This document shows, in pieces, positions 1 to 64,000 of a stretch of 64,000 nt of DNA; position 1 is the stretch's first letter, and the number at the start of each line of letters is the position of its first letter. The translations under genes were made by a program, and so were the position numbers. Under the pieces are notes generated by a model. The model did not search any database and was not told where the DNA came from. It saw only the letters and a list, made by a program, of their open reading frames with translations. Source of the DNA: Candidatus Poribacteria bacterium. Its GTDB lineage: Bacteria; Poribacteria; WGA-4E; PCPOR2b. The DNA lies in NCBI GenBank assembly GCA_965116925.1, contig OZ220744.1, positions 4,864,001 to 4,928,000 on the forward strand, written 5' to 3'.

Positions 1-1090
1 GATGGGCTTCAATTTCCTGCTGATCGTCCTCAGTTGTCGCGGCATCTCTCAGCGACTTGAGCCGGCTCTGGAGTTCGCCTAAAGGATCATCCAACATATT
101 GTCCACGAAATCGGCTTGATCTACGGTTTGTGTGACCCCATGTCCCCGGTCTCTCACCCCCTGTCGGTCCAACCAACTCATAATTGAAGCAAACTGTTGA
201 TTCGCTTCCTCTCGTGCGTCCTCAACAAGCCGAATCGAACCCGTTGATTCAAATCGGATAAACAGCCCCGCCTTCCCTTGTGGATTACACAGAGAATCCA
301 AAAACCGCTTGACCCGTGTATTGCTAAACTCAACGCTTGTATGTTCCGTCGCAGTCGCTTCAAGGTGGTGCGCTTCATCGATGATTAGGTATCTATATTC
401 TGGCAATATGGCGGCATAAGGGTTGGCTTTACGGAGTGCCCAATCTGCAAAAAGCAGGTGGTGATTCACAATAATCAGGTCGGCTTCATTCACCTCGGCC
501 CTCGCTTTGAAATAGAAGCATGTGTCGTAGGTCGGGCATTGCTGCCGCAGGCAATTATCGGTATCTGAAGCTATCTTATTCCAAACCTCAAACATCGGCT
601 GCGGTTCAAGATCCGCCTTACTTCCGTCTTCAGTAACTTCAACCCACTCCACAATGCGGGCGAGATCATCCACCTCTGCCTTTGTGTCAAATAGACCCTG
701 TTCGTAAGTCAGTAGACTGTTTAGCCGACGCCGCGAAAGATAGTTTCCACGTCCTTTGGCGAGTGCAGCGGTGAAAGGTTGTGGGAGCACCTGTTGGAGA
801 AACGGTATATCCTTGGAAATCAACTGTTCTTGCAGGTTGATAGTATTGGTGGAAATCACGACCGGCTCGTAGGTACTAAGTGCGAGATCGATTGCAGGCA
901 GGAGGTAGGCGAAACTTTTTCCGACACCTGTGCCGGCTTCGACGACAAGGTGCTCATCGGCCGATAGTGCGCTAGCGACTGCCTCCGCCATTTCGAGCTG
1001 CTGCGGTCGAAACTCATAGCCTGTTAGCTGCTTCGCAATCAATCCATCGGGACCAAGAACTTCCTGTAAATTTGATAGATGCTTTTTCAT
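1..1090 (-). CDS. DinG/YoaA-family ATP-dependent helicase (3' end runs off window; absent from ORF track)
   Basis: Manual translation from ATG 1090: MKKHLSNLQEVLGPDGLIAKQLTGYEFRPQQLEMAEAV...VEAGTGVGKS (Q motif, Walker A); in-frame LIIDEAHH near 380. Confidence 0.88.
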   Translation of the reverse strand, partial: MKKHLSNLQEVLGPDGLIAKQLTGYEFRPQQLEMAEAVASALSADEHLVVEAGTGVGKSFAYLLPAIDLALSTYEPVVISTNTINLQEQLISKDIPFLQQVLPQPFTAALAKGRGNYLSRRRLNSLLTYEQGLFDTKAEVDDLARIVEWVEVTEDGSKADLEPQPMFEVWNKIASDTDNCLRQQCPTYDTCFYFKARAEVNEADLIIVNHHLLFADWALRKANPYAAILPEYRYLIIDEAHHLEATATEHTSVEFSNTRVKRFLDSLCNPQGKAGLFIRFESTGSIRLVEDAREEANQQFASIMSWLDRQGVRDRGHGVTQTVDQADFVDNMLDDPLGELQSRLKSLRDAATTEDDQQEIEAH

Positions 1091-1124
1091 TGCTACCTTT
1101 CCTACAAACCAGAAATCAGATAAC

Positions 1125-1230
1125 TATAGTAGATTTTAGAATTAATGAGACACTCCAAATCGGCGCAGTTGGAAACAGCGCCTACCAGGTGGAGGGCGAA
1201 AGTGTCTGTTTATTTTTTGAATTCACTATA
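1125..1230. repeat. MITE/REPIN-like element with ~30-bp imperfect terminal inverted repeats and a central REP hairpin
   Basis: Ends tatagtagattttagaattaatgagacact / agtgtctgtttattttttgaattcactata; core ggcgcagttggaaacagcgcctac resembles the core of the 40154 and 62031 elements. Confidence 0.6.
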
Positions 1231-1264
1231 ATATGTTGCAGAAGGGAAAAATTGGTATCAGTCT

Positions 1265-2680
1265 TCACTCTGGATCGATTTTAATTGTAACCGTTTCCGT
1301 TCCTTTTTCGGTATAGGCATTCTTAATTTCAAAAGTAATTTCCGATTTACTGAGAGCATTTTGCAGCACTTTTTCGTAATCCGTCATGTTTTTGATTGGC
1401 TGGTCGTTGACTGACACGATTAATGTGCCGATCGGGACCCCCGCACTAAGGACGGGACCATCAGAACGCACCTCCTCAATAATAACTCCTTCATCTTCAA
1501 GACTTAGGTAGGCGTAACGCTCAGAGTCATAGGCACCTAGCTCGCGGACGGTTATCCCTAGTTTCGTCCAAGATGGCGAATCTGGCTCCATTGCCAGCCC
1601 TGTGAAACGCCGTGGCATCCTGCCAATCGTCACGGAGAGTTTTTTGCGCACTCCATCACGAATGACTGTAAATGCTACCTGTTCACCAACCATTGACTCG
1701 GCGATCAGGAATCTGAATTTACGAATTTCTCGTGTTTTTTGCCCATTGTATTCGACGATGATATCACCGACTTCCATCCCACCTTGTCTAGCAGGTGATG
1801 GATCGGAAAACCGAGTGACCCGAATACCGTCGGCATGTGATGACATAACAATTCCTAGCCACCCACGTATCACCTGTCCGTTTGCAATGAGCTGGTCGCT
1901 GACCTTTCTTACAAGGTTAATGGGAATAGCGAAACCGGCACCGGCTCTGACTGCTGCTATCGCAGGGGAATCGTCTGGGCGTCGAATCGCAGAGTTGATA
2001 CCGATGACTTCACCACGGATATTAAGCAAGGGGCCGCCGCTGTTTCCGCGGTTGATCCACGCATCAGTCTGGATAAAATCTTGATACTGGATCAGATCTT
2101 GAAAGCGGATCATGAGTGCTGGAACGAGTGAACGTCCTTTCCCACTGACAATGCCGGTAGTTACTGTATAATTCAACTGGAATGGGTTACCAATTGCGAT
2201 TGTAAACTGTCCGACTTTAACCCGATCAGAATCACCAAAGGGAAGCACAGGAAGTTCTTCTTGTACATTAATTTTTAACACAGCGACATCCGTGTTTGGG
2301 TCAACCCCAATCAATTGAGTATCCCTGAACTCTCTGCCGTCAAATAGGCGAATCGTAATCTGCTTCGCACCGTCTACAACATGGTTATTGGTTAAAATAT
2401 AGCCGTCTTTGCGAAAAATAAACCCCGTTCCTTCCTGTCGATCGGATCTTCTAAGGGGGATTGCCTGCCTTTCTATGTTCGACGCAGTGACGCTAACAAC
2501 CGCGGGGTTACTCCTTTCGGCGATACTAACGAAGGCATTTTCAATTGATTCTAATAATTGGACACCAGACGCGGTATTTTGGGGTGGATCCGCGGGATGG
2601 AGTCGCGCCTTGCTACAGGCGAAAAGTAGAAAAAACAGCGTAAAAGCCACAACACGACTAAAGCAGTAACGGTTTTTCAC
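1265..2680 (-). CDS. degP: DegP/HtrA serine protease with two PDZ domains, probable lipoprotein
   Basis: TNNHV, TDVAV and GNSGGPL catalytic motifs; lipobox-like LFAC; GTG 2680 preceded by AAGGA (track start 2719). Confidence 0.9.
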   Translation of the reverse strand: MKNRYCFSRVVAFTLFFLLFACSKARLHPADPPQNTASGVQLLESIENAFVSIAERSNPAVVSVTASNIERQAIPLRRSDRQEGTGFIFRKDGYILTNNHVVDGAKQITIRLFDGREFRDTQLIGVDPNTDVAVLKINVQEELPVLPFGDSDRVKVGQFTIAIGNPFQLNYTVTTGIVSGKGRSLVPALMIRFQDLIQYQDFIQTDAWINRGNSGGPLLNIRGEVIGINSAIRRPDDSPAIAAVRAGAGFAIPINLVRKVSDQLIANGQVIRGWLGIVMSSHADGIRVTRFSDPSPARQGGMEVGDIIVEYNGQKTREIRKFRFLIAESMVGEQVAFTVIRDGVRKKLSVTIGRMPRRFTGLAMEPDSPSWTKLGITVRELGAYDSERYAYLSLEDEGVIIEEVRSDGPVLSAGVPIGTLIVSVNDQPIKNMTDYEKVLQNALSKSEITFEIKNAYTEKGTETVTIKIDPE

Positions 2681-2743
2681 GATATTTTCCTTTGTGAAGT
2701 TGTATTTGCAGACGGACAATGGTGGAAACTACGAATTTATGTT

Positions 2744-2773
2744 ATTATACCGATGCTTGTTTTAGCGTGTCAA
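2744..2773 (-). promoter_or_regulatory. sigma70-type promoter for degP
   Basis: TTGACA-18 bp-TATAAT on minus strand. Confidence 0.55.
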
Positions 2774-2844
2774 GTGTTAAGTAGTTATGGTCAAACTTAA
2801 AAATTTACAAAACAACTAAACAACTAAGGATCTGGAGGGATGGT

Positions 2845-3612
2845 ATGGCAATTTTAAGTCTTTTTTCACTAGAAGGGAAGGTGGCGTTGGTCACTGGGGC
2901 GAGTCGAGGGATCGGTAAAGGCATCGCAGTTGGTCTGGCGAGTGCCGGGGCGAATCTCGCCCTTGTGGCAAGATCCGAATCGACACTCATTGAGGCTCAG
3001 GAGGAGATACAGGCTCTTGGCGTTCGAGCGGAGATTTTCCCTTATGACATGAATCAAACAGAGAACATTCCGGGTTTGGTTGCAGCGGTGAATGCGTCTT
3101 ACGGACAAATTGATATTTTGGTCAACAACGCAGGCACGACGCATCGTGATAGTGCCGTTGATTTTCCGGAGGAACGATGGGATGATGTGGTGCGGGTCAA
3201 CCTGAAATCGGTGTGGCTGCTTTCTCAACAGGTGGGACGAGCTATGGTCGAGCGCGGCAGCGGAAAGATTATTAACATCGCGTCACTGCTAAGTTTCTCC
3301 GGCGGTATACGGACAGCGGCGTATGCCGCAAGCAAAGGCGGTGTAGCACAATTGACGAAAGCACTCGCCAATGAGTGGGCATCAAGAGGGGTTAACGTGA
3401 ATGCGATCGCACCGGGATATATCAAAACCGACATGACAAGTGCGATCCTGAATGATCCGGTGCGAGTTGCGGAATTTATGGATCGAATCCCGGCGGGTAA
3501 GTTTGGCACGCCTGATGACATGGCAGGTGCGGCAGTCTTTCTGGCATCTGAAGCGGCTTCATATATTCACGGACATATTTTGCCTGTTGATGGGGGTTGG
3601 ATGGCACGGTGA
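2845..3612 (+). CDS. kduD: SDR oxidoreductase, KduD-like (2-deoxy-D-gluconate 3-dehydrogenase)
   Basis: TGASRGIG, NNAG, YAASK, ALANEWA and VDGGWMAR motifs. Confidence 0.75.
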   Translation: MAILSLFSLEGKVALVTGASRGIGKGIAVGLASAGANLALVARSESTLIEAQEEIQALGVRAEIFPYDMNQTENIPGLVAAVNASYGQIDILVNNAGTTHRDSAVDFPEERWDDVVRVNLKSVWLLSQQVGRAMVERGSGKIINIASLLSFSGGIRTAAYAASKGGVAQLTKALANEWASRGVNVNAIAPGYIKTDMTSAILNDPVRVAEFMDRIPAGKFGTPDDMAGAAVFLASEAASYIHGHILPVDGGWMAR

Positions 3613-3762
3613 AAAATAATACGTAATGAGTAAAGCGTAAGAAAATCGTCTGGACACCTATTGAATATGCAGGGGGTTTCCGGCGATGTCGTGCCTTGAA
3701 GTACAGATATGCTTTACATAAATGTCAACACGCCCTAGCAAGCCATGTCAATTGACAGAGAA

Positions 3763-4602
3763 TCACTCCTGACAGAGCTCAGACACCATCGCGGCGTTCT
3801 CACCGATCTGATCCCCGAATTTTTGATACATGCCGATAAGGAGGGCATCGTTGGGTTTGATGTTTTTCAACGCAAATGCAAACTCTTCTCGAATCTGTTC
3901 CCTCGATCCAACCGCCCGACCGGCAGCGAGCACCTTGAAAACGATACACGGTTTGTCCGTTTGCAGGATCTGCTGACACATCTTGGGACGGTGTTCCCGC
4001 AGATAGACCTCTCCCAACGGTGAGTAACCAAACCTCTCCTCAAACTCCTCTCTTCCTCCACGTAGGTTGTAAAGAGCAGCCATATAGTAATCGATATCCC
4101 AATCCTCGTCCTCTGCGATGCTGATGAGTTGGGGGTCGTGGGCGGACAATCCGACCAAAACGCCGGTATCCCGAATCCGTTTAAGGATGTCTTTGAGCAG
4201 ATCGAGCTTATTTTCCCGGAGACAGCGATCGCCAATTCCACCGCCATGGGGTGCCATGCCAATTGGATTATGGCGTGCGACTTCCGCGATATGGTGAGGT
4301 TCATCGTACCATTGCGAGGTACTGAGGCACAGCCACTGGATTGTGCCGCCCTCCTCCCGGTAGCGAAGCAGATCAGACAGTGAACGCTCCGTGATCGTGT
4401 TCTGCCAAGCATTGATCCCAACGGCTTCGGCGCGTCTCAGTGTCTCCATCACCGAATCCGGTGCGTGGGCCTCCTGTTGGTGCTGGGCAAGAAGTTGGTT
4501 GAAGTGCGAGTAGCCGTAGATTGGGTTATCACCGATGATGAGTCGGCTCACCTGATACGGACCGAGTGAAATGGTTGGCAAGGTGGGAGCGGTTGTCTGC
4601 AT
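3763..4602 (-). CDS. Aldo/keto-reductase-like TIM-barrel protein
   Basis: PTISLGPYQVSRLIIGDNP start and FKVLAAGR; GAAGGAGG RBS before ATG 4602; the track's extension to 4692 starts inside a MITE end. Confidence 0.55.
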   Translation of the reverse strand: MQTTAPTLPTISLGPYQVSRLIIGDNPIYGYSHFNQLLAQHQQEAHAPDSVMETLRRAEAVGINAWQNTITERSLSDLLRYREEGGTIQWLCLSTSQWYDEPHHIAEVARHNPIGMAPHGGGIGDRCLRENKLDLLKDILKRIRDTGVLVGLSAHDPQLISIAEDEDWDIDYYMAALYNLRGGREEFEERFGYSPLGEVYLREHRPKMCQQILQTDKPCIVFKVLAAGRAVGSREQIREEFAFALKNIKPNDALLIGMYQKFGDQIGENAAMVSELCQE

Positions 4603-4683
4603 CGTTAATGCCTCCTTCGGATTATGATCTTTTGCATTATAAAGAACCCAATGCCCACTGTCAATAACTTTCTGATGTTCAGG

Positions 4684-4869
4684 TAGGGGCATTTAATTTT
4701 CCGGATATTATTGTCTGAATCGCGGATTAACACGGATTAAAGACGACAGCCATACCGACCTTAACAATGTACAATGAATGCGCGACGACCAACGGCGGGG
4801 CAAGATGCCCCGCCTACGGGTTCGGGTCGTTCCAAAATCAGTCAAAAAATCGAAAACTAAATGACCCTA
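4684..4869. mobile_element. MITE (186 bp) with TIRs and a 10-bp target-site duplication
   Basis: TIR taggggcattta/taaatgacccta; gatgttcagg at 4674-4683 and 4870-4879; internal hairpin ggcggggcaagatgccccgcctac; related copy at 57674. Confidence 0.85.
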
Positions 4870-4960
4870 GATGTTCAGGGTTTTGGTTTGACTTCATAAA
4901 CTCCGCTGTGATAGAATACCGATGATTTGTTTCAATTAAATTCCAGTCAGGAATATAGCA

Positions 4961-6298
4961 ATGGGTCAAATTAGTATCGTTTTAATCGCAGGGTTGGTTT
5001 TTCTGTTTTTCTTTGAACCCTCGCGGGGGGCAGGAGAGTTTAATCAACTGCTTACCCTAATCGGCACGATTGCAGTGATTATCTTGCCGCCGGCACTTGT
5101 TTATTTTTTTGGATCTTATGCGACACGCGCATTGCCAACCAATCAGGACGCTCGGCTGCGTCGAGTGTACCTCCTCAAACGGTCAGTGATTGGCTTTGAA
5201 TGCCTGCTCTTGATCGGTTATATTTGCGATGTATACCTGTTGAATCTGCCGTTGCTAACCGGCAAGACATTGGAGTGGATCCCATTAATTTATACAAAGC
5301 ACCTTGTGGGTATTGTCCCGTTGATTGCTGGACTGATGCTTATCCGCTTCGCGCTCTATGAAGTTGAGCAGCAGGTAACGTCAAGTAACTGGAAAAGGGA
5401 AGAGTATCTTAGTGTCCATCTGAAATTTCTGCTACTGCCACTACTGCCGTTATTTATTTACCTGTCCTTGCTAGATCTGATTGCCTATATCCCATTTCTC
5501 GCTGATCACGCATATTTGCCCATCGCGCTTATGATGTCGCTGATTTTTTTAGCGTATATCTACGCACCTTTGGTATTGGGTCTCATCTGGCGGACGACCC
5601 CGCTGCCGGATGCTAATCTGAGGAACAGACTCCACCGATTGGCCCTCCAAGACAATATCAGATACAAAGATATTGTTATTTGGCAGACGGAATCAGTTGC
5701 TAATGCGGCTGTGGCTGGCATTGCCCCATGGTCCCGCAAGATTTTTCTGACAGAAGCCCTGTTACAGCACTTTTCCGACGATGAAATTGAAGCGATTGTG
5801 GCACATGAGTTTGGGCATGTCCACTACAAGCATATTTTGACCTACCTCATGTTTTTGATTGCCTATTTTCTCAGCTACGCCATCTATTACATCTACATTG
5901 GGCGACCGCTTGAGTCAATTTCCTCTGCCTCTTCCCTGTTACCGGCAATCGGTTTGGTCTTTTTTATTTCTCTCTATTTTGTTATTATTTTCCGCGCTTT
6001 ATCGAGACGTTTTGAGCACCAAGCAGATCTGTACGCCGTTGCACTGACAGGTAAATCAGAGGCGCTCGAACTCGCCTTGGTCCGACTCGCATACCTCAAC
6101 TACACACCCCAGTCTATCCAGCGTCTGTTTGAGCTATTCCAGACACATCCTTCAGTTGAGCGGCGAATCAAATTTATTGAGCGGTTCAAGGGGGGCGATC
6201 CGTCCGCCCTACGTTACCAAAACTATCTGCTTGAGGTCAAACTGCTCCTTGCTTTGCTCCCGACACTTGCTTGTATCCTCCTCTTTAGCAATCCGTAG
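4961..6298 (+). CDS. M48 family (Ste24/HtpX-like) membrane zinc metalloprotease
   Basis: Multiple TM segments; ANA, AHEFGH, EHQAD and THPS..RI motifs. Confidence 0.88.
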   Translation: MGQISIVLIAGLVFLFFFEPSRGAGEFNQLLTLIGTIAVIILPPALVYFFGSYATRALPTNQDARLRRVYLLKRSVIGFECLLLIGYICDVYLLNLPLLTGKTLEWIPLIYTKHLVGIVPLIAGLMLIRFALYEVEQQVTSSNWKREEYLSVHLKFLLLPLLPLFIYLSLLDLIAYIPFLADHAYLPIALMMSLIFLAYIYAPLVLGLIWRTTPLPDANLRNRLHRLALQDNIRYKDIVIWQTESVANAAVAGIAPWSRKIFLTEALLQHFSDDEIEAIVAHEFGHVHYKHILTYLMFLIAYFLSYAIYYIYIGRPLESISSASSLLPAIGLVFFISLYFVIIFRALSRRFEHQADLYAVALTGKSEALELALVRLAYLNYTPQSIQRLFELFQTHPSVERRIKFIERFKGGDPSALRYQNYLLEVKLLLALLPTLACILLFSNP

Positions 6299-6322
6299 GG
6301 AACGCAGATCTGCGTTCCGTAC
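6295..6322 (+). repeat. GTAG-type REP hairpin
   Basis: gtagggaacgcagatctgcgttccgtac; near-identical copy at 34801-34828. Confidence 0.7.
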
Positions 6323-6391
6323 TAGGTGACAACCGACCGCATCTTTTACAGATTTTGATCTTTGAAAGGTTCTGTATTTTATAGATAACAA

Positions 6392-9067
6392 ATGCAACAG
6401 CAAAATAACCGTACACTTGTAGAGGAACTTAAAGACTTTTGTGCCAAAGAACGTGAGCGCATCTATAACCGCCACCGTTTCGGAATTGGGGGTAGAGAAG
6501 TTGTCGAAGAATATACCCGCCTTGCAGACAACGTGATTCAGCGCATCTACCAATCCACGGTCAAAGCGGACAATGGTCGTTCCAGACTGCCCGAAGATGC
6601 CCCTATAGCCATCCTCGCATTGGGTGGCTATGGCAGGGAAACGCTAAATCCCTATTCAGATATTGACATCATGTTGGTCTATAACCCTTCGGAATTGAAC
6701 GTACGTCAAATAGAACCGCTTGCCAACCAATTGATTACGACGCTCTGGGACATCGGTTTTGAGGTCGGGCATAGCTGTCGATCGCTCAAGGAGTGTGTCC
6801 GCGCAACTTACGACGATATTTTCTCCAAAACCTCAATGCTTGAAGCGCGATACATTGTCGGTGCAAGGCAGGTTTACCGTGAATTTCAGAGATTGACTTC
6901 CAAGCACTTTTTCAAGAAGCAGGTGGGAAAGTTCATCGCGAAAACGATTGAGGAATGGAGTACGCGTCATGAATCTTACGGCGCAACGATTTACCTGCAA
7001 GAACCGAATATCAAGGAGAGTGCCGGTGGATTACGAGACTTTCATACGGGCATCTGGGTTGCAGCCGTTCGTTTTGGGGTTAAGGACCTTGGGGAACTTG
7101 AGAGGCGAGGGGTTATCCCCCAAACCGTCGCAAGGGCGTGTGAGGAGTCGCTCAATTTTCTGTGGCAGTTGCGCAATGAACTCCACTATGTGAATCAAAG
7201 AAGGAGTGATCAGCTCGTTCTAGATGTGCAAGAAACCATTGCTAAAAATCTTGGATATGAGGATAATGGGCATTCCCTTGCAGAGGTAACGATGATGCGG
7301 GATTACTATTTACACGCAGAGCATCTCTATGAGTTCGCAAAGCTGATCATAGATCGGGTGAAGCATCAGGGATCTCTGCTAAATCATTGGCTTGAGCGAT
7401 GGCAGACCAAAGCACTGCCCGATGGATTTGCGGTTGTCAGGGACGAAATCGGTTTTCAGGAAGGACACTTCGATTTTAGGGCGGACCCAACGCGGATGAT
7501 GAAGGTATTTGCACACCGCCAACAACTAGGGAATCGAATCAGCGCGGATGTGCGGCATCAAATCGCTGCAAATCTTCATCTCATTGATGAAAACTTCCGA
7601 CGTTCGCCTGAAGTTGCCAAATGTTTCCTATCAATCCTCCGCCATTCGCAGTCGGTTGCTGAAGTGCTGCGCCGGATGCATCGTTGGCAGGTGCTGGATC
7701 ACTATCTACCTGAGTTTGGTAAAATCCGATCGCTGGTGCGGTCAGACCGTCCGCATCAATACACCGTCGATGAACATACCCTGTATGCGATTGAAAATCT
7801 CGAAGAAGGGACGCTGGCACAGCTACAGAACGGGCAGGATTTTCTCAATATTCTCAAAGAGGTGGAGAAACCTGAATTGCTGCGGTTGGCAATCCTATTA
7901 CACGATGTCGGGAAAGGGGTTGACGGCCCGGGAGGACATGACGAGCGTGGGTTTGAAATGGCACAAGCCGCCTTGGACCGCATAGGATTGGATACCGTAG
8001 ATAAAGAGGTGGTGCTATTTCTCATCTTGAGGCACTTGGATATGATCCACACCGCCCAGCGACGGGACCTCGATGATCCAAAAGTCATCGAACGTTTTGC
8101 AGAGTTGGTGCAGGATGAGCAGCATCTGAAGATGCTGTATCTCTTGACTTTTGCCGACATGCGAGCTGTAAGTCTAGAGATCTGGAACCAATGGAATGCG
8201 ATTCTACTTTGGCAACTCTATACACGAACACTTGAGTTCCTGCAAGGAAAGATGGAGTTCTTGAAAGTCGAAGAGCTGCAAACACGTGTTACGCAACTGA
8301 TTGGTGAAGCAGTTGGAGAGGCTGCAATTACCCGCCACTTTGAGACAATGCCTGATCAGGGATTGGTTTCGCAGGCACCCGACCTAATCGGTAAACAGAT
8401 TCAGCTCGTTGAGAAGCTAGGCGATCTTCCAATCGCTGTCTCGCATTTTGCCGAGAATCAGAGTTATACCCAAATCGGCATCTGTACTCGCAATGCACGG
8501 GGAATTTTTCGACAGATTACGGCTGTATTCACAGTCGAGAATATTAATATACTAAGGGCTATGATTAACACGCGTAGCGATGGAATAGTGATTGATGTCT
8601 TGAATGTGACAGATGGCCAGATGGGTAAGGGACCAATTTTAGATCGGTATCACCAAATCGAGGAAACGCTAACAGCGGTCTGGAATGGGGAAGTTGATGT
8701 AGAAACTGTTCTACAGGAGCAACGCGAATCGGATTCGCTCCTTCGCCGTCAACGGCGCTATATCCAACCGAGGATCCGAGTCGACAATGAGGGATCAGAC
8801 CGCGCAACGATTATTGACATCCGCGCTCAAGATCAGGTGGGCCTACTCTACACAATCTCGGATGCCTTCTATAAACTAGGCTTGGATATCCGTCTCGCCA
8901 AGATTACAACTGAAGGATTTATCGCAGAGGATTCATTCTACGTGACGGACACAAATGGGGCAAAAATTACAGATTCGACGCGTTTGGGAAAGATTCAGGA
9001 GGCATTAGGACAGTTGGAAATTTTTAAGCCGCCCTCCGGTGCCACAACCCGAGCGGATCCGGGTTGA
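6392..9067 (+). CDS. glnD: [protein-PII] uridylyltransferase / uridylyl-removing enzyme
   Basis: GGYGR..SDID nucleotidyltransferase motif, EPNIKESAGGLRD, HD domain (HQYTVDEH, LHDVGKG), two C-terminal ACT domains. Confidence 0.95.
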   Translation: MQQQNNRTLVEELKDFCAKERERIYNRHRFGIGGREVVEEYTRLADNVIQRIYQSTVKADNGRSRLPEDAPIAILALGGYGRETLNPYSDIDIMLVYNPSELNVRQIEPLANQLITTLWDIGFEVGHSCRSLKECVRATYDDIFSKTSMLEARYIVGARQVYREFQRLTSKHFFKKQVGKFIAKTIEEWSTRHESYGATIYLQEPNIKESAGGLRDFHTGIWVAAVRFGVKDLGELERRGVIPQTVARACEESLNFLWQLRNELHYVNQRRSDQLVLDVQETIAKNLGYEDNGHSLAEVTMMRDYYLHAEHLYEFAKLIIDRVKHQGSLLNHWLERWQTKALPDGFAVVRDEIGFQEGHFDFRADPTRMMKVFAHRQQLGNRISADVRHQIAANLHLIDENFRRSPEVAKCFLSILRHSQSVAEVLRRMHRWQVLDHYLPEFGKIRSLVRSDRPHQYTVDEHTLYAIENLEEGTLAQLQNGQDFLNILKEVEKPELLRLAILLHDVGKGVDGPGGHDERGFEMAQAALDRIGLDTVDKEVVLFLILRHLDMIHTAQRRDLDDPKVIERFAELVQDEQHLKMLYLLTFADMRAVSLEIWNQWNAILLWQLYTRTLEFLQGKMEFLKVEELQTRVTQLIGEAVGEAAITRHFETMPDQGLVSQAPDLIGKQIQLVEKLGDLPIAVSHFAENQSYTQIGICTRNARGIFRQITAVFTVENINILRAMINTRSDGIVIDVLNVTDGQMGKGPILDRYHQIEETLTAVWNGEVDVETVLQEQRESDSLLRRQRRYIQPRIRVDNEGSDRATIIDIRAQDQVGLLYTISDAFYKLGLDIRLAKITTEGFIAEDSFYVTDTNGAKITDSTRLGKIQEALGQLEIFKPPSGATTRADPG

Positions 9068-9127
9068 TAAGGTAGTGCGAGAAACAATTTCCCATTTTTC
9101 CCACGAAAAAGGGGTATTTTTCCGTGC

Positions 9128-10177
9128 TCAATCGCTTCTAGTTGCTATTTCGTGAAAATGTTTACGGATAAAGTGCCAAGCTCCTGCTTTATAGTAGCGG
9201 TGTCCGCCCTCGCCGATATGGAGTTGGCAATTTTCTGGTACGCCGGCGACTGCATAGACTTGCTGCAGATGTTCAAAGGCGGATTTGACGTGCTCAATCG
9301 GAAAGATGGGATCTTCCCTACCAGCGATTGCAGAGAACGGTCGCGGGGCGATCAACCCGGCGACATCGTACATCTCTCCCAACCGCATTACCCCCGGCAC
9401 ATAGTTACAGTCGCAGTGATGGATGGACCCGATGCTCCCTTGAAAGGTGCAGAAATAGCTGCTAGGGACGGCAACCGAAATGCGAGGTTCACAGGCAGCA
9501 GCAAACAGAGAAACAGTGCCGCCGCCAGAATTCCCCGTAATCGCGATCTGCTGCACTGTCACATTCAGATGCCCTAACGCCCAATCAATCAGACGAGAGA
9601 TATCCCAAACACGCTCTCCGATGGGTGTGCGCCCCACCAATAGACCGTGCATCAACGCGATTCGGCACGAAGATGTTTTGTTACTTTCTCTGTCCCCCTC
9701 AGTGCGCGTCTCACCAAAGGCGCGGACGGTTGGCGCAATCGCCAAATATCCCTCCTCCACGGCTTGGCGGGCGATGTCCCGTTCTCCCGCTAACATCGAC
9801 TGTTCTTCGTCTTCGCTGTGAGCAATCCCAACGTAGATGTGTGGGTGATTGTGGCCGTGCGGTGCCAGCACCAACGGTAAGGGTCCACGTTGTGTTTTGG
9901 GACGCAGTAGGTAGAAAGGTAACGGCACGGTCGGCTCAACCCATAGATGCCACCGTTCCCGAATATGCGTTCCCATGTCTTCGGATTGAGACATCTCCGC
10001 CCCCGGTTGATAGCCCTGTAAGTCCGATTCCATTTTGTCTAACCCAAGCGCGTGACATAGGCGCGGTCGGAAGGCGTCGCGCCAAGCAAGCCACTCCTCT
10101 TGTGATGATGCGTGAAACGCAAATTCCCTCGGTACGGACGCATATAGCTGCTCGAAATGTCGAACAGAATCGTACAT
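9128..10177 (-). CDS. Alpha/beta hydrolase (acetylxylan-esterase/Abhydrolase_7-like)
   Basis: HGH, GNSGGG nucleophile elbow, DPIF and GGH motifs; probable ATG at 10177. Confidence 0.8.
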   Translation of the reverse strand: MYDSVRHFEQLYASVPREFAFHASSQEEWLAWRDAFRPRLCHALGLDKMESDLQGYQPGAEMSQSEDMGTHIRERWHLWVEPTVPLPFYLLRPKTQRGPLPLVLAPHGHNHPHIYVGIAHSEDEEQSMLAGERDIARQAVEEGYLAIAPTVRAFGETRTEGDRESNKTSSCRIALMHGLLVGRTPIGERVWDISRLIDWALGHLNVTVQQIAITGNSGGGTVSLFAAACEPRISVAVPSSYFCTFQGSIGSIHHCDCNYVPGVMRLGEMYDVAGLIAPRPFSAIAGREDPIFPIEHVKSAFEHLQQVYAVAGVPENCQLHIGEGGHRYYKAGAWHFIRKHFHEIATRSD

Positions 10178-10229
10178 AGAATTACCCCTTCCCAAAGCGT
10201 GATGTCCACACTTCAACTCTGATCGCGCT

Positions 10230-11291
10230 CTATTTTTCTGCGGATTGGTTGTGCACCACTACGTTAAAGAAATCGGTGTTATCCATCACACCAGAGATAC
10301 ACGCTGCATTGGCGCCCCAACCGTATACAGGGATATTTGTTGTTGTATGACCGCCGGTAGACCAAGAGACAGTTGGGAAAATGCCCATGCCGTTGTTTTC
10401 AAGCACTTTCAAACCACCGGTTTCATGGTCGGCGGTAACAATGATGAGGGTATCCTCCCGTCCCTTCACCCAGTCAAATGCAACTTGCACCGTTCTAGAA
10501 AACTCAAGTGTCTCGTAGACATTGCGCTCAATGTCGTTAGAGTGTCCGGCGTGATCGATACGACCGCCTTCAATCATCAGAAAGAAACCGGTTGGATTCT
10601 TTGTTAATATCTTCAGCGCGGTTGCAGTCATTTCCGACAGATGCGGCAAATCCCCAAGTCCATCGAATTCATAGGGTAGATTTGTGTCGCCGAACTGACC
10701 GGAAACTCGCTCGACGCTCTCTGTTTCCAGAGATAGGAGTTCGTTTCGATTCGTTACAACCGTGTAGCCAGCTGCTTCTGCTGCCTCTTCAGCCATCCCA
10801 TTGCCACCACCGCCAAGCAAAACATTCGGACGGGTCTGATTCAGGTAATCCGCGGCAATTTCTGCCAGATTGCCTCGTCTCGGTTCGTGTGAACCGAAGG
10901 CGGCTGGTGTGGCGTGGGTGATGAAGGTTGTGGAAACCAACCCTGTGCTCTTGCCCTGATCCTTGAAGCACTCCAAGAGTGTATACAACTCTCTGCCGTC
11001 GCCCGGCAGAGCGGTGCTGATGACGCCGTTGTTGACCTTGGAACCGGTCGCCATAGCGGTTGCTGCTGCCGCTGAGTCGGTCATCGGGGAGTCAGCTGAG
11101 TGTGTCGTCACCTCACCTTGATGGGGGAACGCTTCAAAAGAGAGTGTCCCAGTTTTGCCACGGGCGTACATACTAGCTGCCTTGATTTTCTCGAATCCCA
11201 TTCCATCGCCAATGCAGAAGATAACGTTTGTCGGCGAATTCACTGTTTTGTCCATCAATTTTCCTTTCAGGTCATTTATAAGTTGCGTCAT
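10230..11291 (-). CDS. Alkaline phosphatase (PhoA family)
   Basis: IGDGMG, TDSAAAAT, THATPA, EGGRIDHAGH and ADHETGG motifs. Confidence 0.9.
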   Translation of the reverse strand: MTQLINDLKGKLMDKTVNSPTNVIFCIGDGMGFEKIKAASMYARGKTGTLSFEAFPHQGEVTTHSADSPMTDSAAAATAMATGSKVNNGVISTALPGDGRELYTLLECFKDQGKSTGLVSTTFITHATPAAFGSHEPRRGNLAEIAADYLNQTRPNVLLGGGGNGMAEEAAEAAGYTVVTNRNELLSLETESVERVSGQFGDTNLPYEFDGLGDLPHLSEMTATALKILTKNPTGFFLMIEGGRIDHAGHSNDIERNVYETLEFSRTVQVAFDWVKGREDTLIIVTADHETGGLKVLENNGMGIFPTVSWSTGGHTTTNIPVYGWGANAACISGVMDNTDFFNVVVHNQSAEK

Positions 11292-11346
11292 TCAGACGTA
11301 AACAATTCTCCCGGTTCATCCATTCTTTGTTTTTTTGTCCACACGC

Positions 11347-12624
11347 CTACCCGACCAACTGATCGGGATTATCCATCACCTTCTCGAATGCTTCGACGTA
11401 CAACTTCATCAGGTCAAGGTCATTTGGCGGATTCACGTCGAAAAGGTAGAAATGGGAATCAATGAACGCAGTGGCGTTGGGATAATCCTCTGTCCGATAC
11501 TCCACCGGCTGAGCATGACCACAGGTCCATGGGCATCCTCTTCCGTAGCCGATCTGGGCTTGAAAAATTTCCTGCGCCGGTACAGGTCTCCTTTGCCACT
11601 GTCCGACGTGCAGCCCTTCGGCGACTAACGCTTCTTGAACCTTTTCACGAAAGACTCTTGGTGAGACGGAAAGCCCTAACTCGTCCGGTTTGACGCCAAC
11701 CACATAGTTATAGAAGACAGATTCACACTGTGGCGGGACATACGGTGTTTCGATGCCTTTGATTTTAGAGAGGTGTTCCGTGAGGAAGTTACAGTTTCGG
11801 ATGCGTAAGGCGTTATTCGTATCTAGCCTTTTTAGTTGGCTACGGATGAACGCTTGACCGAACACATCACCGCGATACATCCAACCGAGCCCAAAAGCAT
11901 TGTACTCCTGCTCCTGCCGTTCTCTGCCCGGCACAACCAATTCGCCGAAGTACTGTAGCAGTGCTGCTTGTTTGTGGTAATTCTCATCGTCGGTGACGAA
12001 TAGACCGCCCTCACTCCCCGTCGTCAGTGTTTTTGACATTTGCGTGCTGAAACCTGCGACATCCCCAATCGCACCGCACGGCATGCCTTTATACCTTGAT
12101 CCGTGCGCTTGGGCGGCATCTTCAATGACTTTGAGTCCGTGTTGCTTAGTAATCGCGAGGACTCCGTCCATATCCGCCGGCATCCCGTGGATGTGAACGG
12201 CGATCACCGCTTTCGTCCGTTCCGAGAGTTTGGCTTCAATCTGTGCAGGGTCAATGCAGAATGTCTTGGGATCGATGTCAGCAAAGATTGGGATAGCGTT
12301 GTGGTGGAGGACAGCAGCTGCCGTTGCCCAGAATGTAAAAGCTGGAACGATGACCTCGTCGCCCGGTTCGATTCCCAAAGCGGCGATGCACATGTGGAGT
12401 GCCGCGGTGCCGCTGTTGGTAGGGATGCAATACTTTCTGCCCACGTATGCTGCCCACTCTTGAGACAACGCTTCGGACTGAATCTTACGCTGCTCGTTAA
12501 TGCTGTCGCTGGAAAGCACTTCCATCACCGCCTGCCGATCCGCATCGGTAATGTGGGGCCAAGGTTTAATCGTCCCTTCTGGAATTATCGGTTGTCCACC
12601 GTGGATTGCAAGTTGTTCTGACAT
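11347..12624 (-). CDS. DegT/DnrJ/EryC1/StrS PLP-dependent aminotransferase
   Basis: SGTAALH, IEDAAQAHG and SKTLTTGSEGG motifs. Confidence 0.9.
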   Translation of the reverse strand: MSEQLAIHGGQPIIPEGTIKPWPHITDADRQAVMEVLSSDSINEQRKIQSEALSQEWAAYVGRKYCIPTNSGTAALHMCIAALGIEPGDEVIVPAFTFWATAAAVLHHNAIPIFADIDPKTFCIDPAQIEAKLSERTKAVIAVHIHGMPADMDGVLAITKQHGLKVIEDAAQAHGSRYKGMPCGAIGDVAGFSTQMSKTLTTGSEGGLFVTDDENYHKQAALLQYFGELVVPGRERQEQEYNAFGLGWMYRGDVFGQAFIRSQLKRLDTNNALRIRNCNFLTEHLSKIKGIETPYVPPQCESVFYNYVVGVKPDELGLSVSPRVFREKVQEALVAEGLHVGQWQRRPVPAQEIFQAQIGYGRGCPWTCGHAQPVEYRTEDYPNATAFIDSHFYLFDVNPPNDLDLMKLYVEAFEKVMDNPDQLVG

Positions 12625-12781
12625 GAGTGCCCCTTTCTTGGGTTCAATGGTTCATTAGTTCATTACACCGCTAGGGTTTTTGGGGAACGCTCTCGTAAGA
12701 ATAGCCCCAGAATGTTACAAGGAGTTGTCGTGTTTTTGGCTTTTCTGTGCTAATAGGAGAGCGTGAGAATTAACATGCCAA

Positions 12782-13537
12782 TTACGCTGCCACAATGTCC
12801 TGCAGCCCCTCCCACTCCAACCAGATATCGGTCATCGCTTCAGGTCGGTAATCGGGGTGATCGACATGACGCAAGCGGAAGAAGATTGCGTATCGCGCGT
12901 GTGGTGAGACATTTGCTGCCGCAGTATGCGCAATCTGGTAGTGCGCTATAATGACATCGCCGGGCTCCCCGGTGATTTGATGTGGCTCCGGCAATTCGAC
13001 CGGCGGCATCCCGTCGAGGAGTGATTCTGGACCGTGTTCTTGAAAGTACTTCTCGTAGACGTGATGTGTCCCGGGCCATACGGTGAAATTGCCAGAGTAT
13101 GGCTGTGGCACATGGCTGAGATACACGCCCACCAGCATTGTGAAGTTTCGGATCACGCCTTTGGGGACACCGTTGTGTGGCGAGTACATTCCATCAAGGT
13201 GGCCGCCCGGTTTCGGCGGCGGGTCCTGAACACTCGGAAACCGGAGTGCGATTTGTCCTCCCTTTGGACGAATAATTTTTCCGACCCCGATTGCAGATTC
13301 CGCCAACTCCCACGCGGGTGTTCGATTCAGCAGATCCGTGATGATGGGTGATCCCTGAAGTTCTGGACAGTACGATCTCGATCGGAAGGTCACCATTTCG
13401 TCGGCGTTCATCCCTTCACCGACCGAATGATTGATCCCGCGGAGGGCTGCCTCCACCATCACTTGTGGCACAACACCAGGAACCTTAACAAACCCGTTCT
13501 TGAAAATCTCCTGTTTTTGTGCGTAGGTAAGTTCCAT
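12782..13537 (-). CDS. Phytanoyl-CoA dioxygenase (PhyH) family protein
   Basis: GFVKV, HLDG (HxD), VWPGTH and GDVIIAH...H motifs. Confidence 0.8.
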   Translation of the reverse strand: MELTYAQKQEIFKNGFVKVPGVVPQVMVEAALRGINHSVGEGMNADEMVTFRSRSYCPELQGSPIITDLLNRTPAWELAESAIGVGKIIRPKGGQIALRFPSVQDPPPKPGGHLDGMYSPHNGVPKGVIRNFTMLVGVYLSHVPQPYSGNFTVWPGTHHVYEKYFQEHGPESLLDGMPPVELPEPHQITGEPGDVIIAHYQIAHTAAANVSPHARYAIFFRLRHVDHPDYRPEAMTDIWLEWEGLQDIVAA

Positions 13538-13665
13538 AAGCTGCTATTGCTCCTTCTCGTTAAAAATTGGATGGATCTTTAGGTGAAAAGTATGCCACGC
13601 TGGTATCTGAAAGTCAACTTCAAAAAGACATCAATATCAATAGAAAAGGCAAATCCAAAAAAACC

Positions 13666-13694
13666 TTGACAAATCGGAGCGGATCTATTACAAT
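13666..13694 (+). promoter_or_regulatory. sigma70 promoter of the tRNA cluster
   Basis: TTGACA-17-TACAAT with an A-rich upstream tract. Confidence 0.75.
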
Positions 13695-13736
13695 AAGGTT
13701 CATTGAATTCGCTGGAATTCAATGCCTCCTTGCCGC

Positions 13737-13824
13737 GGGCGAGTGGTGGAATGGCAGACACAATGGACTTAAAATCCATCGCCCGTAAATGGGTGTGAGG
13801 GTTCAAATCCCTCCTCGCCCACCA
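13737..13824 (+). tRNA. tRNA-Leu(TAA)
   Basis: Acceptor gggcgag/ctcgccc+ACCA; anticodon arm atgga-cttaaaa-tccat; long variable arm; GTTCAAATC. Confidence 0.95.
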
Positions 13825-13844
13825 TTTTCCTTCCTTAATCTTGG

Positions 13845-13921
<77 letters not shown>

Positions 13922-13993
13922 TCTGGTTCTATTGGAGGTAGAAAAGCCCTACGGGAAATGTGTTTTTTCAAGCGCATTTCCCTTTTTTCTTAT

Positions 13994-14065
13994 GCCGGTG
14001 TAGCTCAGTGGTAGAGCACACGACTCATAATCGTGCTGTCTGGAGTTCAACTCTCCACACCGGCA
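13994..14065 (+). tRNA. tRNA with CAT anticodon (elongator Met or Ile2); CCA not encoded
   Basis: Acceptor gccggtg/caccggc+A; anticodon arm cacga-ctcataa-tcgtg; T loop GTTCAAC. Confidence 0.9.
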
Positions 14066-14082
14066 CTTACAAGTCATCACTT

Positions 14083-14104
14083 AGCCGCCTTGCGCGGCTT
14101 TTTT
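14083..14104 (+). terminator. Intrinsic terminator after the tRNA cluster
   Basis: agccgc-cttgc-gcggct followed by a T run. Confidence 0.6.
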
Positions 14105-14226
14105 ATTTTCGATCACGTTAAGAAATATTGCAAAGAGACCGTAGGGGCGGGGTTACCCCGCCCGTACTTCCGAAAAAACTCGGTTTCTCTGAGCTGCTCG
14201 GCTTTCTTTTAATTCGAGATTCTGTC

Positions 14227-15651
14227 ATGGCCGCTGGCTTTGCGCAACGTACCCACCGCTTCATCACTCAACATCAGATGATTCAACCAAAGGAAACAGT
14301 GCTTGTCGGTGTTTCTGGCGGTGTTGATTCACTTGCCTTGCTTTACGCCTTGCACACGCTACGTCATCAACTCAATTGCCAACTCCATGTCGCTCACCTC
14401 GACCACAGTTTTCGCGAGGATTCGGCGGGGGATGCGGTGTATGTTGCGGAACAGGCAGATCAGCTGGGTATCCCGATTTCAAGCACAAGAGTTGACGTAC
14501 CACAACTGATGCGGGATCAGAAACTCTCCGCTGAAGTGGCAGCACGACAAGCGCGATATCAGTTCTATGAATGTATCTCTAAGCGAATTGGGGCGACGAA
14601 GATTGCGTTGGGACATCATCGCGGTGATCAGGCAGAAACGGTCTTGATGAATCTGTTGCGCGGTGCGGGCGCATCTGGCTTAAAAGGGATACTCCCGGTG
14701 CGGGAAGGAAAGTTCATCCGTCCCTTGCTGACTTTTTCAAGGAAGGAGATTGAGGATTTTGTAGCGCAGCTTGGATTGGAACCGCGCTGTGATGCTACAA
14801 ATTATCAACTTAACTATCTCCGCAATCGGGTGCGCCTAGAGCTTATCCCCGCCTTAGAGAGGACTTACAACGCCAATCTCCAGAACACCTTGAATCAGAC
14901 CGCCGAACTGTTACAGGCTGAATCGGATTATCTGGAAACGCTCGCTCATGATGCGTTTCAAGCGTGCCGGATAGAATCCTACACACCTGACACTGTTGTT
15001 CTGGATCGCTATTTATTTCGAGAACATCATCTCGCTTTGCGTCGGCGAATCTTGCGGTTGGCTGCCGCAGAAGTTTTTGGAGAGGTCAGGGATCTCTACT
15101 TCAATCATTTTGAGTCAATGTTGAATTTGATTGATGGGGAAGCACCGAATAGTGTTTTGGATCTGCCCAACGGCGGGGCGTTTCGACGGGCATACGATAG
15201 AGTCCTTATCCAAAAATCGACAGCAAACCGTGCCTCATTTGAATATGAGGTTGCGGTGCCGGGGCAGACCCCACTTCCGCTATTAGATGCAGAGATGATC
15301 GCCACCGTTGTGGAACCACCAATGAATTGCGCGGTGGCAGATAAGTTTCCTGATGGTAAATTCCAAGCCGTGTTTGATTTAGATCGGCTTCAACTTCCGC
15401 TGAAGCTTCGACAGCGACGAGACGGCGACCGGTTTCATCCGTTTGGGATGCGAGGCTCGAAAAAGTTGAAGGATCTGTTAATCGATGCCAAGATCCCTCG
15501 ACAGGAACGGGGACGGGTCCCGGTGTTGATGGGTGGGAATGAGATTATCTGGGTTGTTGGCTACCGAACAAGTGAACCGTTCAAAATCCGAGCCGAGACG
15601 AAGCGTCGGTTATATCTGAATTACTTAAAAAGTGTGAAACGTGAAACGTGA
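14227..15651 (+). CDS. tilS: tRNA(Ile)-lysidine synthase
   Basis: SGGVDS PP-loop, HHRGDQAET, IRPLL, RNRVR and C-terminal GDRF..G..KKLK; probable ATG 14227 (track start reads through a REP). Confidence 0.95.
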   Translation: MAAGFAQRTHRFITQHQMIQPKETVLVGVSGGVDSLALLYALHTLRHQLNCQLHVAHLDHSFREDSAGDAVYVAEQADQLGIPISSTRVDVPQLMRDQKLSAEVAARQARYQFYECISKRIGATKIALGHHRGDQAETVLMNLLRGAGASGLKGILPVREGKFIRPLLTFSRKEIEDFVAQLGLEPRCDATNYQLNYLRNRVRLELIPALERTYNANLQNTLNQTAELLQAESDYLETLAHDAFQACRIESYTPDTVVLDRYLFREHHLALRRRILRLAAAEVFGEVRDLYFNHFESMLNLIDGEAPNSVLDLPNGGAFRRAYDRVLIQKSTANRASFEYEVAVPGQTPLPLLDAEMIATVVEPPMNCAVADKFPDGKFQAVFDLDRLQLPLKLRQRRDGDRFHPFGMRGSKKLKDLLIDAKIPRQERGRVPVLMGGNEIIWVVGYRTSEPFKIRAETKRRLYLNYLKSVKRET

Positions 15652-15744
15652 AAATCATTTGTTCATTAGTTTATTGGTCCCCAACCTACCGGGTTCACAG
15701 AAAAAGAGTGTACCAAACGATAAGAGAAACCAAATTTTTGCCAA

Positions 15745-16281
15745 GTGCTGAAATCAATGAAAATGGAAATTGAATCTACGCTAATCTCCGAAGCAGAAAT
15801 TCAAAGACGTGTCCGCGAATTGGGTCAACAGATCTCCGACGATTACTCCGATCGCGAGCCGGTGCTTGTCTGCGTTCTCAAAGGCGCAGCCTTATTCTTC
15901 GCGGATCTGTTCCGTACGGTCTCGATTCCTGTGCGCTGCGAGTTTATCCAACTGTCAAGCTATGACGATAGAACGGCGTCGTCGGGGCATGTTCGGACGG
16001 TTCAGGGATTAAACGGAAACCTTCACAGTGCGGATGTGGTCGTTGTGGAGGATATAGTTGACACCGGACAGACCTTGAATTTTCTCACGAAGGAACTCCA
16101 AGCGTTGGAACCTGCAAGCGTGAAAGTGTGTAGTCTCTTAAACAAGCCAAGCCGAAGAATCGTGTCAACACAGATCGATTATATCGGTTTTGAGATTCCA
16201 GACGCCTTTGTCGTTGGATACGGCTTGGACTACGCGCAGAAGTACCGGAACTTGCGTGAGATCTATCATATTAAGGCGTAA
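15745..16281 (+). CDS. hpt: Hypoxanthine phosphoribosyltransferase
   Basis: VLKGA, VVEDIVDTGQT and FVVGYGLDY motifs; conserved tilS-hpt order. Confidence 0.95.
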   Translation: MLKSMKMEIESTLISEAEIQRRVRELGQQISDDYSDREPVLVCVLKGAALFFADLFRTVSIPVRCEFIQLSSYDDRTASSGHVRTVQGLNGNLHSADVVVVEDIVDTGQTLNFLTKELQALEPASVKVCSLLNKPSRRIVSTQIDYIGFEIPDAFVVGYGLDYAQKYRNLREIYHIKA

Positions 16282-16416
16282 CAAGAGAATCTCTTTGATT
16301 CGCCATACACCGATTGCTCCCTAGGATTGATGAGGAGTAATGCGTAATACGTGATGCGTAAGAAGAAATCGTTTGGATATCTTACGGATTAGCTGCCTTT
16401 TTCAAACACCTACCGC

Positions 16417-17160
16417 TCAAATCTCCCTCAATAGCCATCGGACAGCGTTCTGCTGAATCTTCACGTATGCCGGATTCCATAGCGCAGCAACAGTATGCCC
16501 CGGCGCAAGATAGCAGATCCGTCCCTTCCCGTAGTCGTATGCCCATCCCGCCTCGCAAGTTGTGCCAAGCTCGTTGAACCCCAACCCATCTTCGTTGATG
16601 CTCCGCATGAAAACGTGCGCCGGATCGCCGTCGTAGGTCATGTAGTGCTGCTCATCGGTCACAATGAAATCGGTCGCACCTTGCGTGATTGGGTGGTCCG
16701 GATCAGTGAGCGTGACCTTGAACGGTCGAACAGGTGGATGCCCCTCGGTCGCTGCCCCTAACACTGCGCGAAAGGTCACATTGCCTCTGGCGATGTAGGT
16801 CGAGTTGTGATAAAACAGCGCGACGCCGCCGCCTTCGACGAAATCTTTGACCGCCTGCGCCTGTGGTTCGGTGATCCAATCGACAGCGGTCACCTCGACT
16901 TCTGGCACCGGTGGTTCGCTCACATGTGGCGGTAACGATCCCCCCGCACCGTAGCCTTGGGGCCAGATCATGCCGTCTCGAAAGGTTATGAGCATTTTGT
17001 AGCCGTCCAAGGTTTCTGCATTGAGCAGCTTCACGTCGTCGGTGAAGTCGATGGTGAGTCCAAGGTCACCCACTAGGGTTTTGCCTAGCGCGGTCCGAAT
17101 GTAGTCTGAGTTGTGATAGCGATCGCCGATTACGGCAAACGCTGTGCTTTTCTCTGCCAT
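16417..17160 (-). CDS. ThuA-like (class I glutamine amidotransferase-like) protein
   Basis: HPIT.G..DF...DEQHY and YGKGRICYLAPGH; GGAGG RBS before ATG 17160. Confidence 0.75.
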   Translation of the reverse strand: MAEKSTAFAVIGDRYHNSDYIRTALGKTLVGDLGLTIDFTDDVKLLNAETLDGYKMLITFRDGMIWPQGYGAGGSLPPHVSEPPVPEVEVTAVDWITEPQAQAVKDFVEGGGVALFYHNSTYIARGNVTFRAVLGAATEGHPPVRPFKVTLTDPDHPITQGATDFIVTDEQHYMTYDGDPAHVFMRSINEDGLGFNELGTTCEAGWAYDYGKGRICYLAPGHTVAALWNPAYVKIQQNAVRWLLREI

Positions 17161-17257
17161 GTTTGATTGACCTCCTAAGAATAATGCGTAATGTCTGAAA
17201 CGTGAAAAGCTGAAAGCGGGCAACCACAAGGGTTGCCCCTACAAGTGTGAGATTGCA

Positions 17258-18661
17258 TCAAGGAGAAATTGACTCAACTGCATCAGTAACCCTTGATTCG
17301 CGATCTGCCTCAACGCGGACAAGAAATCTCCGAACCATTAGATAGGCGATAATCCCGACTGCCGCATTCCCAACAGCGATACCGATGAAGATCCCCTTCA
17401 ACCCGTGGATCTTTGATCCCAGATACGCCAACGGTAGAACGAAAACGAAAAGATGTAGTATGATGACCGAGGAGGCATGTAACGGCTTTCCCAAGGCGTT
17501 AAACATCGAATTAACCAGTACAGAGATTCCATACATCCCGTAGCTGATCGGGATAATTTGCAAAAAGAGCACGACGGAAGCAATCACCGTCTTGTCGTCA
17601 TTAAAAATTGGTGCGATAATGCCGGCACAGAGGCAAAGGACAGCGAACGCAACGCCTCCCCATATTAGCGAGAATTTCGATCCAAACCGTAGCACCGCTC
17701 GAATCCGGTCATAATTGCCCGCACCGAAATTCTGTCCGACAAAGGGAGTCATCGCCATTGACAACCCCCACAACCCAATTAGTGACAGTGCTTCTAACCG
17801 CCCTCCCACACCCAACGCGGCGACAGCCTCCTCGCCATATTCGGAGATCATCCGGGTAATAACTGCCATTGACAACGGTTCCATCACATTCGTCCCCGCC
17901 GCCGGAATACCGATGTAAAGGATCTGTTTCCATGAATCAAAGGTGCGTTTCGGATCGAATACCGGCAGCCGAATCATCCCTTCACGTTTCCCCAGAATCC
18001 ACAACGATGCGGTGAATGTCACCCCCCAAGAAACTACCGTTGCCAACGCTGCGCCTTGTAACTCCAATCGCGGAAACGGACCGATACCAAAAATCAGAAA
18101 TGGATCTAAAATGATGTTCACCAGTCCGGCGATAATCATAATGGTCGCGGGCGTTTTGGTGTCCCCCGTGGCACGAATCGCACCGTTGCCGACCATCGGA
18201 ATCACGAGCAGCCCCACGCCCAAACACCAAGGGATCATATAGTCGGAAATGAGTTCGAGTATCTCACCCCTTGCTCCCATCAGTGAGAAGATAGTATTCA
18301 GGTTTGTTAGTCCGATAAGGGAAAAGCACGTAACGATGAGGAACGCTAGCCCTAACCCGTCGGTCGCGAGGCGTTGTACCTTCAGTTGATGCCCTTCTCC
18401 AATCGCTCTAGCGATGGTTGAGGAGGTGCCAACGCTCAATCCCATTGCGATGCTCATGACAATGTAACTGATGGGAAAGGTGAACCCCATTGCCGCTAAC
18501 GGTTCTGCCCCCAATCGCCCGATGTAGAAGGTATCAACGACGGTAAATAGGATAATCGCCATAATCCCGAATGCCATCGGTGCCGCTAGAGATATGAGTG
18601 TTTTTCCCACTGGACCTTGTAGGAGCTTTGCTTTATTTTCGTCGGATTTTTGATTATTCAC
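17258..18661 (-). CDS. MATE family efflux transporter
   Basis: About 12 TM segments; DTFYIGRLG, RATGDTKTP and NIILDPFLIFG motifs. Confidence 0.92.
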   Translation of the reverse strand: MNNQKSDENKAKLLQGPVGKTLISLAAPMAFGIMAIILFTVVDTFYIGRLGAEPLAAMGFTFPISYIVMSIAMGLSVGTSSTIARAIGEGHQLKVQRLATDGLGLAFLIVTCFSLIGLTNLNTIFSLMGARGEILELISDYMIPWCLGVGLLVIPMVGNGAIRATGDTKTPATIMIIAGLVNIILDPFLIFGIGPFPRLELQGAALATVVSWGVTFTASLWILGKREGMIRLPVFDPKRTFDSWKQILYIGIPAAGTNVMEPLSMAVITRMISEYGEEAVAALGVGGRLEALSLIGLWGLSMAMTPFVGQNFGAGNYDRIRAVLRFGSKFSLIWGGVAFAVLCLCAGIIAPIFNDDKTVIASVVLFLQIIPISYGMYGISVLVNSMFNALGKPLHASSVIILHLFVFVLPLAYLGSKIHGLKGIFIGIAVGNAAVGIIAYLMVRRFLVRVEADRESRVTDAVESISP

Positions 18662-18725
18662 TGCGTCCTTTCCGTTTCGGTAAATTTCAACTAATGCTCA
18701 TGTCAAGAAATCGCGTAATAACCAA

Positions 18726-18890
18726 TGGTGCTAGTTTGCAGCTGTTGATAACGTGATGCGTGAAACGTAAACATGATTGATTCAGCGGTTCATTTAGCCC
18801 CAGCCGGGCGACATGTGTATCCGAAGAGAATGAATCAACCGATAAACCCTTGAACAATGTGGAAAAGACTTTCTCACTAAACTAGCACCA
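18726..18890. mobile_element. MITE-like element with 12-bp perfect TIRs
   Basis: tggtgctagttt / aaactagcacca; left end recurs (24/25 bp) at 59726-59750. Confidence 0.6.
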
Positions 18891-19021
18891 AAGGTTATTA
18901 TACCAGAGGCGTAGGGATGGGTAAAAGCAAATTTCCTAGACGTAAATCAACCGTCCGTTCCCGCGGAGTCGTTGCTCTCTTATAGCGGAATAATCTGTCA
19001 GTTTTTTCTATTTTGCGGTTC

Positions 19022-19050
19022 TTGCCATAAAGCCTAGTTTTTGGTATACT
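19022..19050 (+). promoter_or_regulatory. sigma70 promoter with extended -10
   Basis: TTGCCA-17-TATACT, with TG in the extended -10 position. Confidence 0.55.
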
Positions 19051-19192
19051 ATAAACTAATTGCCAGTTTACGGATTAAGGACTTTTCCTGAACTGATTTT
19101 TCTGTTGACTACACTCGTATCAAAGCCAACAATAACACGAAGATACTCATTCCGCTGATGGGTGGATAAACTATATCGAAAGGAGATTTAGT

Positions 19193-19771
19193 ATGGCTAA
19201 GAAGCAAAAAGATGAAGCAACACAGGATGATATAGAAGAAGTCGAAGAAACAGAAGAAATAGAAGAAACGAGAACGGGAGAGGAGGAGAGCACTCCCTCA
19301 GATGATGAAGCAACATCAGATGATGAAGCAACAGAAGACATTATAGAAGAAGTAGAGGAGGACCCTTCCTCCTTATTCGTATCCCTTGGGGTAGATTTGG
19401 AGTTCCTGCATGATGGTAGCAATATGAGTTTTTATCAGGCTAACAAGGCATACTATGAAGATCGAAACTACGAGGAAGCCATCGCAGAATTCCAAGCTGC
19501 AATTGAACACGAAAAATCACAACCCTCGGATCCGCCAGATATGGAGGAATCAGAGGATTCGGAGGAGCTAGCTGAGCCGAAACCGCCGAATGATGTCCTT
19601 GTCAAATCAATGTACTGGATGGGGGAGGCTTATCTCAAGTTGAACCAAATCGATCAAGCCATTGAAGCGTTTGGGCAGTTATCAGACCACTATAGTCTAC
19701 ATTATCTTGCACCAGCGGCACAACGGCGAGTTGTCGCGCTAAGGCTTGATGAGGAAAGTGAGTCCACATAA
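19193..19771 (+). CDS. TPR protein with a very acidic N-terminal tract
   Basis: D/E-rich N-terminus; YWMGEAYLKLNQIDQAIEAF TPR; AAGGAG RBS. Confidence 0.7.
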   Translation: MAKKQKDEATQDDIEEVEETEEIEETRTGEEESTPSDDEATSDDEATEDIIEEVEEDPSSLFVSLGVDLEFLHDGSNMSFYQANKAYYEDRNYEEAIAEFQAAIEHEKSQPSDPPDMEESEDSEELAEPKPPNDVLVKSMYWMGEAYLKLNQIDQAIEAFGQLSDHYSLHYLAPAAQRRVVALRLDEESEST

Positions 19772-20830
19772 ATGGATAAGATTATTGACCTACGAAGTGA
19801 TACCGTGACGAAACCGACCCATAGGATGCGTGAAGCGATGATGAATGCGGAGGTCGGTGACGATTGCTACGGGGAAGACCCGACCATTCATCGCTTGGAA
19901 GCGTTGGCAGCTGAACAGATTGGCAAAGCAGCGGCGATGTATGTGCCGACAGGGACGATGGGGAACACTGCTGCGATCATGACACATACCCGCGCCGGCG
20001 ATTATGCGATCATGGATGCCGAATGCCATATCTACTACTATGAACATGGAAACCTGTCTTCATTAGCGGGGATCATGCCGATTGTGATGAACAGCGCGGA
20101 TGGTGTCCCGGATCTCGATGAGGTTGAGGCGTATCTGCAACGGGATCCTGCCAAATTCCCAAAAACTAGCTTAATCTGTTTGGAGAACACACATAACCGT
20201 CGCGGCGGACGTGCGATTCCGTTGGATCGGATGCGTGCAGTTCACGAACTAGCGCAGCGGTATGGGGTTCCGGTTCACTTGGACGGTGCCCGTATTTTCA
20301 ATGCTGCCCATGCGTTGGGCGTTGAGGCGCGTGAAGTTGTCAGCCATGTCGATTCCGTTATGTTCTGCCTCTCAAAGGGATTGTGCGCCCCTGTGGGATC
20401 GATGCTTGCTGGGGATGCAGATTTTATTGAAGCGGCGCGGCGCGCTCGGAAACGACTCGGTGGTGCGATGCGACAGTCAGGGGTGCTTGCTGCGGCTGGT
20501 ATCGTCGCGTTAACGGAGATGCCGGATCGACTCGGTGAGGACCATGCCAACGCCAAACTCCTTGCAAAAGCACTGTCCCAATTTGACGAGTTAGCCCTGA
20601 ACCCAGAGGACGTGCATTCCAACATGGTTTTTGTTAATACAAAGCCGCTGGGAATCTCTGCAGCGGACTTTGCAGACCGCGCGCTGCAACACAATATTAA
20701 GGTTTCTGTTTACGGACCGATGACCGTCCGAATGGTGGCAAATCACGATGCGAGCCGTGAGGCTGTGTTGTATGCTGCGGAAACATTGGTAGATTTGGTC
20801 AAATCTCTTTTGAAACAGGAAACAGCGTGA
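19772..20830 (+). CDS. ltaE: Low-specificity L-threonine aldolase
   Basis: DLRSDTVT, GTMGN, ENTHN, HLDGARIFNA and CLSKGL motifs. Confidence 0.93.
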   Translation: MDKIIDLRSDTVTKPTHRMREAMMNAEVGDDCYGEDPTIHRLEALAAEQIGKAAAMYVPTGTMGNTAAIMTHTRAGDYAIMDAECHIYYYEHGNLSSLAGIMPIVMNSADGVPDLDEVEAYLQRDPAKFPKTSLICLENTHNRRGGRAIPLDRMRAVHELAQRYGVPVHLDGARIFNAAHALGVEAREVVSHVDSVMFCLSKGLCAPVGSMLAGDADFIEAARRARKRLGGAMRQSGVLAAAGIVALTEMPDRLGEDHANAKLLAKALSQFDELALNPEDVHSNMVFVNTKPLGISAADFADRALQHNIKVSVYGPMTVRMVANHDASREAVLYAAETLVDLVKSLLKQETA

Positions 20831-20893
20831 GGTGTGTAAAAGGAGGGTAACATAAATCAATCACATCGAATCGCTTAACAAAGGAGAATAAAA

Positions 20894-21988
20894 ATGCAAT
20901 TGAGCAAGTCGTTCTGCAAATTTGTGTGTGTCTCGTTGCTCGCTGTGGTATTTATCAGTTGTAGTAATGATGATAACGATTTACTGGCTGAAAAGATTGG
21001 TTCCCTTGAGAAGGAAATTGGTGGCTTAAAGACACAGATAGAAGGAGAGGAATCTGTTCATCCACAAATTCCTAAGCCAGGGGAGCCTGCCGATGGTCCC
21101 GGGCATGAAAATACAGGTCATATCCCTTCGGATGATATCCCACCACAATTAGACCCTTTTGAGCCTCGCCCGTTGCCGCCCCCATTGCCATCAAATCAGA
21201 ATCAGATTGCGTTTGAATCAAGTGGGGAGATCTATCTGATGGATAGCGATGGCACGAATCTAATCAACCTCACCAACCATCAAGGCTATGATTTCCAACC
21301 TACATGGTCTCCAGATGGTGTGCTGATTGCGTTTGTATCGGATCGGCGGACCGGATCTGTGCCTGACGCAGACATCTTTGTGATGAATGCAGATGGAACT
21401 AATCAACGCCGGGCTGTCGGTTTCACCATCCAGTATGCAAAAGATCCGGCATGGCTGCCACACGGCGGTCTTGCGTTTGCAGCTGGGGGGACCGTCTACT
21501 TGGGCCTGAATGTAAGACCGGTTAAGGTGATTGATGCTACAGAAGCATCGTGGTCTCCTAAAGGCACTATGATGGCATTTGTGATCTACAATAATAACGA
21601 AGGAAACGAGGACATCTATGTGCAGCATGTGCATAGCGGACAGAATACTCGGCTAACTGATTATGCGGCGGATGATTCTCAACCAGCATGGTCCCCAGAT
21701 GGAACCCAAATCGCTTATATGTCATACCGTTTGGTAGGAGGAAAAGCCGGCGGCGAAATCTATGTGATGGACACAGATGGATCAAACAAAATCAACCTTA
21801 CTAACCATCCGGGGGATGATCGGGAACCGTCATGGTCTCCTGATGGGCGGCAGATCGCTTTTGCGTCGAAACGCAACGAGACTTTTAATTGGGAGATCTA
21901 TGTCATGAATGCTGATGGCAGCAATCAGCGGAACATAACCAATAACGCTAACGCGGACGACAAATCTCCCTCTTGGCGTCCGAGATAA
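20894..21988 (+). CDS. TolB-like (PD40 repeat) beta-propeller lipoprotein
   Basis: Lipobox FISC, Pro-rich linker, repeated PxWSPDG...IAF. Confidence 0.85.
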   Translation: MQLSKSFCKFVCVSLLAVVFISCSNDDNDLLAEKIGSLEKEIGGLKTQIEGEESVHPQIPKPGEPADGPGHENTGHIPSDDIPPQLDPFEPRPLPPPLPSNQNQIAFESSGEIYLMDSDGTNLINLTNHQGYDFQPTWSPDGVLIAFVSDRRTGSVPDADIFVMNADGTNQRRAVGFTIQYAKDPAWLPHGGLAFAAGGTVYLGLNVRPVKVIDATEASWSPKGTMMAFVIYNNNEGNEDIYVQHVHSGQNTRLTDYAADDSQPAWSPDGTQIAYMSYRLVGGKAGGEIYVMDTDGSNKINLTNHPGDDREPSWSPDGRQIAFASKRNETFNWEIYVMNADGSNQRNITNNANADDKSPSWRPR

Positions 21989-22101
21989 GGGACGGGGAAT
22001 ATTGGATTTTCCGATCACCGTATCAGTATTTCCTCTCACACTTGAAAGGGAGGGGTTTCGCACCGAAGGAGTTTTTTTATGAGAAAGGGATTAAGAACGC
22101 C

Positions 22102-23940
22102 ATGGGAACTTCCATAGATGTGCTGAAACAGAAAGCCAATAATTTACGCATCCACTCAATTGTATCGACATCAGAAGCTGGATCCGGGCATCCGACAACG
22201 TGCCTGTCCGCTGCGGATATTATCTCCGCGCTCTTTTTTCGCACAATGCGGTACGACCCTACAGATGCACATAACCCAAATAATGATCGCTTCATTTTGT
22301 CGAAAGGACACGCTGCGCCGTTACTTTACGCCGCATGGGCGGAGGCGGGAATTATCTCCGTCGAGGATCAGCTAACACTCCGTCAAATTGACAGCGACCT
22401 TGAGGGACATCCCACGCCGCGTTTGGAATGGGTCGATGTCGCCACGGGATCGCTCGGACAAGGACTGTCAATTGGCGTTGGGATGGCACTTAACAGTAAA
22501 TATCTAGATCAATCCGATTACCGCGTTTACGTCCTGATGGGGGACGGAGAGACCGCCGAAGGCAGTGTTTGGGAGGCAGTTGCACTTGCAGCACACCGCA
22601 ACCTCAATAATCTGATTGGTATCGTTGATGTCAACGGTATGGGGCAGAGCGAACCGACGATGTACGGGTTTGATACTGACTCCTATTGTCGGCGGTTTGA
22701 GGCGTTTGGTTGGCAGGCAATCGGGATTGACGGACACGATTTTGACGCGATTCTATCCGCGCTGGATAAGGCGAAGGTAAGCGAGGACCGGCCAACGATG
22801 ATTGTGGCGAAAACTTTTAAGGGCAAGGGGGTATCCTCCCTTGAAAACAAGGCTGGCTGGCACGGTAAAGCACTTCCCAAGGGGGAGGCGTTGGATGACG
22901 CTCTGAAAGAGCTTGGTCCTTTGAGCACCGATGGCAGCTTTCAGATTGAAGCAGCCCCGGCAACCGCTATCGCTGAATCGCAGATTAAGGAGATGGCACC
23001 TCCCGAATATGAACCGGGCGAAGAAGCAGCGACTCGCAGTGGCTACGGCTCTGGGCTTGCCAAATTGGGCGATGCGAATCCACTAATTGTGGCGGTGGAT
23101 GGCGATGTCAAAAATTCCACCTATGCCGAGCAGTTTATGGAGAAACATAGTGATCGATATTTTGAAATGTTCATCGCCGAGCAGAATCTTGTCGGAGCGG
23201 GGATTGGACTGGCGAAGTGCGGTAAGATTCCATTCGTCTCAACCTTTGCGGCGTTCTTCACTCGCGCCTGTGATCACATTCGGATGTCCGCAATTTCTCA
23301 GACGAACATCAAATACGCCGGTTCACACTGCGGTGTTTCGGTCGGTGAAGATGGTCCATCTCAGATGGGACTGGAGGATCTCGCTATGTTTCGGGCACTC
23401 CCCGGATCGGTTGTGCTGTATCCAAGCGATGCTGTTGCGGCGGAACGTTTGGTTGCACAAGCTGCGGCGCATCAGGGCATCGTCTATATTCGGACCTCGC
23501 GTCCGCCGACACCAACAATCTATACGAATTCTGAAGAATTTCCAATTGGGGGTAGCAAGGTACTCCGATCTAGTGACGACGATCAGGTGACGGTTATCGG
23601 AGCGGGTGTTACACTTCACGAGGCGTTGAAGGCGTATGAAACCCTAAAAACGGACGGTATCTCCATCCGTGTCATCGATCTTTACTCGGTCAAGCCGCTT
23701 GATGCAAAAACAGTTCTTAACGCAACCGCTGCTACCAATAACACGCTAGTAACGGTTGAAGACCACTACCCGGAGGGTGGGCTTAACGATGCGGTGCTGG
23801 ATGCGGTCGCCCCTAGAGGGGTCACGGTTCACAAGCTCGCCGTCAACGGGCTGCCGAGATCGGGCAAGGCGGACGAACTTCTGGAAGCACACGGTATCAG
23901 TGCCGGGGCAATCGTCCGAAAAGTGAAGGAGATTGTTTGA
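22102..23940 (+). CDS. tkt: Transketolase
   Basis: GSGHPT, LSKGHA, GSLGQG, GDGE and GEDGPSQM motifs; probable ATG 22102. Confidence 0.92.
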   Translation: MGTSIDVLKQKANNLRIHSIVSTSEAGSGHPTTCLSAADIISALFFRTMRYDPTDAHNPNNDRFILSKGHAAPLLYAAWAEAGIISVEDQLTLRQIDSDLEGHPTPRLEWVDVATGSLGQGLSIGVGMALNSKYLDQSDYRVYVLMGDGETAEGSVWEAVALAAHRNLNNLIGIVDVNGMGQSEPTMYGFDTDSYCRRFEAFGWQAIGIDGHDFDAILSALDKAKVSEDRPTMIVAKTFKGKGVSSLENKAGWHGKALPKGEALDDALKELGPLSTDGSFQIEAAPATAIAESQIKEMAPPEYEPGEEAATRSGYGSGLAKLGDANPLIVAVDGDVKNSTYAEQFMEKHSDRYFEMFIAEQNLVGAGIGLAKCGKIPFVSTFAAFFTRACDHIRMSAISQTNIKYAGSHCGVSVGEDGPSQMGLEDLAMFRALPGSVVLYPSDAVAAERLVAQAAAHQGIVYIRTSRPPTPTIYTNSEEFPIGGSKVLRSSDDDQVTVIGAGVTLHEALKAYETLKTDGISIRVIDLYSVKPLDAKTVLNATAATNNTLVTVEDHYPEGGLNDAVLDAVAPRGVTVHKLAVNGLPRSGKADELLEAHGISAGAIVRKVKEIV

Positions 23941-24004
23941 GCGTGAAACGTGATGCGTAATTCGTGGGTGTTGGGTTTCACTATCGTTCAACCCAATCTA
24001 CGCG

Positions 24005-24850
24005 CTATCGGGTTCGATCAATCCCCGCATCGGTGAAGGCGCGCGACAGTGTTTCATAGGATAGGGTTGCTGCCGCAAGTGGGTCATAGTCTTCGCGGGC
24101 TTGCACCATAAAACTGACCTCAGCGGTGATGAACCCGTCGTAGCCGTGCTGCTGCATCAGTTTCAGGTAGTTCACGTAATCGAAGGGACCCTCACCAGGG
24201 ATGAGGAACTCGAAATCGGGGGCGAGTCCGCGCTGATCTTTGACGTGTGTATGAGCGGAATGTGGTGCTAAGGCAGCGACGCTTTCCTCGGTAGGTATGC
24301 CGATGATATCAAAGTGGCTGATGTCGAAATTGACCTTGAGGTAGGGAGAACCAACGAGGTCGAGGAGTTCAAGGACTTTATCGGGCGTATCGATCAGACC
24401 ACCGATGTGGGGTTCCATCGCAACGGTCACTCCGAGCGTTTGGGTATATTCAACCAGCTCGCCGATTCGATCGGCGAGGAATTGTTTTTGGTTGTCCCAT
24501 TCTTCCGGTTGACCGCCTGATGTTGTGTTGATTGCCGGTGGGCTATCTCCTTGCGCGAGTTCAACGCCGAGATTCGCTGCGCCTTTGAGCCGCCACATGT
24601 TCTGTGCGTGTGCTTCGGGGTCTGTTTCCATCAAACTTGAATGTGCAGCGATTGCCGGTAGGGCTAAGTTGTGTTGTTTCAGCAGTCCCGCAATTCGTTT
24701 GCGTTCGGCAGCGTCGAGCGTACTCAATTCGGTGATGAAACGGGGGCCAACGGCGAGTTCCATCCCATCGAATCCGAGCTGTGCGATATGCGGAATTGCG
24801 ACATCAATGGGGACGGTGGGCATTCCCCAAGTGCTATAACCGAGATTCAT
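24005..24850 (-). CDS. Sugar phosphate isomerase/epimerase (AP endonuclease 2 TIM barrel)
   Basis: GFDGMEL, MEPH, NFDISH, HTHVKD and GYDGFITAE motifs. Confidence 0.85.
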   Translation of the reverse strand: MNLGYSTWGMPTVPIDVAIPHIAQLGFDGMELAVGPRFITELSTLDAAERKRIAGLLKQHNLALPAIAAHSSLMETDPEAHAQNMWRLKGAANLGVELAQGDSPPAINTTSGGQPEEWDNQKQFLADRIGELVEYTQTLGVTVAMEPHIGGLIDTPDKVLELLDLVGSPYLKVNFDISHFDIIGIPTEESVAALAPHSAHTHVKDQRGLAPDFEFLIPGEGPFDYVNYLKLMQQHGYDGFITAEVSFMVQAREDYDPLAAATLSYETLSRAFTDAGIDRTR

Positions 24851-25056
24851 GTAGACATTCCTTCTTTTTGTGAGTTCATTAAACAGGGATTACGGCATAC
24901 GGCGTATGCCTACTACCATGGTTTGGAGTATTATAAAACAGTTGGGGTGTATATACAAGACAAAAAGAGGCACAGTTTTCTCCGCGTCTTGGAAGATGGG
25001 AGACTTTACTACAAAGATAGATAAAGGACCAATTGATTGAAAAACGGAGGAATTTT

Positions 25057-25893
25057 ATGGCTGCGGAAAGTTGGATACCGGTTGAGCCGGATTTAGAGAC
25101 GATTCGGGTAAATTATGCAGATCCGCTTTATGCTTTGTCTCAGGCGGAGATGCCTGCCATTATGTTTCGGGGGGCTTACGATCCGGATCAATGCACTCCA
25201 CTGATCCAACGGTTCTACAACATGGGACTGGCACGCAACCCCGAAGATGGTGCGTATGGCGGAGATGAACGGGTGAGAACTGATATCGGCACGAGTCTGG
25301 GGATTCGGGGACAAAATCAGGAGCGTTTTTTCCAACATTCGGAAGCGACGCATCACCTATTCAAATTCCTATTTGATGGGTTCGACAATCCGGTAGACCT
25401 CATCTACAATGCACTTTCGGATCTTGCACCGGACAAACAGGTTAGGACAGCATACGAGCCGGACGGTCGTCGCTACGGTCCTGCGATCTTTCGTATCCAT
25501 TACCACACCCAACTCTACCACCCGCACATTGACAGTGTGCGGCTGCGGGAGTCACGGACCAATTACGCCGTATACCGCTTTGATCACCAGTTTGCCGGTG
25601 TGTTGTGTCTCCAAAATGCGGATGAATTCGATGCGGGCACACAGGCGATCCTGCACCGATGTTTGTGGACGGAGGAGGTCCAACCATATATCGCTGAGAA
25701 CACTTTCCACCAGTATGCTGCTGAAAACGGTATTGAGAAGTGTCAGGTCGAACTTGAGCCGGGCGATCTGTATTTCTTCAACACCCGGTGCATCCACGAA
25801 GTTCCCCCGGTGCAGGGAAACAATCCTCGAATTGTTTTGGCGGTGTTCATCGGCTATTCTGCGGACGATGATGAGATTTTTGTGTGGTCGTGA
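25057..25893 (+). CDS. 2OG-Fe(II) oxygenase superfamily protein
   Basis: HID motif and GDLYFFN...HEVPPV...R; GGAGG RBS. Confidence 0.7.
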   Translation: MAAESWIPVEPDLETIRVNYADPLYALSQAEMPAIMFRGAYDPDQCTPLIQRFYNMGLARNPEDGAYGGDERVRTDIGTSLGIRGQNQERFFQHSEATHHLFKFLFDGFDNPVDLIYNALSDLAPDKQVRTAYEPDGRRYGPAIFRIHYHTQLYHPHIDSVRLRESRTNYAVYRFDHQFAGVLCLQNADEFDAGTQAILHRCLWTEEVQPYIAENTFHQYAAENGIEKCQVELEPGDLYFFNTRCIHEVPPVQGNNPRIVLAVFIGYSADDDEIFVWS

Positions 25894-25897
25894 CCAT

Positions 25898-25933
25898 AAA
25901 AAAAGCCATATAGCCTCAATGGGACTATATGGC
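25898..25933 (-). terminator. Intrinsic terminator downstream of tRNA-Leu(CAA)
   Basis: gccatatag/ctatatggc stem with an A7 tract on plus strand (U tract on minus). Confidence 0.6.
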
Positions 25934-25940
25934 GGATTAA

Positions 25941-26024
25941 TGCCGGAGGTCGGACTCGAACCGACACGAGCCAAGGCTCACTGGATTTTGAGTCCAGCGC
26001 GTCTACCGATTTCACCACTCCGGC
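25941..26024 (-). tRNA. tRNA-Leu(CAA); CCA not encoded
   Basis: Reverse complement: gccggag...ctgga-ctcaaaa-tccag, variable arm, ggttcgagtcc, ctccggca. Confidence 0.95.
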
Positions 26025-26208
26025 AAAAGCGTCCCTAATTTTAGCATATCTCGCTTGAAAGAATCAAGGGTAAAATCGGGAAATTTAGGGTTATTTAATG
26101 AGGTATCGGGATTCGGAGATTCCTCCTACAGTGAGTCAATATATGTGATACGTAATGCGTGATGCGTAATACGTAAAAAAAAGGAATCCCCCGCTCATGT
26201 ATTTATTT

Positions 26209-26766
26209 TTACGATGTAGCGGTTAGTTTGCGGATAGAATCTCCCACTTGAATTTTTCCGGCTTGAATTGTGCGTATAAACAGTCCGCGGAGTCGTTGAG
26301 ACTTATAAGCCTCTCTGTTGACCACATCAAGTGCATCTTTGCCGTATCGACGCTCGAATTTTTGGCAGCCGGTATGGGGGACATCTGTAACTTCAAAGGT
26401 AGCGGTGCCGATCTGTAATTGAGTGCCGGCGGGGAGATTCTCCTCGCTTAGATCTAAATCGACAAGGAAGTTATCGCCGGCGAGGGGCATTCGTGCATCG
26501 TCGCCAGCGATTATCCGCAGGAACCGGGAATTCATCACAGATATCTGGGCCCCTGGATTGGGACTATTCGGTCGCGCCCAGCGGTCTCCTTCGAGTCCGC
26601 CATCGGGACTAACCTCCGCTGCCTGGGGAGTATCCCGCTGTTCATCGGGTAGACGAAGGACGATATATTCAAGAACGCCGAGATCTTGGGGGCTCTGTGC
26701 TAACTGATCCATTTGGGTTTCAATTTGAGTAGTTGATAAACGCTGAATTGCCATCTGTTCCTCCAT
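26209..26766 (-). CDS. MOSC domain protein
   Basis: GLEGDRW, AGDNF, PHTGCQKF and RGL...G.I..GD motifs. Confidence 0.85.
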   Translation of the reverse strand: MEEQMAIQRLSTTQIETQMDQLAQSPQDLGVLEYIVLRLPDEQRDTPQAAEVSPDGGLEGDRWARPNSPNPGAQISVMNSRFLRIIAGDDARMPLAGDNFLVDLDLSEENLPAGTQLQIGTATFEVTDVPHTGCQKFERRYGKDALDVVNREAYKSQRLRGLFIRTIQAGKIQVGDSIRKLTATS

Positions 26767-26992
26767 TAGTTGATTGGTTCATTGATTCGTTGAACGCATG
26801 AGTTTTTCGATACACATATCGCTTCGCTGGGGCTTTTGGTCCTAATTTGGGCTAATTGTAATACAAAATAGAAGAAATTGAAAGGCAAAAGATTTTTCGC
26901 TTCCCTTTAGTTATAATCTACTAAATATTTCTGCTGTTACCTTTTGCCTTGACTGAACTGATTGAAATTATGTAGAATTTACCCCTTGAAAG

Positions 26993-27424
26993 GTGGGATT
27001 TAATTTGTCAGTTCGTATATGCTTACTCTTGCTTGTTCTCTCTTTTCTGCTATTTGCGTGTGGTTCCTTGCGGGATCAGCCGACAATTGAGCAGTATAAT
27101 CAATTTGCGATTAAAGCGGCTAAGTTGCAGCTTTGGAATGAAGCGATTTTCCGCTGGCAGCATATTTTAAAGATTGAGCCGCAAAACGCGAAGGTGCACA
27201 ACAATTTGGGGGTCGCTTACGAAGCGGTAGGCAAGGTCAATGAAGCGATCAAAGCGTATGAACGCGCGACAGAGTTAGAACCTGAAAATAAGTTCTATCG
27301 CTTCAATTACAGGAAATGCCGGATGCAGTTCCAGCGCAATCGTGCAAAGTCCTCACCCACAGAAAAAGAGGATGTACCGGATCAACCTCAATTAGATGGG
27401 GATTCAAAGCAACCTGAATCTTAG
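26993..27424 (+). CDS. TPR lipoprotein
   Basis: Lipobox LFAC; HNNLGVAYE TPR repeat. Confidence 0.8.
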   Translation: MGFNLSVRICLLLLVLSFLLFACGSLRDQPTIEQYNQFAIKAAKLQLWNEAIFRWQHILKIEPQNAKVHNNLGVAYEAVGKVNEAIKAYERATELEPENKFYRFNYRKCRMQFQRNRAKSSPTEKEDVPDQPQLDGDSKQPES

Positions 27425-27433
27425 AACAAACCG

Positions 27434-28231
27434 ATGAACCGAAATCAGCCGCCCAATAAATCAACCGAAATCCAGATCCCGTTCCCGGGACTCCGATACA
27501 TCGGGGGAATCCCGTTCATCATTATGATGCTGCCGATGCTTTTATGCTTGGGAGTGCATTGGGGTTGTGCCTCGTCGGTAACGCGAGTCCCGATCAAAAT
27601 TCAGGTTGAATCCACAATTGATGTCACTAAGTATTCAGGTTTTGCTGTGCTGCCATTTATCGAAGCGAAGGAATCAGGGAGGCAGCGGATAGCATCTTCC
27701 GATGATACAGGGGAAGAGATTGCATCCTTGATGCGAATTGGATTGGGACGGAATCAAAATTTGGATGTTGTTGGCACACAGGATACGCTGCGGCTATTTA
27801 CTGATGAAACAGTTAATGAGGATCTGTTGGCGGATGTGTCAGAGTTGGTGCGTATTGGTGAGTATTTTGAAGTAGATGCAGTCATTGTTGGCAGTTATGA
27901 TTTTTTTGCGATGAGCCAACCTAGACGCTACTATGGGGAACGCTATTCGAGAAGACTTCAGAGGTATGTCACCGATTATCAGGATTACCTCGAAAAGACC
28001 TACATCCTTTCGTTGAGGATTGTAATTGCTAGTGTGGACACAGAGGAAATTATACAGGATGACACGTATGAACGGCGTGCGTTCCAAGCCCATAGCGTTA
28101 GTTCATTCTTGATCTCAGAAGTCGCGCCAAATCAGGGTGTTCTAAAGAGTTTAGCGCGACAAGCGATTTCGGAGTTTACCCGACAGGTTTCACCGCACTA
28201 TGAACAAGAGGAAAGGTTTTTGATGAGATGA
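27434..28231 (+). CDS. Putative lipoprotein, possibly CsgG/TolB-N-like alpha/beta fold
   Basis: Hydrophobic stretch ending WGC; FAVLPF and IG....VDAVIVG patterns. Confidence 0.5.
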   Translation: MNRNQPPNKSTEIQIPFPGLRYIGGIPFIIMMLPMLLCLGVHWGCASSVTRVPIKIQVESTIDVTKYSGFAVLPFIEAKESGRQRIASSDDTGEEIASLMRIGLGRNQNLDVVGTQDTLRLFTDETVNEDLLADVSELVRIGEYFEVDAVIVGSYDFFAMSQPRRYYGERYSRRLQRYVTDYQDYLEKTYILSLRIVIASVDTEEIIQDDTYERRAFQAHSVSSFLISEVAPNQGVLKSLARQAISEFTRQVSPHYEQEERFLMR

Positions 28232-31128
28232 TGAAAACCGATCACGGCTATCACATATTGAAAATGCAATGCTCTGAAAAGGAGAGATTTTTGTCTCGTT
28301 TTCTCGTTTTCTCGTTTTCTCTCCTGTTTGTTTTCTTCTCGGTTGGCAGCGGTTGGGCACAAGGTTTTGGTAAAAATAAGGTCACGGACCAAGATTTTGA
28401 TTGGCTGATTCACCGGACAGAACATTTTGATATCCACTATTATCCGGGTGAAGAGCAGTTAGTCTCCATCATGGCGGATATCGTCGAAGAGGCTTACGAA
28501 AAACATAGCGAGGATTTTGAGCACGAGCTTAAGGATCGGACGCCGCTCATCTTATATCAATCACACAAAGATTTTCAAGAGACCAACATTACGCTGGCTG
28601 AACTGCACGAAGGCGTTGGCGGGTTTGCTGAGCTCTTTAAGCGACGTATGGTTATCCCTTTTACAGGCTCAATGTCTGCATTTCGTGAGGTTATCTTTCA
28701 CGAACTGGTTCACATCTTTCAGTATGACATCATCTATCAGAAACCCGCCGGACGTTTTTATAGCGGTGAGTTCCTGTATAGTCCTCCAATCTGGTTTATG
28801 GAGGGAACGGCAGACTACTTCGGTAACGATAATGATGCCGTTGGTGAGATGGTACTCAGAGATGCAAGCATCGCGAATCAAGTGGTTCCACTGACGCGGC
28901 TTCAAGATTTTCGGATACTCGGATCGCAGGTATTTTTGGGATATAAGATAGGTCAGTCCGCTGTCGCCTACTTTGTTGAGACGTATGGACGGGATAAGGT
29001 TGGGCAGGTCATGCAGGAACTGCGCCATATCCGGACCAAGGATCTCAACCAAGCCTTCCAAAATGTGATTGGCGTTAGCCTTGAACAGTTCGATAAAGAG
29101 TGGCGTTTGACGGTGCAGAAGAAGTATTGGCCCATGATTGAGCACAAGGATATGCCAAACTCGATTGCTAAGAACCTAACAGAGAAATCGCGCTACTCGC
29201 ATAACGTGAAACCGATCTGGTCTCCGAGTGGTGACGTTATCGCCTATATCACAGGCAACGATGGATTTGGTGAAATTGTCCTTGCGTCTGCTAGGGACGG
29301 CAGCCGCTTAGAGCGGATTAGTAAAAATTTTTTCGGGAGTAAATATGAAGATATTCGGAGCGATGGCAGTGGGTTAGCTTGGTCCCCGGATGGCGACCGT
29401 ATTGCTTTCATTGCCAAGTACCGGGAATCGGAGTATCTGCTTGAAGTGAACATTATCAGTAAGCAATTGGAACGGCGAATCAAACTCGACTTCGACGCTG
29501 CCGGTTCACCGAGCTATGATGGTAGCGGCGAGCGGGTTGTTTTTTCCGCACTAAGCGGAGGCCAGACCGACCTGTTTATTATAAACCTAGCGACCGAGGA
29601 GTTGATACGCCTGACAAACGATTCCTTTGACGATAGTAATCCTTCATGGCATCCAACGAAGGAAGAGATTGCCTATGCCTCAGAGCGCGGAGGTAAGTAC
29701 AGGCTAATTATCATTGACGTTAGCAGTCGGAACTCCCGGCAGTTGCCGCATGGTGAGCATAATGCGGTTGGTCCTCGCTGGGCACCGGGCGGTGAGGAGT
29801 TGCTTTTCTGTTCGGACATCGGTGGTGTCTATGACCTGTGTACTATGCGATCGGACGGCACAGACCTGACGCGTTTGACCAATATTATTACTGGCTGTTT
29901 TAACCCAAGTTTTTCACCGGACCGCAAGCACATCCTGTTTGGTGCTTACGAATCGGGGAAGCAGGATGTGTATGTCATGGAGGCGGAGAAGGCGCGTAAT
30001 GAAAAGATTGAGATACCGTCTCCTGAATCTGAACCAACTCGATTTGTCGGTACTGCGGAAAGGAAACAGCGCCGAATCGGGCACCGGAAGTACGGCACGA
30101 AAATTGGCTTAGATGCTATTTTTACCAACTTCAGTCTTGGTGCTGATGGTTTGCTGCGCAACTCAACGGAACTTGTCGCAAGTGATATGATGGGGAACCA
30201 CCGTCTAGGGTTGAGCGTTCAGAATCAATCAGGATTCCTTGCTCCGGATTTTATTGCCCAGTACGGTTCCCTTGCGCGTCGTGCTGATTTTGGTGCCTCT
30301 CTCTTTAACTTTCATGAATATCACCTGTTGGGGACGACCCGGAATCGTCGCCGCGTCTCGCAACGTTTAACGGGAATTGCTGGCTCCGCGATGTATCCGT
30401 TCAATCGGTATCGCCGCGTGGAGTTACAGTTGTTGATGTATTCTACCCCTTATGCTTTCAGATTCGAGACAGAGCGCGAAGATAATCGTGGGCTTCTAAT
30501 GCTTGGAACGCTCTCTCTCGTTAGCGACACGACGCGCTGGCAGATATTCGGCCCCCAAAGTGGTACCCGTTATAATCTCACCTTTGAAAAGTCATTTCGT
30601 GCGACTGGCAGCGATCTCGAACTGACCAATCTCGTTTTTGATTTCCGCCGTTACTTTAAGCTGGGCAGACGTTCGACCTTTGCAACTCGCCTGCTGCTCG
30701 GCGGCAGTTTCGCAAGGGACAAGTCGCTGTTCTACCTCGGTGGCATTGACACGCTACGTGGCTATAGTTATGAAGAATTGATTGGGACGCGGATGGGGCT
30801 GTTGAACTTTGAGCTTCGGATTCCGTTTATAGACGAACTTCGTTTCGGTTGGCCCTTTTCGTGGGCGATTGGCGGCATTCGCGGGATTATCTTTGCTGAC
30901 TTCGGAACAACATGGTCGGAGGAGGAGTTCAACTCTGACAACCCCTACTACCTGCTCCGGCGTGAGGGCAACCGGGTTCGCCTTGATGATGTCAAAGGCT
31001 CAATTGGCCTTGGACTTCGATTGCAGCTTGGCTTTTTCTCCCTCGACTTTGACGTGGCACGCCGCACCGATCTGGCTAGTATCGATCCGGATACGACGTT
31101 CCACTTCGGTTTGGGTCAAGCGTTTTAG
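28228..31128 (+). CDS. Omp85-superfamily protein: zincin-like peptidase domain + PD40/TolB propeller + C-terminal BamA/TamA-type barrel
   Basis: Signal peptide; HELVH..WFMEG; WSP repeats; FYLGG..TLRGY lid motif; C-terminal FHFGLGQAF. Confidence 0.85.
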   Translation: MMKTDHGYHILKMQCSEKERFLSRFLVFSFSLLFVFFSVGSGWAQGFGKNKVTDQDFDWLIHRTEHFDIHYYPGEEQLVSIMADIVEEAYEKHSEDFEHELKDRTPLILYQSHKDFQETNITLAELHEGVGGFAELFKRRMVIPFTGSMSAFREVIFHELVHIFQYDIIYQKPAGRFYSGEFLYSPPIWFMEGTADYFGNDNDAVGEMVLRDASIANQVVPLTRLQDFRILGSQVFLGYKIGQSAVAYFVETYGRDKVGQVMQELRHIRTKDLNQAFQNVIGVSLEQFDKEWRLTVQKKYWPMIEHKDMPNSIAKNLTEKSRYSHNVKPIWSPSGDVIAYITGNDGFGEIVLASARDGSRLERISKNFFGSKYEDIRSDGSGLAWSPDGDRIAFIAKYRESEYLLEVNIISKQLERRIKLDFDAAGSPSYDGSGERVVFSALSGGQTDLFIINLATEELIRLTNDSFDDSNPSWHPTKEEIAYASERGGKYRLIIIDVSSRNSRQLPHGEHNAVGPRWAPGGEELLFCSDIGGVYDLCTMRSDGTDLTRLTNIITGCFNPSFSPDRKHILFGAYESGKQDVYVMEAEKARNEKIEIPSPESEPTRFVGTAERKQRRIGHRKYGTKIGLDAIFTNFSLGADGLLRNSTELVASDMMGNHRLGLSVQNQSGFLAPDFIAQYGSLARRADFGASLFNFHEYHLLGTTRNRRRVSQRLTGIAGSAMYPFNRYRRVELQLLMYSTPYAFRFETEREDNRGLLMLGTLSLVSDTTRWQIFGPQSGTRYNLTFEKSFRATGSDLELTNLVFDFRRYFKLGRRSTFATRLLLGGSFARDKSLFYLGGIDTLRGYSYEELIGTRMGLLNFELRIPFIDELRFGWPFSWAIGGIRGIIFADFGTTWSEEEFNSDNPYYLLRREGNRVRLDDVKGSIGLGLRLQLGFFSLDFDVARRTDLASIDPDTTFHFGLGQAF

Positions 31129-31193
31129 CTTAGGAATTTACAGATTTATGACATGCTAGACACTCTAGCTTACCCTTAATTAAGGAAGGATGT

Positions 31194-34100
31194 ATGCAAC
31201 CAAACTTGACTCGATTTATTATTGTTGCTGTTGTTTTGGCGGTAATCATTAGCGCAGGCGCAATCTTCGTTAAAATCTATCCTGACCTGCTCTGGTTTAA
31301 TATGGTCGGCTATCTCGCCATTTATAAAAAAGTGCTACTGACAAAAATAGGTCTGGGAATTGCCGTCAGTGGTTTCTTTCTTGCCGTGACCCTCATCAAT
31401 CTCTATCTCCTGTATCGCTTTACCCCACCTCGGTTGAGTCCAACACTCGTCGAATCGATCCCGCTTGAAGGTATGCCCGATTTTAACCTCCGGAAAGCTG
31501 TTTATGTGATACTGACACTGCTTGCTATTGGAGGGAGTATTGTGGGGGGGTATGCTTCGACAGACTATTGGGAGCAATTCCTCCGCTATTCAAATGCGAG
31601 CGATCTTTCCTTCCAAGCCGCGACATCGCTTGATGCAGCAGCAAATCGAGATGCGACAGATGTCCTCATTTCTGAATTGGAGTATAGTGCGAAAGGACTT
31701 AGAGTAGGAGATGAGATTACAATCAAAGAAGGGGATAGCAGTCATACAGCACAAATCCGCTCCATCAGTCCGGGCGGGGAGGGGAGCGTTAGGGTCGTCC
31801 TAAATCAAGGGCTTAGTTTCGATGCAACCGAAGACGCAGTTTTGGTCGCAGCTGCCCGTGATCCAATTTTTAATAAGGATGTCAGCTACTATGTTTTTCG
31901 GATGCCCTTGGAACGCTTGATTTGCGGCTACCTATTCGGTCTATTTATGCTGGTGACCCTTTTTACAGGTGTGCTTTACTTTTTTCACGGATTACTTATC
32001 AATGATGATAACCGCTTTGCACCGCCACAGCGCGTCAGGACGCATCTGTTCATCTTGATTGGTTTGACACTGCTGTTTCGTGCTTGGAATTACCAGTTTG
32101 TGATGTACGACCTGCTCTACACGACCAACGATGTTGTGCGGGGCGGCGGCGGTTATGCAGCGATACAGGCACGGCTGCCCGTGTTATGGATACTGCTCGC
32201 ACTTACTGTCATCTGCGCGTTGATTTTTTTTATCAGCATTTTTTTAAAGCGTATTTCGTTCGCTGTTGGTAGCGTTATCGTTCTTGTACTTGTTGCCTTT
32301 ATGGGACAAGCCTATCCTCGTATCGTTCAAAACCTGAAAGTTGAACCGAGTAAGCAGGAACTTGAGGGTAGATATATTAATTATAACATCAGGGCAACAC
32401 TGCACGCTTATGATCTGGAGGATAGTACCGTGACCGAGACGGAGTATCCTCTGACGGGGGAACTGTCTTATGATAATATCACGGGGCAGGAAAATGCAGC
32501 AGTAATTAACAGCATCCGGCTTTGGGATTGGCGGCCGCTGCGTCGCACTTTCCGTCAGCTGCAGGAGTTACGTTCACAATACGATTTTGCTGACGTGGAT
32601 ATCGACCGTTACCTGATGGAAAGTGGTGAACCCCGGCAGGTGATGCTCTCTGGGCGTGAACTCAATATTAACGATTTGCCGCGTGAGGTAAGCCGGGACT
32701 GGTTTAAGCGCACTTATGTCTACACGCACGGCTACGGCGCGGTGATGAGTCCTGTGAATGAAATTCTGGACGGAAAGCCGAAGATGTACATTCGGGATAT
32801 GGACCCAATTAATTACGAACCTGAATGGGCATATCGGTTTAACGACAATCCGGGACCTCGAATTTACTACGGTGAGCGTACTAACCACTATGTCATTGTC
32901 CATCCAGATCGGTCAGAGGGGCTTGAGTTTGATTACCCCGAAACGTTTGGACAAGATTTTGCCAAATACTCGTACCAAGGGGTAGGCGGTGTCGATCTTT
33001 CTTCGTTCATCCGAAAATTTGCGTACATGCTGAAATTTAATAACGCACTCAATTTCATCTTGCCCGGCGAAATCCGACCAACCAGTCGTGTCCTCTACAA
33101 CCGGAACATAAAAGAGCGTGTCAGCCAAATCGCTCCATTCCTGAAATATGATAACGACCCTTATCTTATCATCCACAACGGTCGGTTAATTTGGATGATC
33201 GATGCGTATACAACGACCGCGCGTTATCCTTATTCCGCGCCGATGCAGGATGCCATCCGCAGAACCATTATGGAACAGGGTGGCAGACGCGCTGCTGGGC
33301 GTATCGTCGGCGGCGAAAGACCGTGGGGTAATTATATCCGCAACGCTGCCAAGGTCACGATTGATGCCTACGACGGCAGCGTGAACTTCTATCTGATGGA
33401 GCAGGAGCAAGATCCGGTTGCGGAGTGTTATCGTCGTATCTTCCCAGATTTATTCAAACCGTTCGATGCGATGCCCGAAGATCTCAAATCGCATATCCGA
33501 TACCCGACCACGATGTTCCTCATCCAAGCGCGGATGTATCAGGATTATCACATGAAAGATCCGATTACTTTCTACGCGAGTGAAGATCAGTGGCAGATCG
33601 GTGAGGAACTGTACGATAACACTGAGCGTCCTCGTCCCCCACAGGTGCCGCAACCGCCAAGTCCATTCGCACGTACCCAGCAGCTGCCGGAAACGGTCAC
33701 AAATGTGCAAGAGGTTGCCCCTTACTATGTGGTCGTCAAAATACCGGGAGAGGAACGCGCGGAATTTGTCTTGATGCTCCCGTTCACGCCGAAAAACAAG
33801 CCGAATCTCACCGCTTGGATTGCTGCGAGATGCGATTTACCGCAGTATGGACAGCTGCTCGTCTATCGGTTTCCAAAAGGCAAACTCGCCCCCGGGCCGA
33901 TGCAGGTGGAAAACTTCATCACACAAGAGCCCGAAATTTCCCAGCAGATTAGCTTGTGGAATACGCAAGGTTCACGCGTCCTGCGCGGCAACCTACTTAT
34001 CATCCCGATGAATGAGGCGATCCTCTATGTTGAACCGATCTACATCCAAGCTGAGAACGAAGAGTCTGCGATTCCCGAATTGCGTCGCGTTGTTGTTGGC

Positions 34101-34382
34101 TATAAGGAAAATGTCGCATGGGGTGCGAGCCTTGATGAGGTGTTGATTAACATGTTCGGCAAGCGGTTGGAGGTTGCGATGACGCAAAAAAGCACTGATG
34201 ATGAAGCTGCTGAAGGGGTGAGTGCAGCCATCTCGGTATCCACTTCGACACTGGCAAAACAGGCGCGAGAGCAGTTTGAGGCGGCACAAACAGCGCAGCG
34301 CACAGGGAATTGGGCGGAATATGGACGTTACCTGAATCTGCTCGAAGCGACCTTGAAGCAGCTTGAAGCGGATGCTAGATAA
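31194..34382 (+). CDS. UPF0182 family membrane protein
   Basis: LWF...GY, DPIF..D...Y.F, IRLWD, YTHGYG, PRIYYGE, DPYL and GNLLIIP..LYVEP motifs. Confidence 0.92.
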   Translation: MQPNLTRFIIVAVVLAVIISAGAIFVKIYPDLLWFNMVGYLAIYKKVLLTKIGLGIAVSGFFLAVTLINLYLLYRFTPPRLSPTLVESIPLEGMPDFNLRKAVYVILTLLAIGGSIVGGYASTDYWEQFLRYSNASDLSFQAATSLDAAANRDATDVLISELEYSAKGLRVGDEITIKEGDSSHTAQIRSISPGGEGSVRVVLNQGLSFDATEDAVLVAAARDPIFNKDVSYYVFRMPLERLICGYLFGLFMLVTLFTGVLYFFHGLLINDDNRFAPPQRVRTHLFILIGLTLLFRAWNYQFVMYDLLYTTNDVVRGGGGYAAIQARLPVLWILLALTVICALIFFISIFLKRISFAVGSVIVLVLVAFMGQAYPRIVQNLKVEPSKQELEGRYINYNIRATLHAYDLEDSTVTETEYPLTGELSYDNITGQENAAVINSIRLWDWRPLRRTFRQLQELRSQYDFADVDIDRYLMESGEPRQVMLSGRELNINDLPREVSRDWFKRTYVYTHGYGAVMSPVNEILDGKPKMYIRDMDPINYEPEWAYRFNDNPGPRIYYGERTNHYVIVHPDRSEGLEFDYPETFGQDFAKYSYQGVGGVDLSSFIRKFAYMLKFNNALNFILPGEIRPTSRVLYNRNIKERVSQIAPFLKYDNDPYLIIHNGRLIWMIDAYTTTARYPYSAPMQDAIRRTIMEQGGRRAAGRIVGGERPWGNYIRNAAKVTIDAYDGSVNFYLMEQEQDPVAECYRRIFPDLFKPFDAMPEDLKSHIRYPTTMFLIQARMYQDYHMKDPITFYASEDQWQIGEELYDNTERPRPPQVPQPPSPFARTQQLPETVTNVQEVAPYYVVVKIPGEERAEFVLMLPFTPKNKPNLTAWIAARCDLPQYGQLLVYRFPKGKLAPGPMQVENFITQEPEISQQISLWNTQGSRVLRGNLLIIPMNEAILYVEPIYIQAENEESAIPELRRVVVGYKENVAWGASLDEVLINMFGKRLEVAMTQKSTDDEAAEGVSAAISVSTSTLAKQAREQFEAAQTAQRTGNWAEYGRYLNLLEATLKQLEADAR

Positions 34383-34558
34383 GCATGAAAACGTGAAAAC
34401 GAGGGGACGTGAAAACGGGAGAAACAGCGGGTGCGCAAGTGAGCGAATGTGCTTCTCACTTTCTTGTCCTGTTGCTCCCTTGTTATCTCGTCATGGCGCA
34501 ATGACGCGATGAACGAATGAACTAATACACTAATGAACTAACGAAGGAGGTGAACTAC

Positions 34559-34804
34559 ATGGGACTCGATTGGAAACCACGTCATCGGGATATGCTTATT
34601 GGCGGATACTGGTGGTTGGCACGGGTTACGGATAAGGCGCGTGCCAAATTGAACGGTACTATCGGTGAGTACATCTACCCGTGACCGCAGGACAAAAAGT
34701 TCCTGGAGGAACACAAGCTAGATGCTGACGAGTTCGTTGAGATGGTCAAAAGCAATCCGTCAGACGATGATATGATCGCCGCGATGCAAAAGCTCAATCG
34801 ATAG
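34559..34804 (+). CDS. DUF5069-like small protein with in-frame TGA at codon 42; candidate selenoprotein, 81 aa
   Basis: AAGGAGGTGA RBS; MGLDWKPRHRDMLIGGYWWLARVTDKARAKLNGTIGEYIYP-U-PQDKKFLEEHKLDADEFVEMVKSNPSDDDMIAAMQKLNR*; family resemblance continues past the TGA at 34682-34684. Confidence 0.8.
34699..34712 (+). promoter_or_regulatory. Candidate bacterial SECIS hairpin
   Basis: gttcc-TGGA-ggaac; 19 nt between the TGA and the loop; G among the first two loop bases. Confidence 0.5.
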
Positions 34805-34954
34805 GAAACGCAGATCTGCGTTCCGTACAGAAATAGTGAGTAGGAGAGCGGGCAGCGATTTCCCCGAGACATCAGGATTTCGCTGCGCTCAACCTGCTCT
34901 GACTTCCAAAAATATATCTCAGATTTAATAACATAAAACGGAGAATCAGTCTCA

Positions 34955-37462
34955 ATGAAAAAAACAACCTTGTTTACTTTTATGCTATTGTTGGTCTCTG
35001 CACTACTTCTATCAAATAGCTTCGCGCAAGAAAATCCGCAGTGGCAGCTGCCTGATGGTGCCAATGCGCGTTTTGGCAAAGGCTGGATATCTGCACTTGA
35101 CTATTCGCCCGATGGCACCCGGTTAGCAGTTGGCAGTCCCATTGGTATCTGGCTATACGATACGACAACCCTTCAAGAGGTTGACCTGCTCACCGGGCAC
35201 ACGGAAACAGTCTCTACTATCGCATATTCTTCGGATGGGACTATACTCGCCAGTGGAAGTTACGATGATACCATCCAGCTATGGGATACCGCAACGGGTG
35301 AGAGTATCAATACTCTGACTGGACATGAGGACAGCGTGTTGAGCATTGCCTTCAGTCCGGACGGAAAAACCCTCGTCAGTGGAGGCTACGACGATACCGT
35401 TCGCCTGTGGGATGTCGACACCGGCGAAAATATCAACACCTTTACCGAACATGAAGATTGGGTCTCTAGTGTTGCTTTCAGTCAGGCTGGGGATATGATT
35501 GCCAGCGGGAGTTGGGACCAGACCGTTCGCGTTTGGGATATTGCTACAGGCGATAACCTCCATACCTTTACCGAACATACGTCTCTCATTACAACAGTCG
35601 CTTTCGGTTGGGGCGGCACACTCGCTAGTGGAGACTATGATGCGATGATTCATCTGTGGAATGTTAAAACAGGTGAGAAAATCAGAACTCTCACTGGGCA
35701 TACCTCAACTATCTACGAGGTTGTCTTTTCTGCGGATGGAGGTATATTGGCAAGCGCGAGTGAGGATGATACTATCCGCCTGTGGAATGCTGTCACGGGT
35801 GAGACAGTCAAAACCTTTACTGAACACGCTGCTGATGCCTACAGGGTTGCGTTTAGCCCGGATGGCAGCACCCTTGCCAGTGGAAGCGGGGATGCGACCG
35901 TCCGTCTGTGGGATGTTGACACCGGCGAGAGTGTTGGCACCATTACCGGACATGAGAGTCGTGTCCTGAGCGTTGCTTTCGGTCCGGGAGACCGCACACT
36001 CGTTGGTCGGAGTTGGGATCAGACCATCCGTGTCTGGGACACCGAAACCGGAGAGCGTCAACATTTGCTCGTGGGACATACGGACGACGTAGACATTGTT
36101 GTTTTCAGTCGGGATGGCCGTAAGATTGCTAGTGGAAGTCAGGACAATACCGTCCGCTTGTGGGATGCTGAGACTGGCACACACTTGAAAACCCTCGTCG
36201 CGCATTGGGCTTATATTATAACCATCGCTTTCAGTCCCGATGGTACGCTCCTCGCTAGTGGAAGTGAGGACGATACTGTTCGTTTGTGGGATGTCGCCAC
36301 CGGGGAGCGTCTGGGACGGCTTTGGGGACATTATGCTGGTGTCGAGACGCTCGCTTTCAATCGCGATGGCACCCTCCTCGCTAGTGGGAGTCGAGACGCG
36401 GTCATTACCCTATGGGATACCGCCACTAGGGAGTGGCTGCACTTTCTCTTTGGTCATCGTGGCCATGTTCTCACCGTTGCTTTTAATCCGGATAGTACAA
36501 TCCTTGCAAGTGGAGGCTGGGACAATACCATCCGTTTGTGGGATGTCGCCACCGGGGAGGAGATGACAGTTATTCAAGCAAGCGAGTATGGTGTAGAAAA
36601 TGTTATTGAGAGCGTTGCTTTCAGTCACGATGGAAAGACTCTTGCAGCCGGAGGGTGGGGTAATGCAATTGGCTTGTGGGATGTTGCAACAGGTGAGCAT
36701 ATCGAAACCTTTACCGGACACGCCTCTAGGGTTGAGAGCGTTGCTTTCAACTCCGATAGTACAGTCCTCGCAAGTGGAAGCCGGGATGGCACGGTGTTGC
36801 TATGGGCTGTTCCACAACCACCGCCAGAGCCCGTGGAGCCACCGCCCGCACTCGTCGAGGATGTCAACGGGAATGGAGTGGTCAACATCTTGGATTTAGC
36901 ACTCGTTGGCTTGCGTTTGGGACAGATAGGTGAGAATGATGCCGATGTCAACAGGGATGGCGTTGTGGATATTGCGGACTTGGTTCAGGTCGCTGGGGCT
37001 ATCGCCAACGCGGCAGCAGCACCTTCGGTGCAGCCTATAGCATTGGCGAACCTTACCTCCAAAGATGTCGAGGGATGGCTTACCCAAGCACAAGTGTTAG
37101 ATCTAACGGATGTCCGTTCACAAAGGGGAATCCTTTTCCTTGAACAACTTCTTGCAACATTGGCTCCGAAAGAGACAGCACTCTTGCCTAACTTTCCCAA
37201 CCCGTTCAACCCGGAGACGTGGATCCCTTATCAACTCGCCACCGATGCTGATGTGACCCTCACGGTCTATGACACAAAAGGCACACCGGTGCGACAATTC
37301 GATTTGGGACATCAGTCCGCAGGATTCTACACTACTCGGACAAAAGCTGCTTATTGGGACGGGCGCAACGAAACCGGCGAATCGGTCGCAAGTGGAGTCT
37401 ATTTCTATCAACTTCAAGCAAGTGATTATACTGACTTACGGCGGATGGTGATTCTCAAGTAG
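34955..37462 (+). CDS. Secreted WD40-repeat protein with dockerin-like and FlgD/T9SS-CTD-like C-terminal domains
   Basis: Signal peptide; ~13 GH...W(D/N) repeats; DVNGNGVVNILDL/DVNRDGVVDIADL; NFPNPFNPETWIPY...WDGRN..GESVASGVYFY. Confidence 0.9.
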   Translation: MKKTTLFTFMLLLVSALLLSNSFAQENPQWQLPDGANARFGKGWISALDYSPDGTRLAVGSPIGIWLYDTTTLQEVDLLTGHTETVSTIAYSSDGTILASGSYDDTIQLWDTATGESINTLTGHEDSVLSIAFSPDGKTLVSGGYDDTVRLWDVDTGENINTFTEHEDWVSSVAFSQAGDMIASGSWDQTVRVWDIATGDNLHTFTEHTSLITTVAFGWGGTLASGDYDAMIHLWNVKTGEKIRTLTGHTSTIYEVVFSADGGILASASEDDTIRLWNAVTGETVKTFTEHAADAYRVAFSPDGSTLASGSGDATVRLWDVDTGESVGTITGHESRVLSVAFGPGDRTLVGRSWDQTIRVWDTETGERQHLLVGHTDDVDIVVFSRDGRKIASGSQDNTVRLWDAETGTHLKTLVAHWAYIITIAFSPDGTLLASGSEDDTVRLWDVATGERLGRLWGHYAGVETLAFNRDGTLLASGSRDAVITLWDTATREWLHFLFGHRGHVLTVAFNPDSTILASGGWDNTIRLWDVATGEEMTVIQASEYGVENVIESVAFSHDGKTLAAGGWGNAIGLWDVATGEHIETFTGHASRVESVAFNSDSTVLASGSRDGTVLLWAVPQPPPEPVEPPPALVEDVNGNGVVNILDLALVGLRLGQIGENDADVNRDGVVDIADLVQVAGAIANAAAAPSVQPIALANLTSKDVEGWLTQAQVLDLTDVRSQRGILFLEQLLATLAPKETALLPNFPNPFNPETWIPYQLATDADVTLTVYDTKGTPVRQFDLGHQSAGFYTTRTKAAYWDGRNETGESVASGVYFYQLQASDYTDLRRMVILK

Positions 37463-37592
37463 ATGCATTAATTGGCGAAAGAATCCGGGGGTCGCTAAAA
37501 AACTCGGATTCTGAATCTAAGCCATCTTTCGCTCATTTGCCATGTATTTGGGGTTCTGCAAAACGGATAATCAAAAAGGAGAATTAATCTCA

Positions 37593-40127
37593 ATGAAAAG
37601 GATAGTGTTTTTTAGCCTTACTTTATTATTTTTCTCTGCTCTATTTCTATCAAATAGCTTCGCCCAAAATAATCCGCAGTGGCGGTTACCCGAAGATGCG
37701 ATTGCGCGATTCGGTAAAGGGTGGATAGCTGGAATTCAGTATTCGCCTGATGGCAGTCGGCTCGCAGTCGCGACCGCCATCGGTATTTGGCTCTACGATA
37801 CGGCAACCCTTCAAGAAGTTGACCTACTTACCGGGCAGACCGCAATATATGAAAATACGACGTATTCGCCATCTTCTATCGCGTATTCCCCGGTTGAGGA
37901 TATACTTGCCAGTGGGGGTTGGGATCGAGTTATCCGTCTGTGGAACACCACTACGGGTGAGGATATTAAAACTTTGACCGGGCATGAGAGTGGTATTCGA
38001 AGCCTCGCTTTTAGCCCGGATGGAAAGATTCTGGTAAGTGGAAGTTACGACGATACTGTTCGCCTGTGGGATGTTGACACCGGTGAAACCGTTCATATCC
38101 TTTCCGAACATACGGACCGGGTCAACAGCGTTGCTTTTAGCCCAAATGGGGATATGATCGCTAGTGGGAGTTGGGATCAAACTGTCCGCCTGTGGGATGT
38201 AGCTACGGGTGAACTCATTAGAACACTCACCGGACATACCTCTCTCGTCCGGGCGGTTGCCTTCAGTTCGGATGGGGACATGGTCGCTAGCGGAGACTAC
38301 GACGCAATGATCCACTTATGGGATGTTGATACGGGTGCCCCCATCAAAACACTCACCGGACATACCTCTCTTATTTACGATCTCACTTTTTCAGCTGATG
38401 GCATTCTAGCGAGTTCAAGCGAGGATGACACCGTTCGGCTGTGGGATGTTGATGCTGGTATGACCATTCACACCGTAATCGAACATACGGCAGATGTCAA
38501 TCAGGTTGCGTTTAGCCCGGACGGTCGTACACTCGTAAGTGGGGCGTGGGACTCTTCTTTCCGCCTGTGGGACGTTGACACGGGTGAAAATATCGAAACT
38601 GTCACTGGATTTGCGGATGTTGTCTTGAATGTTGCGTTCGGTCCGGATGGGCGCGTACTTGTCGGTCGGAGTTGGGACAGTACCATCCGCCTGTGGAATA
38701 ACGAAACAGGAGAGCGCGAGCACTTCCTTTTTGGGCATACAGACGATGTGGACATTGTTGCGTTTAGTCCGGATGGACATACACTTGCTAGTGGCAGTGA
38801 TGATGATACGGTCCGCCTGTGGGATGTTGACACCGGGGCACACCTGAAAACGCTTGTTGGGCATAGTTCCTATATTATAAGCGTCGCTTTTAGCCCCGAT
38901 GGTAGCATGGTTGCGAGCGGAAGCGAGGATGATGACGTCCGCTTGTGGGATGTCGCCACCGGGAAGCGTTTGAGAACCCTCCGTGGACATGGGACAGGTG
39001 TTGAGAGCCTCGCTTTCACTTCCGATGGAAAGATCCTCGCAAGTGGAAGTCGAGATAGTACTGTTCGTCTGTGGGATGTTGAAACAGGGGAAACTCTGCA
39101 CGTGCTTGGAGGACATTACCTTCATGTTCTGACCGTTGCTTTCAGTCCCGATGACAAGACTCTCGCCAGTGCCGGGATAGATACTATCATTCGTCTGTGG
39201 GATGTTGACACCGGTGAGGAAGTGCTAGCCATTGATAGGGAGGTTCATGGTGTTGAGAGCGTGGCTTTCAGTCCTGATGGAAAAATTCTTGCAAGTGGGG
39301 CGTGGGATGATACGGTTAGTTTGTGGGATGCCACCACCGGTGAGTTATTGAAAACCTTCATCGGGCATTCATCTAGCGTTGAGAGTGTTGTTTTCAATTC
39401 TGATGGTACTACTCTTGCCAGTGGGAGTTGGGACGGCACGGTGCTTCTGTGGAATGCGACACTTCCACCACCCCCCGAGGAGCCACCGCCACCTCCCATT
39501 GTCGAGAAGGACCCGCCGGTTGAGGATGTCAATGGGAATGGGGTGGTCAATATCTTAGATTTAGCACTCGTTGGATTACGCTTGGGACAGACGGGGGAGA
39601 ATGATGCTGATGTCAACGGGGATGGCGTTGTGGATATTGCGGACTTGCTTCAGGTCGCCGGTGCTATAGGCAACGCGGCTGCTGCACCTGCTGGACATTC
39701 CTTGGCACTGACCAATCTGACCCCCGCCGATGTTGAGAGTTGGCTCACTCAAGCACAAGGGTTAGACCTAACCGATATGAGAACGCAAAAGGGGATTCTC
39801 TTCCTTGAACAACTCCTTGCAGCACTGGTTCCGCAAGAAACAGCACTCTTGGCAAATTACCCCAACCCGTTCAACCCGGAAACGTGGATTCCGTACCAAC
39901 TCGCCCGCGATGCCGACGTGACGCTCACAATTTATGATATGAAAGGCACACCGGTGCGACAATTCGATTTGGGGTATCAGTCCGCAGGATTCTACACCGC
40001 CCGGACGAAAGCAGCCTATTGGGACGGACGCAATGAAATCGGCGAATCGGTCGCAAGTGGAGTTTATTTCTATCAACTTCAAGCCGGCGATTATGCTGAG
40101 TTACGACGCATGGTAATTCTTAAATAA
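37593..40127 (+). CDS. Tandem paralog: secreted WD40 + dockerin-like + FlgD/T9SS-CTD-like protein
   Basis: Same architecture and highly similar to 34955-37462; AAGGAG RBS before ATG 37593. Confidence 0.9.
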   Translation: MKRIVFFSLTLLFFSALFLSNSFAQNNPQWRLPEDAIARFGKGWIAGIQYSPDGSRLAVATAIGIWLYDTATLQEVDLLTGQTAIYENTTYSPSSIAYSPVEDILASGGWDRVIRLWNTTTGEDIKTLTGHESGIRSLAFSPDGKILVSGSYDDTVRLWDVDTGETVHILSEHTDRVNSVAFSPNGDMIASGSWDQTVRLWDVATGELIRTLTGHTSLVRAVAFSSDGDMVASGDYDAMIHLWDVDTGAPIKTLTGHTSLIYDLTFSADGILASSSEDDTVRLWDVDAGMTIHTVIEHTADVNQVAFSPDGRTLVSGAWDSSFRLWDVDTGENIETVTGFADVVLNVAFGPDGRVLVGRSWDSTIRLWNNETGEREHFLFGHTDDVDIVAFSPDGHTLASGSDDDTVRLWDVDTGAHLKTLVGHSSYIISVAFSPDGSMVASGSEDDDVRLWDVATGKRLRTLRGHGTGVESLAFTSDGKILASGSRDSTVRLWDVETGETLHVLGGHYLHVLTVAFSPDDKTLASAGIDTIIRLWDVDTGEEVLAIDREVHGVESVAFSPDGKILASGAWDDTVSLWDATTGELLKTFIGHSSSVESVVFNSDGTTLASGSWDGTVLLWNATLPPPPEEPPPPPIVEKDPPVEDVNGNGVVNILDLALVGLRLGQTGENDADVNGDGVVDIADLLQVAGAIGNAAAAPAGHSLALTNLTPADVESWLTQAQGLDLTDMRTQKGILFLEQLLAALVPQETALLANYPNPFNPETWIPYQLARDADVTLTIYDMKGTPVRQFDLGYQSAGFYTARTKAAYWDGRNEIGESVASGVYFYQLQAGDYAELRRMVILK

Positions 40128-40153
40128 GCGCGTGAAAGAGAAGCCGAGTTTAA

Positions 40154-40268
40154 ATGAAGATTAATTTATTAATTGGGTAATTTCCGAGCGATGTCCGGTG
40201 CGGTTGGAAACCGCACCTACCGGGTCTGGGGAAATATAGAATTACCCGTTTAATTTCTTAAAACCCAT
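40154..40268. mobile_element. 115-bp MITE/REPIN-like element, copy 1
   Basis: Identical by eye to 62031-62145; imperfect terminal IRs; central ggtgcggttggaaaccgcacctac hairpin. Confidence 0.85.
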
Positions 40269-40341
40269 AAAAACTCGGCTTCTGAACCCAAACCACCTTT
40301 GCTTATTTGAAGCACAGGAGATAGCGTTTGACGCACCTACT

Positions 40342-41433
40342 ATGAAATTGGAAGATTACCGCGATTTGCTGGATCAGATTGATAATAAGATTTTAGCCCT
40401 CTTACAGCAACGGGCAACTATTGTCAAGCGTGTCGGTGAGCTCAAATCGAGCACCGGTGTTGAACAGATTTATGCGCCACATCGAGAGCGGGAAATTCTC
40501 TCCCGGTTGGAAACGCAGAATCGAGGACAATTCCCCTCCGATGCGCTACACAAGATTTATACCGAAATTATCTCTGCCTGCCGTGCGCTCGAAAGACCGT
40601 TATCCATCGCCTTCCTTGGTCCTGCTGGTAGCTTTGGTCACACGGCGGGTTCGCATTTTTTTGGCACGTCAGTAGAATTTATCGCGGTAACACCCCAGCC
40701 CGACATTTTTACAACGGTCGAGTCCGGTCAAGCCGATTACGGCGTTGTCGCGATTGAAAACTCCACGCACGGAACAGTCCGTGATGTTTTAGAGATGTTC
40801 CAGTACACAAATCTTCAAATTTGTGGGGAGTGCTTTTTACCAATCAAGCAGCATCTCCTCTCAAAATCTCCGCTATCAGAAATTAAAAAGATTTACTCCC
40901 ATCCGCAAGCATTTGCACAATGTCGTCAATGGCTAGGTCACAATATGTCAGGTGTACATCAAATTGAGGTTTCTAGCACGTCAGAGGCAGCGGAATTGGC
41001 TGCCAGCGAACCAAATGCAGCAGCAATAGCGGGGCAACTCGCCGGTGACATTTATGGACTATCTGTGGTAGGTGCATCAATCATGGATGGACCAAACAAT
41101 ACGACGCGCTTCCTTGTTATTGGAAGCCACTCGGCAGCACCAACTGGAAATGACCGAACATCTATCATTTTCTCGGTTAAGGATAAAATTGGCGCGTTGT
41201 CGGAGGTGCTGGAGGTGTTGAAAAACTATGGAATCAATATGAGCAAGATTGAGTCTCTGCCCTCCCGCACCAAAGCGTGGGAGTATGTTTTCTTTGTAGA
41301 CTTGGATGGGCACGCGGAAGACGAAAATGTCCGAAAAACACTCGCAGAGATCAGGGAGTTGTGCGTGATGATGAAAATTCTGGGGACTTATCCGATTGGG
41401 GAACAGGGTGAGGAGGTATCTGGTAAATTCTAA
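40342..41433 (+). CDS. pheA: Chorismate mutase / prephenate dehydratase
   Basis: ID.ID..I..LL..R chorismate mutase domain; LGP.GSF, ENSTHG, SHPQA, NTTRF; ACT domain. Confidence 0.95.
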   Translation: MKLEDYRDLLDQIDNKILALLQQRATIVKRVGELKSSTGVEQIYAPHREREILSRLETQNRGQFPSDALHKIYTEIISACRALERPLSIAFLGPAGSFGHTAGSHFFGTSVEFIAVTPQPDIFTTVESGQADYGVVAIENSTHGTVRDVLEMFQYTNLQICGECFLPIKQHLLSKSPLSEIKKIYSHPQAFAQCRQWLGHNMSGVHQIEVSSTSEAAELAASEPNAAAIAGQLAGDIYGLSVVGASIMDGPNNTTRFLVIGSHSAAPTGNDRTSIIFSVKDKIGALSEVLEVLKNYGINMSKIESLPSRTKAWEYVFFVDLDGHAEDENVRKTLAEIRELCVMMKILGTYPIGEQGEEVSGKF

Positions 41434-41440
41434 TTAACCC

Positions 41441-42562
41441 TTACAGCCAGTAAATTAGGATTAAAATCAGGTTTACCAAACTGTGCATGATTATGCACGG
41501 GATTAGTGATTTTGTCCGAATGTACAGCCATGCAAGGGTAAGTCCCATGAAAAACATCGGAACTCCACCCAAAATTAACGGCACGAAAGAACGGAGGTAT
41601 CCGTGGAATATCGCAAAAAGGAGTGCACTGAGTACCATTCCTTTAGTCTGACCGAATCGACCGGCGAAACCGATATACGCAATTCCTCGAAAGAGAATCT
41701 CTTTCCCCACCGGCATTAGAATCAACATCACAAAACCGAGGAGGATTACTGTGCTATCTCCGAGGTTTTCTGGCATACTGTTCGACCATTGCTGCTGTTC
41801 CCATTGAACCAATTTTCCCAGTCCTTCTAGGGGTATTTCTTGGCTGAGCCAACTTATCCCTTGCATAAAACCTACCGCAACAAAAGCTAAAGCGGGTGCG
41901 AGCAATAGCGGTAATCCAAAGTCGGTAAGGTTGCCGCTGTACCCTAACCCAATAGACTTTATAGTCCTGCGATAGCGACCAGTGATGCAGAAAAAAGATA
42001 GCCAAATCAGCACATTGCCAATCACTAGCTTAATGCTCCAGAAGTAAGAAGCTGGAAGCGCAGTTACAGCGTCTGCTTCCGTCAGCACCTCAAGCCCTAC
42101 CCCCATCAAGATTGCGACATAACGCGCGACCTCTTGGAATAGAAAAGTTATTAGAAAAATGACTACCGGGTCTGATGGGTTAAAATAGCCGTGCAGCCTC
42201 GCAACTGTTTCTTCCGCTGTGTAGAACTGGTCACAGCGTCCACATTTGCGTGACCATGCCCGGTTATCTCGTTGACATTTAGGGCAGGTCCAGATAAGTT
42301 CGGGCATCTGATTCCAAAAGTAAAGAGGAAAGAACGCTAGCGGAAGGAAAAAGGTGCCCAAAGCCCAAAACCCAGATCGCTCTTGCAGTCTACTATCATT
42401 GTACACCCAAAGGGCAAGACCGCCGTTAATAATCATGCCCAAAAGTAGCACGTATAAGCCCCCGATAGGATCGGGATTCAAAGCAACTTGCATTGGTAGA
42501 TTCCATGACTCCACTGACGAAGATTTGGCGGGCATGGTAACATATCCAAACTCGCCTGTCAA
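41441..42562 (-). CDS. CPBP/Abi family intramembrane protease with N-terminal zinc ribbon
   Basis: KEILFRG, FAIFH and HSLVN motifs; WTCPKC...CGRC. Confidence 0.75.
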   Translation of the reverse strand: MTGEFGYVTMPAKSSSVESWNLPMQVALNPDPIGGLYVLLLGMIINGGLALWVYNDSRLQERSGFWALGTFFLPLAFFPLYFWNQMPELIWTCPKCQRDNRAWSRKCGRCDQFYTAEETVARLHGYFNPSDPVVIFLITFLFQEVARYVAILMGVGLEVLTEADAVTALPASYFWSIKLVIGNVLIWLSFFCITGRYRRTIKSIGLGYSGNLTDFGLPLLLAPALAFVAVGFMQGISWLSQEIPLEGLGKLVQWEQQQWSNSMPENLGDSTVILLGFVMLILMPVGKEILFRGIAYIGFAGRFGQTKGMVLSALLFAIFHGYLRSFVPLILGGVPMFFMGLTLAWLYIRTKSLIPCIIMHSLVNLILILIYWL

Positions 42563-42717
42563 TGGTCATCAGCTGCTATTTTGATCTTCACATCGCTGCA
42601 ATAGGTGTGTTATAATCAACCTGATTGGTTCATTGGACTGATGAACCTAATACATTGTGCTCTAAATAGAATTTCAATAGATAGCAATTTGGGGTTTTTA
42701 TATCGTTGGGGGAAAAA

Positions 42718-43671
42718 ATGGTTACTTTAGGTGCTGGAGATTTTAGATATCAAGTATCAGGCGAAGATTGGGGTAACATACCCGAAGATTGGACTTATAA
42801 AGAAGCCACCGCTGTCGCTGTTGATGCAGATGATAATGTTTACGTCTTTAATCGTGGTACACACCCGATGGTTGTTTTCAACTCGGACGGCGATGTGCTT
42901 CAGACATGGGGGGATGGTATATTCGCCAATCCACACGGTGTAACAATTGGTCCTGACGGTTCGGTCTATTGTGTTGATAACGGAGATCACACCGTTCGTC
43001 AGTTCACGCCCGATGGAAAACTCTTGATGACCCTCGGTCAACCCAATCAACCTTCTTCCCCGATGAGTGGCGAACCCTTCAACCTTCCGACGCATTTGGC
43101 AATCGATCCGCGTAACGGTGACCTGTATGTAGCTGATGGATATGCCAACGCACGGGTTCATAGATTTAGTCCTGATGGGCGACATCTGTCTTCTTGGGGA
43201 GAGTCAGGCACAGGTGAGGGACAGTTCAACATCGTCCATAACATCACAACCGATAGAGATGGATGGGTATACATTGCTGACCGTGAGAACCATCGGGTAC
43301 AGGTATTCTCTCCCGAGGGCAAGTATGAAACACAGTGGTTGAACTTGTCTAGGGCTGCTTGTATCTGTTTGGATACTAGCGATGAACCGTTGGTGTATGT
43401 GGGTGAGTATTTTGGTGGTATTGCGTCGAATAAAATGGGCACACAATTAGGACCCCGAGTCAGCATTATGGACACAAAGGGGAATGTATTGGCACAACTG
43501 AGCGACGAATCTTATGGAGATGAGCCCGGACGGTTCTACTCACCGCACGGAATCGCTGTCGATTCTAAGGGGAATATCTATGTCGCCGAAGTCTCTTGGA
43601 GCGATTATGGCAGCCAGATGGATCCGCCTAGAGAACTGCGCTCGCTCCAGAAGTTAGTGAAGCAGGGTTGA
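42718..43671 (+). CDS. NHL-repeat protein (peptidyl-alpha-hydroxyglycine lyase-like)
   Basis: VYVFNRG, PHG, YVADGY.N.RV and ADRENHRVQVF motifs. Confidence 0.85.
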   Translation: MVTLGAGDFRYQVSGEDWGNIPEDWTYKEATAVAVDADDNVYVFNRGTHPMVVFNSDGDVLQTWGDGIFANPHGVTIGPDGSVYCVDNGDHTVRQFTPDGKLLMTLGQPNQPSSPMSGEPFNLPTHLAIDPRNGDLYVADGYANARVHRFSPDGRHLSSWGESGTGEGQFNIVHNITTDRDGWVYIADRENHRVQVFSPEGKYETQWLNLSRAACICLDTSDEPLVYVGEYFGGIASNKMGTQLGPRVSIMDTKGNVLAQLSDESYGDEPGRFYSPHGIAVDSKGNIYVAEVSWSDYGSQMDPPRELRSLQKLVKQG

Positions 43672-43756
43672 AAAACGTGAAACGTGATGCGTGAAACGTG
43701 AAAATCAGGGGTTACCCCGCCCCTACGATTTCTGTTACACTATATTCTTAGTATGA

Positions 43757-45171
43757 GTCAGTTACCCCGCCCTGAAGGGACGGGGCTTGTTTGAAGCGTC
43801 CGCCCAACGGGTCTTACAAAGTTTCGCGCTTCTGTCCCCTGACGGGGGATTTCGGGGTCGTTTGCAACCGACGCACCTCCACGCAAGGCTACAGCAGCCT
43901 TTTTGATATTTATCGCGGCGTTATGGTCTCTATTGAGGACCAACCCACAATGGGGACAATCATGGAGACGATCCGACAACTGTTTAGGCACAACTTCATT
44001 ACAACCGGAGCATTTCTGACTGGTATGGTGAGGCTTCACTTTCGTGAACTGCTTGCCGGCACTTGCAGCCTTGCTTTGCAGTTTCAATCGAAAGCTACCC
44101 CAGCCCGCGTCAGATATACTCTTGGCGAGGTAGTGGTTCTTCAACATATTGGTGATGGTCAGATTCTCTACAGCGACCTCATCACATCGTTCAAGGATAC
44201 GATGGGCTGCCTTGAACTGAAAATCCTTGCGCTGATTCGCTATCCGTTCATGGCAACGGGCGACAATCTCACGTTGTTTTGCTCGGCGGCGGCTCCCCTT
44301 TTTGCGGCGAGACAATACGCGTTGATGTTTGCCAAGTCGCTTTTCAGACTGACGATAATGGCGGGGGTTGGGGATATGTTCGCCATCCGAATCTACGGCA
44401 AACGAGTTAAGTCCCACATCTACGCCAATCGTCGTGTGGACAGGGACTTCTATAGGATCTGGCACTTCGACGCAGATAGTTACATACCAACCGCTGGCTC
44501 GCTTGATGACCGTCAGATTCTTGATGTTGCCATCGGCTAAGGGGCGGTGATAACGGATCTTGAGGTGTCCTATTTTCGGAACAACGACTTTGGCAAACTT
44601 ACGATGTACACTCCGGACCAGATGCTTGGACAGGTGGCTAAAGGTCATTGACCGGTATCGCCCTTCGCCTTTGAAGCGGGGGAAGCCCGGTGCCGCCCCG
44701 TTCTTGGCACGGCGGAAGAATGCTTTGTACGCTTTATCCAAACGGCGCATCGCATCTTGGAGAACATCCGCGTGAAGTCCTGCATAAGCCTTGGAGGCTG
44801 CTTTCAAGTCAGGTAAGGCGTTAGCTTGGGTCGTCCATTTGACAGAATCGTTATTTCGCTGGTAAGCGTCTATCCGCCACGCTAACGCTTGATTGTAGAG
44901 ATTTCTCAACAAGGCAAGCCAAACCAAAAAAGTATGTCGCTGTTTCGTCGTAGGATAGGCGCGATATTCATAACTCTTTTTCATAGGGGTTAGCTTTCTG
45001 GCTTTCATTCCTTTTCTACGAGGTGTAGGGGACATCCCGAAGGGTTCGGGATGGTAGAAATCCCCTACGAAAGCCATAAGAACTGTACCATATTTCACAC
45101 AACTTTTCAACGAAAAAGGAGCGCAGTTTCCTCCCCGCTCTAAAGAACGGGGTCTCCACTGCGAAGAGTTG
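43757..45171 (-). mobile_element. IS200/IS605-family element carrying only tnpB (IS1341-like)
   Basis: Left end (minus) TTCAT|caactcttcgcagtggagaccccgttctttagagcggggaggaaactgcg; right end aagccccgtcccttcagggcggggtaactgac; no tnpA inside. Confidence 0.85.
43758..44984 (-). CDS. tnpB: RNA-guided endonuclease TnpB
   Basis: YEYRAYPT HTH; GFPRFK; RuvC GVDVG, AVENL and RDHNAA; CSGC/CPHC zinc finger; probable ATG 44984. Confidence 0.95.
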   Translation of the reverse strand: MKKSYEYRAYPTTKQRHTFLVWLALLRNLYNQALAWRIDAYQRNNDSVKWTTQANALPDLKAASKAYAGLHADVLQDAMRRLDKAYKAFFRRAKNGAAPGFPRFKGEGRYRSMTFSHLSKHLVRSVHRKFAKVVVPKIGHLKIRYHRPLADGNIKNLTVIKRASGWYVTICVEVPDPIEVPVHTTIGVDVGLNSFAVDSDGEHIPNPRHYRQSEKRLGKHQRVLSRRKKGSRRRAKQREIVARCHERIANQRKDFQFKAAHRILERCDEVAVENLTITNMLKNHYLAKSISDAGWGSFRLKLQSKAASAGKQFTKVKPHHTSQKCSGCNEVVPKQLSDRLHDCPHCGLVLNRDHNAAINIKKAAVALRGGASVANDPEIPRQGTEARNFVRPVGRTLQTSPVPSGRGN

Positions 45172-45329
45172 ATGAAGATTTATTCTCAATATCCCCGTTT
45201 TACTAGGAGTGCGATGGTGTCCGTATATCGCTATATGTTCGGTTTTTGCTTGACCAGTCTTCCCCCAAGTGATATGATTATGACACCTCAGAACCTTTGA
45301 TTGAAACAGGAGGGAATCTCTAGTCGGAA

Positions 45330-45932
45330 ATGGCAAGACGCAAGCGCAGAAGCCGGACCGCATCAGTGCCAAAGGTAGCTAGGTCCCCAACGGTGGATAA
45401 GCAGCCGCAGGATTGCACTGAGAGACCTTTTCGTATTCGGCTCTATAGTGATCCGGTACTGCGAGAAAAAGCACTCCCCGTTCAGGAAATCACAGATGTT
45501 GAACGGAAACTTGCAGCGGATATGCTAACCACGATGTATACTTCGCCGATTGGCGTGGGGCTGGCGGCACCGCAGGTTGGAATTTTGAAGCGACTGATTG
45601 TGATTGATCTGGACCGAGACGATCCGGAAGAGGCTCCATTGGTGCTGTTTAACCCGAAAATTCATAGCCTAGCGGGTGAGACCACTGAGGAAGAAGGGTG
45701 CTTGAGTTTTCCCGGTATTACCGCAGACGTAAAACGGGCAGCGAAGGCAGTTGTGACAGCGCAAGATATCGACGGTGAGCCAATTCGGATCGAAGGGGAA
45801 GACTTACTCGCTCGCGCTCTACAGCATGAAATAGATCATCTCGATGGTATCTTGTTCATTGATCGCGTCAGCGGTCTGAGACGGCAACTCCTCCGTGGGA
45901 AACTAAGAAAGCTTCAATATTCGCAACAGTAA
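45330..45932 (+). CDS. def: Peptide deformylase
   Basis: GVGLAAPQVG, EGCLS and QHEIDHLDG motifs. Confidence 0.95.
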   Translation: MARRKRRSRTASVPKVARSPTVDKQPQDCTERPFRIRLYSDPVLREKALPVQEITDVERKLAADMLTTMYTSPIGVGLAAPQVGILKRLIVIDLDRDDPEEAPLVLFNPKIHSLAGETTEEEGCLSFPGITADVKRAAKAVVTAQDIDGEPIRIEGEDLLARALQHEIDHLDGILFIDRVSGLRRQLLRGKLRKLQYSQQ

Positions 45933-45952
45933 AAATCAGAAAGGTCAAACAG

Positions 45953-46804
45953 ATGTCGGAAACAGAAAAATATCCAGATATTGATCAGAAGCTAGATCAT
46001 CTCGATCGGCTATTAAAATCTTACGGAAAAGTTATCGTCGCATTCTCTGGTGGAGTAGACAGCACCTTTCTGGCAGAAGCTGCAAAACGAGCATTGGGCG
46101 ATAATGCCCTCGCTGTGACAGCCGTTTCTGACTCCTACCCGGAGCGCGAAATGAAAGCAGCACAGGACATCGCCAAGCAGATTCGCATCCGTTATGAAAC
46201 AATAAATACCGACGAATTGGAAACCGAGGGTTATGCGAGCAACCCGACTAACCGCTGCTTTTTTTGCAAGACCGAACTCTTTGAACAAATTCGTCCAATC
46301 GCGGAACAGTATAAGATTGGTACAACCGTCTACGGGGCAATTCCTGACGATGTAGGGGATCACCGTCCCGGTATGGATGCCGCTAAACAGATGGGGATTC
46401 AGGCACCGCTCATTGATGTGAACCTTACGAAGGCGGAGATCCGTGAAGTTTCAAAGCGTTGGAGTTTGCCGACGTGGGATAAACCTGCCTTTGCTTGCCT
46501 CTCCTCCCGTTTTCCTTACGGTACACGGATTACCCGCGAAAACCTACGCCTCGTTGACCGGGCGGAACAATTTTTGTTCGATCTGGGGATTCGCCAATTT
46601 CGTGTACGCCATCACGACACGCTCGCACGTATTGAGGTCAATCCACAAGAGATTGAGTTCGTCGCTGCCAAGTCAATTCGCACCCAGATTAACGAAAGAT
46701 TCAAATCGCTCGGATATGAGCATGTCGCTCTTGATTTGCAGGGGTATAGATCTGGGAGTTTGAACGAAGGGTTGCTGAACCTTTCAAAATTGACTGCCCA
46801 TTAG
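45953..46804 (+). CDS. larE: ATP-dependent sulfur transferase LarE
   Basis: AFSGGVDS, RCFFCK, RPG and ACLSSRFPYG motifs. Confidence 0.9.
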   Translation: MSETEKYPDIDQKLDHLDRLLKSYGKVIVAFSGGVDSTFLAEAAKRALGDNALAVTAVSDSYPEREMKAAQDIAKQIRIRYETINTDELETEGYASNPTNRCFFCKTELFEQIRPIAEQYKIGTTVYGAIPDDVGDHRPGMDAAKQMGIQAPLIDVNLTKAEIREVSKRWSLPTWDKPAFACLSSRFPYGTRITRENLRLVDRAEQFLFDLGIRQFRVRHHDTLARIEVNPQEIEFVAAKSIRTQINERFKSLGYEHVALDLQGYRSGSLNEGLLNLSKLTAH

Positions 46805-46816
46805 CAGGAACAACAG

Positions 46817-48154
46817 ATGCAACAGCCACAAACTCAACCAAATCCACAGCCTAACCCCCTTATCGGGTCCGAACTCTTTAGCTGGAAGAAATGGGATGCT
46901 TGTACCCACTGCGGGCTTTGTCTGCCAACCTGTCCGACCTACCGTGAATTGGGATTGGAGACCGATTCGCCACGCGGAAGGCTCTATCTGATGGGGGCGG
47001 CATTCAGGGATAACAACCCGATGCCGATCAATGACGACTGGGTAAAATATATCTACCGTTGTCTGGACTGCCGCGCCTGCGAAACGGCATGTCCTTCGGG
47101 TGTACATTTTGGCGAGGTTATCGAAGAAGCCCGTGCGATTTATGAGATGAACGCCGATCGTCCAACTGAACAACGGTTTTGGCGGCGTTTGGCTTTTAAG
47201 GAACTCTTACCCAATAAAGATCGCTTAGACTTCATCTTTGAAATGATGTGGTTGTATCAACGCCTTGGGATTCGCTGGCTGGTGCAAAAACTTGGGATTC
47301 TCAAACTGATGGGAAAGCTGGGAGAGATGGAGTCATTGCTGCCCGATATTCCCAATCCATCCCTCAAGGACAACCTGCGGGAGTTTACCCCCGCCAAGGG
47401 AGAGGCGAAGCATCGGGTCGGATTTATCTCTGGCTGTGTGATGAATCAGGTGTTCACCGAAACCAATCTGGCGACGATTCGCGTCTTGGCGGAAAACGGA
47501 TGCGACGTAATCACACCGGCACAGCAGATGTGCTGTGGAGCGTTGCATGTCCATAACGGTGTTCGAGACACAGCCTTAGAACTTGCTCGGCAAAATATCG
47601 ATGTCTTTGAAGCCGCAGAGGTGGAGGCGATCATAATTAATTCCGCAGGCTGTGGTGCGACACTAAAAGAGTATGAAGCTTTGATGGAACATGATCCCGT
47701 CTACTCCGAAAGGGCAAAGGTATTTAGCAGCAAGATGCGGGATATCAGTGAGTTTCTCGCGGAGATTGAAATGACACCCCCCGAAGGAGAGATCAACCGA
47801 CGTGTGACGTATGATGAACCGTGTCACCTCGTCCACGGGCAAAAGGTCCAATCCCAACCCCGCACAGTGCTCCAATCGATTCCGGGGTTAGAATTGGTGG
47901 AGTTGACCGAATCAGAATGGTGCTGTGGCAGTGCGGGCATTTATAATATCACGCAGCCAGAGATGTCGCGTGAAATTCTGGAGCGTAAGATAAAGCACAT
48001 CGCTGAGACAGATGCTGAAATTGTTGCGACAGGGAATCCCGGCTGTATTCTACAGATCCAACTTGGCATTAAAGCGAATGAATTGCCCATGAAGGTGATG
48101 CACCCAATCGAACTTCTCGACCAGTCATACCGGGGCATTGATCCACTCGGATAG
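46817..48154 (+). CDS. glcF: Glycolate oxidase Fe-S subunit GlcF-like
   Basis: Two CxxCxxCxxxCP motifs, SPRGR, two CCG domains. Confidence 0.85.
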   Translation: MQQPQTQPNPQPNPLIGSELFSWKKWDACTHCGLCLPTCPTYRELGLETDSPRGRLYLMGAAFRDNNPMPINDDWVKYIYRCLDCRACETACPSGVHFGEVIEEARAIYEMNADRPTEQRFWRRLAFKELLPNKDRLDFIFEMMWLYQRLGIRWLVQKLGILKLMGKLGEMESLLPDIPNPSLKDNLREFTPAKGEAKHRVGFISGCVMNQVFTETNLATIRVLAENGCDVITPAQQMCCGALHVHNGVRDTALELARQNIDVFEAAEVEAIIINSAGCGATLKEYEALMEHDPVYSERAKVFSSKMRDISEFLAEIEMTPPEGEINRRVTYDEPCHLVHGQKVQSQPRTVLQSIPGLELVELTESEWCCGSAGIYNITQPEMSREILERKIKHIAETDAEIVATGNPGCILQIQLGIKANELPMKVMHPIELLDQSYRGIDPLG

Positions 48155-48227
48155 ACCGCAATATGAAATCTATCAATTCGCAATGCACACATTGCGGCGA
48201 AAATACTTTATACCTAGACCATTAGCT

Positions 48228-49367
48228 ATGAAAATCACAGATGTTCAGACTTTTATTGTTGGGAATCCGTGGAAAAACTGGGTGTTTATCAAACTTCACA
48301 CCGATGATGGCGTTTACGGAGTTGGTGAGGCGACAAGCCATCGTAAAGCGAAAACGGCAGAAACCGCTGTCATCGAGATGCGCCGCTATTACCTCGGTCG
48401 CGATCCGTTCAACACGGAAGAAATTTACGAAGAACTTACAAAGGGGAGTGCCCCTTTCTATGTAAAAGCAGCGGTGGACATGGCATGTTGGGACATCATC
48501 GGTAAGACAGTTCAGCTACCGGTTTATCAACTAATCGGTGGAGCTTATCGAAATAGCATCCGCGCCTATGCTAACGGCTGGTATCAGGTAGACCGCATCC
48601 CTGAAGCGTTTGCTGAGAAAGCCAAAGCGGTTGTCGAGAAGGGCTATACTGCACTTAAATTCGATCCCTTTGGGAATGCTTACGGGCGAATTGCCCCTAG
48701 CGAGATTGATCTTTCAATCGATATTATTGCAGCGGTGCGGGATGCAGTCGGTCCCAATGTAGAACTACTCATTGAAGGGCATGGGCGCTTCGATCCGCTG
48801 CTCAGCGTGAAGATTGGGCACAGGCTGGAGGCGTTTGATCCGGGCTGGTTTGAGGAGCCGGTGCGCTCACCACAAATAGACGATCTCGCTTTCATCGCCT
48901 CTAAGCTGCCGTTTCCCATTGCGGCCGGCGAAGGGCTATCCGGCAAAGAAGCGTTTATGGAACTGCTAGATCGGAAGGCAGCGCAGATAATTCAGCCGGA
49001 TCCCATCCCCGCCGGCGGCATCACAGAAATGAAAAAGATCTGCGCCATTGCACACGCCTATCATGTGTCCGTCGCACCCCACAACGCACAAGGTCCTGTC
49101 TGTACTGCTGCGTGCCTCCATATCGATGCCTCAACGCCAAATGTTATGATCCAAGAGGTCTTTGAGGACTTTGCGACGCCCTTCGCTGAAAAGATTGTTG
49201 ATTATCCGATAGAGATCAAAGATGGCGATGTCATCATTCCGGACCGCCCCGGTTTAGGGATAGATCTCAACGAAGCGGAGATGGCAAAATACCCCTATGA
49301 CGAATCGTACTTCTTGGATATGTACGGGGAAGGTGGCTGGGAGAAGCGCAATTTGGGTAACGCATAA
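48228..49367 (+). CDS. Mandelate racemase/enolase superfamily dehydratase (DgoD-like)
   Basis: WDIIGK, YANGW, KFDPF, EGHGRF, FEEP, AGE and APHN motifs. Confidence 0.88.
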   Translation: MKITDVQTFIVGNPWKNWVFIKLHTDDGVYGVGEATSHRKAKTAETAVIEMRRYYLGRDPFNTEEIYEELTKGSAPFYVKAAVDMACWDIIGKTVQLPVYQLIGGAYRNSIRAYANGWYQVDRIPEAFAEKAKAVVEKGYTALKFDPFGNAYGRIAPSEIDLSIDIIAAVRDAVGPNVELLIEGHGRFDPLLSVKIGHRLEAFDPGWFEEPVRSPQIDDLAFIASKLPFPIAAGEGLSGKEAFMELLDRKAAQIIQPDPIPAGGITEMKKICAIAHAYHVSVAPHNAQGPVCTAACLHIDASTPNVMIQEVFEDFATPFAEKIVDYPIEIKDGDVIIPDRPGLGIDLNEAEMAKYPYDESYFLDMYGEGGWEKRNLGNA

Positions 49368-49382
49368 TAGGAGACAACACCG

Positions 49383-50345
49383 ATGATTCGCGTGATTAAG
49401 CCAGAGGGTTTTGGCAATATTCAGTTAGAAGATGCACCTATCCCTGAAATCGACAATCGTCAAGTTTTGGTGCGGACCGAACGGACGTTGATTAGCCGTG
49501 GTTCGGAACTGTTCCGTCGTTATATCAGCGAAGAAGCACTTCCGCATTCGATTATGGGATATTCCCTCACAGGCACCGTCGAGAAGGTCGGAGCCGATGT
49601 TACCGAGTATCAAATAGGGCAACGGGTGATGGCCGCTGCACCTCATGCACAATATGTAGTTGGCGATGCGGATTCGACGCGGGGGCATTTAGTCCCACTT
49701 CCCGACGATGTTTCCTTCGAGGCAGGTACGTTCCTTTTGCTTTCGACAGAGGCGACGGCGTGGGCGGCGTCGTCAGGGGCACAGGCGGGAGATACGATTG
49801 TCATTCTGGGTCAAGGCGTTGTGGGCAGCTTGATGCTGCAGATCCTGCGCGGATATGACCCCGCGAGAATCATCACGGTTGATGGGCTGTCGTTGCGCTG
49901 CCAACTCTCAAAGGGGTTGGGGGCGGATGCCGTGATTAATGCTTGGGAAGAGGATCCCGTTGAGGCGGTTCATCGTTTAACCGATGGGAAAGGTGCAGAT
50001 CTGGTCGTTGATTGTGTCGGTGGACATGCGGGTGTTAAATCATTTGATCAGGCGCAGGATATGGTTCGCAGGGGAGGCACGCTTCAGCTAATCGCATTAT
50101 ACCAAGGGGAACCATTGCCGTTACATTCATCAAAGATTATGAGCAAGCGGCTTGTGGCAGGTATTCTCGTCGATGAACCGCTTTCACAAACTGCGTTTCG
50201 GGCGTTGGAGCAGATTCGCACCGGAAAGATTCAAACCGATCGGATGATTACTCACCGTTTTCCATACGAGCAGGCAAAGGAAGCGTTTGATTTCTTGTGG
50301 AATACGCCGGGTGAAGCACTTGCGGTCTTGTTGGTTTGGAGGTAA
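49383..50345 (+). CDS. MDR (zinc-binding dehydrogenase-like) oxidoreductase
   Basis: ISRGSE, GYS and GQGVVG motifs; lacks the canonical GHE zinc ligand. Confidence 0.8.
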   Translation: MIRVIKPEGFGNIQLEDAPIPEIDNRQVLVRTERTLISRGSELFRRYISEEALPHSIMGYSLTGTVEKVGADVTEYQIGQRVMAAAPHAQYVVGDADSTRGHLVPLPDDVSFEAGTFLLLSTEATAWAASSGAQAGDTIVILGQGVVGSLMLQILRGYDPARIITVDGLSLRCQLSKGLGADAVINAWEEDPVEAVHRLTDGKGADLVVDCVGGHAGVKSFDQAQDMVRRGGTLQLIALYQGEPLPLHSSKIMSKRLVAGILVDEPLSQTAFRALEQIRTGKIQTDRMITHRFPYEQAKEAFDFLWNTPGEALAVLLVWR

Positions 50346-50381
50346 CAATCAAGTTTTCATTGATACTACGGTGTGGGGTGC

Positions 50382-51104
50382 TCACCTGAGTTCATACATC
50401 ACCGATGCTACGCTGACGATTGCAGCGGTTTCTGTGCGTAAGATGTTATTGCCAAACGTTGCAGACACGCAGCCGTTTTGAAGTGCCAACCCTACCTCTT
50501 CGTCTGTAAATCCCCCTTCGGGTCCCACAAAAATCCCAACTGATTTTGCCTCTCCATGATTTTGTAATATTTCCTTGAGTCCTTGCCGTTTTTCGCCCTC
50601 CCACAGAAGAATTAACAGATCCAAGTGGTATACCCTTCCAAGACACTCTTCCAACCTCTGAGGCGCAAATACGTGAGCGAAATGGGGACGCTTACACTGT
50701 TTGGCGGCTTCGTTTGCGATCCGTTGCCAGCGTACCGTCCGTTTCTCCTGAACAACCGATTTCGGTATTGAACGCTGGCAGATCATCGGCGCGATCTCAT
50801 CTACGCCAATCTCGGTCGTTTTCTGGACGATTAGATCCATTTTGTCAAATTTGGGCAAACCTTGAAATAGGGTGATATGCGGTGGGGTGTGTGGGTGAAA
50901 TTGATGCTGGAGGATTTTCGCCTGTAGCGGGGAAGTACGGGTATCACAGAGCGAGGCAAGATAACAGTTGCCCTCTCCGTCAAAGACTTCAACTTGGTCG
51001 TCAACTTTCAGGCGCAGTACGTTGAGCAGGTGATGTCGCTCGGATTCGCTGATACGAATGGTGCCATCGGAGATTTGCGCGGGTGGAACATAGCAGCTGT
51101 GCAT
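50382..51104 (-). CDS. rsmE: 16S rRNA m3U1498 methyltransferase
   Basis: HLLNVLR, QKTTEIG, EAAKQC, GPEGGF and ILRTETA motifs. Confidence 0.95.
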   Translation of the reverse strand: MHSCYVPPAQISDGTIRISESERHHLLNVLRLKVDDQVEVFDGEGNCYLASLCDTRTSPLQAKILQHQFHPHTPPHITLFQGLPKFDKMDLIVQKTTEIGVDEIAPMICQRSIPKSVVQEKRTVRWQRIANEAAKQCKRPHFAHVFAPQRLEECLGRVYHLDLLILLWEGEKRQGLKEILQNHGEAKSVGIFVGPEGGFTDEEVGLALQNGCVSATFGNNILRTETAAIVSVASVMYELR

Positions 51105-51148
51105 GGGTTGGTTCTGCCGGAGATTAGGGCGCGCTGAAGAATTGCCCT

Positions 51149-51643
51149 TTACATCGGTCCGAAATGCTCTTTAATTGCCTCCTCCCCAAAGTCGAAAACT
51201 TGCCTAGCAATCTCTAAGAGATCGGGCCCAAAACGAGAATTGGCGACGGCTTGTCTAGCTTCCTCTCCGCCGAAGCGATCCAACAACAAGAGAAAACATC
51301 CAATCAAAAGCGCACTAGATACTACTCCAAAAGCACCTCCGATGATGTGGTTGACCCATCCTAAGACGCCACGCTCTACGACTTTCTGAATGTGACTAAA
51401 TACCATATCAATCACGATGCTCACAGCGGCGACGATAGCGATAATGCTGATCCACTTGGCGAGGGGTTCTTGCTTTATGAAGCGGAGGAGGAAGGGGGTC
51501 AGATCTTGCCAGACTTGGCTAGCGACGAATGCACCAGCAGACAGGGCAGCAATTCCCCAGACGCTCCGTGTAAAGCCTGCCCGTAGGCAGCTCAGACCAC
51601 CTACACCAGCAATGACTACGATGGCTATATCAATTTTTCCCAT
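51149..51643 (-). CDS. CvpA (colicin V production) family membrane protein
   Basis: ID..I...GF..S; LGWVNHIIGGAFG; four TM segments. Confidence 0.75.
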   Translation of the reverse strand: MGKIDIAIVVIAGVGGLSCLRAGFTRSVWGIAALSAGAFVASQVWQDLTPFLLRFIKQEPLAKWISIIAIVAAVSIVIDMVFSHIQKVVERGVLGWVNHIIGGAFGVVSSALLIGCFLLLLDRFGGEEARQAVANSRFGPDLLEIARQVFDFGEEAIKEHFGPM

Positions 51644-51654
51644 GACTAATCCTC

Positions 51655-52755
51655 CTAGACGGTCAAATGCTCCACGCTTGAAGCACCGACAACTTCTTCC
51701 TCTGTTTTTCCGAACACCTCTTGAAATGCTGTATCGGTCGATTTTTCGCCGCCAAGGTGTTTGAGAACATCTCGGAGCGCAGCAAAACCGAACTGCTGTA
51801 TCAAGTATTTGGTGACTGCGTAGGACTGGAGGTATGCTAAATGGCGTTGCTTTTCCGGAAGGTTCCGAAACGGTTTTTGCAGGAGGTGGAGAGATAAGAG
51901 ATGTTTATCTCGACTTGCTTGTTGCAAGCGAGTCTTCTCGGAGTTCATCAACGGGCGTGCGACAAATTGAGCGAGTCCTTCGTCAAGCCAGTTGGGACAC
52001 CGCCCATGCGTTAATAGGTCAACGAGCAGATGTGCCCATTCGTGACGGATGACTGCGTATAAAACGCCGATACTAGAATCGCTATAAGGACGGTAAGTTA
52101 GTCGAATGCTTCCATTGTCGTAGCAGGCGACCGCCCACCGTGGGAGAGAGACATCCGAAAACAGCGTGTGATTCCCAACTTCAACTAGAGATGCTGCGCT
52201 GACCATCGGATTTATAGCCTGTGGCGTATCCATTTGCTTGACATCTTCAATGGAAACAGGAACCTTGTATTGCGGATGACATTGGAAAATTTTGCCGATC
52301 TCATGATAGGTGTGTTCGATGATTTGGGATACGACGAATAATAAATTCTGTGGGATTGTGCGCCCGCCGGTAAGGGTGAAGAATTCGTGTTCAATTGTGG
52401 GGCTGCTTCGCTGAACGGAATCGGTTAGCTGATGTTGGTGGACGGTATCAAGAACTAGATTTAGTTCATCAGTTAAACTATCATAAACACCTTTCTCTTC
52501 GAGAATGCGTTCCTTACGGCGAAGGGCGGTTGGATAACCGGGGCGTAGTTTTAGCGCAGTCTCCAGCGATTCAATTGCCTGATTCCAGCGCCCTAACTTT
52601 TCATACGCCTTCGCTAAGTCTGCATACGCCTCCACACACATCGGATCGATCTCTAAGCCCGCCAGATAATATTCAACGGCTTGGGCATAGTGAACTTGCC
52701 GATAAAGATTTGCAGCACGGTTAAAATGGGCGAAAGCAGCTTGTCTCTGACTCAT
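51655..52755 (-). CDS. TPR + peptidase MA-like (zincin) protein
   Basis: N-terminal TPRs; HEWAH and PNWLDEGLA motifs. Confidence 0.82.
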   Translation of the reverse strand: MSQRQAAFAHFNRAANLYRQVHYAQAVEYYLAGLEIDPMCVEAYADLAKAYEKLGRWNQAIESLETALKLRPGYPTALRRKERILEEKGVYDSLTDELNLVLDTVHQHQLTDSVQRSSPTIEHEFFTLTGGRTIPQNLLFVVSQIIEHTYHEIGKIFQCHPQYKVPVSIEDVKQMDTPQAINPMVSAASLVEVGNHTLFSDVSLPRWAVACYDNGSIRLTYRPYSDSSIGVLYAVIRHEWAHLLVDLLTHGRCPNWLDEGLAQFVARPLMNSEKTRLQQASRDKHLLSLHLLQKPFRNLPEKQRHLAYLQSYAVTKYLIQQFGFAALRDVLKHLGGEKSTDTAFQEVFGKTEEEVVGASSVEHLTV

Positions 52756-52880
52756 GAGTGGCTGATGAGGATTAAACTCCTCCTCCTAATTCAATCATCA
52801 GGATATGGGCAGGAGTCATGCAATATTTAATATTGGCTTAGGTCAGAATATTATATCCTAGGTTATCAAAAATTCAAAGA

Positions 52881-52935
52881 GAAAAAAATACCGCATTCCT
52901 CTCTCCGCTTGACAGCAGGAAGAAAAATGCGGTAT
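52881..52935 (-). terminator. Probable terminator after the ECF-FHA pair
   Basis: ataccgcatt/aatgcggtat stem with an A tract on plus strand. Confidence 0.45.
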
Positions 52936-53024
52936 GTCTATCATGGGCAGTATATCGTATATGCCCGAATCTATCTGTTTATTTTTATTGCACTGCATCA
53001 CGAAATCGCAGACAGACTCATCGA

Positions 53025-54128
53025 CTAAATGTGTTCGATGTGCGTGACTTCACAGACAATTCCACTGAACTCAATGTGCGTGCCTGGCTCAACGACGGTT
53101 GGCTCCTCTATACGAAAACCATCAACATAAGTCCCATTTTTGCTACCGAGATCGGTAAGATATACCTCGCCGTTTTTCAGATTGAACCGAGCATGCAGAC
53201 GGGAGAGGGTTCCTGTTGAATCAGCAAATTTGATTTGCGCCGCTGCGCTGCGCCCGACTGTCATTTCTTTGAAATGGACCCAGTGAACCTGCCCGACATC
53301 GGGTCCTTCTACGATTTCAAAGGAGACGCCAAGGACACTGGCATCCCGCCGAAACGCAGCCACTTCAAGCACCTGTCCACCAATCTGTACCCTAGATGCA
53401 ACATGAAGTGGTGTTGGTTCAGTAATCTTGGCACCATCAACGGACGTGCCGCTATCGTTGTCAAGATTTGTGATTAGTAACTCATCGTCATCAACGGTGA
53501 GCAACGCATGATGTTGTGATACAGGGGTGTTGGCATCTAACTGGACAGCTACCTCCTCCCCGCATCCGATAATCATAGGTTGGAAAGAGATGTCATACTC
53601 ACGTCCAGCTTCGTTGCCCTGCACAACCTTCAATTTCAGGTGACACGCCTCTACTGGAGACGTTGCCGATTCGCCCTTTTCACCATCAAGGATAACTGTC
53701 TCATTAAGCGGGTCCACCGCTTCAGGAATCGGCGGCGGCAGGTCACCGGAAATATGTGGTAAGACAAGTTCGCTATCACTTCCGACCAGATCCGGACTGT
53801 AAGCTGGCTGCAAGCCGAGTTCATCTCCTGACAGTACGTCATCCTCCACAGCATTACGACCAATTAGCTTCATCAAATTGTTAGCGATGCGTCGTTTTGC
53901 TCCAGGAAGCGGGGTGACGTTTTCTCTTTCCTCAAAACGGTGATGTGCAAAATCGATGAGCTCTTTCAAAGGGTCCAATTCTGGATATTGCTCGCTCGCT
54001 TTTAACAGCCGGGTTTGTTTGCGGGATAGCCTTTCTCCCCGGATTCTGCGTGTATGAATTTCTAGCATCTCCGCTTTTCTAACTTCATCTTTACTGAAAT
54101 TTTGTGTGACTTTTTTCCAAAATTTCAT
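53025..54128 (-). CDS. Double FHA-domain protein with helical N-terminus
   Basis: FHA2 VGRS...LSRLHA...DLGSKNGTYVDG; degenerate FHA1 IGCG...VSQHHA; AGGGGG RBS before ATG 54128. Confidence 0.85.
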   Translation of the reverse strand: MKFWKKVTQNFSKDEVRKAEMLEIHTRRIRGERLSRKQTRLLKASEQYPELDPLKELIDFAHHRFEERENVTPLPGAKRRIANNLMKLIGRNAVEDDVLSGDELGLQPAYSPDLVGSDSELVLPHISGDLPPPIPEAVDPLNETVILDGEKGESATSPVEACHLKLKVVQGNEAGREYDISFQPMIIGCGEEVAVQLDANTPVSQHHALLTVDDDELLITNLDNDSGTSVDGAKITEPTPLHVASRVQIGGQVLEVAAFRRDASVLGVSFEIVEGPDVGQVHWVHFKEMTVGRSAAAQIKFADSTGTLSRLHARFNLKNGEVYLTDLGSKNGTYVDGFRIEEPTVVEPGTHIEFSGIVCEVTHIEHI

Positions 54129-54145
54129 TGTAGCCCCCCTAATCA

Positions 54146-54754
54146 TTAAACCCATTTTAGACCCTTTCTGGTAAGAATTTGGCGCAATTCCTCAGTGCAA
54201 CGGAAGATCCAGATTTTCACGGTACCTTCCTTACGCTGGAGCGTTTGCGAAATCTCGGCAATACTACACCCCTCCAGATGGCGTAGAATCCAAGCAATTC
54301 GGTGATTTGGCTTTTTCACCATCTGGAGTGCCCATTCAAGAATCTCTTGAGCTTCTCGGGATTCGACCTGTTTTTCAGGCGTTGGTCGCTGGTCTTGGTA
54401 TTCAACAAGTGGCAATTCAGATTCATCCTCCATACTTAAAAGTGCCTCGCGAATTCTTTCTTTTTTGCGGATTGCATCAATTATTGTGTTTTTTGCAACA
54501 ACATTCAACCACGCTTGAAAACTACCTTGAACAGTATCCCACTTCTCAATCTTCTGCCACACTTTCATAAAGATATCTAAGGATATTTCCTCCGTATCCT
54601 GATGATTGCACAGCATTCGATATGTTTTACTATAAACCCAGTTGTAATGTTTATCAAACAACGATCGAAAAGCCTCTTCGTTCCCAGCCTTTGTCAACGT
54701 TGCGAGTTGTGTATCTTCTTGATCCGATAGGTCATCGGTCATTTTATCTATCAC
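54146..54754 (-). CDS. ECF sigma factor (sigma70 family)
   Basis: AF..LF..H, SFQAWL.V.AKN..ID..RK and EG.SIAEIS...GTVK motifs. Confidence 0.92.
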   Translation of the reverse strand: MIDKMTDDLSDQEDTQLATLTKAGNEEAFRSLFDKHYNWVYSKTYRMLCNHQDTEEISLDIFMKVWQKIEKWDTVQGSFQAWLNVVAKNTIIDAIRKKERIREALLSMEDESELPLVEYQDQRPTPEKQVESREAQEILEWALQMVKKPNHRIAWILRHLEGCSIAEISQTLQRKEGTVKIWIFRCTEELRQILTRKGLKWV

Positions 54755-54925
54755 AGTAAGCGCCTCCTTGTCCCTATCGTTTCCAAGATCGTATTATCCT
54801 AAACGTTATCAGGGAAGAATCTGTTTCAGAAATTATCAAGTTTAACTAGAAGTTCCAAAAGTTCCAAATCTTCGCAAGATTCGATGGACGAAATTTGGCG
54901 CAACTTGAGACGTGAAAGCGGAATT

Positions 54926-55486
54926 TCACGCCGCCATTAATAATGTGACTGCTGTTTTCAAAGCGTCTTGCTCTATCCTTAGTTTCGCGAGTTCAGCCTC
55001 ACGCTTCACATATAAGACCGTGTTCTCAAGGTTCATCGGACCCGTGATCTCTTGGATAATTTTATGCAAGCGTTTGATATCCGTTTTCTTGAGGCTTGTT
55101 TCCTTTTCCACCTCGGCATATAGCTCGTCGGCACTCTTGGGCGGTGCCTGTTGTCGTGGCGATGATTTTCTCTTCGCCGTTGGTACGCTCTTCCGTGCAG
55201 TTCGGGTAGATCGCTTTCGTGTGGTAGCCTTTTTAATCTTTCCTTCTTCGATCGCGTTTATCCCACAATCCTTGCACAGCTTTGCGGTCACCGGCTCAAT
55301 CGTCATCGTCACAACCAGATCCGTGATTGACCCACAAACCTCACATTCAGTAAGCCCTTCGATATGTGTAAGGATTGCCCCTTGCAGCTTGAGCAGCTTT
55401 TCCTTGTCTGCTTTGTTCGTCCGTTTTTGCTCACAGATCTGGATAATCTCTTGCGCTGCCTGAGCAATCTGTTGTAAATCAGCCAT
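54926..55486 (-). CDS. Hypothetical protein with CxxC..CxxC zinc finger and basic linker
   Basis: CEVC...CKDC; K/R-rich stretch; AGGAGG RBS. Confidence 0.65.
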   Translation of the reverse strand: MADLQQIAQAAQEIIQICEQKRTNKADKEKLLKLQGAILTHIEGLTECEVCGSITDLVVTMTIEPVTAKLCKDCGINAIEEGKIKKATTRKRSTRTARKSVPTAKRKSSPRQQAPPKSADELYAEVEKETSLKKTDIKRLHKIIQEITGPMNLENTVLYVKREAELAKLRIEQDALKTAVTLLMAA

Positions 55487-55527
55487 TTGAAACCTCCTGT
55501 CGGTTAAACTATCGAATTGTTATATAT

Positions 55528-55556
55528 ATTATAACAAATAGAAGCGTTTCTGTCAA
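55528..55556 (-). promoter_or_regulatory. Consensus sigma70 promoter
   Basis: TTGACA-17-TATAAT with TG extended -10. Confidence 0.75.
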
Positions 55557-55620
55557 ACATTAAGACTGATTTGAGAGGTGATTTTTCTCGCTCTGTTGGC
55601 GGATTATCACGCATCACGTT

Positions 55621-57189
55621 TTACGCTTCACGACTGTCTTTATAGAGTTTGTATTCCAAGCTATCCGTGAGGGCTTCCCAGCTCGCCTGTATGATATTTT
55701 CCGATACGCCAACCGTACCCCAGTGCTCCCGCCCATCACTTGCTTCAATCAGCACACGCACTTTTGCGCCGGTGCCGGCTTGAGTGTCCAAAACGCGTAC
55801 CTTATAGTCGGTAAGATGGACATCCTGTAGCGAAGGATAGAAACGCTCAAGCGCTTTGCGCAGAGCACTGTCGAGGGCATTGACGGGACCATCACCATCG
55901 GCGGCGGTGTGTTCGACCTCGCCATCGGGTGCCATTACTTTAATCGTCGCTTCAGACCGGATGCCGTGGTCTTTGACTTTTTCAATAATCACGCGAAATC
56001 CGAGCAGATCGAAAAATGGTTGATAGCTGTCCAAGAGTGTACGGGTCAGCAGCTCAAACGAGGCATCGGCGGCTTCATACTGATAGCCTTCATTTTCCGC
56101 CTCTTTCAACCGATCAAAAAGGGCGATAACTTCCGGCGAATTCTTGTCGTAATTTGGATAGTGTCTTTCGATCTTCTTTAGGATAGCACTTTTACCAGCC
56201 TGATCCGAGATTAGGATGCGTTGTTCATTGCCAACCAGCTCCGGATCTATATGTTCAAAGGTGCGCGGATTCTTGCGCACAGCGTCAATGTGCATACCGC
56301 CTTTGTGGGCGAAAGCGGAACTCCCGACGTACGGCTGACGCTCGTCGTGCGGCAGGTTCGCCAATTCACTGACGAGGCGCGATGTTTCCGTCAGTTGGCT
56401 GAGTCCCTCCTCGCTGATGCAGTCGATCCCTAGCTTGAGTTTGAGTGTCGGGATGATAGAGGCGAGATTTGCATTGCCGCAGCGTTCTCCGTAACCGTTG
56501 AATGTTCCCTGCACATGCGCTGCCCCCGCCTGCACAGCAAGAACAGTGTTTGCGACCCCCACTCCAGCATCGTTATGGGTGTGGATACCGACCGGCAGAT
56601 TAATCTCTGCCATGACTGCCCGCACACCTTCCTGAATTTCTAGAGGCAATCGCCCTCCGTTCGTGTCGCATAACACAACGCATCTTGCGCCGCCTCGTGC
56701 TGCCGCTTTGAGTGTTTGCAAAGCGTAATCCGGTTGGTCGTCATATCCATCGAAGAAGTGTTCTGCGTCGTAGATGACCTCGCGTCCGTTCTCGACCAGA
56801 AAACGGACTGAACTTTCGATGAGTTCAATGTTTTCCTGTGCTGTGACACGAAGCACATCTGTCGCGTGGAGTTCCCAAGTCTTTCCGAAAATCGTGACGG
56901 TGCGGGCACCTGTATCTAGCAACGCTAGCAGATTGGGGTCCTCGCTGGGTTGATAGCGCGGATGGCGCGTACTGCCGAAAGGCACGACTACCGCCTGCTG
57001 GAGTTCGAGCGACTTCGCACCTTTGAAAAATTCTATATCTTTTGGATTCGAGCCGGGATATCCACCCTCAATGTAATGGATTCCCAAACGGTCAAGGGCT
57101 TTGATGATGAGTAGCTTGTCCTCAACGGAGAAAGCGACCCCTTCCCCTTGATTTCCGTCTCTGAGTGTTGTATCGTAAAGTTCAAGCAT
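55621..57189 (-). CDS. cimA: Citramalate synthase
   Basis: DTTLRDG.Q.EG, GG.PGSNPKD, DAEHFFDG, HTHND, GERCGN, AHKGG; GAGGAGG RBS before ATG 57189. Confidence 0.93.
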   Translation of the reverse strand: MLELYDTTLRDGNQGEGVAFSVEDKLLIIKALDRLGIHYIEGGYPGSNPKDIEFFKGAKSLELQQAVVVPFGSTRHPRYQPSEDPNLLALLDTGARTVTIFGKTWELHATDVLRVTAQENIELIESSVRFLVENGREVIYDAEHFFDGYDDQPDYALQTLKAAARGGARCVVLCDTNGGRLPLEIQEGVRAVMAEINLPVGIHTHNDAGVGVANTVLAVQAGAAHVQGTFNGYGERCGNANLASIIPTLKLKLGIDCISEEGLSQLTETSRLVSELANLPHDERQPYVGSSAFAHKGGMHIDAVRKNPRTFEHIDPELVGNEQRILISDQAGKSAILKKIERHYPNYDKNSPEVIALFDRLKEAENEGYQYEAADASFELLTRTLLDSYQPFFDLLGFRVIIEKVKDHGIRSEATIKVMAPDGEVEHTAADGDGPVNALDSALRKALERFYPSLQDVHLTDYKVRVLDTQAGTGAKVRVLIEASDGREHWGTVGVSENIIQASWEALTDSLEYKLYKDSREA

Positions 57190-57227
57190 GTTGCTTGTGT
57201 TTCCTCCTCGTTTGCGGATACTGTGTA

Positions 57228-57545
57228 TTATTTCCCCATCTGTAGCTGGTGTGATTTTGCCATCGCGTCTTCCGCTTCCTGAATCATCCCTTTGCGCTGG
57301 TAACACATCGATAAACTGGTGTAATTGAGTGGATCGGTTGGGTCAATCTCGATTGCTTTTTTGATCGCCTCAATTGCCTCGTCATATCTGCTCATCCGTT
57401 CGTATGCGTGTCCAAGTCCAATATGTCCGTCCACATAATCGGGGTATTGTTCGAGGAGTGTATTGAACACAGTCACCGCCGCCTCAAGTTCATTGTTCCC
57501 AAAATGTGTTAAAGCCTGATCGTAAAGTTCCTCTTTTGTTGCCAT
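57228..57545 (-). CDS. Small TPR protein
   Basis: Two to three TPR repeats. Confidence 0.8.
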   Translation of the reverse strand: MATKEELYDQALTHFGNNELEAAVTVFNTLLEQYPDYVDGHIGLGHAYERMSRYDEAIEAIKKAIEIDPTDPLNYTSLSMCYQRKGMIQEAEDAMAKSHQLQMGK

Positions 57546-57626
57546 ATTTTTTCTCGCTTTCGCTTGTCCCGACGTGTCGGGATCCCGCTCCCATTCGGTT
57601 CGTGTGAATCGGTGGATAACCTATTC

Positions 57627-57655
57627 ATTATACTTTTGACAGGTGGGAATGTCAA
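57627..57655 (-). promoter_or_regulatory. Consensus sigma70 promoter for the TPR-cimA operon
   Basis: TTGACA-17-TATAAT on minus strand. Confidence 0.75.
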
Positions 57656-57673
57656 GGTAGGAGGGCCGAATAC

Positions 57674-57794
57674 TAGGGTCATTTAATTCTCCCATAGCTC
57701 GATCCCCCGGTTAAGGCTACGGCGGGGCAAGATGCCCCGCCTACGGATTCGGGTCAACTCGAACGGTCAAAAAGCGAAAAACTAAATGACCCTA
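57674..57794. mobile_element. MITE (121 bp) with perfect 12-bp TIRs and a 9-bp TSD
   Basis: tagggtcattta/taaatgacccta; gccgaatac at 57665-57673 and 57795-57803; same hairpin core as 4684. Confidence 0.88.
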
Positions 57795-57835
57795 GCCGAA
57801 TACAGAAATATGCAGCTGTACATTGGATTCACCAT

Positions 57836-57864
57836 TTGACTCACATCTGTAACTATGCTATAAT
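57836..57864 (+). promoter_or_regulatory. sigma70 promoter for the aldolase gene
   Basis: TTGACT-17-TATAAT with TG extended -10. Confidence 0.7.
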
Positions 57865-57941
57865 TTTTTTCTGTATTGATGAATCTTTTGAGCGATCGAA
57901 ATCGCTAGTCGAACTAGTTATTTTTTTTAGAGAGGTTAATT

Positions 57942-58820
57942 ATGCCGAAGCGAGTGAACAAAGCAATTGAACTGCTTGAGCAAGATCAGCCCGTCTACTA
58001 TACAGGCAGCCACACAGGTGCCAATCTCACCTATGAGGCTGGCAAGGAGATGGCAAAAACATGGGCAGACTACATCAACATCGGTATGGAGCATGGTCCC
58101 CTCGATTTCGTAGGTCTGGCGAATTTTATGCGTGGACTTGTGGACGGTGGACCGACCAACAGCGGGCACCTGACACCGGCAGTCGTTGTAGAGCTGCCGA
58201 TGGACGGTTCAAGTCCTGATGTTATGCGAGCGAATGCGTGGCAGCTCAGGCAGCTATTGGCGATAGGTGTACACGGTCTGCTTCTGTGTCATGCGGAGTC
58301 CCCAGAAGCGGTGAAAGCATTTGTTGAATGCTGCCGGTATCCGTTTCAGACGATTGGCGTCGGCACGCAACTGGATGTCGGACGCAGGGGTTCAGCGGGA
58401 CAGGGATCGGCGGCACCGATTTGGGGCATTTCTGTCGATGATTACCTAGGAAAAGCTGACCCTTGGCCCCTTAACCCCGATGGTGAACTCATGCTTGGGT
58501 TGAAGATCGAGAATGTGCGAGCAATCGCTAATACTGAAATGACGCTTCGTGTGCCCGGTATCGCCTTTGCCGAATGGGGCCCTGGGGATCTCGGTATGTC
58601 GTTCGGTTACAAGAACACCCCAAGTCCGCGGCCGCCTGAAATGACCGAAGCGAGAGAACGGGTATACACTGCATGTAAGGAGACGGGTGTCGCATTCTTG
58701 GAAGGTGGTAGTATAGAGACGCTCCCAGAGAGAATTGATGGGGGTGTGAGGATTATGGGAGGCAGTCCTGAAATAGCAGAGGCTGGCAGGGCTTATAGTG
58801 GCAGGACGATGCCTGTCTAA
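57942..58820 (+). CDS. HpcH/HpaI aldolase family protein
   Basis: MEHGP, LKIE and GPGDLGMS motifs. Confidence 0.8.
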   Translation: MPKRVNKAIELLEQDQPVYYTGSHTGANLTYEAGKEMAKTWADYINIGMEHGPLDFVGLANFMRGLVDGGPTNSGHLTPAVVVELPMDGSSPDVMRANAWQLRQLLAIGVHGLLLCHAESPEAVKAFVECCRYPFQTIGVGTQLDVGRRGSAGQGSAAPIWGISVDDYLGKADPWPLNPDGELMLGLKIENVRAIANTEMTLRVPGIAFAEWGPGDLGMSFGYKNTPSPRPPEMTEARERVYTACKETGVAFLEGGSIETLPERIDGGVRIMGGSPEIAEAGRAYSGRTMPV

Positions 58821-58965
58821 GTTAAAGATGTGGATTGTGGGACAGAGCGCGTGTGTATACCGCGCCTTATCGTGAAACGTGATGCGTGAAACGTGAAGTC
58901 GCTGCATTCAGGTTTTGCGTTTTACGCTGCATGTTTCTTGACGGTACTCTAAACAGGAGAAGCAG

Positions 58966-59721
58966 ATGGACAGCGATGTCGAAACTGCCATAGATTGCTT
59001 GGCTACTTACGGCTACTGCCTGCTTGAAGATCGCCTCCCCGAAGACACAGCACGCAGCATGGCGGAACGGTTCCTCGAATTGCACACCGATCCGAAGTGT
59101 CAAATCTATAATACGGGTGATGAATACTATCAGACGCTATTCGGCATGATGAATCTGGATGACCGTGTTTGGATGTGTGCGAGCCACCCGGACACGGTGA
59201 CGGTTGCGCGGCATTTTCTGGGGCAGAATTGTCGGGTGGTTGAAGCGTGCTCCAAGCCGACGTGGCCCGGTGCGCCGGGGCAGCATCTGCATGTGGATTC
59301 TGCCGGTCAATTCCATGAAGTGCCGGACGTGCCGTGGATTATCAACAGTATCTGGATGTTGACGGACTTTACGGAGGAGAACGGTGCAACGGGTGTCGTG
59401 CCTATGAGTCACCGTTCACGTCGGAGGACCCCGCCATCGGACATCACTTCAGACAGCCCGCTAATTAAGCCGATTACCGGCAGAGCAGGCTCGGTTATTA
59501 TGTGGCATGGCGGCACCTACCACCAAGCCCGTGCCAATACCAGCGATCAGATCCGTGTCGGATTGAATATCGCCTACTACCCACCGTGGTTCAACAACTG
59601 GATTGAAGGCGGTCATCAACCGATTTGGCCCGAAACGTATGAGCGGATGCCGCCGGAGATGCAGCAACTTTGCCCCGGTCTTTTGGGACACAACCGTGCG
59701 GACAGGTATGAAACCTTATAA
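58966..59721 (+). CDS. Phytanoyl-CoA dioxygenase (PhyH) family protein
   Basis: QHLHVD, LTDFTEENGAT..VP.SH and H....N.S...R motifs. Confidence 0.88.
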   Translation: MDSDVETAIDCLATYGYCLLEDRLPEDTARSMAERFLELHTDPKCQIYNTGDEYYQTLFGMMNLDDRVWMCASHPDTVTVARHFLGQNCRVVEACSKPTWPGAPGQHLHVDSAGQFHEVPDVPWIINSIWMLTDFTEENGATGVVPMSHRSRRRTPPSDITSDSPLIKPITGRAGSVIMWHGGTYHQARANTSDQIRVGLNIAYYPPWFNNWIEGGHQPIWPETYERMPPEMQQLCPGLLGHNRADRYETL

Positions 59722-59819
59722 TTATTGGTGCTAGTTTGTAGCTGTTGATACCGTCTCCAGTTAAGGACCGAAAGTGAAACGTGATGCGTGAAACGTGAGA
59801 ACAATACGACTTATCCTAC

Positions 59820-61097
59820 CTAATCGCTAGCACTCATCAACCATTCCAAGTTAAACCGCGCTACGCTGATCTTTTCTCTATCGCGCACCACCCCGTTGGT
59901 ATACAGACAGAGGATTGTCCCATCCGGAGTCACCGCGAGGTCGGAATACCGGGACAGTCCTCGTTCAACCGTACGCGAAAGGTCCCAACTCCCGCCCTCG
60001 TCTCGACTGATGCGAATCGTCATATCTTTCGCCGGAGATGGACTGGAAAACAGGAGGAGGTCTTTACCTGCTCCCTCACCCCCACGGTAGCGGATTAGCC
60101 CCGCATGGAGATTCGCGTCCGGTAGTTCTTCGTGCTGACCGTGTTCGCAGAAGGTTTCACCGTAATCGCTGCTGCGTGCGAAGTGGCGTTTGCCGGTGGC
60201 GAGTGTGTTCTTGCGATAACTGACGTAGATACTACCCCCTGTGGTCTCCACAAGACTGACCTCGTCCGAGCCTTCGGGCAGGACAGCACCCGCCTTCCAG
60301 CTCTGCCCGTGATCGTCGCTGTACAACAAGCCACCACGAACTCCCGGCACCTGCCCCGGTTCGCCATCTTTGTAAAGAAACGCCGGTATGATCAACCGTC
60401 CCTTGCAGGGACCAACAGCGAGTTGGATGCCGTGGACACAGTTATTGGACCACCCCACCCAACCCTCCGCGTTCGGTTCCGGGCGGACATAGAAGGGAGC
60501 AGACCAACTCCGTCCCTGATCGGTGCTTTTGAGCAGATAGAAACCACCTCCCTGTTTGGCGTGTTCGCTGAAGTAACCGAGGTCGTCCAATATGTCCGCG
60601 GGCATTTTCCAGAAAGCGACAAATACAGCGTCCGTCGTGCAGTCCTCGAAGATGGGACCAAGATAGGTGAATGCCCCCTCCTCCTCGAAGATGACCTCCT
60701 GCCGCCCCCAAGTTGCGCCGCTGTCCTCGCTACGCGCCATCAAGATATCAACCTGGTTGCCGCCGTCTCCCATCGAACCGTGTCGTTTCTGGCACACGGC
60801 AATAGCCGTCCCTTGTGTCGTGACAATGAGTCCCGGCAGATGGACGCCAAACCCGTCGTAGTTGTGATACTTCAAGGCTGACAGGTCCACCTCGATTGGC
60901 ATATCGGCGAGGGCTTTCCTCTCCTCTCTGGTCAACCCTGTCAGATGGATGAGGACAGATTTCGGCTCGCGTGTGCTATAGTAGATTTGGGCGTTAGCGC
61001 GCTCTGCTCGTTCCCAGTGGTGGGCTGGGGCTTGCGCCAATTCCTCTCCCTGCCCGGGTAGGAGCACGTCAATTTTCTCAAAGAATACTTCGCTCAT
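59820..61097 (-). CDS. Sialidase (GH33 / BNR Asp-box) family protein
   Basis: Asp boxes SEDSGATW, STDQGRSW, SDDHGQSW, SSDYGETF and SRDEGGSW; YS motif. Confidence 0.8.
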   Translation of the reverse strand: MSEVFFEKIDVLLPGQGEELAQAPAHHWERAERANAQIYYSTREPKSVLIHLTGLTREERKALADMPIEVDLSALKYHNYDGFGVHLPGLIVTTQGTAIAVCQKRHGSMGDGGNQVDILMARSEDSGATWGRQEVIFEEEGAFTYLGPIFEDCTTDAVFVAFWKMPADILDDLGYFSEHAKQGGGFYLLKSTDQGRSWSAPFYVRPEPNAEGWVGWSNNCVHGIQLAVGPCKGRLIIPAFLYKDGEPGQVPGVRGGLLYSDDHGQSWKAGAVLPEGSDEVSLVETTGGSIYVSYRKNTLATGKRHFARSSDYGETFCEHGQHEELPDANLHAGLIRYRGGEGAGKDLLLFSSPSPAKDMTIRISRDEGGSWDLSRTVERGLSRYSDLAVTPDGTILCLYTNGVVRDREKISVARFNLEWLMSASD

Positions 61098-61124
61098 GCT
61101 TTCTTATCCCTCACCGTCAATATG

Positions 61125-61529
61125 TTAGACAACCCCAGTCTTAAAAACCCAAAACAGGTAGACAAGTACAAATATCATCCAAATGCACGCAATCGTTTTC
61201 ATCACGCGGCTTGGCCAACCTTTCTTTGTGAAATGCCACGCAATGTGATTGAATAGTACCCCTAACATGGCCATGAAGCTAAGGTAAATGGGAGAAGAAA
61301 TTTGCCAGCTAAAAGGCATCAGAGCCCACACGCTGAAGGCAAGCACGCAAAGAATGACCAATAGGAAACCGTACTTAACGCTTAACACCGTCGAAATTAT
61401 GCCTTTACTCCTTTTTGACTCTTTTTCATTTTCAATTTGGATGCTCTCTCTAAGTGCCCGCTGCCGTTCCTGTTCGTCTTCAATTTTGGCTTGTAATTGC
61501 TGTTTTTCAATGTCGGTGAATACTCTCAT
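61125..61529 (-). CDS. Hypothetical membrane protein (coiled coil + 3 TM)
   Basis: Charged N-terminus, hydrophobic C-terminal helices; GGAG RBS. Confidence 0.6.
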   Translation of the reverse strand: MRVFTDIEKQQLQAKIEDEQERQRALRESIQIENEKESKRSKGIISTVLSVKYGFLLVILCVLAFSVWALMPFSWQISSPIYLSFMAMLGVLFNHIAWHFTKKGWPSRVMKTIACIWMIFVLVYLFWVFKTGVV

Positions 61530-61548
61530 CAGAGATTATCTCCTGATG

Positions 61549-61758
61549 CTAATTGGTGAAGAAATCGAAGATATTACTCAAGCGCGAGGTGTCTGCCCTG
61601 TAGACCTCGGTGTATTGGCATTGCGTGCATGAGACGGTGGTGAATTTTTTGTTTTGAACATCGAACAGCTTGGCAAGTGTGCCACCCGTTGCTTGGAAAA
61701 TATCTGTTTCAAATTCAACATTGTCGCATTTGGGACATTTCCACTTTTCGTGTCGCAT
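61549..61758 (-). CDS. Zinc-ribbon protein (DUF2082-like)
   Basis: CPKC...FDVQNKKF..VSC..C.YTE.Y. Confidence 0.8.
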   Translation of the reverse strand: MRHEKWKCPKCDNVEFETDIFQATGGTLAKLFDVQNKKFTTVSCTQCQYTEVYRADTSRLSNIFDFFTN

Positions 61759-62030
61759 GTCTTCTTTCTCCTTTTGTTAGGTTCTGTTGACCTTTGGGTC
61801 TCGAGATATGAATCTCGACCTACAGGAACAAGCAATATGATAGCACAGATCCAAGCAAGCGACACAAAGAAACGTAGATCCGCTCTCCTCTCCATTTTGC
61901 TGGACGCACCGGAACGTCCTATGATACAATCGATTTTGTGAGTGTTGGGTTTCACGCTCGTTATCTGTGAGAACGTAGTGTTAAGAGGTAAAAGCTCTAC
62001 TCTCTTTGGTAAAGAGGTTACGGCATACGG

Positions 62031-62145
62031 ATGAAGATTAATTTATTAATTGGGTAATTTCCGAGCGATGTCCGGTGCGGTTGGAAACCGCACCTACCGG
62101 GTCTGGGGAAATATAGAATTACCCGTTTAATTTCTTAAAACCCAT
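62031..62145. mobile_element. 115-bp MITE/REPIN-like element, copy 2
   Basis: Identical by eye to 40154-40268. Confidence 0.85.
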
Positions 62146-62176
62146 GAGTATGCCTACTACTATCAACGGAGGATCC

Positions 62177-62989
62177 ATGACTGCACGATGTGAAGATATA
62201 GATTTTGATCTAAAGATAGCTGAGTTCAGGATCAACGGCTACGCGGTGATTGAGGATGTGTTGTCTGTCGAGACCGTAGATCGCATCCGCGAGGCGTTCA
62301 TACCGATGTTAGAGCATGTCAGGACGCGTGAAACCGGCTTTGCTGAGAAAGAGTGGGGGGACTTACGGACAGGCTTTGGTCGTCAACAGATTATCAATCG
62401 CTACACGTTGACCATCCCGTGGGTGCCACCGTTTGCCGATCCGGAGGTGTATGAGAATCCGGTGATTCTGGAGTTTCTCAGGCGTTATTGGGGCAAGGAC
62501 GATTTTTATATTAGGTGTCTTCACTCCAATAACCCTTACCCGGGGAGCGAGTTTCAGCATTGGCACCGAGATACCGGACTGGCGCGGGAGATTCCGCATG
62601 TCGGGCTTGATACCTGCCCGATATTGGGCGTCAAGTTCCCGCTCGTGGATACTTCAGAGGAGAACGGTAGCATTGAGGTGCTGCCATCAACGCAGTACAT
62701 CGCCAACCCCGACCTAGAGGGACGTTACGATGAAGTGCTGACGCAAGGCGATTTTCCGTCTGCCCGTCGGCTCAACATGAAAAAGGGCACAATGTGGATA
62801 CAGGATGTCCGCACCCTGCACCGTGGCACGCCCAATACCTCCAACGGACCGCGTCCCGAAATTGTGGTCTGCTACGGACTCTCTTGGCTTAGTATTGGTC
62901 ATGCGGTGCAGGTGCCGCCGGAGACATACGAGCAGTTTTCAGAGCGGGCGCGGCGGCTTTTTGAATTTTGCCAAGTTGTTGACTACTGA
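62177..62989 (+). CDS. Phytanoyl-CoA dioxygenase (PhyH) family protein
   Basis: QHWHRD, PLVD..EENG and HRGTPN.S...R motifs; GGAGG RBS before ATG 62177. Confidence 0.88.
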   Translation: MTARCEDIDFDLKIAEFRINGYAVIEDVLSVETVDRIREAFIPMLEHVRTRETGFAEKEWGDLRTGFGRQQIINRYTLTIPWVPPFADPEVYENPVILEFLRRYWGKDDFYIRCLHSNNPYPGSEFQHWHRDTGLAREIPHVGLDTCPILGVKFPLVDTSEENGSIEVLPSTQYIANPDLEGRYDEVLTQGDFPSARRLNMKKGTMWIQDVRTLHRGTPNTSNGPRPEIVVCYGLSWLSIGHAVQVPPETYEQFSERARRLFEFCQVVDY

Positions 62990-64000
62990 GCTGTAGCCGT
63001 CCCGTCGCTATCAGATAAACACCAATCGTACGGTCCGGGGCCGGTATGGCAAACCATCTCAGCGATTTGACGGCGCATGGAATCTACCCGCTCGTGGTGT
63101 TCAGGTTGAACAGCGAGATTTTGCATTTCGTCCGCATCCGTCTCTAAATCGTACAACTCATCAATATCAAAGCGGTTGCGGATATATTTCCAACGCCCAT
63201 CGTAGACCATCACATGAGCGGCGAGCTGTTCTGGATCCGGTGCGCCGCGATAAATCGCTTCATTACTGGAAATTTCGGCGAAGATCGGCTGCGGAGTGGG
63301 TTCTCTGCCCGACAGAATCGCTGAAGCTACGGAGCGTCCATCAATCGGCGAGGGTGGTGTTTCTCCTGCCAGTTCAAGCAGGGTCGGCATCAGGTCAACG
63401 CCAGCCAACGGTGTTTTCACTCGCGTCCCCGCAGGTAATGTTCCACCCCAAGAGAGCAGACACGGCACGCGAACCGATGCTTCGTACATGAGGCATTTCT
63501 CCGTGAAACCGTGGTCGCCGAGCATCTCACCGTGATCGCTGATAAAGGCGACAATCGTATCCTGCGCCATGCCCTGCGTCTCAAGGGCGCGGAGTAGGCG
63601 GTCAACCTGTGCGTCGATGTGCGTGATTAGGGCGTAATAGTACGCAATCACCCGACGAAATTGGTCATCGGTCACGGTTGGGGGAATGCGAAATTTCGCA
63701 CGTTCTTGAAATGCGGGCTTCCCGTCGAGGGTATCCCGAAACGAAGCGGGTAGCGGCATCTGGTCTTCTGGATAAAGTTCGATCAGTTCAGGTGGCACCA
63801 AGACACGCGGGTGCGGGTCCTTGACACTGACAAACAGGAAGAACGGGTCATCGTGCGGTTGTTGGATAAATTCAAGGGACCGATCTATCGTCCACGTGGT
63901 ACGCTGCTGGCGGGGGTCGGTGATTGTCCCAAATTCTAGGGTGTTTCCGTATTGCGTCATCCCTTCAGCGTCTCTGAGGTAGAGATTGGGGACTCCCGCA
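62983..64000 (-). CDS. Sulfatase family protein (5' end outside window)
   Basis: PFFLFVS..DPH, SDHGEMLGDHG and ELYDL..D..E..NL motifs; frame stays open to the window edge. Confidence 0.88.
   Translation of the reverse strand, partial: AGVPNLYLRDAEGMTQYGNTLEFGTITDPRQQRTTWTIDRSLEFIQQPHDDPFFLFVSVKDPHPRVLVPPELIELYPEDQMPLPASFRDTLDGKPAFQERAKFRIPPTVTDDQFRRVIAYYYALITHIDAQVDRLLRALETQGMAQDTIVAFISDHGEMLGDHGFTEKCLMYEASVRVPCLLSWGGTLPAGTRVKTPLAGVDLMPTLLELAGETPPSPIDGRSVASAILSGREPTPQPIFAEISSNEAIYRGAPDPEQLAAHVMVYDGRWKYIRNRFDIDELYDLETDADEMQNLAVQPEHHERVDSMRRQIAEMVCHTGPGPYDWCLSDSDGTATAQ

What the first reader, a model, noticed from the sequence alone, without database searches (positions are those of the whole stretch)
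34559..34804. Hidden candidate selenoprotein: DUF5069-like gene with UGA at the conserved cysteine plus a SECIS-like hairpin
Seen: a strong RBS (AAGGAGGTGA), ATG 34559, 41 codons ending ...ARVTDKARAKLNGTIGEYIYP, TGA at 34682, then 39 more in-frame codons (PQDKKFLEEHKLDADEFVEMVKSNPSDDDM...) to TAG 34802. A hairpin gttcc-TGGA-ggaac lies 19 nt downstream of the TGA. Knowledge: as I recall, DUF5069 proteins read roughly R..DKARA...G..GEY.Y.CP.D..F, so the TGA falls on the Cys and homology continues beyond it. The hairpin fits the loose bacterial SECIS model (loop about 16-37 nt after UGA, early G). Inference: a small Sec-containing redox or metal-binding protein that ORF callers miss because both halves are short. 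I am not aware of this family being described as a selenoprotein family, but I could not check.
Basis: partly seen in the sequence, partly recalled or inferred. Interest (0 to 1): 0.92.

Follow-up and report, generated by a model that had tools for sequence, protein, structure and literature searches.

The report
Hidden selenoprotein gene, DUF5069 family
A small gene that looks cut in two by a stop codon almost certainly reads that codon as selenocysteine, adding a protein family of unknown function to the bacterial selenoproteins and pointing to its likely active-site residue.

Summary
Window 34559-34804 (+) is one 81-codon gene with TGA at codon 42, and its read-through product matches Pfam DUF5069 across the TGA. 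The genome has selA, selB, tRNA-Sec and a Sec-containing selD. The TGA is kept in 168 of 176 genomes of the phylum (relatives are named Candidatus Poribacteria) and in 59 of 80 divergent metagenome loci. It aligns with the family's conserved Cys (124 of 169 domain stretches; PDB 3omd). Both halves are under purifying selection (pN/pS 0.20 and 0.27). A hairpin, GUUCC-UGGA-GGAAC, with its loop 19 nt after the UGA, has frozen synonymous sites (pS 0.03 against 0.77). It covaries across clades (G-C, C-G, A-U) and is found in 41 of 47 TGA forms but 0 of 17 Cys forms, so it fits the bacterial SECIS model. A May 2026 catalogue of 119 prokaryotic selenoprotein families does not list the family, and no paper in the searchable library mentions DUF5069. 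The protein's function is unknown. The model puts Sec at a helix N-cap in an orphan fold, so I infer a selenol-based redox or transfer role. Sec incorporation has not been shown by experiment. Earlier notes of this scan flagged the same family in other genomes.

The parts
34544..34553 (+). Shine-Dalgarno sequence AAGGAGGTGA, 5 nt before the ATG
   Evidence: A GGAGGTGA-type motif stands before the aligned ATG in nearly all of the 61 orthologues printed.
34559..34804 (+). Selenoprotein gene of 81 codons plus TAG; short form of DUF5069 (N-terminal module only)
   Evidence: Orthologues with one in-frame TGA occur in 168 of 176 genomes of the phylum. pN/pS is 0.20 upstream and 0.27 downstream of the TGA.
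34682..34684 (+). UGA codon 42, read as selenocysteine, in the context Y-I-Y-P-U-P
   Evidence: TGA in 61 of 61 orthologues at the same codon. It aligns to Cys in 124 of 169 homologous stretches and in PDB 3omd.
34699..34712 (+). SECIS hairpin: stem 34699-34703 with 34708-34712, apical loop UGGA 34704-34707, loop starting 19 nt after the UGA
   Evidence: Synonymous sites are frozen (pS 0.03 against 0.77). Covariation is seen. The hairpin is present in 41 of 47 TGA forms and 0 of 17 Cys forms. It meets the bSECIS constraints quoted. It is unique in the genome.
34807..34822 (.). REP-like palindrome AACGCAGATCTGCGTT directly after the stop codon; not specific to this gene, possibly a 3' end or stabilising hairpin
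   Evidence: 138 copies in the genome with at most 1 mismatch, against 0 for the reversed control. It folds at -9.5 kcal/mol, z -1.6.
31194..34382 (+). UPF0182 membrane-protein gene, the conserved upstream neighbour on the same strand (176-nt gap)
   Evidence: Pfam PF03699 E 7e-240. The cluster was found in 80 of the 81 loci compared (the window plus L090-L169), the window included. Co-transcription is not shown.
40342..41433 (+). PheA-type gene (chorismate mutase / prephenate dehydratase / ACT). It is the usual downstream neighbour in relatives; here two WD40 genes (34955-37462, 37542-40127) separate it from the Sec gene
   Evidence: for the window. It is directly downstream in 60 of the 81 loci compared and in 9 metagenome loci, 7 Sec and 2 Cys.

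Best explanation
Window 34559-34804 is a single gene for an 81-residue cytoplasmic selenoprotein. At codon 42 the UGA is decoded as selenocysteine. The hairpin GUUCC-UGGA-GGAAC just downstream acts as a bacterial SECIS and recruits SelB with Sec-tRNA(Sec), both encoded in this genome, to the ribosome. The product is the N-terminal module of the DUF5069 fold: a beta-hairpin plus four helices, the same fold as PDB 3omd. The Sec sits at the N-terminal cap of helix 2, in the place of the family's conserved Y-P-C-P Cys, next to the near-invariant R22, D25 and K26 of helix 1. What the evidence supports directly: a conserved in-frame UGA, a Cys/Sec pairing, coding constraint on both sides of the UGA, an RNA hairpin that goes with TGA and not with Cys codons, and the Sec machinery. 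What is inferred: that Sec is really inserted, and that it is the nucleophilic or redox-active residue of a single-selenol protein that works with an external thiol or partner, either in redox chemistry or in transfer of a sulfur- or selenium-containing group. The substrate is unknown.
For: The gene and its frame are.

Sec machinery: tRNA-Sec scores 76.6 bits (cut-off 47), SelA 532 bits and SelB wing domain 71.5 bits, clustered at 2.374-2.377 Mb. SelD scores 369 bits and has its own in-frame TGA in the motif C-G-U-A-A-K.

Conservation: TGA is at codon 42 in 61 of 61 orthologues, at 99 to 64% identity. An orthologue was found in 168 of 176 genomes of the phylum, and every row shown carries one TGA. 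TGA is also present in 59 of 80 divergent metagenome loci.

Cys/Sec pairing: in 169 stretches from the 150 best of 354 family representatives, the aligned residue is Cys 124, Ser 22, W 1 (a code-4 gene call) and other residues 14, and 8 calls end exactly at residue 41. Cys short forms are P0009, P0013 and P0014. 3omd reads Y-N-C-P-L-D.

Translation past the UGA: pN/pS is 0.197 upstream and 0.272 downstream, with pS 0.76 and 0.77, over 1472 pairs below 85% identity.

TGA is an ordinary stop in this genome: it ends 15 of 38 ORFs of at least 250 aa in the window.

SECIS: the codons TTC CTG GAG GAA are fixed in 61, 60, 61 and 60 of 61 orthologues, while other invariant residues use 2 to 6 codons; pS over these codons is 0.03. 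In 111 distinct sequences from several clades, 89.8% of cells pair against 78.1 +/- 0.9% in shuffles (0 of 500 as high). There are 76 cells with a change on both sides against 31.5 +/- 3.6 (0 of 500). Slid registers pair at 26-66%. Pair 18-31 is GC in 89 and CG in 18, and A-U in 2 further Poribacteria sequences. At fixed register, 41 of 47 distinct TGA forms have 5 of 5 core pairs plus the UGGA loop at 19 nt, against 0 of 17 Cys forms. The element meets the published bSECIS limits: 4-nt loop, 5-7 bp stem, G at loop position 2 followed by G, spacing 19 nt. selD of this genome has a 7-bp stem with a 4-nt loop starting 17 nt after its UGA.

Co-occurrence with the Sec trait: family f5 (3 genomes, 76, 95 and 92% complete) lacks SelA, SelB and this gene.

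Structure: the AF2 model has pLDDT 86.1 and pTM 0.73, with U42 directly before helix 43-51. 3omd matches at TM 0.85, rmsd 1.0 A and Z 12.9.

RNA-library contigs from two studies cross the TGA without change (for example 34646-34767 and 34653-34803).
Against: There is no mass-spectrometry or 75Se evidence, so Sec insertion itself is inferred.

In this genome the hairpin is small. It has 5 bp and scores -5.7 kcal/mol alone, and it reaches the model's -7.5 limit only with flanking pairs (-7.6 over 45 nt). It is not in the single-sequence minimum-energy fold (z -0.91), and it is in the individual minimum-energy fold of only 30 of 50 orthologues.

Within Poribacteria the 5 core pairs hardly vary, so most of the covariation comes from other clades, which are related sequences, and the shuffle test overstates in such cases (tool caveat). 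A lower stem is not supported: 39.8% of cells pair. Six of the 47 TGA forms have a different hairpin.

The tRNA-Sec test in family f5 was inconclusive, with hits of 47-50 bits at a 47-bit cut-off. Ten other genomes have the gene but no SelA hit; they are 61-95% complete.

For the functional inference: the protein has no second Cys. Ser replaces Cys in 22 of 169 family stretches. No redox partner is conserved nearby. The RNA data are contigs from RNA libraries, which may hold DNA and cannot show expression level.
Confidence: 0.88

Rival explanations
1. The UGA is read through, but not as selenocysteine. A near-cognate or suppressor tRNA inserts Trp, Cys or another residue, and the hairpin only slows the ribosome or stimulates read-through.
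For: Nothing here identifies the inserted residue. Hairpins downstream of stop codons can promote read-through in other systems (general knowledge). Ten genomes carry the gene without a detectable SelA, though they are 61-95% complete.
Against: A complete Sec system is present. The hairpin has the loop, the G position and the spacing of the bSECIS model and resembles the selD element of the same genome. The UGA sits exactly on a Cys that is conserved in 124 of 169 stretches, which is the classical Sec/Cys signature. The only well-assembled lineage without SelA and SelB also lacks the gene. TGA ends 15 of 38 long ORFs in the window.
Confidence: 0.06
2. The UGA terminates translation. The gene makes a 41-residue peptide, as public gene calls have it, and the downstream 39 codons are a decaying remnant or an untranslated region.
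For: Public collections hold calls that end at ...YIYP (P0015, P0016, P0026, P0027, P0030 and others). Some termination at a Sec UGA is normal in bacteria (general knowledge).
Against: The downstream half is under purifying selection in the same frame (pN/pS 0.27 at pS 0.77). It matches the Pfam profile and 3omd. It has no start codon of its own near the TGA. It ends at a conserved stop in 61 orthologues. The TGA has been kept for the whole depth of a phylum and beyond, which a nonsense mutation would not be.
Confidence: 0.03
3. The hairpin is not a SECIS. It is a terminator for the minus strand, a repeat element, or a by-product of a conserved F-L-E-E peptide.
For: The consensus scan calls it terminator-like on the minus strand: GTTCCTCCAGGAAC followed by TTTTTG. 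F-L-E-E is a conserved peptide.
Against: The scan found 1 site where 0.6 are expected by chance, and no minus-strand gene ends there. The 14-mer is unique in the genome. Protein constraint cannot freeze four synonymous third positions, nor explain G-C to C-G swaps that link the codon before F to the codon after E-E. Cys-codon relatives with similar peptides (FLEK, FLER, FLQE) lack the hairpin, 0 of 17.
Confidence: 0.02

Closest known systems
Bacterial selenoprotein genes with an intragenic SECIS read by SelB (prototype E. coli fdhF; consensus bSECIS model as restated in PMC13188914, Fig. 2 legend)
   Same: In-frame UGA; a small stem-loop immediately downstream inside the coding region; a 4-nt apical loop with G at position 2 followed by G; 19 nt between the UGA and the loop; selA, selB, selC and selD present; Cys-containing homologues.
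   Different: The host protein family is not among the 119 families and subfamilies listed in that review. The hairpin is at the small end of the model (5 bp in this genome). Its loop and core stem are unusually invariant across clades.
Pfam DUF5069 (PF16798) and its one solved member, PDB 3omd (Leptospirillum rubarum, unknown function, 145 aa)
   Same: Sequence match (E 1.9e-16 to Pfam; E 1.2e-14 to 3omd). Same fold (TM 0.85, rmsd 1.0 A; Z 12.9). Same R-x-x-D-K-x-R-A...G-E-Y-x-Y-P-C-P-x-D motif.
   Different: Sec replaces the Cys. Only profile positions 4-75 of 133 are present, so this is the N-terminal module alone. The same module is found fused to Cupin_2 (3 cases), a methyltransferase, DUF2249, a CO-dehydrogenase flavoprotein C-terminal domain and a dienelactone hydrolase in other organisms.
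Computationally predicted single-Sec selenoproteins of unknown function with Cys homologues (for example DUF523, DUF1858, DUF3179 and hypothetical proteins DG/DW/DF in PMC12013277 and PMC13188914)
   Same: The same kind of evidence: Sec/Cys pairs, TGA-containing homologues in other Sec users, and a bSECIS-like structure.
   Different: A different family and fold. NCBIfam, which holds the NF-coded selenoprotein models cited in the review, gives no hit at E up to 1. There is no UxxC or CxxU motif and no second Cys.

Membership tests
Bacterial selenoprotein gene (Sec-UGA plus bSECIS) | In-frame UGA conserved among orthologues at one position | tested here: met
   61 of 61 at codon 42. An orthologue in 168 of 176 genomes of the phylum, with one TGA in every row shown. 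59 of 80 metagenome loci.
Bacterial selenoprotein gene (Sec-UGA plus bSECIS) | Homologues with Cys aligned to the UGA | tested here: met
   Cys in 124 of 169 stretches. TGC or TGT in 19 of 80 metagenome loci. 3omd has Cys.
Bacterial selenoprotein gene (Sec-UGA plus bSECIS) | Coding constraint continues downstream of the UGA in the same frame | tested here: met
   pN/pS 0.272 downstream against 0.197 upstream. The Pfam match covers residues 7-78.
Bacterial selenoprotein gene (Sec-UGA plus bSECIS) | bSECIS geometry: apical loop of 3-9 nt, upper stem of 4-16 bp, G in the first two loop positions, 16-37 nt from the UGA to the loop (PMC13188914, Fig. 2 legend) | tested here: met
   Loop UGGA, stem 5 bp (7 in many relatives). 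Spacing is 19 nt in 102 and 22 nt in 4 of 106 distinct sequences.
Bacterial selenoprotein gene (Sec-UGA plus bSECIS) | bSECIS minimum free energy of -7.5 kcal/mol or lower | tested here: inconclusive
   The hairpin alone scores -5.7 in this genome. With the hairpin enforced it scores -7.6 over 45 nt and -8.2 over 50 nt. 44 of 45 distinct orthologues reach -7.5 over 48 nt. The result depends on the stretch chosen.
Bacterial selenoprotein gene (Sec-UGA plus bSECIS) | Structure supported by covariation and tied to the UGA | tested here: met
   Three pairs have changes on both sides; 76 such cells against 31.5 in shuffles (0 of 500 as high); slid registers score lower. The hairpin is present in 41 of 47 TGA forms and 0 of 17 Cys forms.
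Bacterial selenoprotein gene (Sec-UGA plus bSECIS) | selA, selB, selC (tRNA-Sec) and selD in the genome | tested here: met
   selD itself carries Sec.
Bacterial selenoprotein gene (Sec-UGA plus bSECIS) | Selenium shown in the protein (75Se labelling or mass spectrometry) | not testable with these tools
   No proteomic data were available.
DUF5069 (Pfam PF16798) | Score above Pfam's gathering threshold | tested here: met
   60.9 bits against 27.
DUF5069 (Pfam PF16798) | Whole 133-position domain present | tested here: not met
   Only profile positions 4-75 are matched. The C-terminal half seen in the paralogues and in 3omd is absent. I therefore file it as a short-form subfamily of the DUF5069 superfamily, not as a full-length member.
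DUF5069 (Pfam PF16798) | Fold of the solved member 3omd | tested here: met
   TM 0.85, rmsd 1.0 A over 73 columns. Z 12.9 over 79 residues, with the next hit at Z 3.5.
Thioredoxin-fold or CxxC-type redox selenoproteins | UxxC or CxxU motif in a thioredoxin-like fold | tested here: not met
   The protein has no Cys other than the Sec position. The predicted fold is a beta-hairpin plus four helices.
Selenoprotein families with NCBIfam models (the NF-coded entries of PMC13188914, Table 1) | Match to any NCBIfam model | tested here: not met
   0 families at E up to 1.

The most novel reading that the evidence does not exclude
DUF5069 is a so far unrecognised class of single-cysteine or single-selenocysteine catalytic proteins with an orphan fold. 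Its Sec form is a core, near-universal selenoprotein of the sponge-symbiont phylum Poribacteria and of several marine lineages. It works with lineage-specific partners: an APH/choline-kinase-fold phosphotransferase encoded directly upstream in other clades, and UPF0182 and PheA as neighbours in Poribacteria. The chemistry would be a selenol-dependent modification or redox step on a small molecule that no known selenoprotein family performs.
Probability: 0.25. Interest if true: 0.75.

Novelty: new member of a known kind. Interest (0 to 1): 0.62.

Why it matters
It adds a widespread family to the bacterial selenoproteome. That family is missing from the newest catalogue I could read and is truncated or mistranslated in public gene calls, which end at residue 41 or put W at position 42.

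Because Sec is used almost only at catalytic or redox-active positions, the UGA marks the conserved Y-P-C-P cysteine as the functional centre of a domain of unknown function that already has a crystal structure (3omd). That makes the function directly testable.

The gene is also a likely reason why nearly all Poribacteria keep the costly Sec machinery. Its very uniform hairpin (UGGA loop, 19 nt spacing) is a clean natural example for SECIS models and for annotation pipelines.

Tried and rejected
- The single-sequence fold of 34682-34741 does not single out the hairpin (z -0.91). The competing CAGGA/UCCUG pairing has a 5' arm that varies among relatives.
- A lower SECIS stem (columns 7-11 with 38-42) is not supported: 39.8% of cells pair.
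- Rfam gave only chance-level hits in 34300-35000 (E 2.2 to 6.3).
- The promoter scan found none in 34300-35000.
- NCBIfam gave no hit for the product.
- Foldseek and VIA-align found no fold relative beyond 3omd; the next hits are at E 2.8 and Z 3.5. This does not show that the fold is new.
- The first related-loci run, with an alignment that included paralogues, failed for lack of conserved stretches.
- The atlas search with a Cys homologue gave no usable hit.
- P0001 found nothing in five genomes of families f5, f10 and f11: not found with this query.
- The tRNA-Sec scan of family f5 gave only borderline hits (47-50 bits), so it is inconclusive.
- Depth in RNA-library contigs is higher over the gene than over its neighbours. 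The tool warns that contig depths cannot rank genes, so I draw nothing from it.
- UNK0 has only a weak homologue in this genome (E 2.3e-4), so the kinase pairing cannot be carried over to Poribacteria.
- Literature searches that found nothing relevant: 'DUF5069' (0 papers); 'Poribacteria' with 'selenocysteine' (3 papers, listing only, none on this family); 'Poribacteria' with 'selenoprotein' (1 paper on hydrogenases); '3OMD' with 'Leptospirillum' (0 papers).

Full report
**1. The observation.**
One search shows the Shine-Dalgarno sequence AAGGAGGTGA at 34544-34553, ATG at 34559, TGA at 34682-34684 and TAG at 34802-34804. The hairpin is GTTCC (34699-34703), TGGA (34704-34707), GGAAC (34708-34712). 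Its stem starts 14 nt after the TGA and its loop 19 nt after. The 14-mer occurs once in the window, where 0.01 is expected by chance, and once in the 6.47-Mb genome.

**2. One gene, not two.**
The read-through product matches Pfam DUF5069 (PF16798) at E 1.9e-16 and 60.9 bits (cut-off 27). The match covers residues 7-78, which correspond to profile positions 4-75 of 133, so homology runs across the TGA. NCBIfam gives no hit.

Among 61 orthologues from 15 genera of the same order, all have ATG, a Shine-Dalgarno-like motif and TGA at codon 42, in the context Y-(I/V)-Y-P-U-(P/A). Identity runs from 99% down to 64%.

Over 1472 pairs below 85% identity, pN/pS is 0.197 for codons 2-41 and 0.272 for codons 43-82. 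pS is 0.76 and 0.77 in the two halves. The part after the TGA is therefore under purifying selection as protein in the same frame. It has no start codon of its own near the TGA.

**3. TGA is a normal stop here, and Sec machinery is present.**
TGA ends 15 of the 38 ORFs of at least 250 aa in the window. Several orthologues of this gene themselves end in TGA.

The genome holds tRNA-Sec (76.6 bits against a cut-off of 47), SelA (532 bits) and the SelB wing domain (71.5 bits), all within 2.374-2.377 Mb. SelD scores 369 bits. SelD has its own in-frame TGA in the motif C-G-U-A-A-K.

**4. Distribution.**
In the phylum as held, 168 of 176 genomes have the orthologue at E up to 1e-12, and every row shown carries exactly one TGA. 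The named relatives are all Candidatus Poribacteria MAGs: 80 of the 80 loci kept, out of 393 confirmed stretches.

SelA is found in 163 of the 176 genomes. Family f5 has 3 genomes, 76, 95 and 92% complete. It lacks SelA (0 of 3), SelB (0 of 3) and this gene (0 of 3). Its tRNA-Sec hits are borderline at 47-50 bits, so that test is inconclusive. Families f10 and f11 have SelA and SelB but not the gene with this query. Ten other genomes have the gene but no SelA hit; they are 61-95% complete.

**5. The Sec/Cys pairing.**
Public protein collections hold this gene in three forms. Some calls stop at ...YIYP. Some are full-length calls with W at position 42, which means TGA was read under code 4 on short contigs. 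And there are true Cys forms: P0009, P0013 and P0014.

An exhaustive HMMER search of 1.84 billion representatives gave 354 hits at E up to 0.001. In the 169 aligned stretches of the best 150 hits, the residue at position 42 is Cys in 124, Ser in 22, W in 1 and other residues in 14, and 8 calls end exactly at residue 41.

The one solved member, PDB 3omd, has Cys there, in the sequence Y-N-C-P-L-D. A Cys short form is named 'DUF5069 domain-containing protein' from Chloroflexota.

This genome has four other DUF5069 domains, in three proteins, with no internal stop. Two have Cys near that position and the two domains of the tandem protein have none.

**6. The hairpin as a SECIS.**

*(a) Synonymous sites.* In 61 orthologues the codons for F-L-E-E are TTC in 61, CTG in 60, GAG in 61 and GAA in 60. 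Other invariant residues use 2 to 6 codons, for example L20 with six codons and F60 with TTT 36 and TTC 25. pS over these four codons is 0.03, against 0.77 nearby.

*(b) Variants within Poribacteria keep the pairing.* Among 106 distinct sequences the loop is TGGA in all 106. The core pairs show only G-U wobbles, apart from pair 5, which is G-C in 103, A-U in 2 and G-U in 1. Two outer pairs form in 70 and 65 of the 106.

*(c) Divergent clades.* A metagenome scan ranked on a 51%-identical member returned 80 loci: 59 with TGA, 19 with TGC or TGT, and 2 without the motif. At fixed register, 41 of 47 distinct TGA forms have all five core pairs plus the UGGA loop at 19 nt, against 0 of 17 Cys forms. 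The 6 exceptions have other hairpins at the same place. The best local hairpin has a median energy of -11.5 kcal/mol in TGA forms against -9.8 in Cys forms (one-sided Mann-Whitney p 0.0036; the sequences are related, so this p overstates).

*(d) Formal pair count.* This used 111 distinct sequences and 7 pairs. 89.8% of cells pair, against 78.1 +/- 0.9% in shuffles (0 of 500 as high). There are 76 cells with a change on both sides, against 31.5 +/- 3.6 (0 of 500). The covariation score is 0.259 against 0.092. Slid registers pair at 26-66%, with scores of 0.092 or less. Pair 18-31 is GC in 89 and CG in 18. Pair 17-32 is UA 48, AU 19, GU 16 and GC 9. Pair 16-33 is AU 48, CG 11 and GC 3. The G-C to C-G swap links the third base of the codon before Phe to the first base of the codon after Glu-Glu, which protein constraint does not explain.

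*(e) Fit to the published model.* The bSECIS model asks for a 3-9 nt loop, a 4-16 bp upper stem, G in the first two loop positions, 16-37 nt spacing and a minimum free energy of -7.5 or lower (PMC13188914, section 5 and the Fig. 2 legend, read). All are met except that the energy is borderline in this genome: -5.7 for the hairpin alone and -7.6 over 45 nt with the hairpin enforced. 44 of 45 distinct orthologues reach -7.5 over 48 nt.

*(f) Comparison with selD.* selD of the same genome has a 7-bp stem and a 4-nt GUUG loop starting 17 nt after its UGA.

*Points against.* The single-sequence fold is unremarkable (z -0.91). The hairpin is in the individual minimum-energy fold of only 30 of 50 orthologues. 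A lower stem is unsupported.

**7. The protein.**
The AlphaFold2 model, built on 134 aligned sequences, has pLDDT 86.1 and pTM 0.73. It has a short beta-hairpin and helices at 20-32, 43-51, 56-65 and 69-80. U42 directly precedes helix 2. The near-invariant R22, D25, K26 and R28 lie on helix 1, and D45 on helix 2.

The only structural relative found is 3omd: Foldseek E 4.5e-4, TM 0.85, rmsd 1.0 A, and VIA-align Z 12.9 with the next hit at Z 3.5.

The 81-residue form lacks the C-terminal half of the domain. That it is a self-standing module is shown by natural fusions of the same N-terminal part to Cupin_2 (3 proteins), a methyltransferase, DUF2249, a CO-dehydrogenase flavoprotein C-terminal domain and a dienelactone hydrolase.

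A nucleophile at a helix N-cap beside conserved basic residues is typical of reactive thiols and selenols (general knowledge). With no second Cys, I infer a single-selenol mechanism that uses an external thiol or partner. This step is inference only.

**8. Surroundings.**
I compared 81 loci: the window plus L090-L169. The UPF0182 gene cluster is directly upstream on the same strand in 80 of them, the window included. An Omp85/PD40/peptidase-MA gene lies before it in 76. A PheA-type gene follows in 60 and QueG in 48. In the window, two WD40 genes sit between the Sec gene and PheA, which is at 40342-41433. PheA also follows the gene in 9 metagenome loci, 7 Sec and 2 Cys.

In other clades a different gene lies directly upstream on the same strand, in 23 loci (14 Sec, 9 Cys). 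It has an APH/choline-kinase fold. One of six members tested reaches Pfam APH at 28 bits. The invariant residues are K56, E75, D211, N216 and D237. The model has pLDDT 91.6. There are 369 PDB matches at E up to 0.001, led by APH(2'')-IVa and LicA. This genome has only a weak homologue elsewhere (E 2.3e-4). These neighbourhoods are leads, not evidence of function.

**9. Transcription.**
Contigs from sponge metatranscriptome libraries of two studies cover the gene and cross the TGA and the hairpin with no difference listed at the TGA. Examples are X1 at 34646-34767 and X6 at 34653-34803. The tool warns that such libraries can hold DNA and that contig depth cannot rank genes, so this is weak support for transcription only.

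**10. Is it known?**
'DUF5069' occurs in 0 papers of the searchable library. Table 1 of the May 2026 review PMC13188914 lists 119 families and subfamilies; I read section 7 parts 1 and 2 and ran text searches. It contains no PF16798 or DUF5069 entry. Its NF-coded families are covered by the empty NCBIfam scan.

The BSepDB supplement held as text has no 'DUF5069' or 'PF16798'. The deep-Sep paper's new families do not include it, from passages seen; its supplements were not searched. Searches for Poribacteria with selenocysteine or selenoprotein found nothing on this family.

Earlier AI notes of this scan flagged the same family in five other Poribacteria genomes and in marine Verrucomicrobia. 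They agree with this report but are not independent evidence. I did not establish the taxonomy of the metagenome clades.

**11. Verdict.**
This is a real, conserved selenoprotein gene of a family missing from the catalogues I could check. The decoding mechanism is the known bacterial one, and the protein's function is unknown. It is a new member of a known kind.

Noticed in passing
window 34807-34822: The palindrome AACGCAGATCTGCGTT lies directly after the stop codon. It is a dispersed REP-like repeat with 138 copies in the genome (at most 1 mismatch), against 0 for the reversed control. RNA-library contigs from other places match only this piece.
   Followed up: partly
L215:1368-2489, L235:1409-2479 and 21 further metagenome loci (L202-L248): In non-Poribacteria clades an unannotated gene with an APH/choline-kinase fold lies directly upstream of the DUF5069 short form, beside both Sec and Cys versions (23 loci). 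This makes a conserved gene pair. It has invariant kinase-type residues K, E, D..N and D.
   Followed up: yes
window 34955-37462 and 37542-40127: Two large tandem WD40-repeat genes (835 and 861 aa, about 13 repeats each) are inserted between the Sec gene and PheA. Most other Poribacteria have PheA directly after the Sec gene.
   Followed up: partly
window 43758-45110 (-): A TnpB-like gene (HTH_OrfB_IS605, OrfB_IS605 and the Cas12f1-like TNB domain; 450 aa), that is, an IS605-family element.
   Followed up: no
window 28228-31128 (+): An unusual 966-aa fusion of a peptidase-MA-like domain, PD40/DPP-IV beta-propeller repeats and a C-terminal Omp85 barrel. It is conserved upstream of UPF0182 in 76 of the 81 loci compared.
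   Followed up: no
G000:C1:6018631-6019551 (L018): selD of this genome is itself a selenoprotein (C-G-U-A-A-K). Its SECIS has a 7-bp stem and a GUUG loop starting 17 nt after the UGA.
   Followed up: partly
L242, L247 versus L229, L233, L236, L237 (metagenome loci): One clade (the EWKPRGR type) mixes Sec and Cys forms. Its Sec forms use a different hairpin (GGUUUCU...AGAAGCC with a GGA or larger loop), which suggests separate or remodelled SECIS elements within the family.
   Followed up: partly
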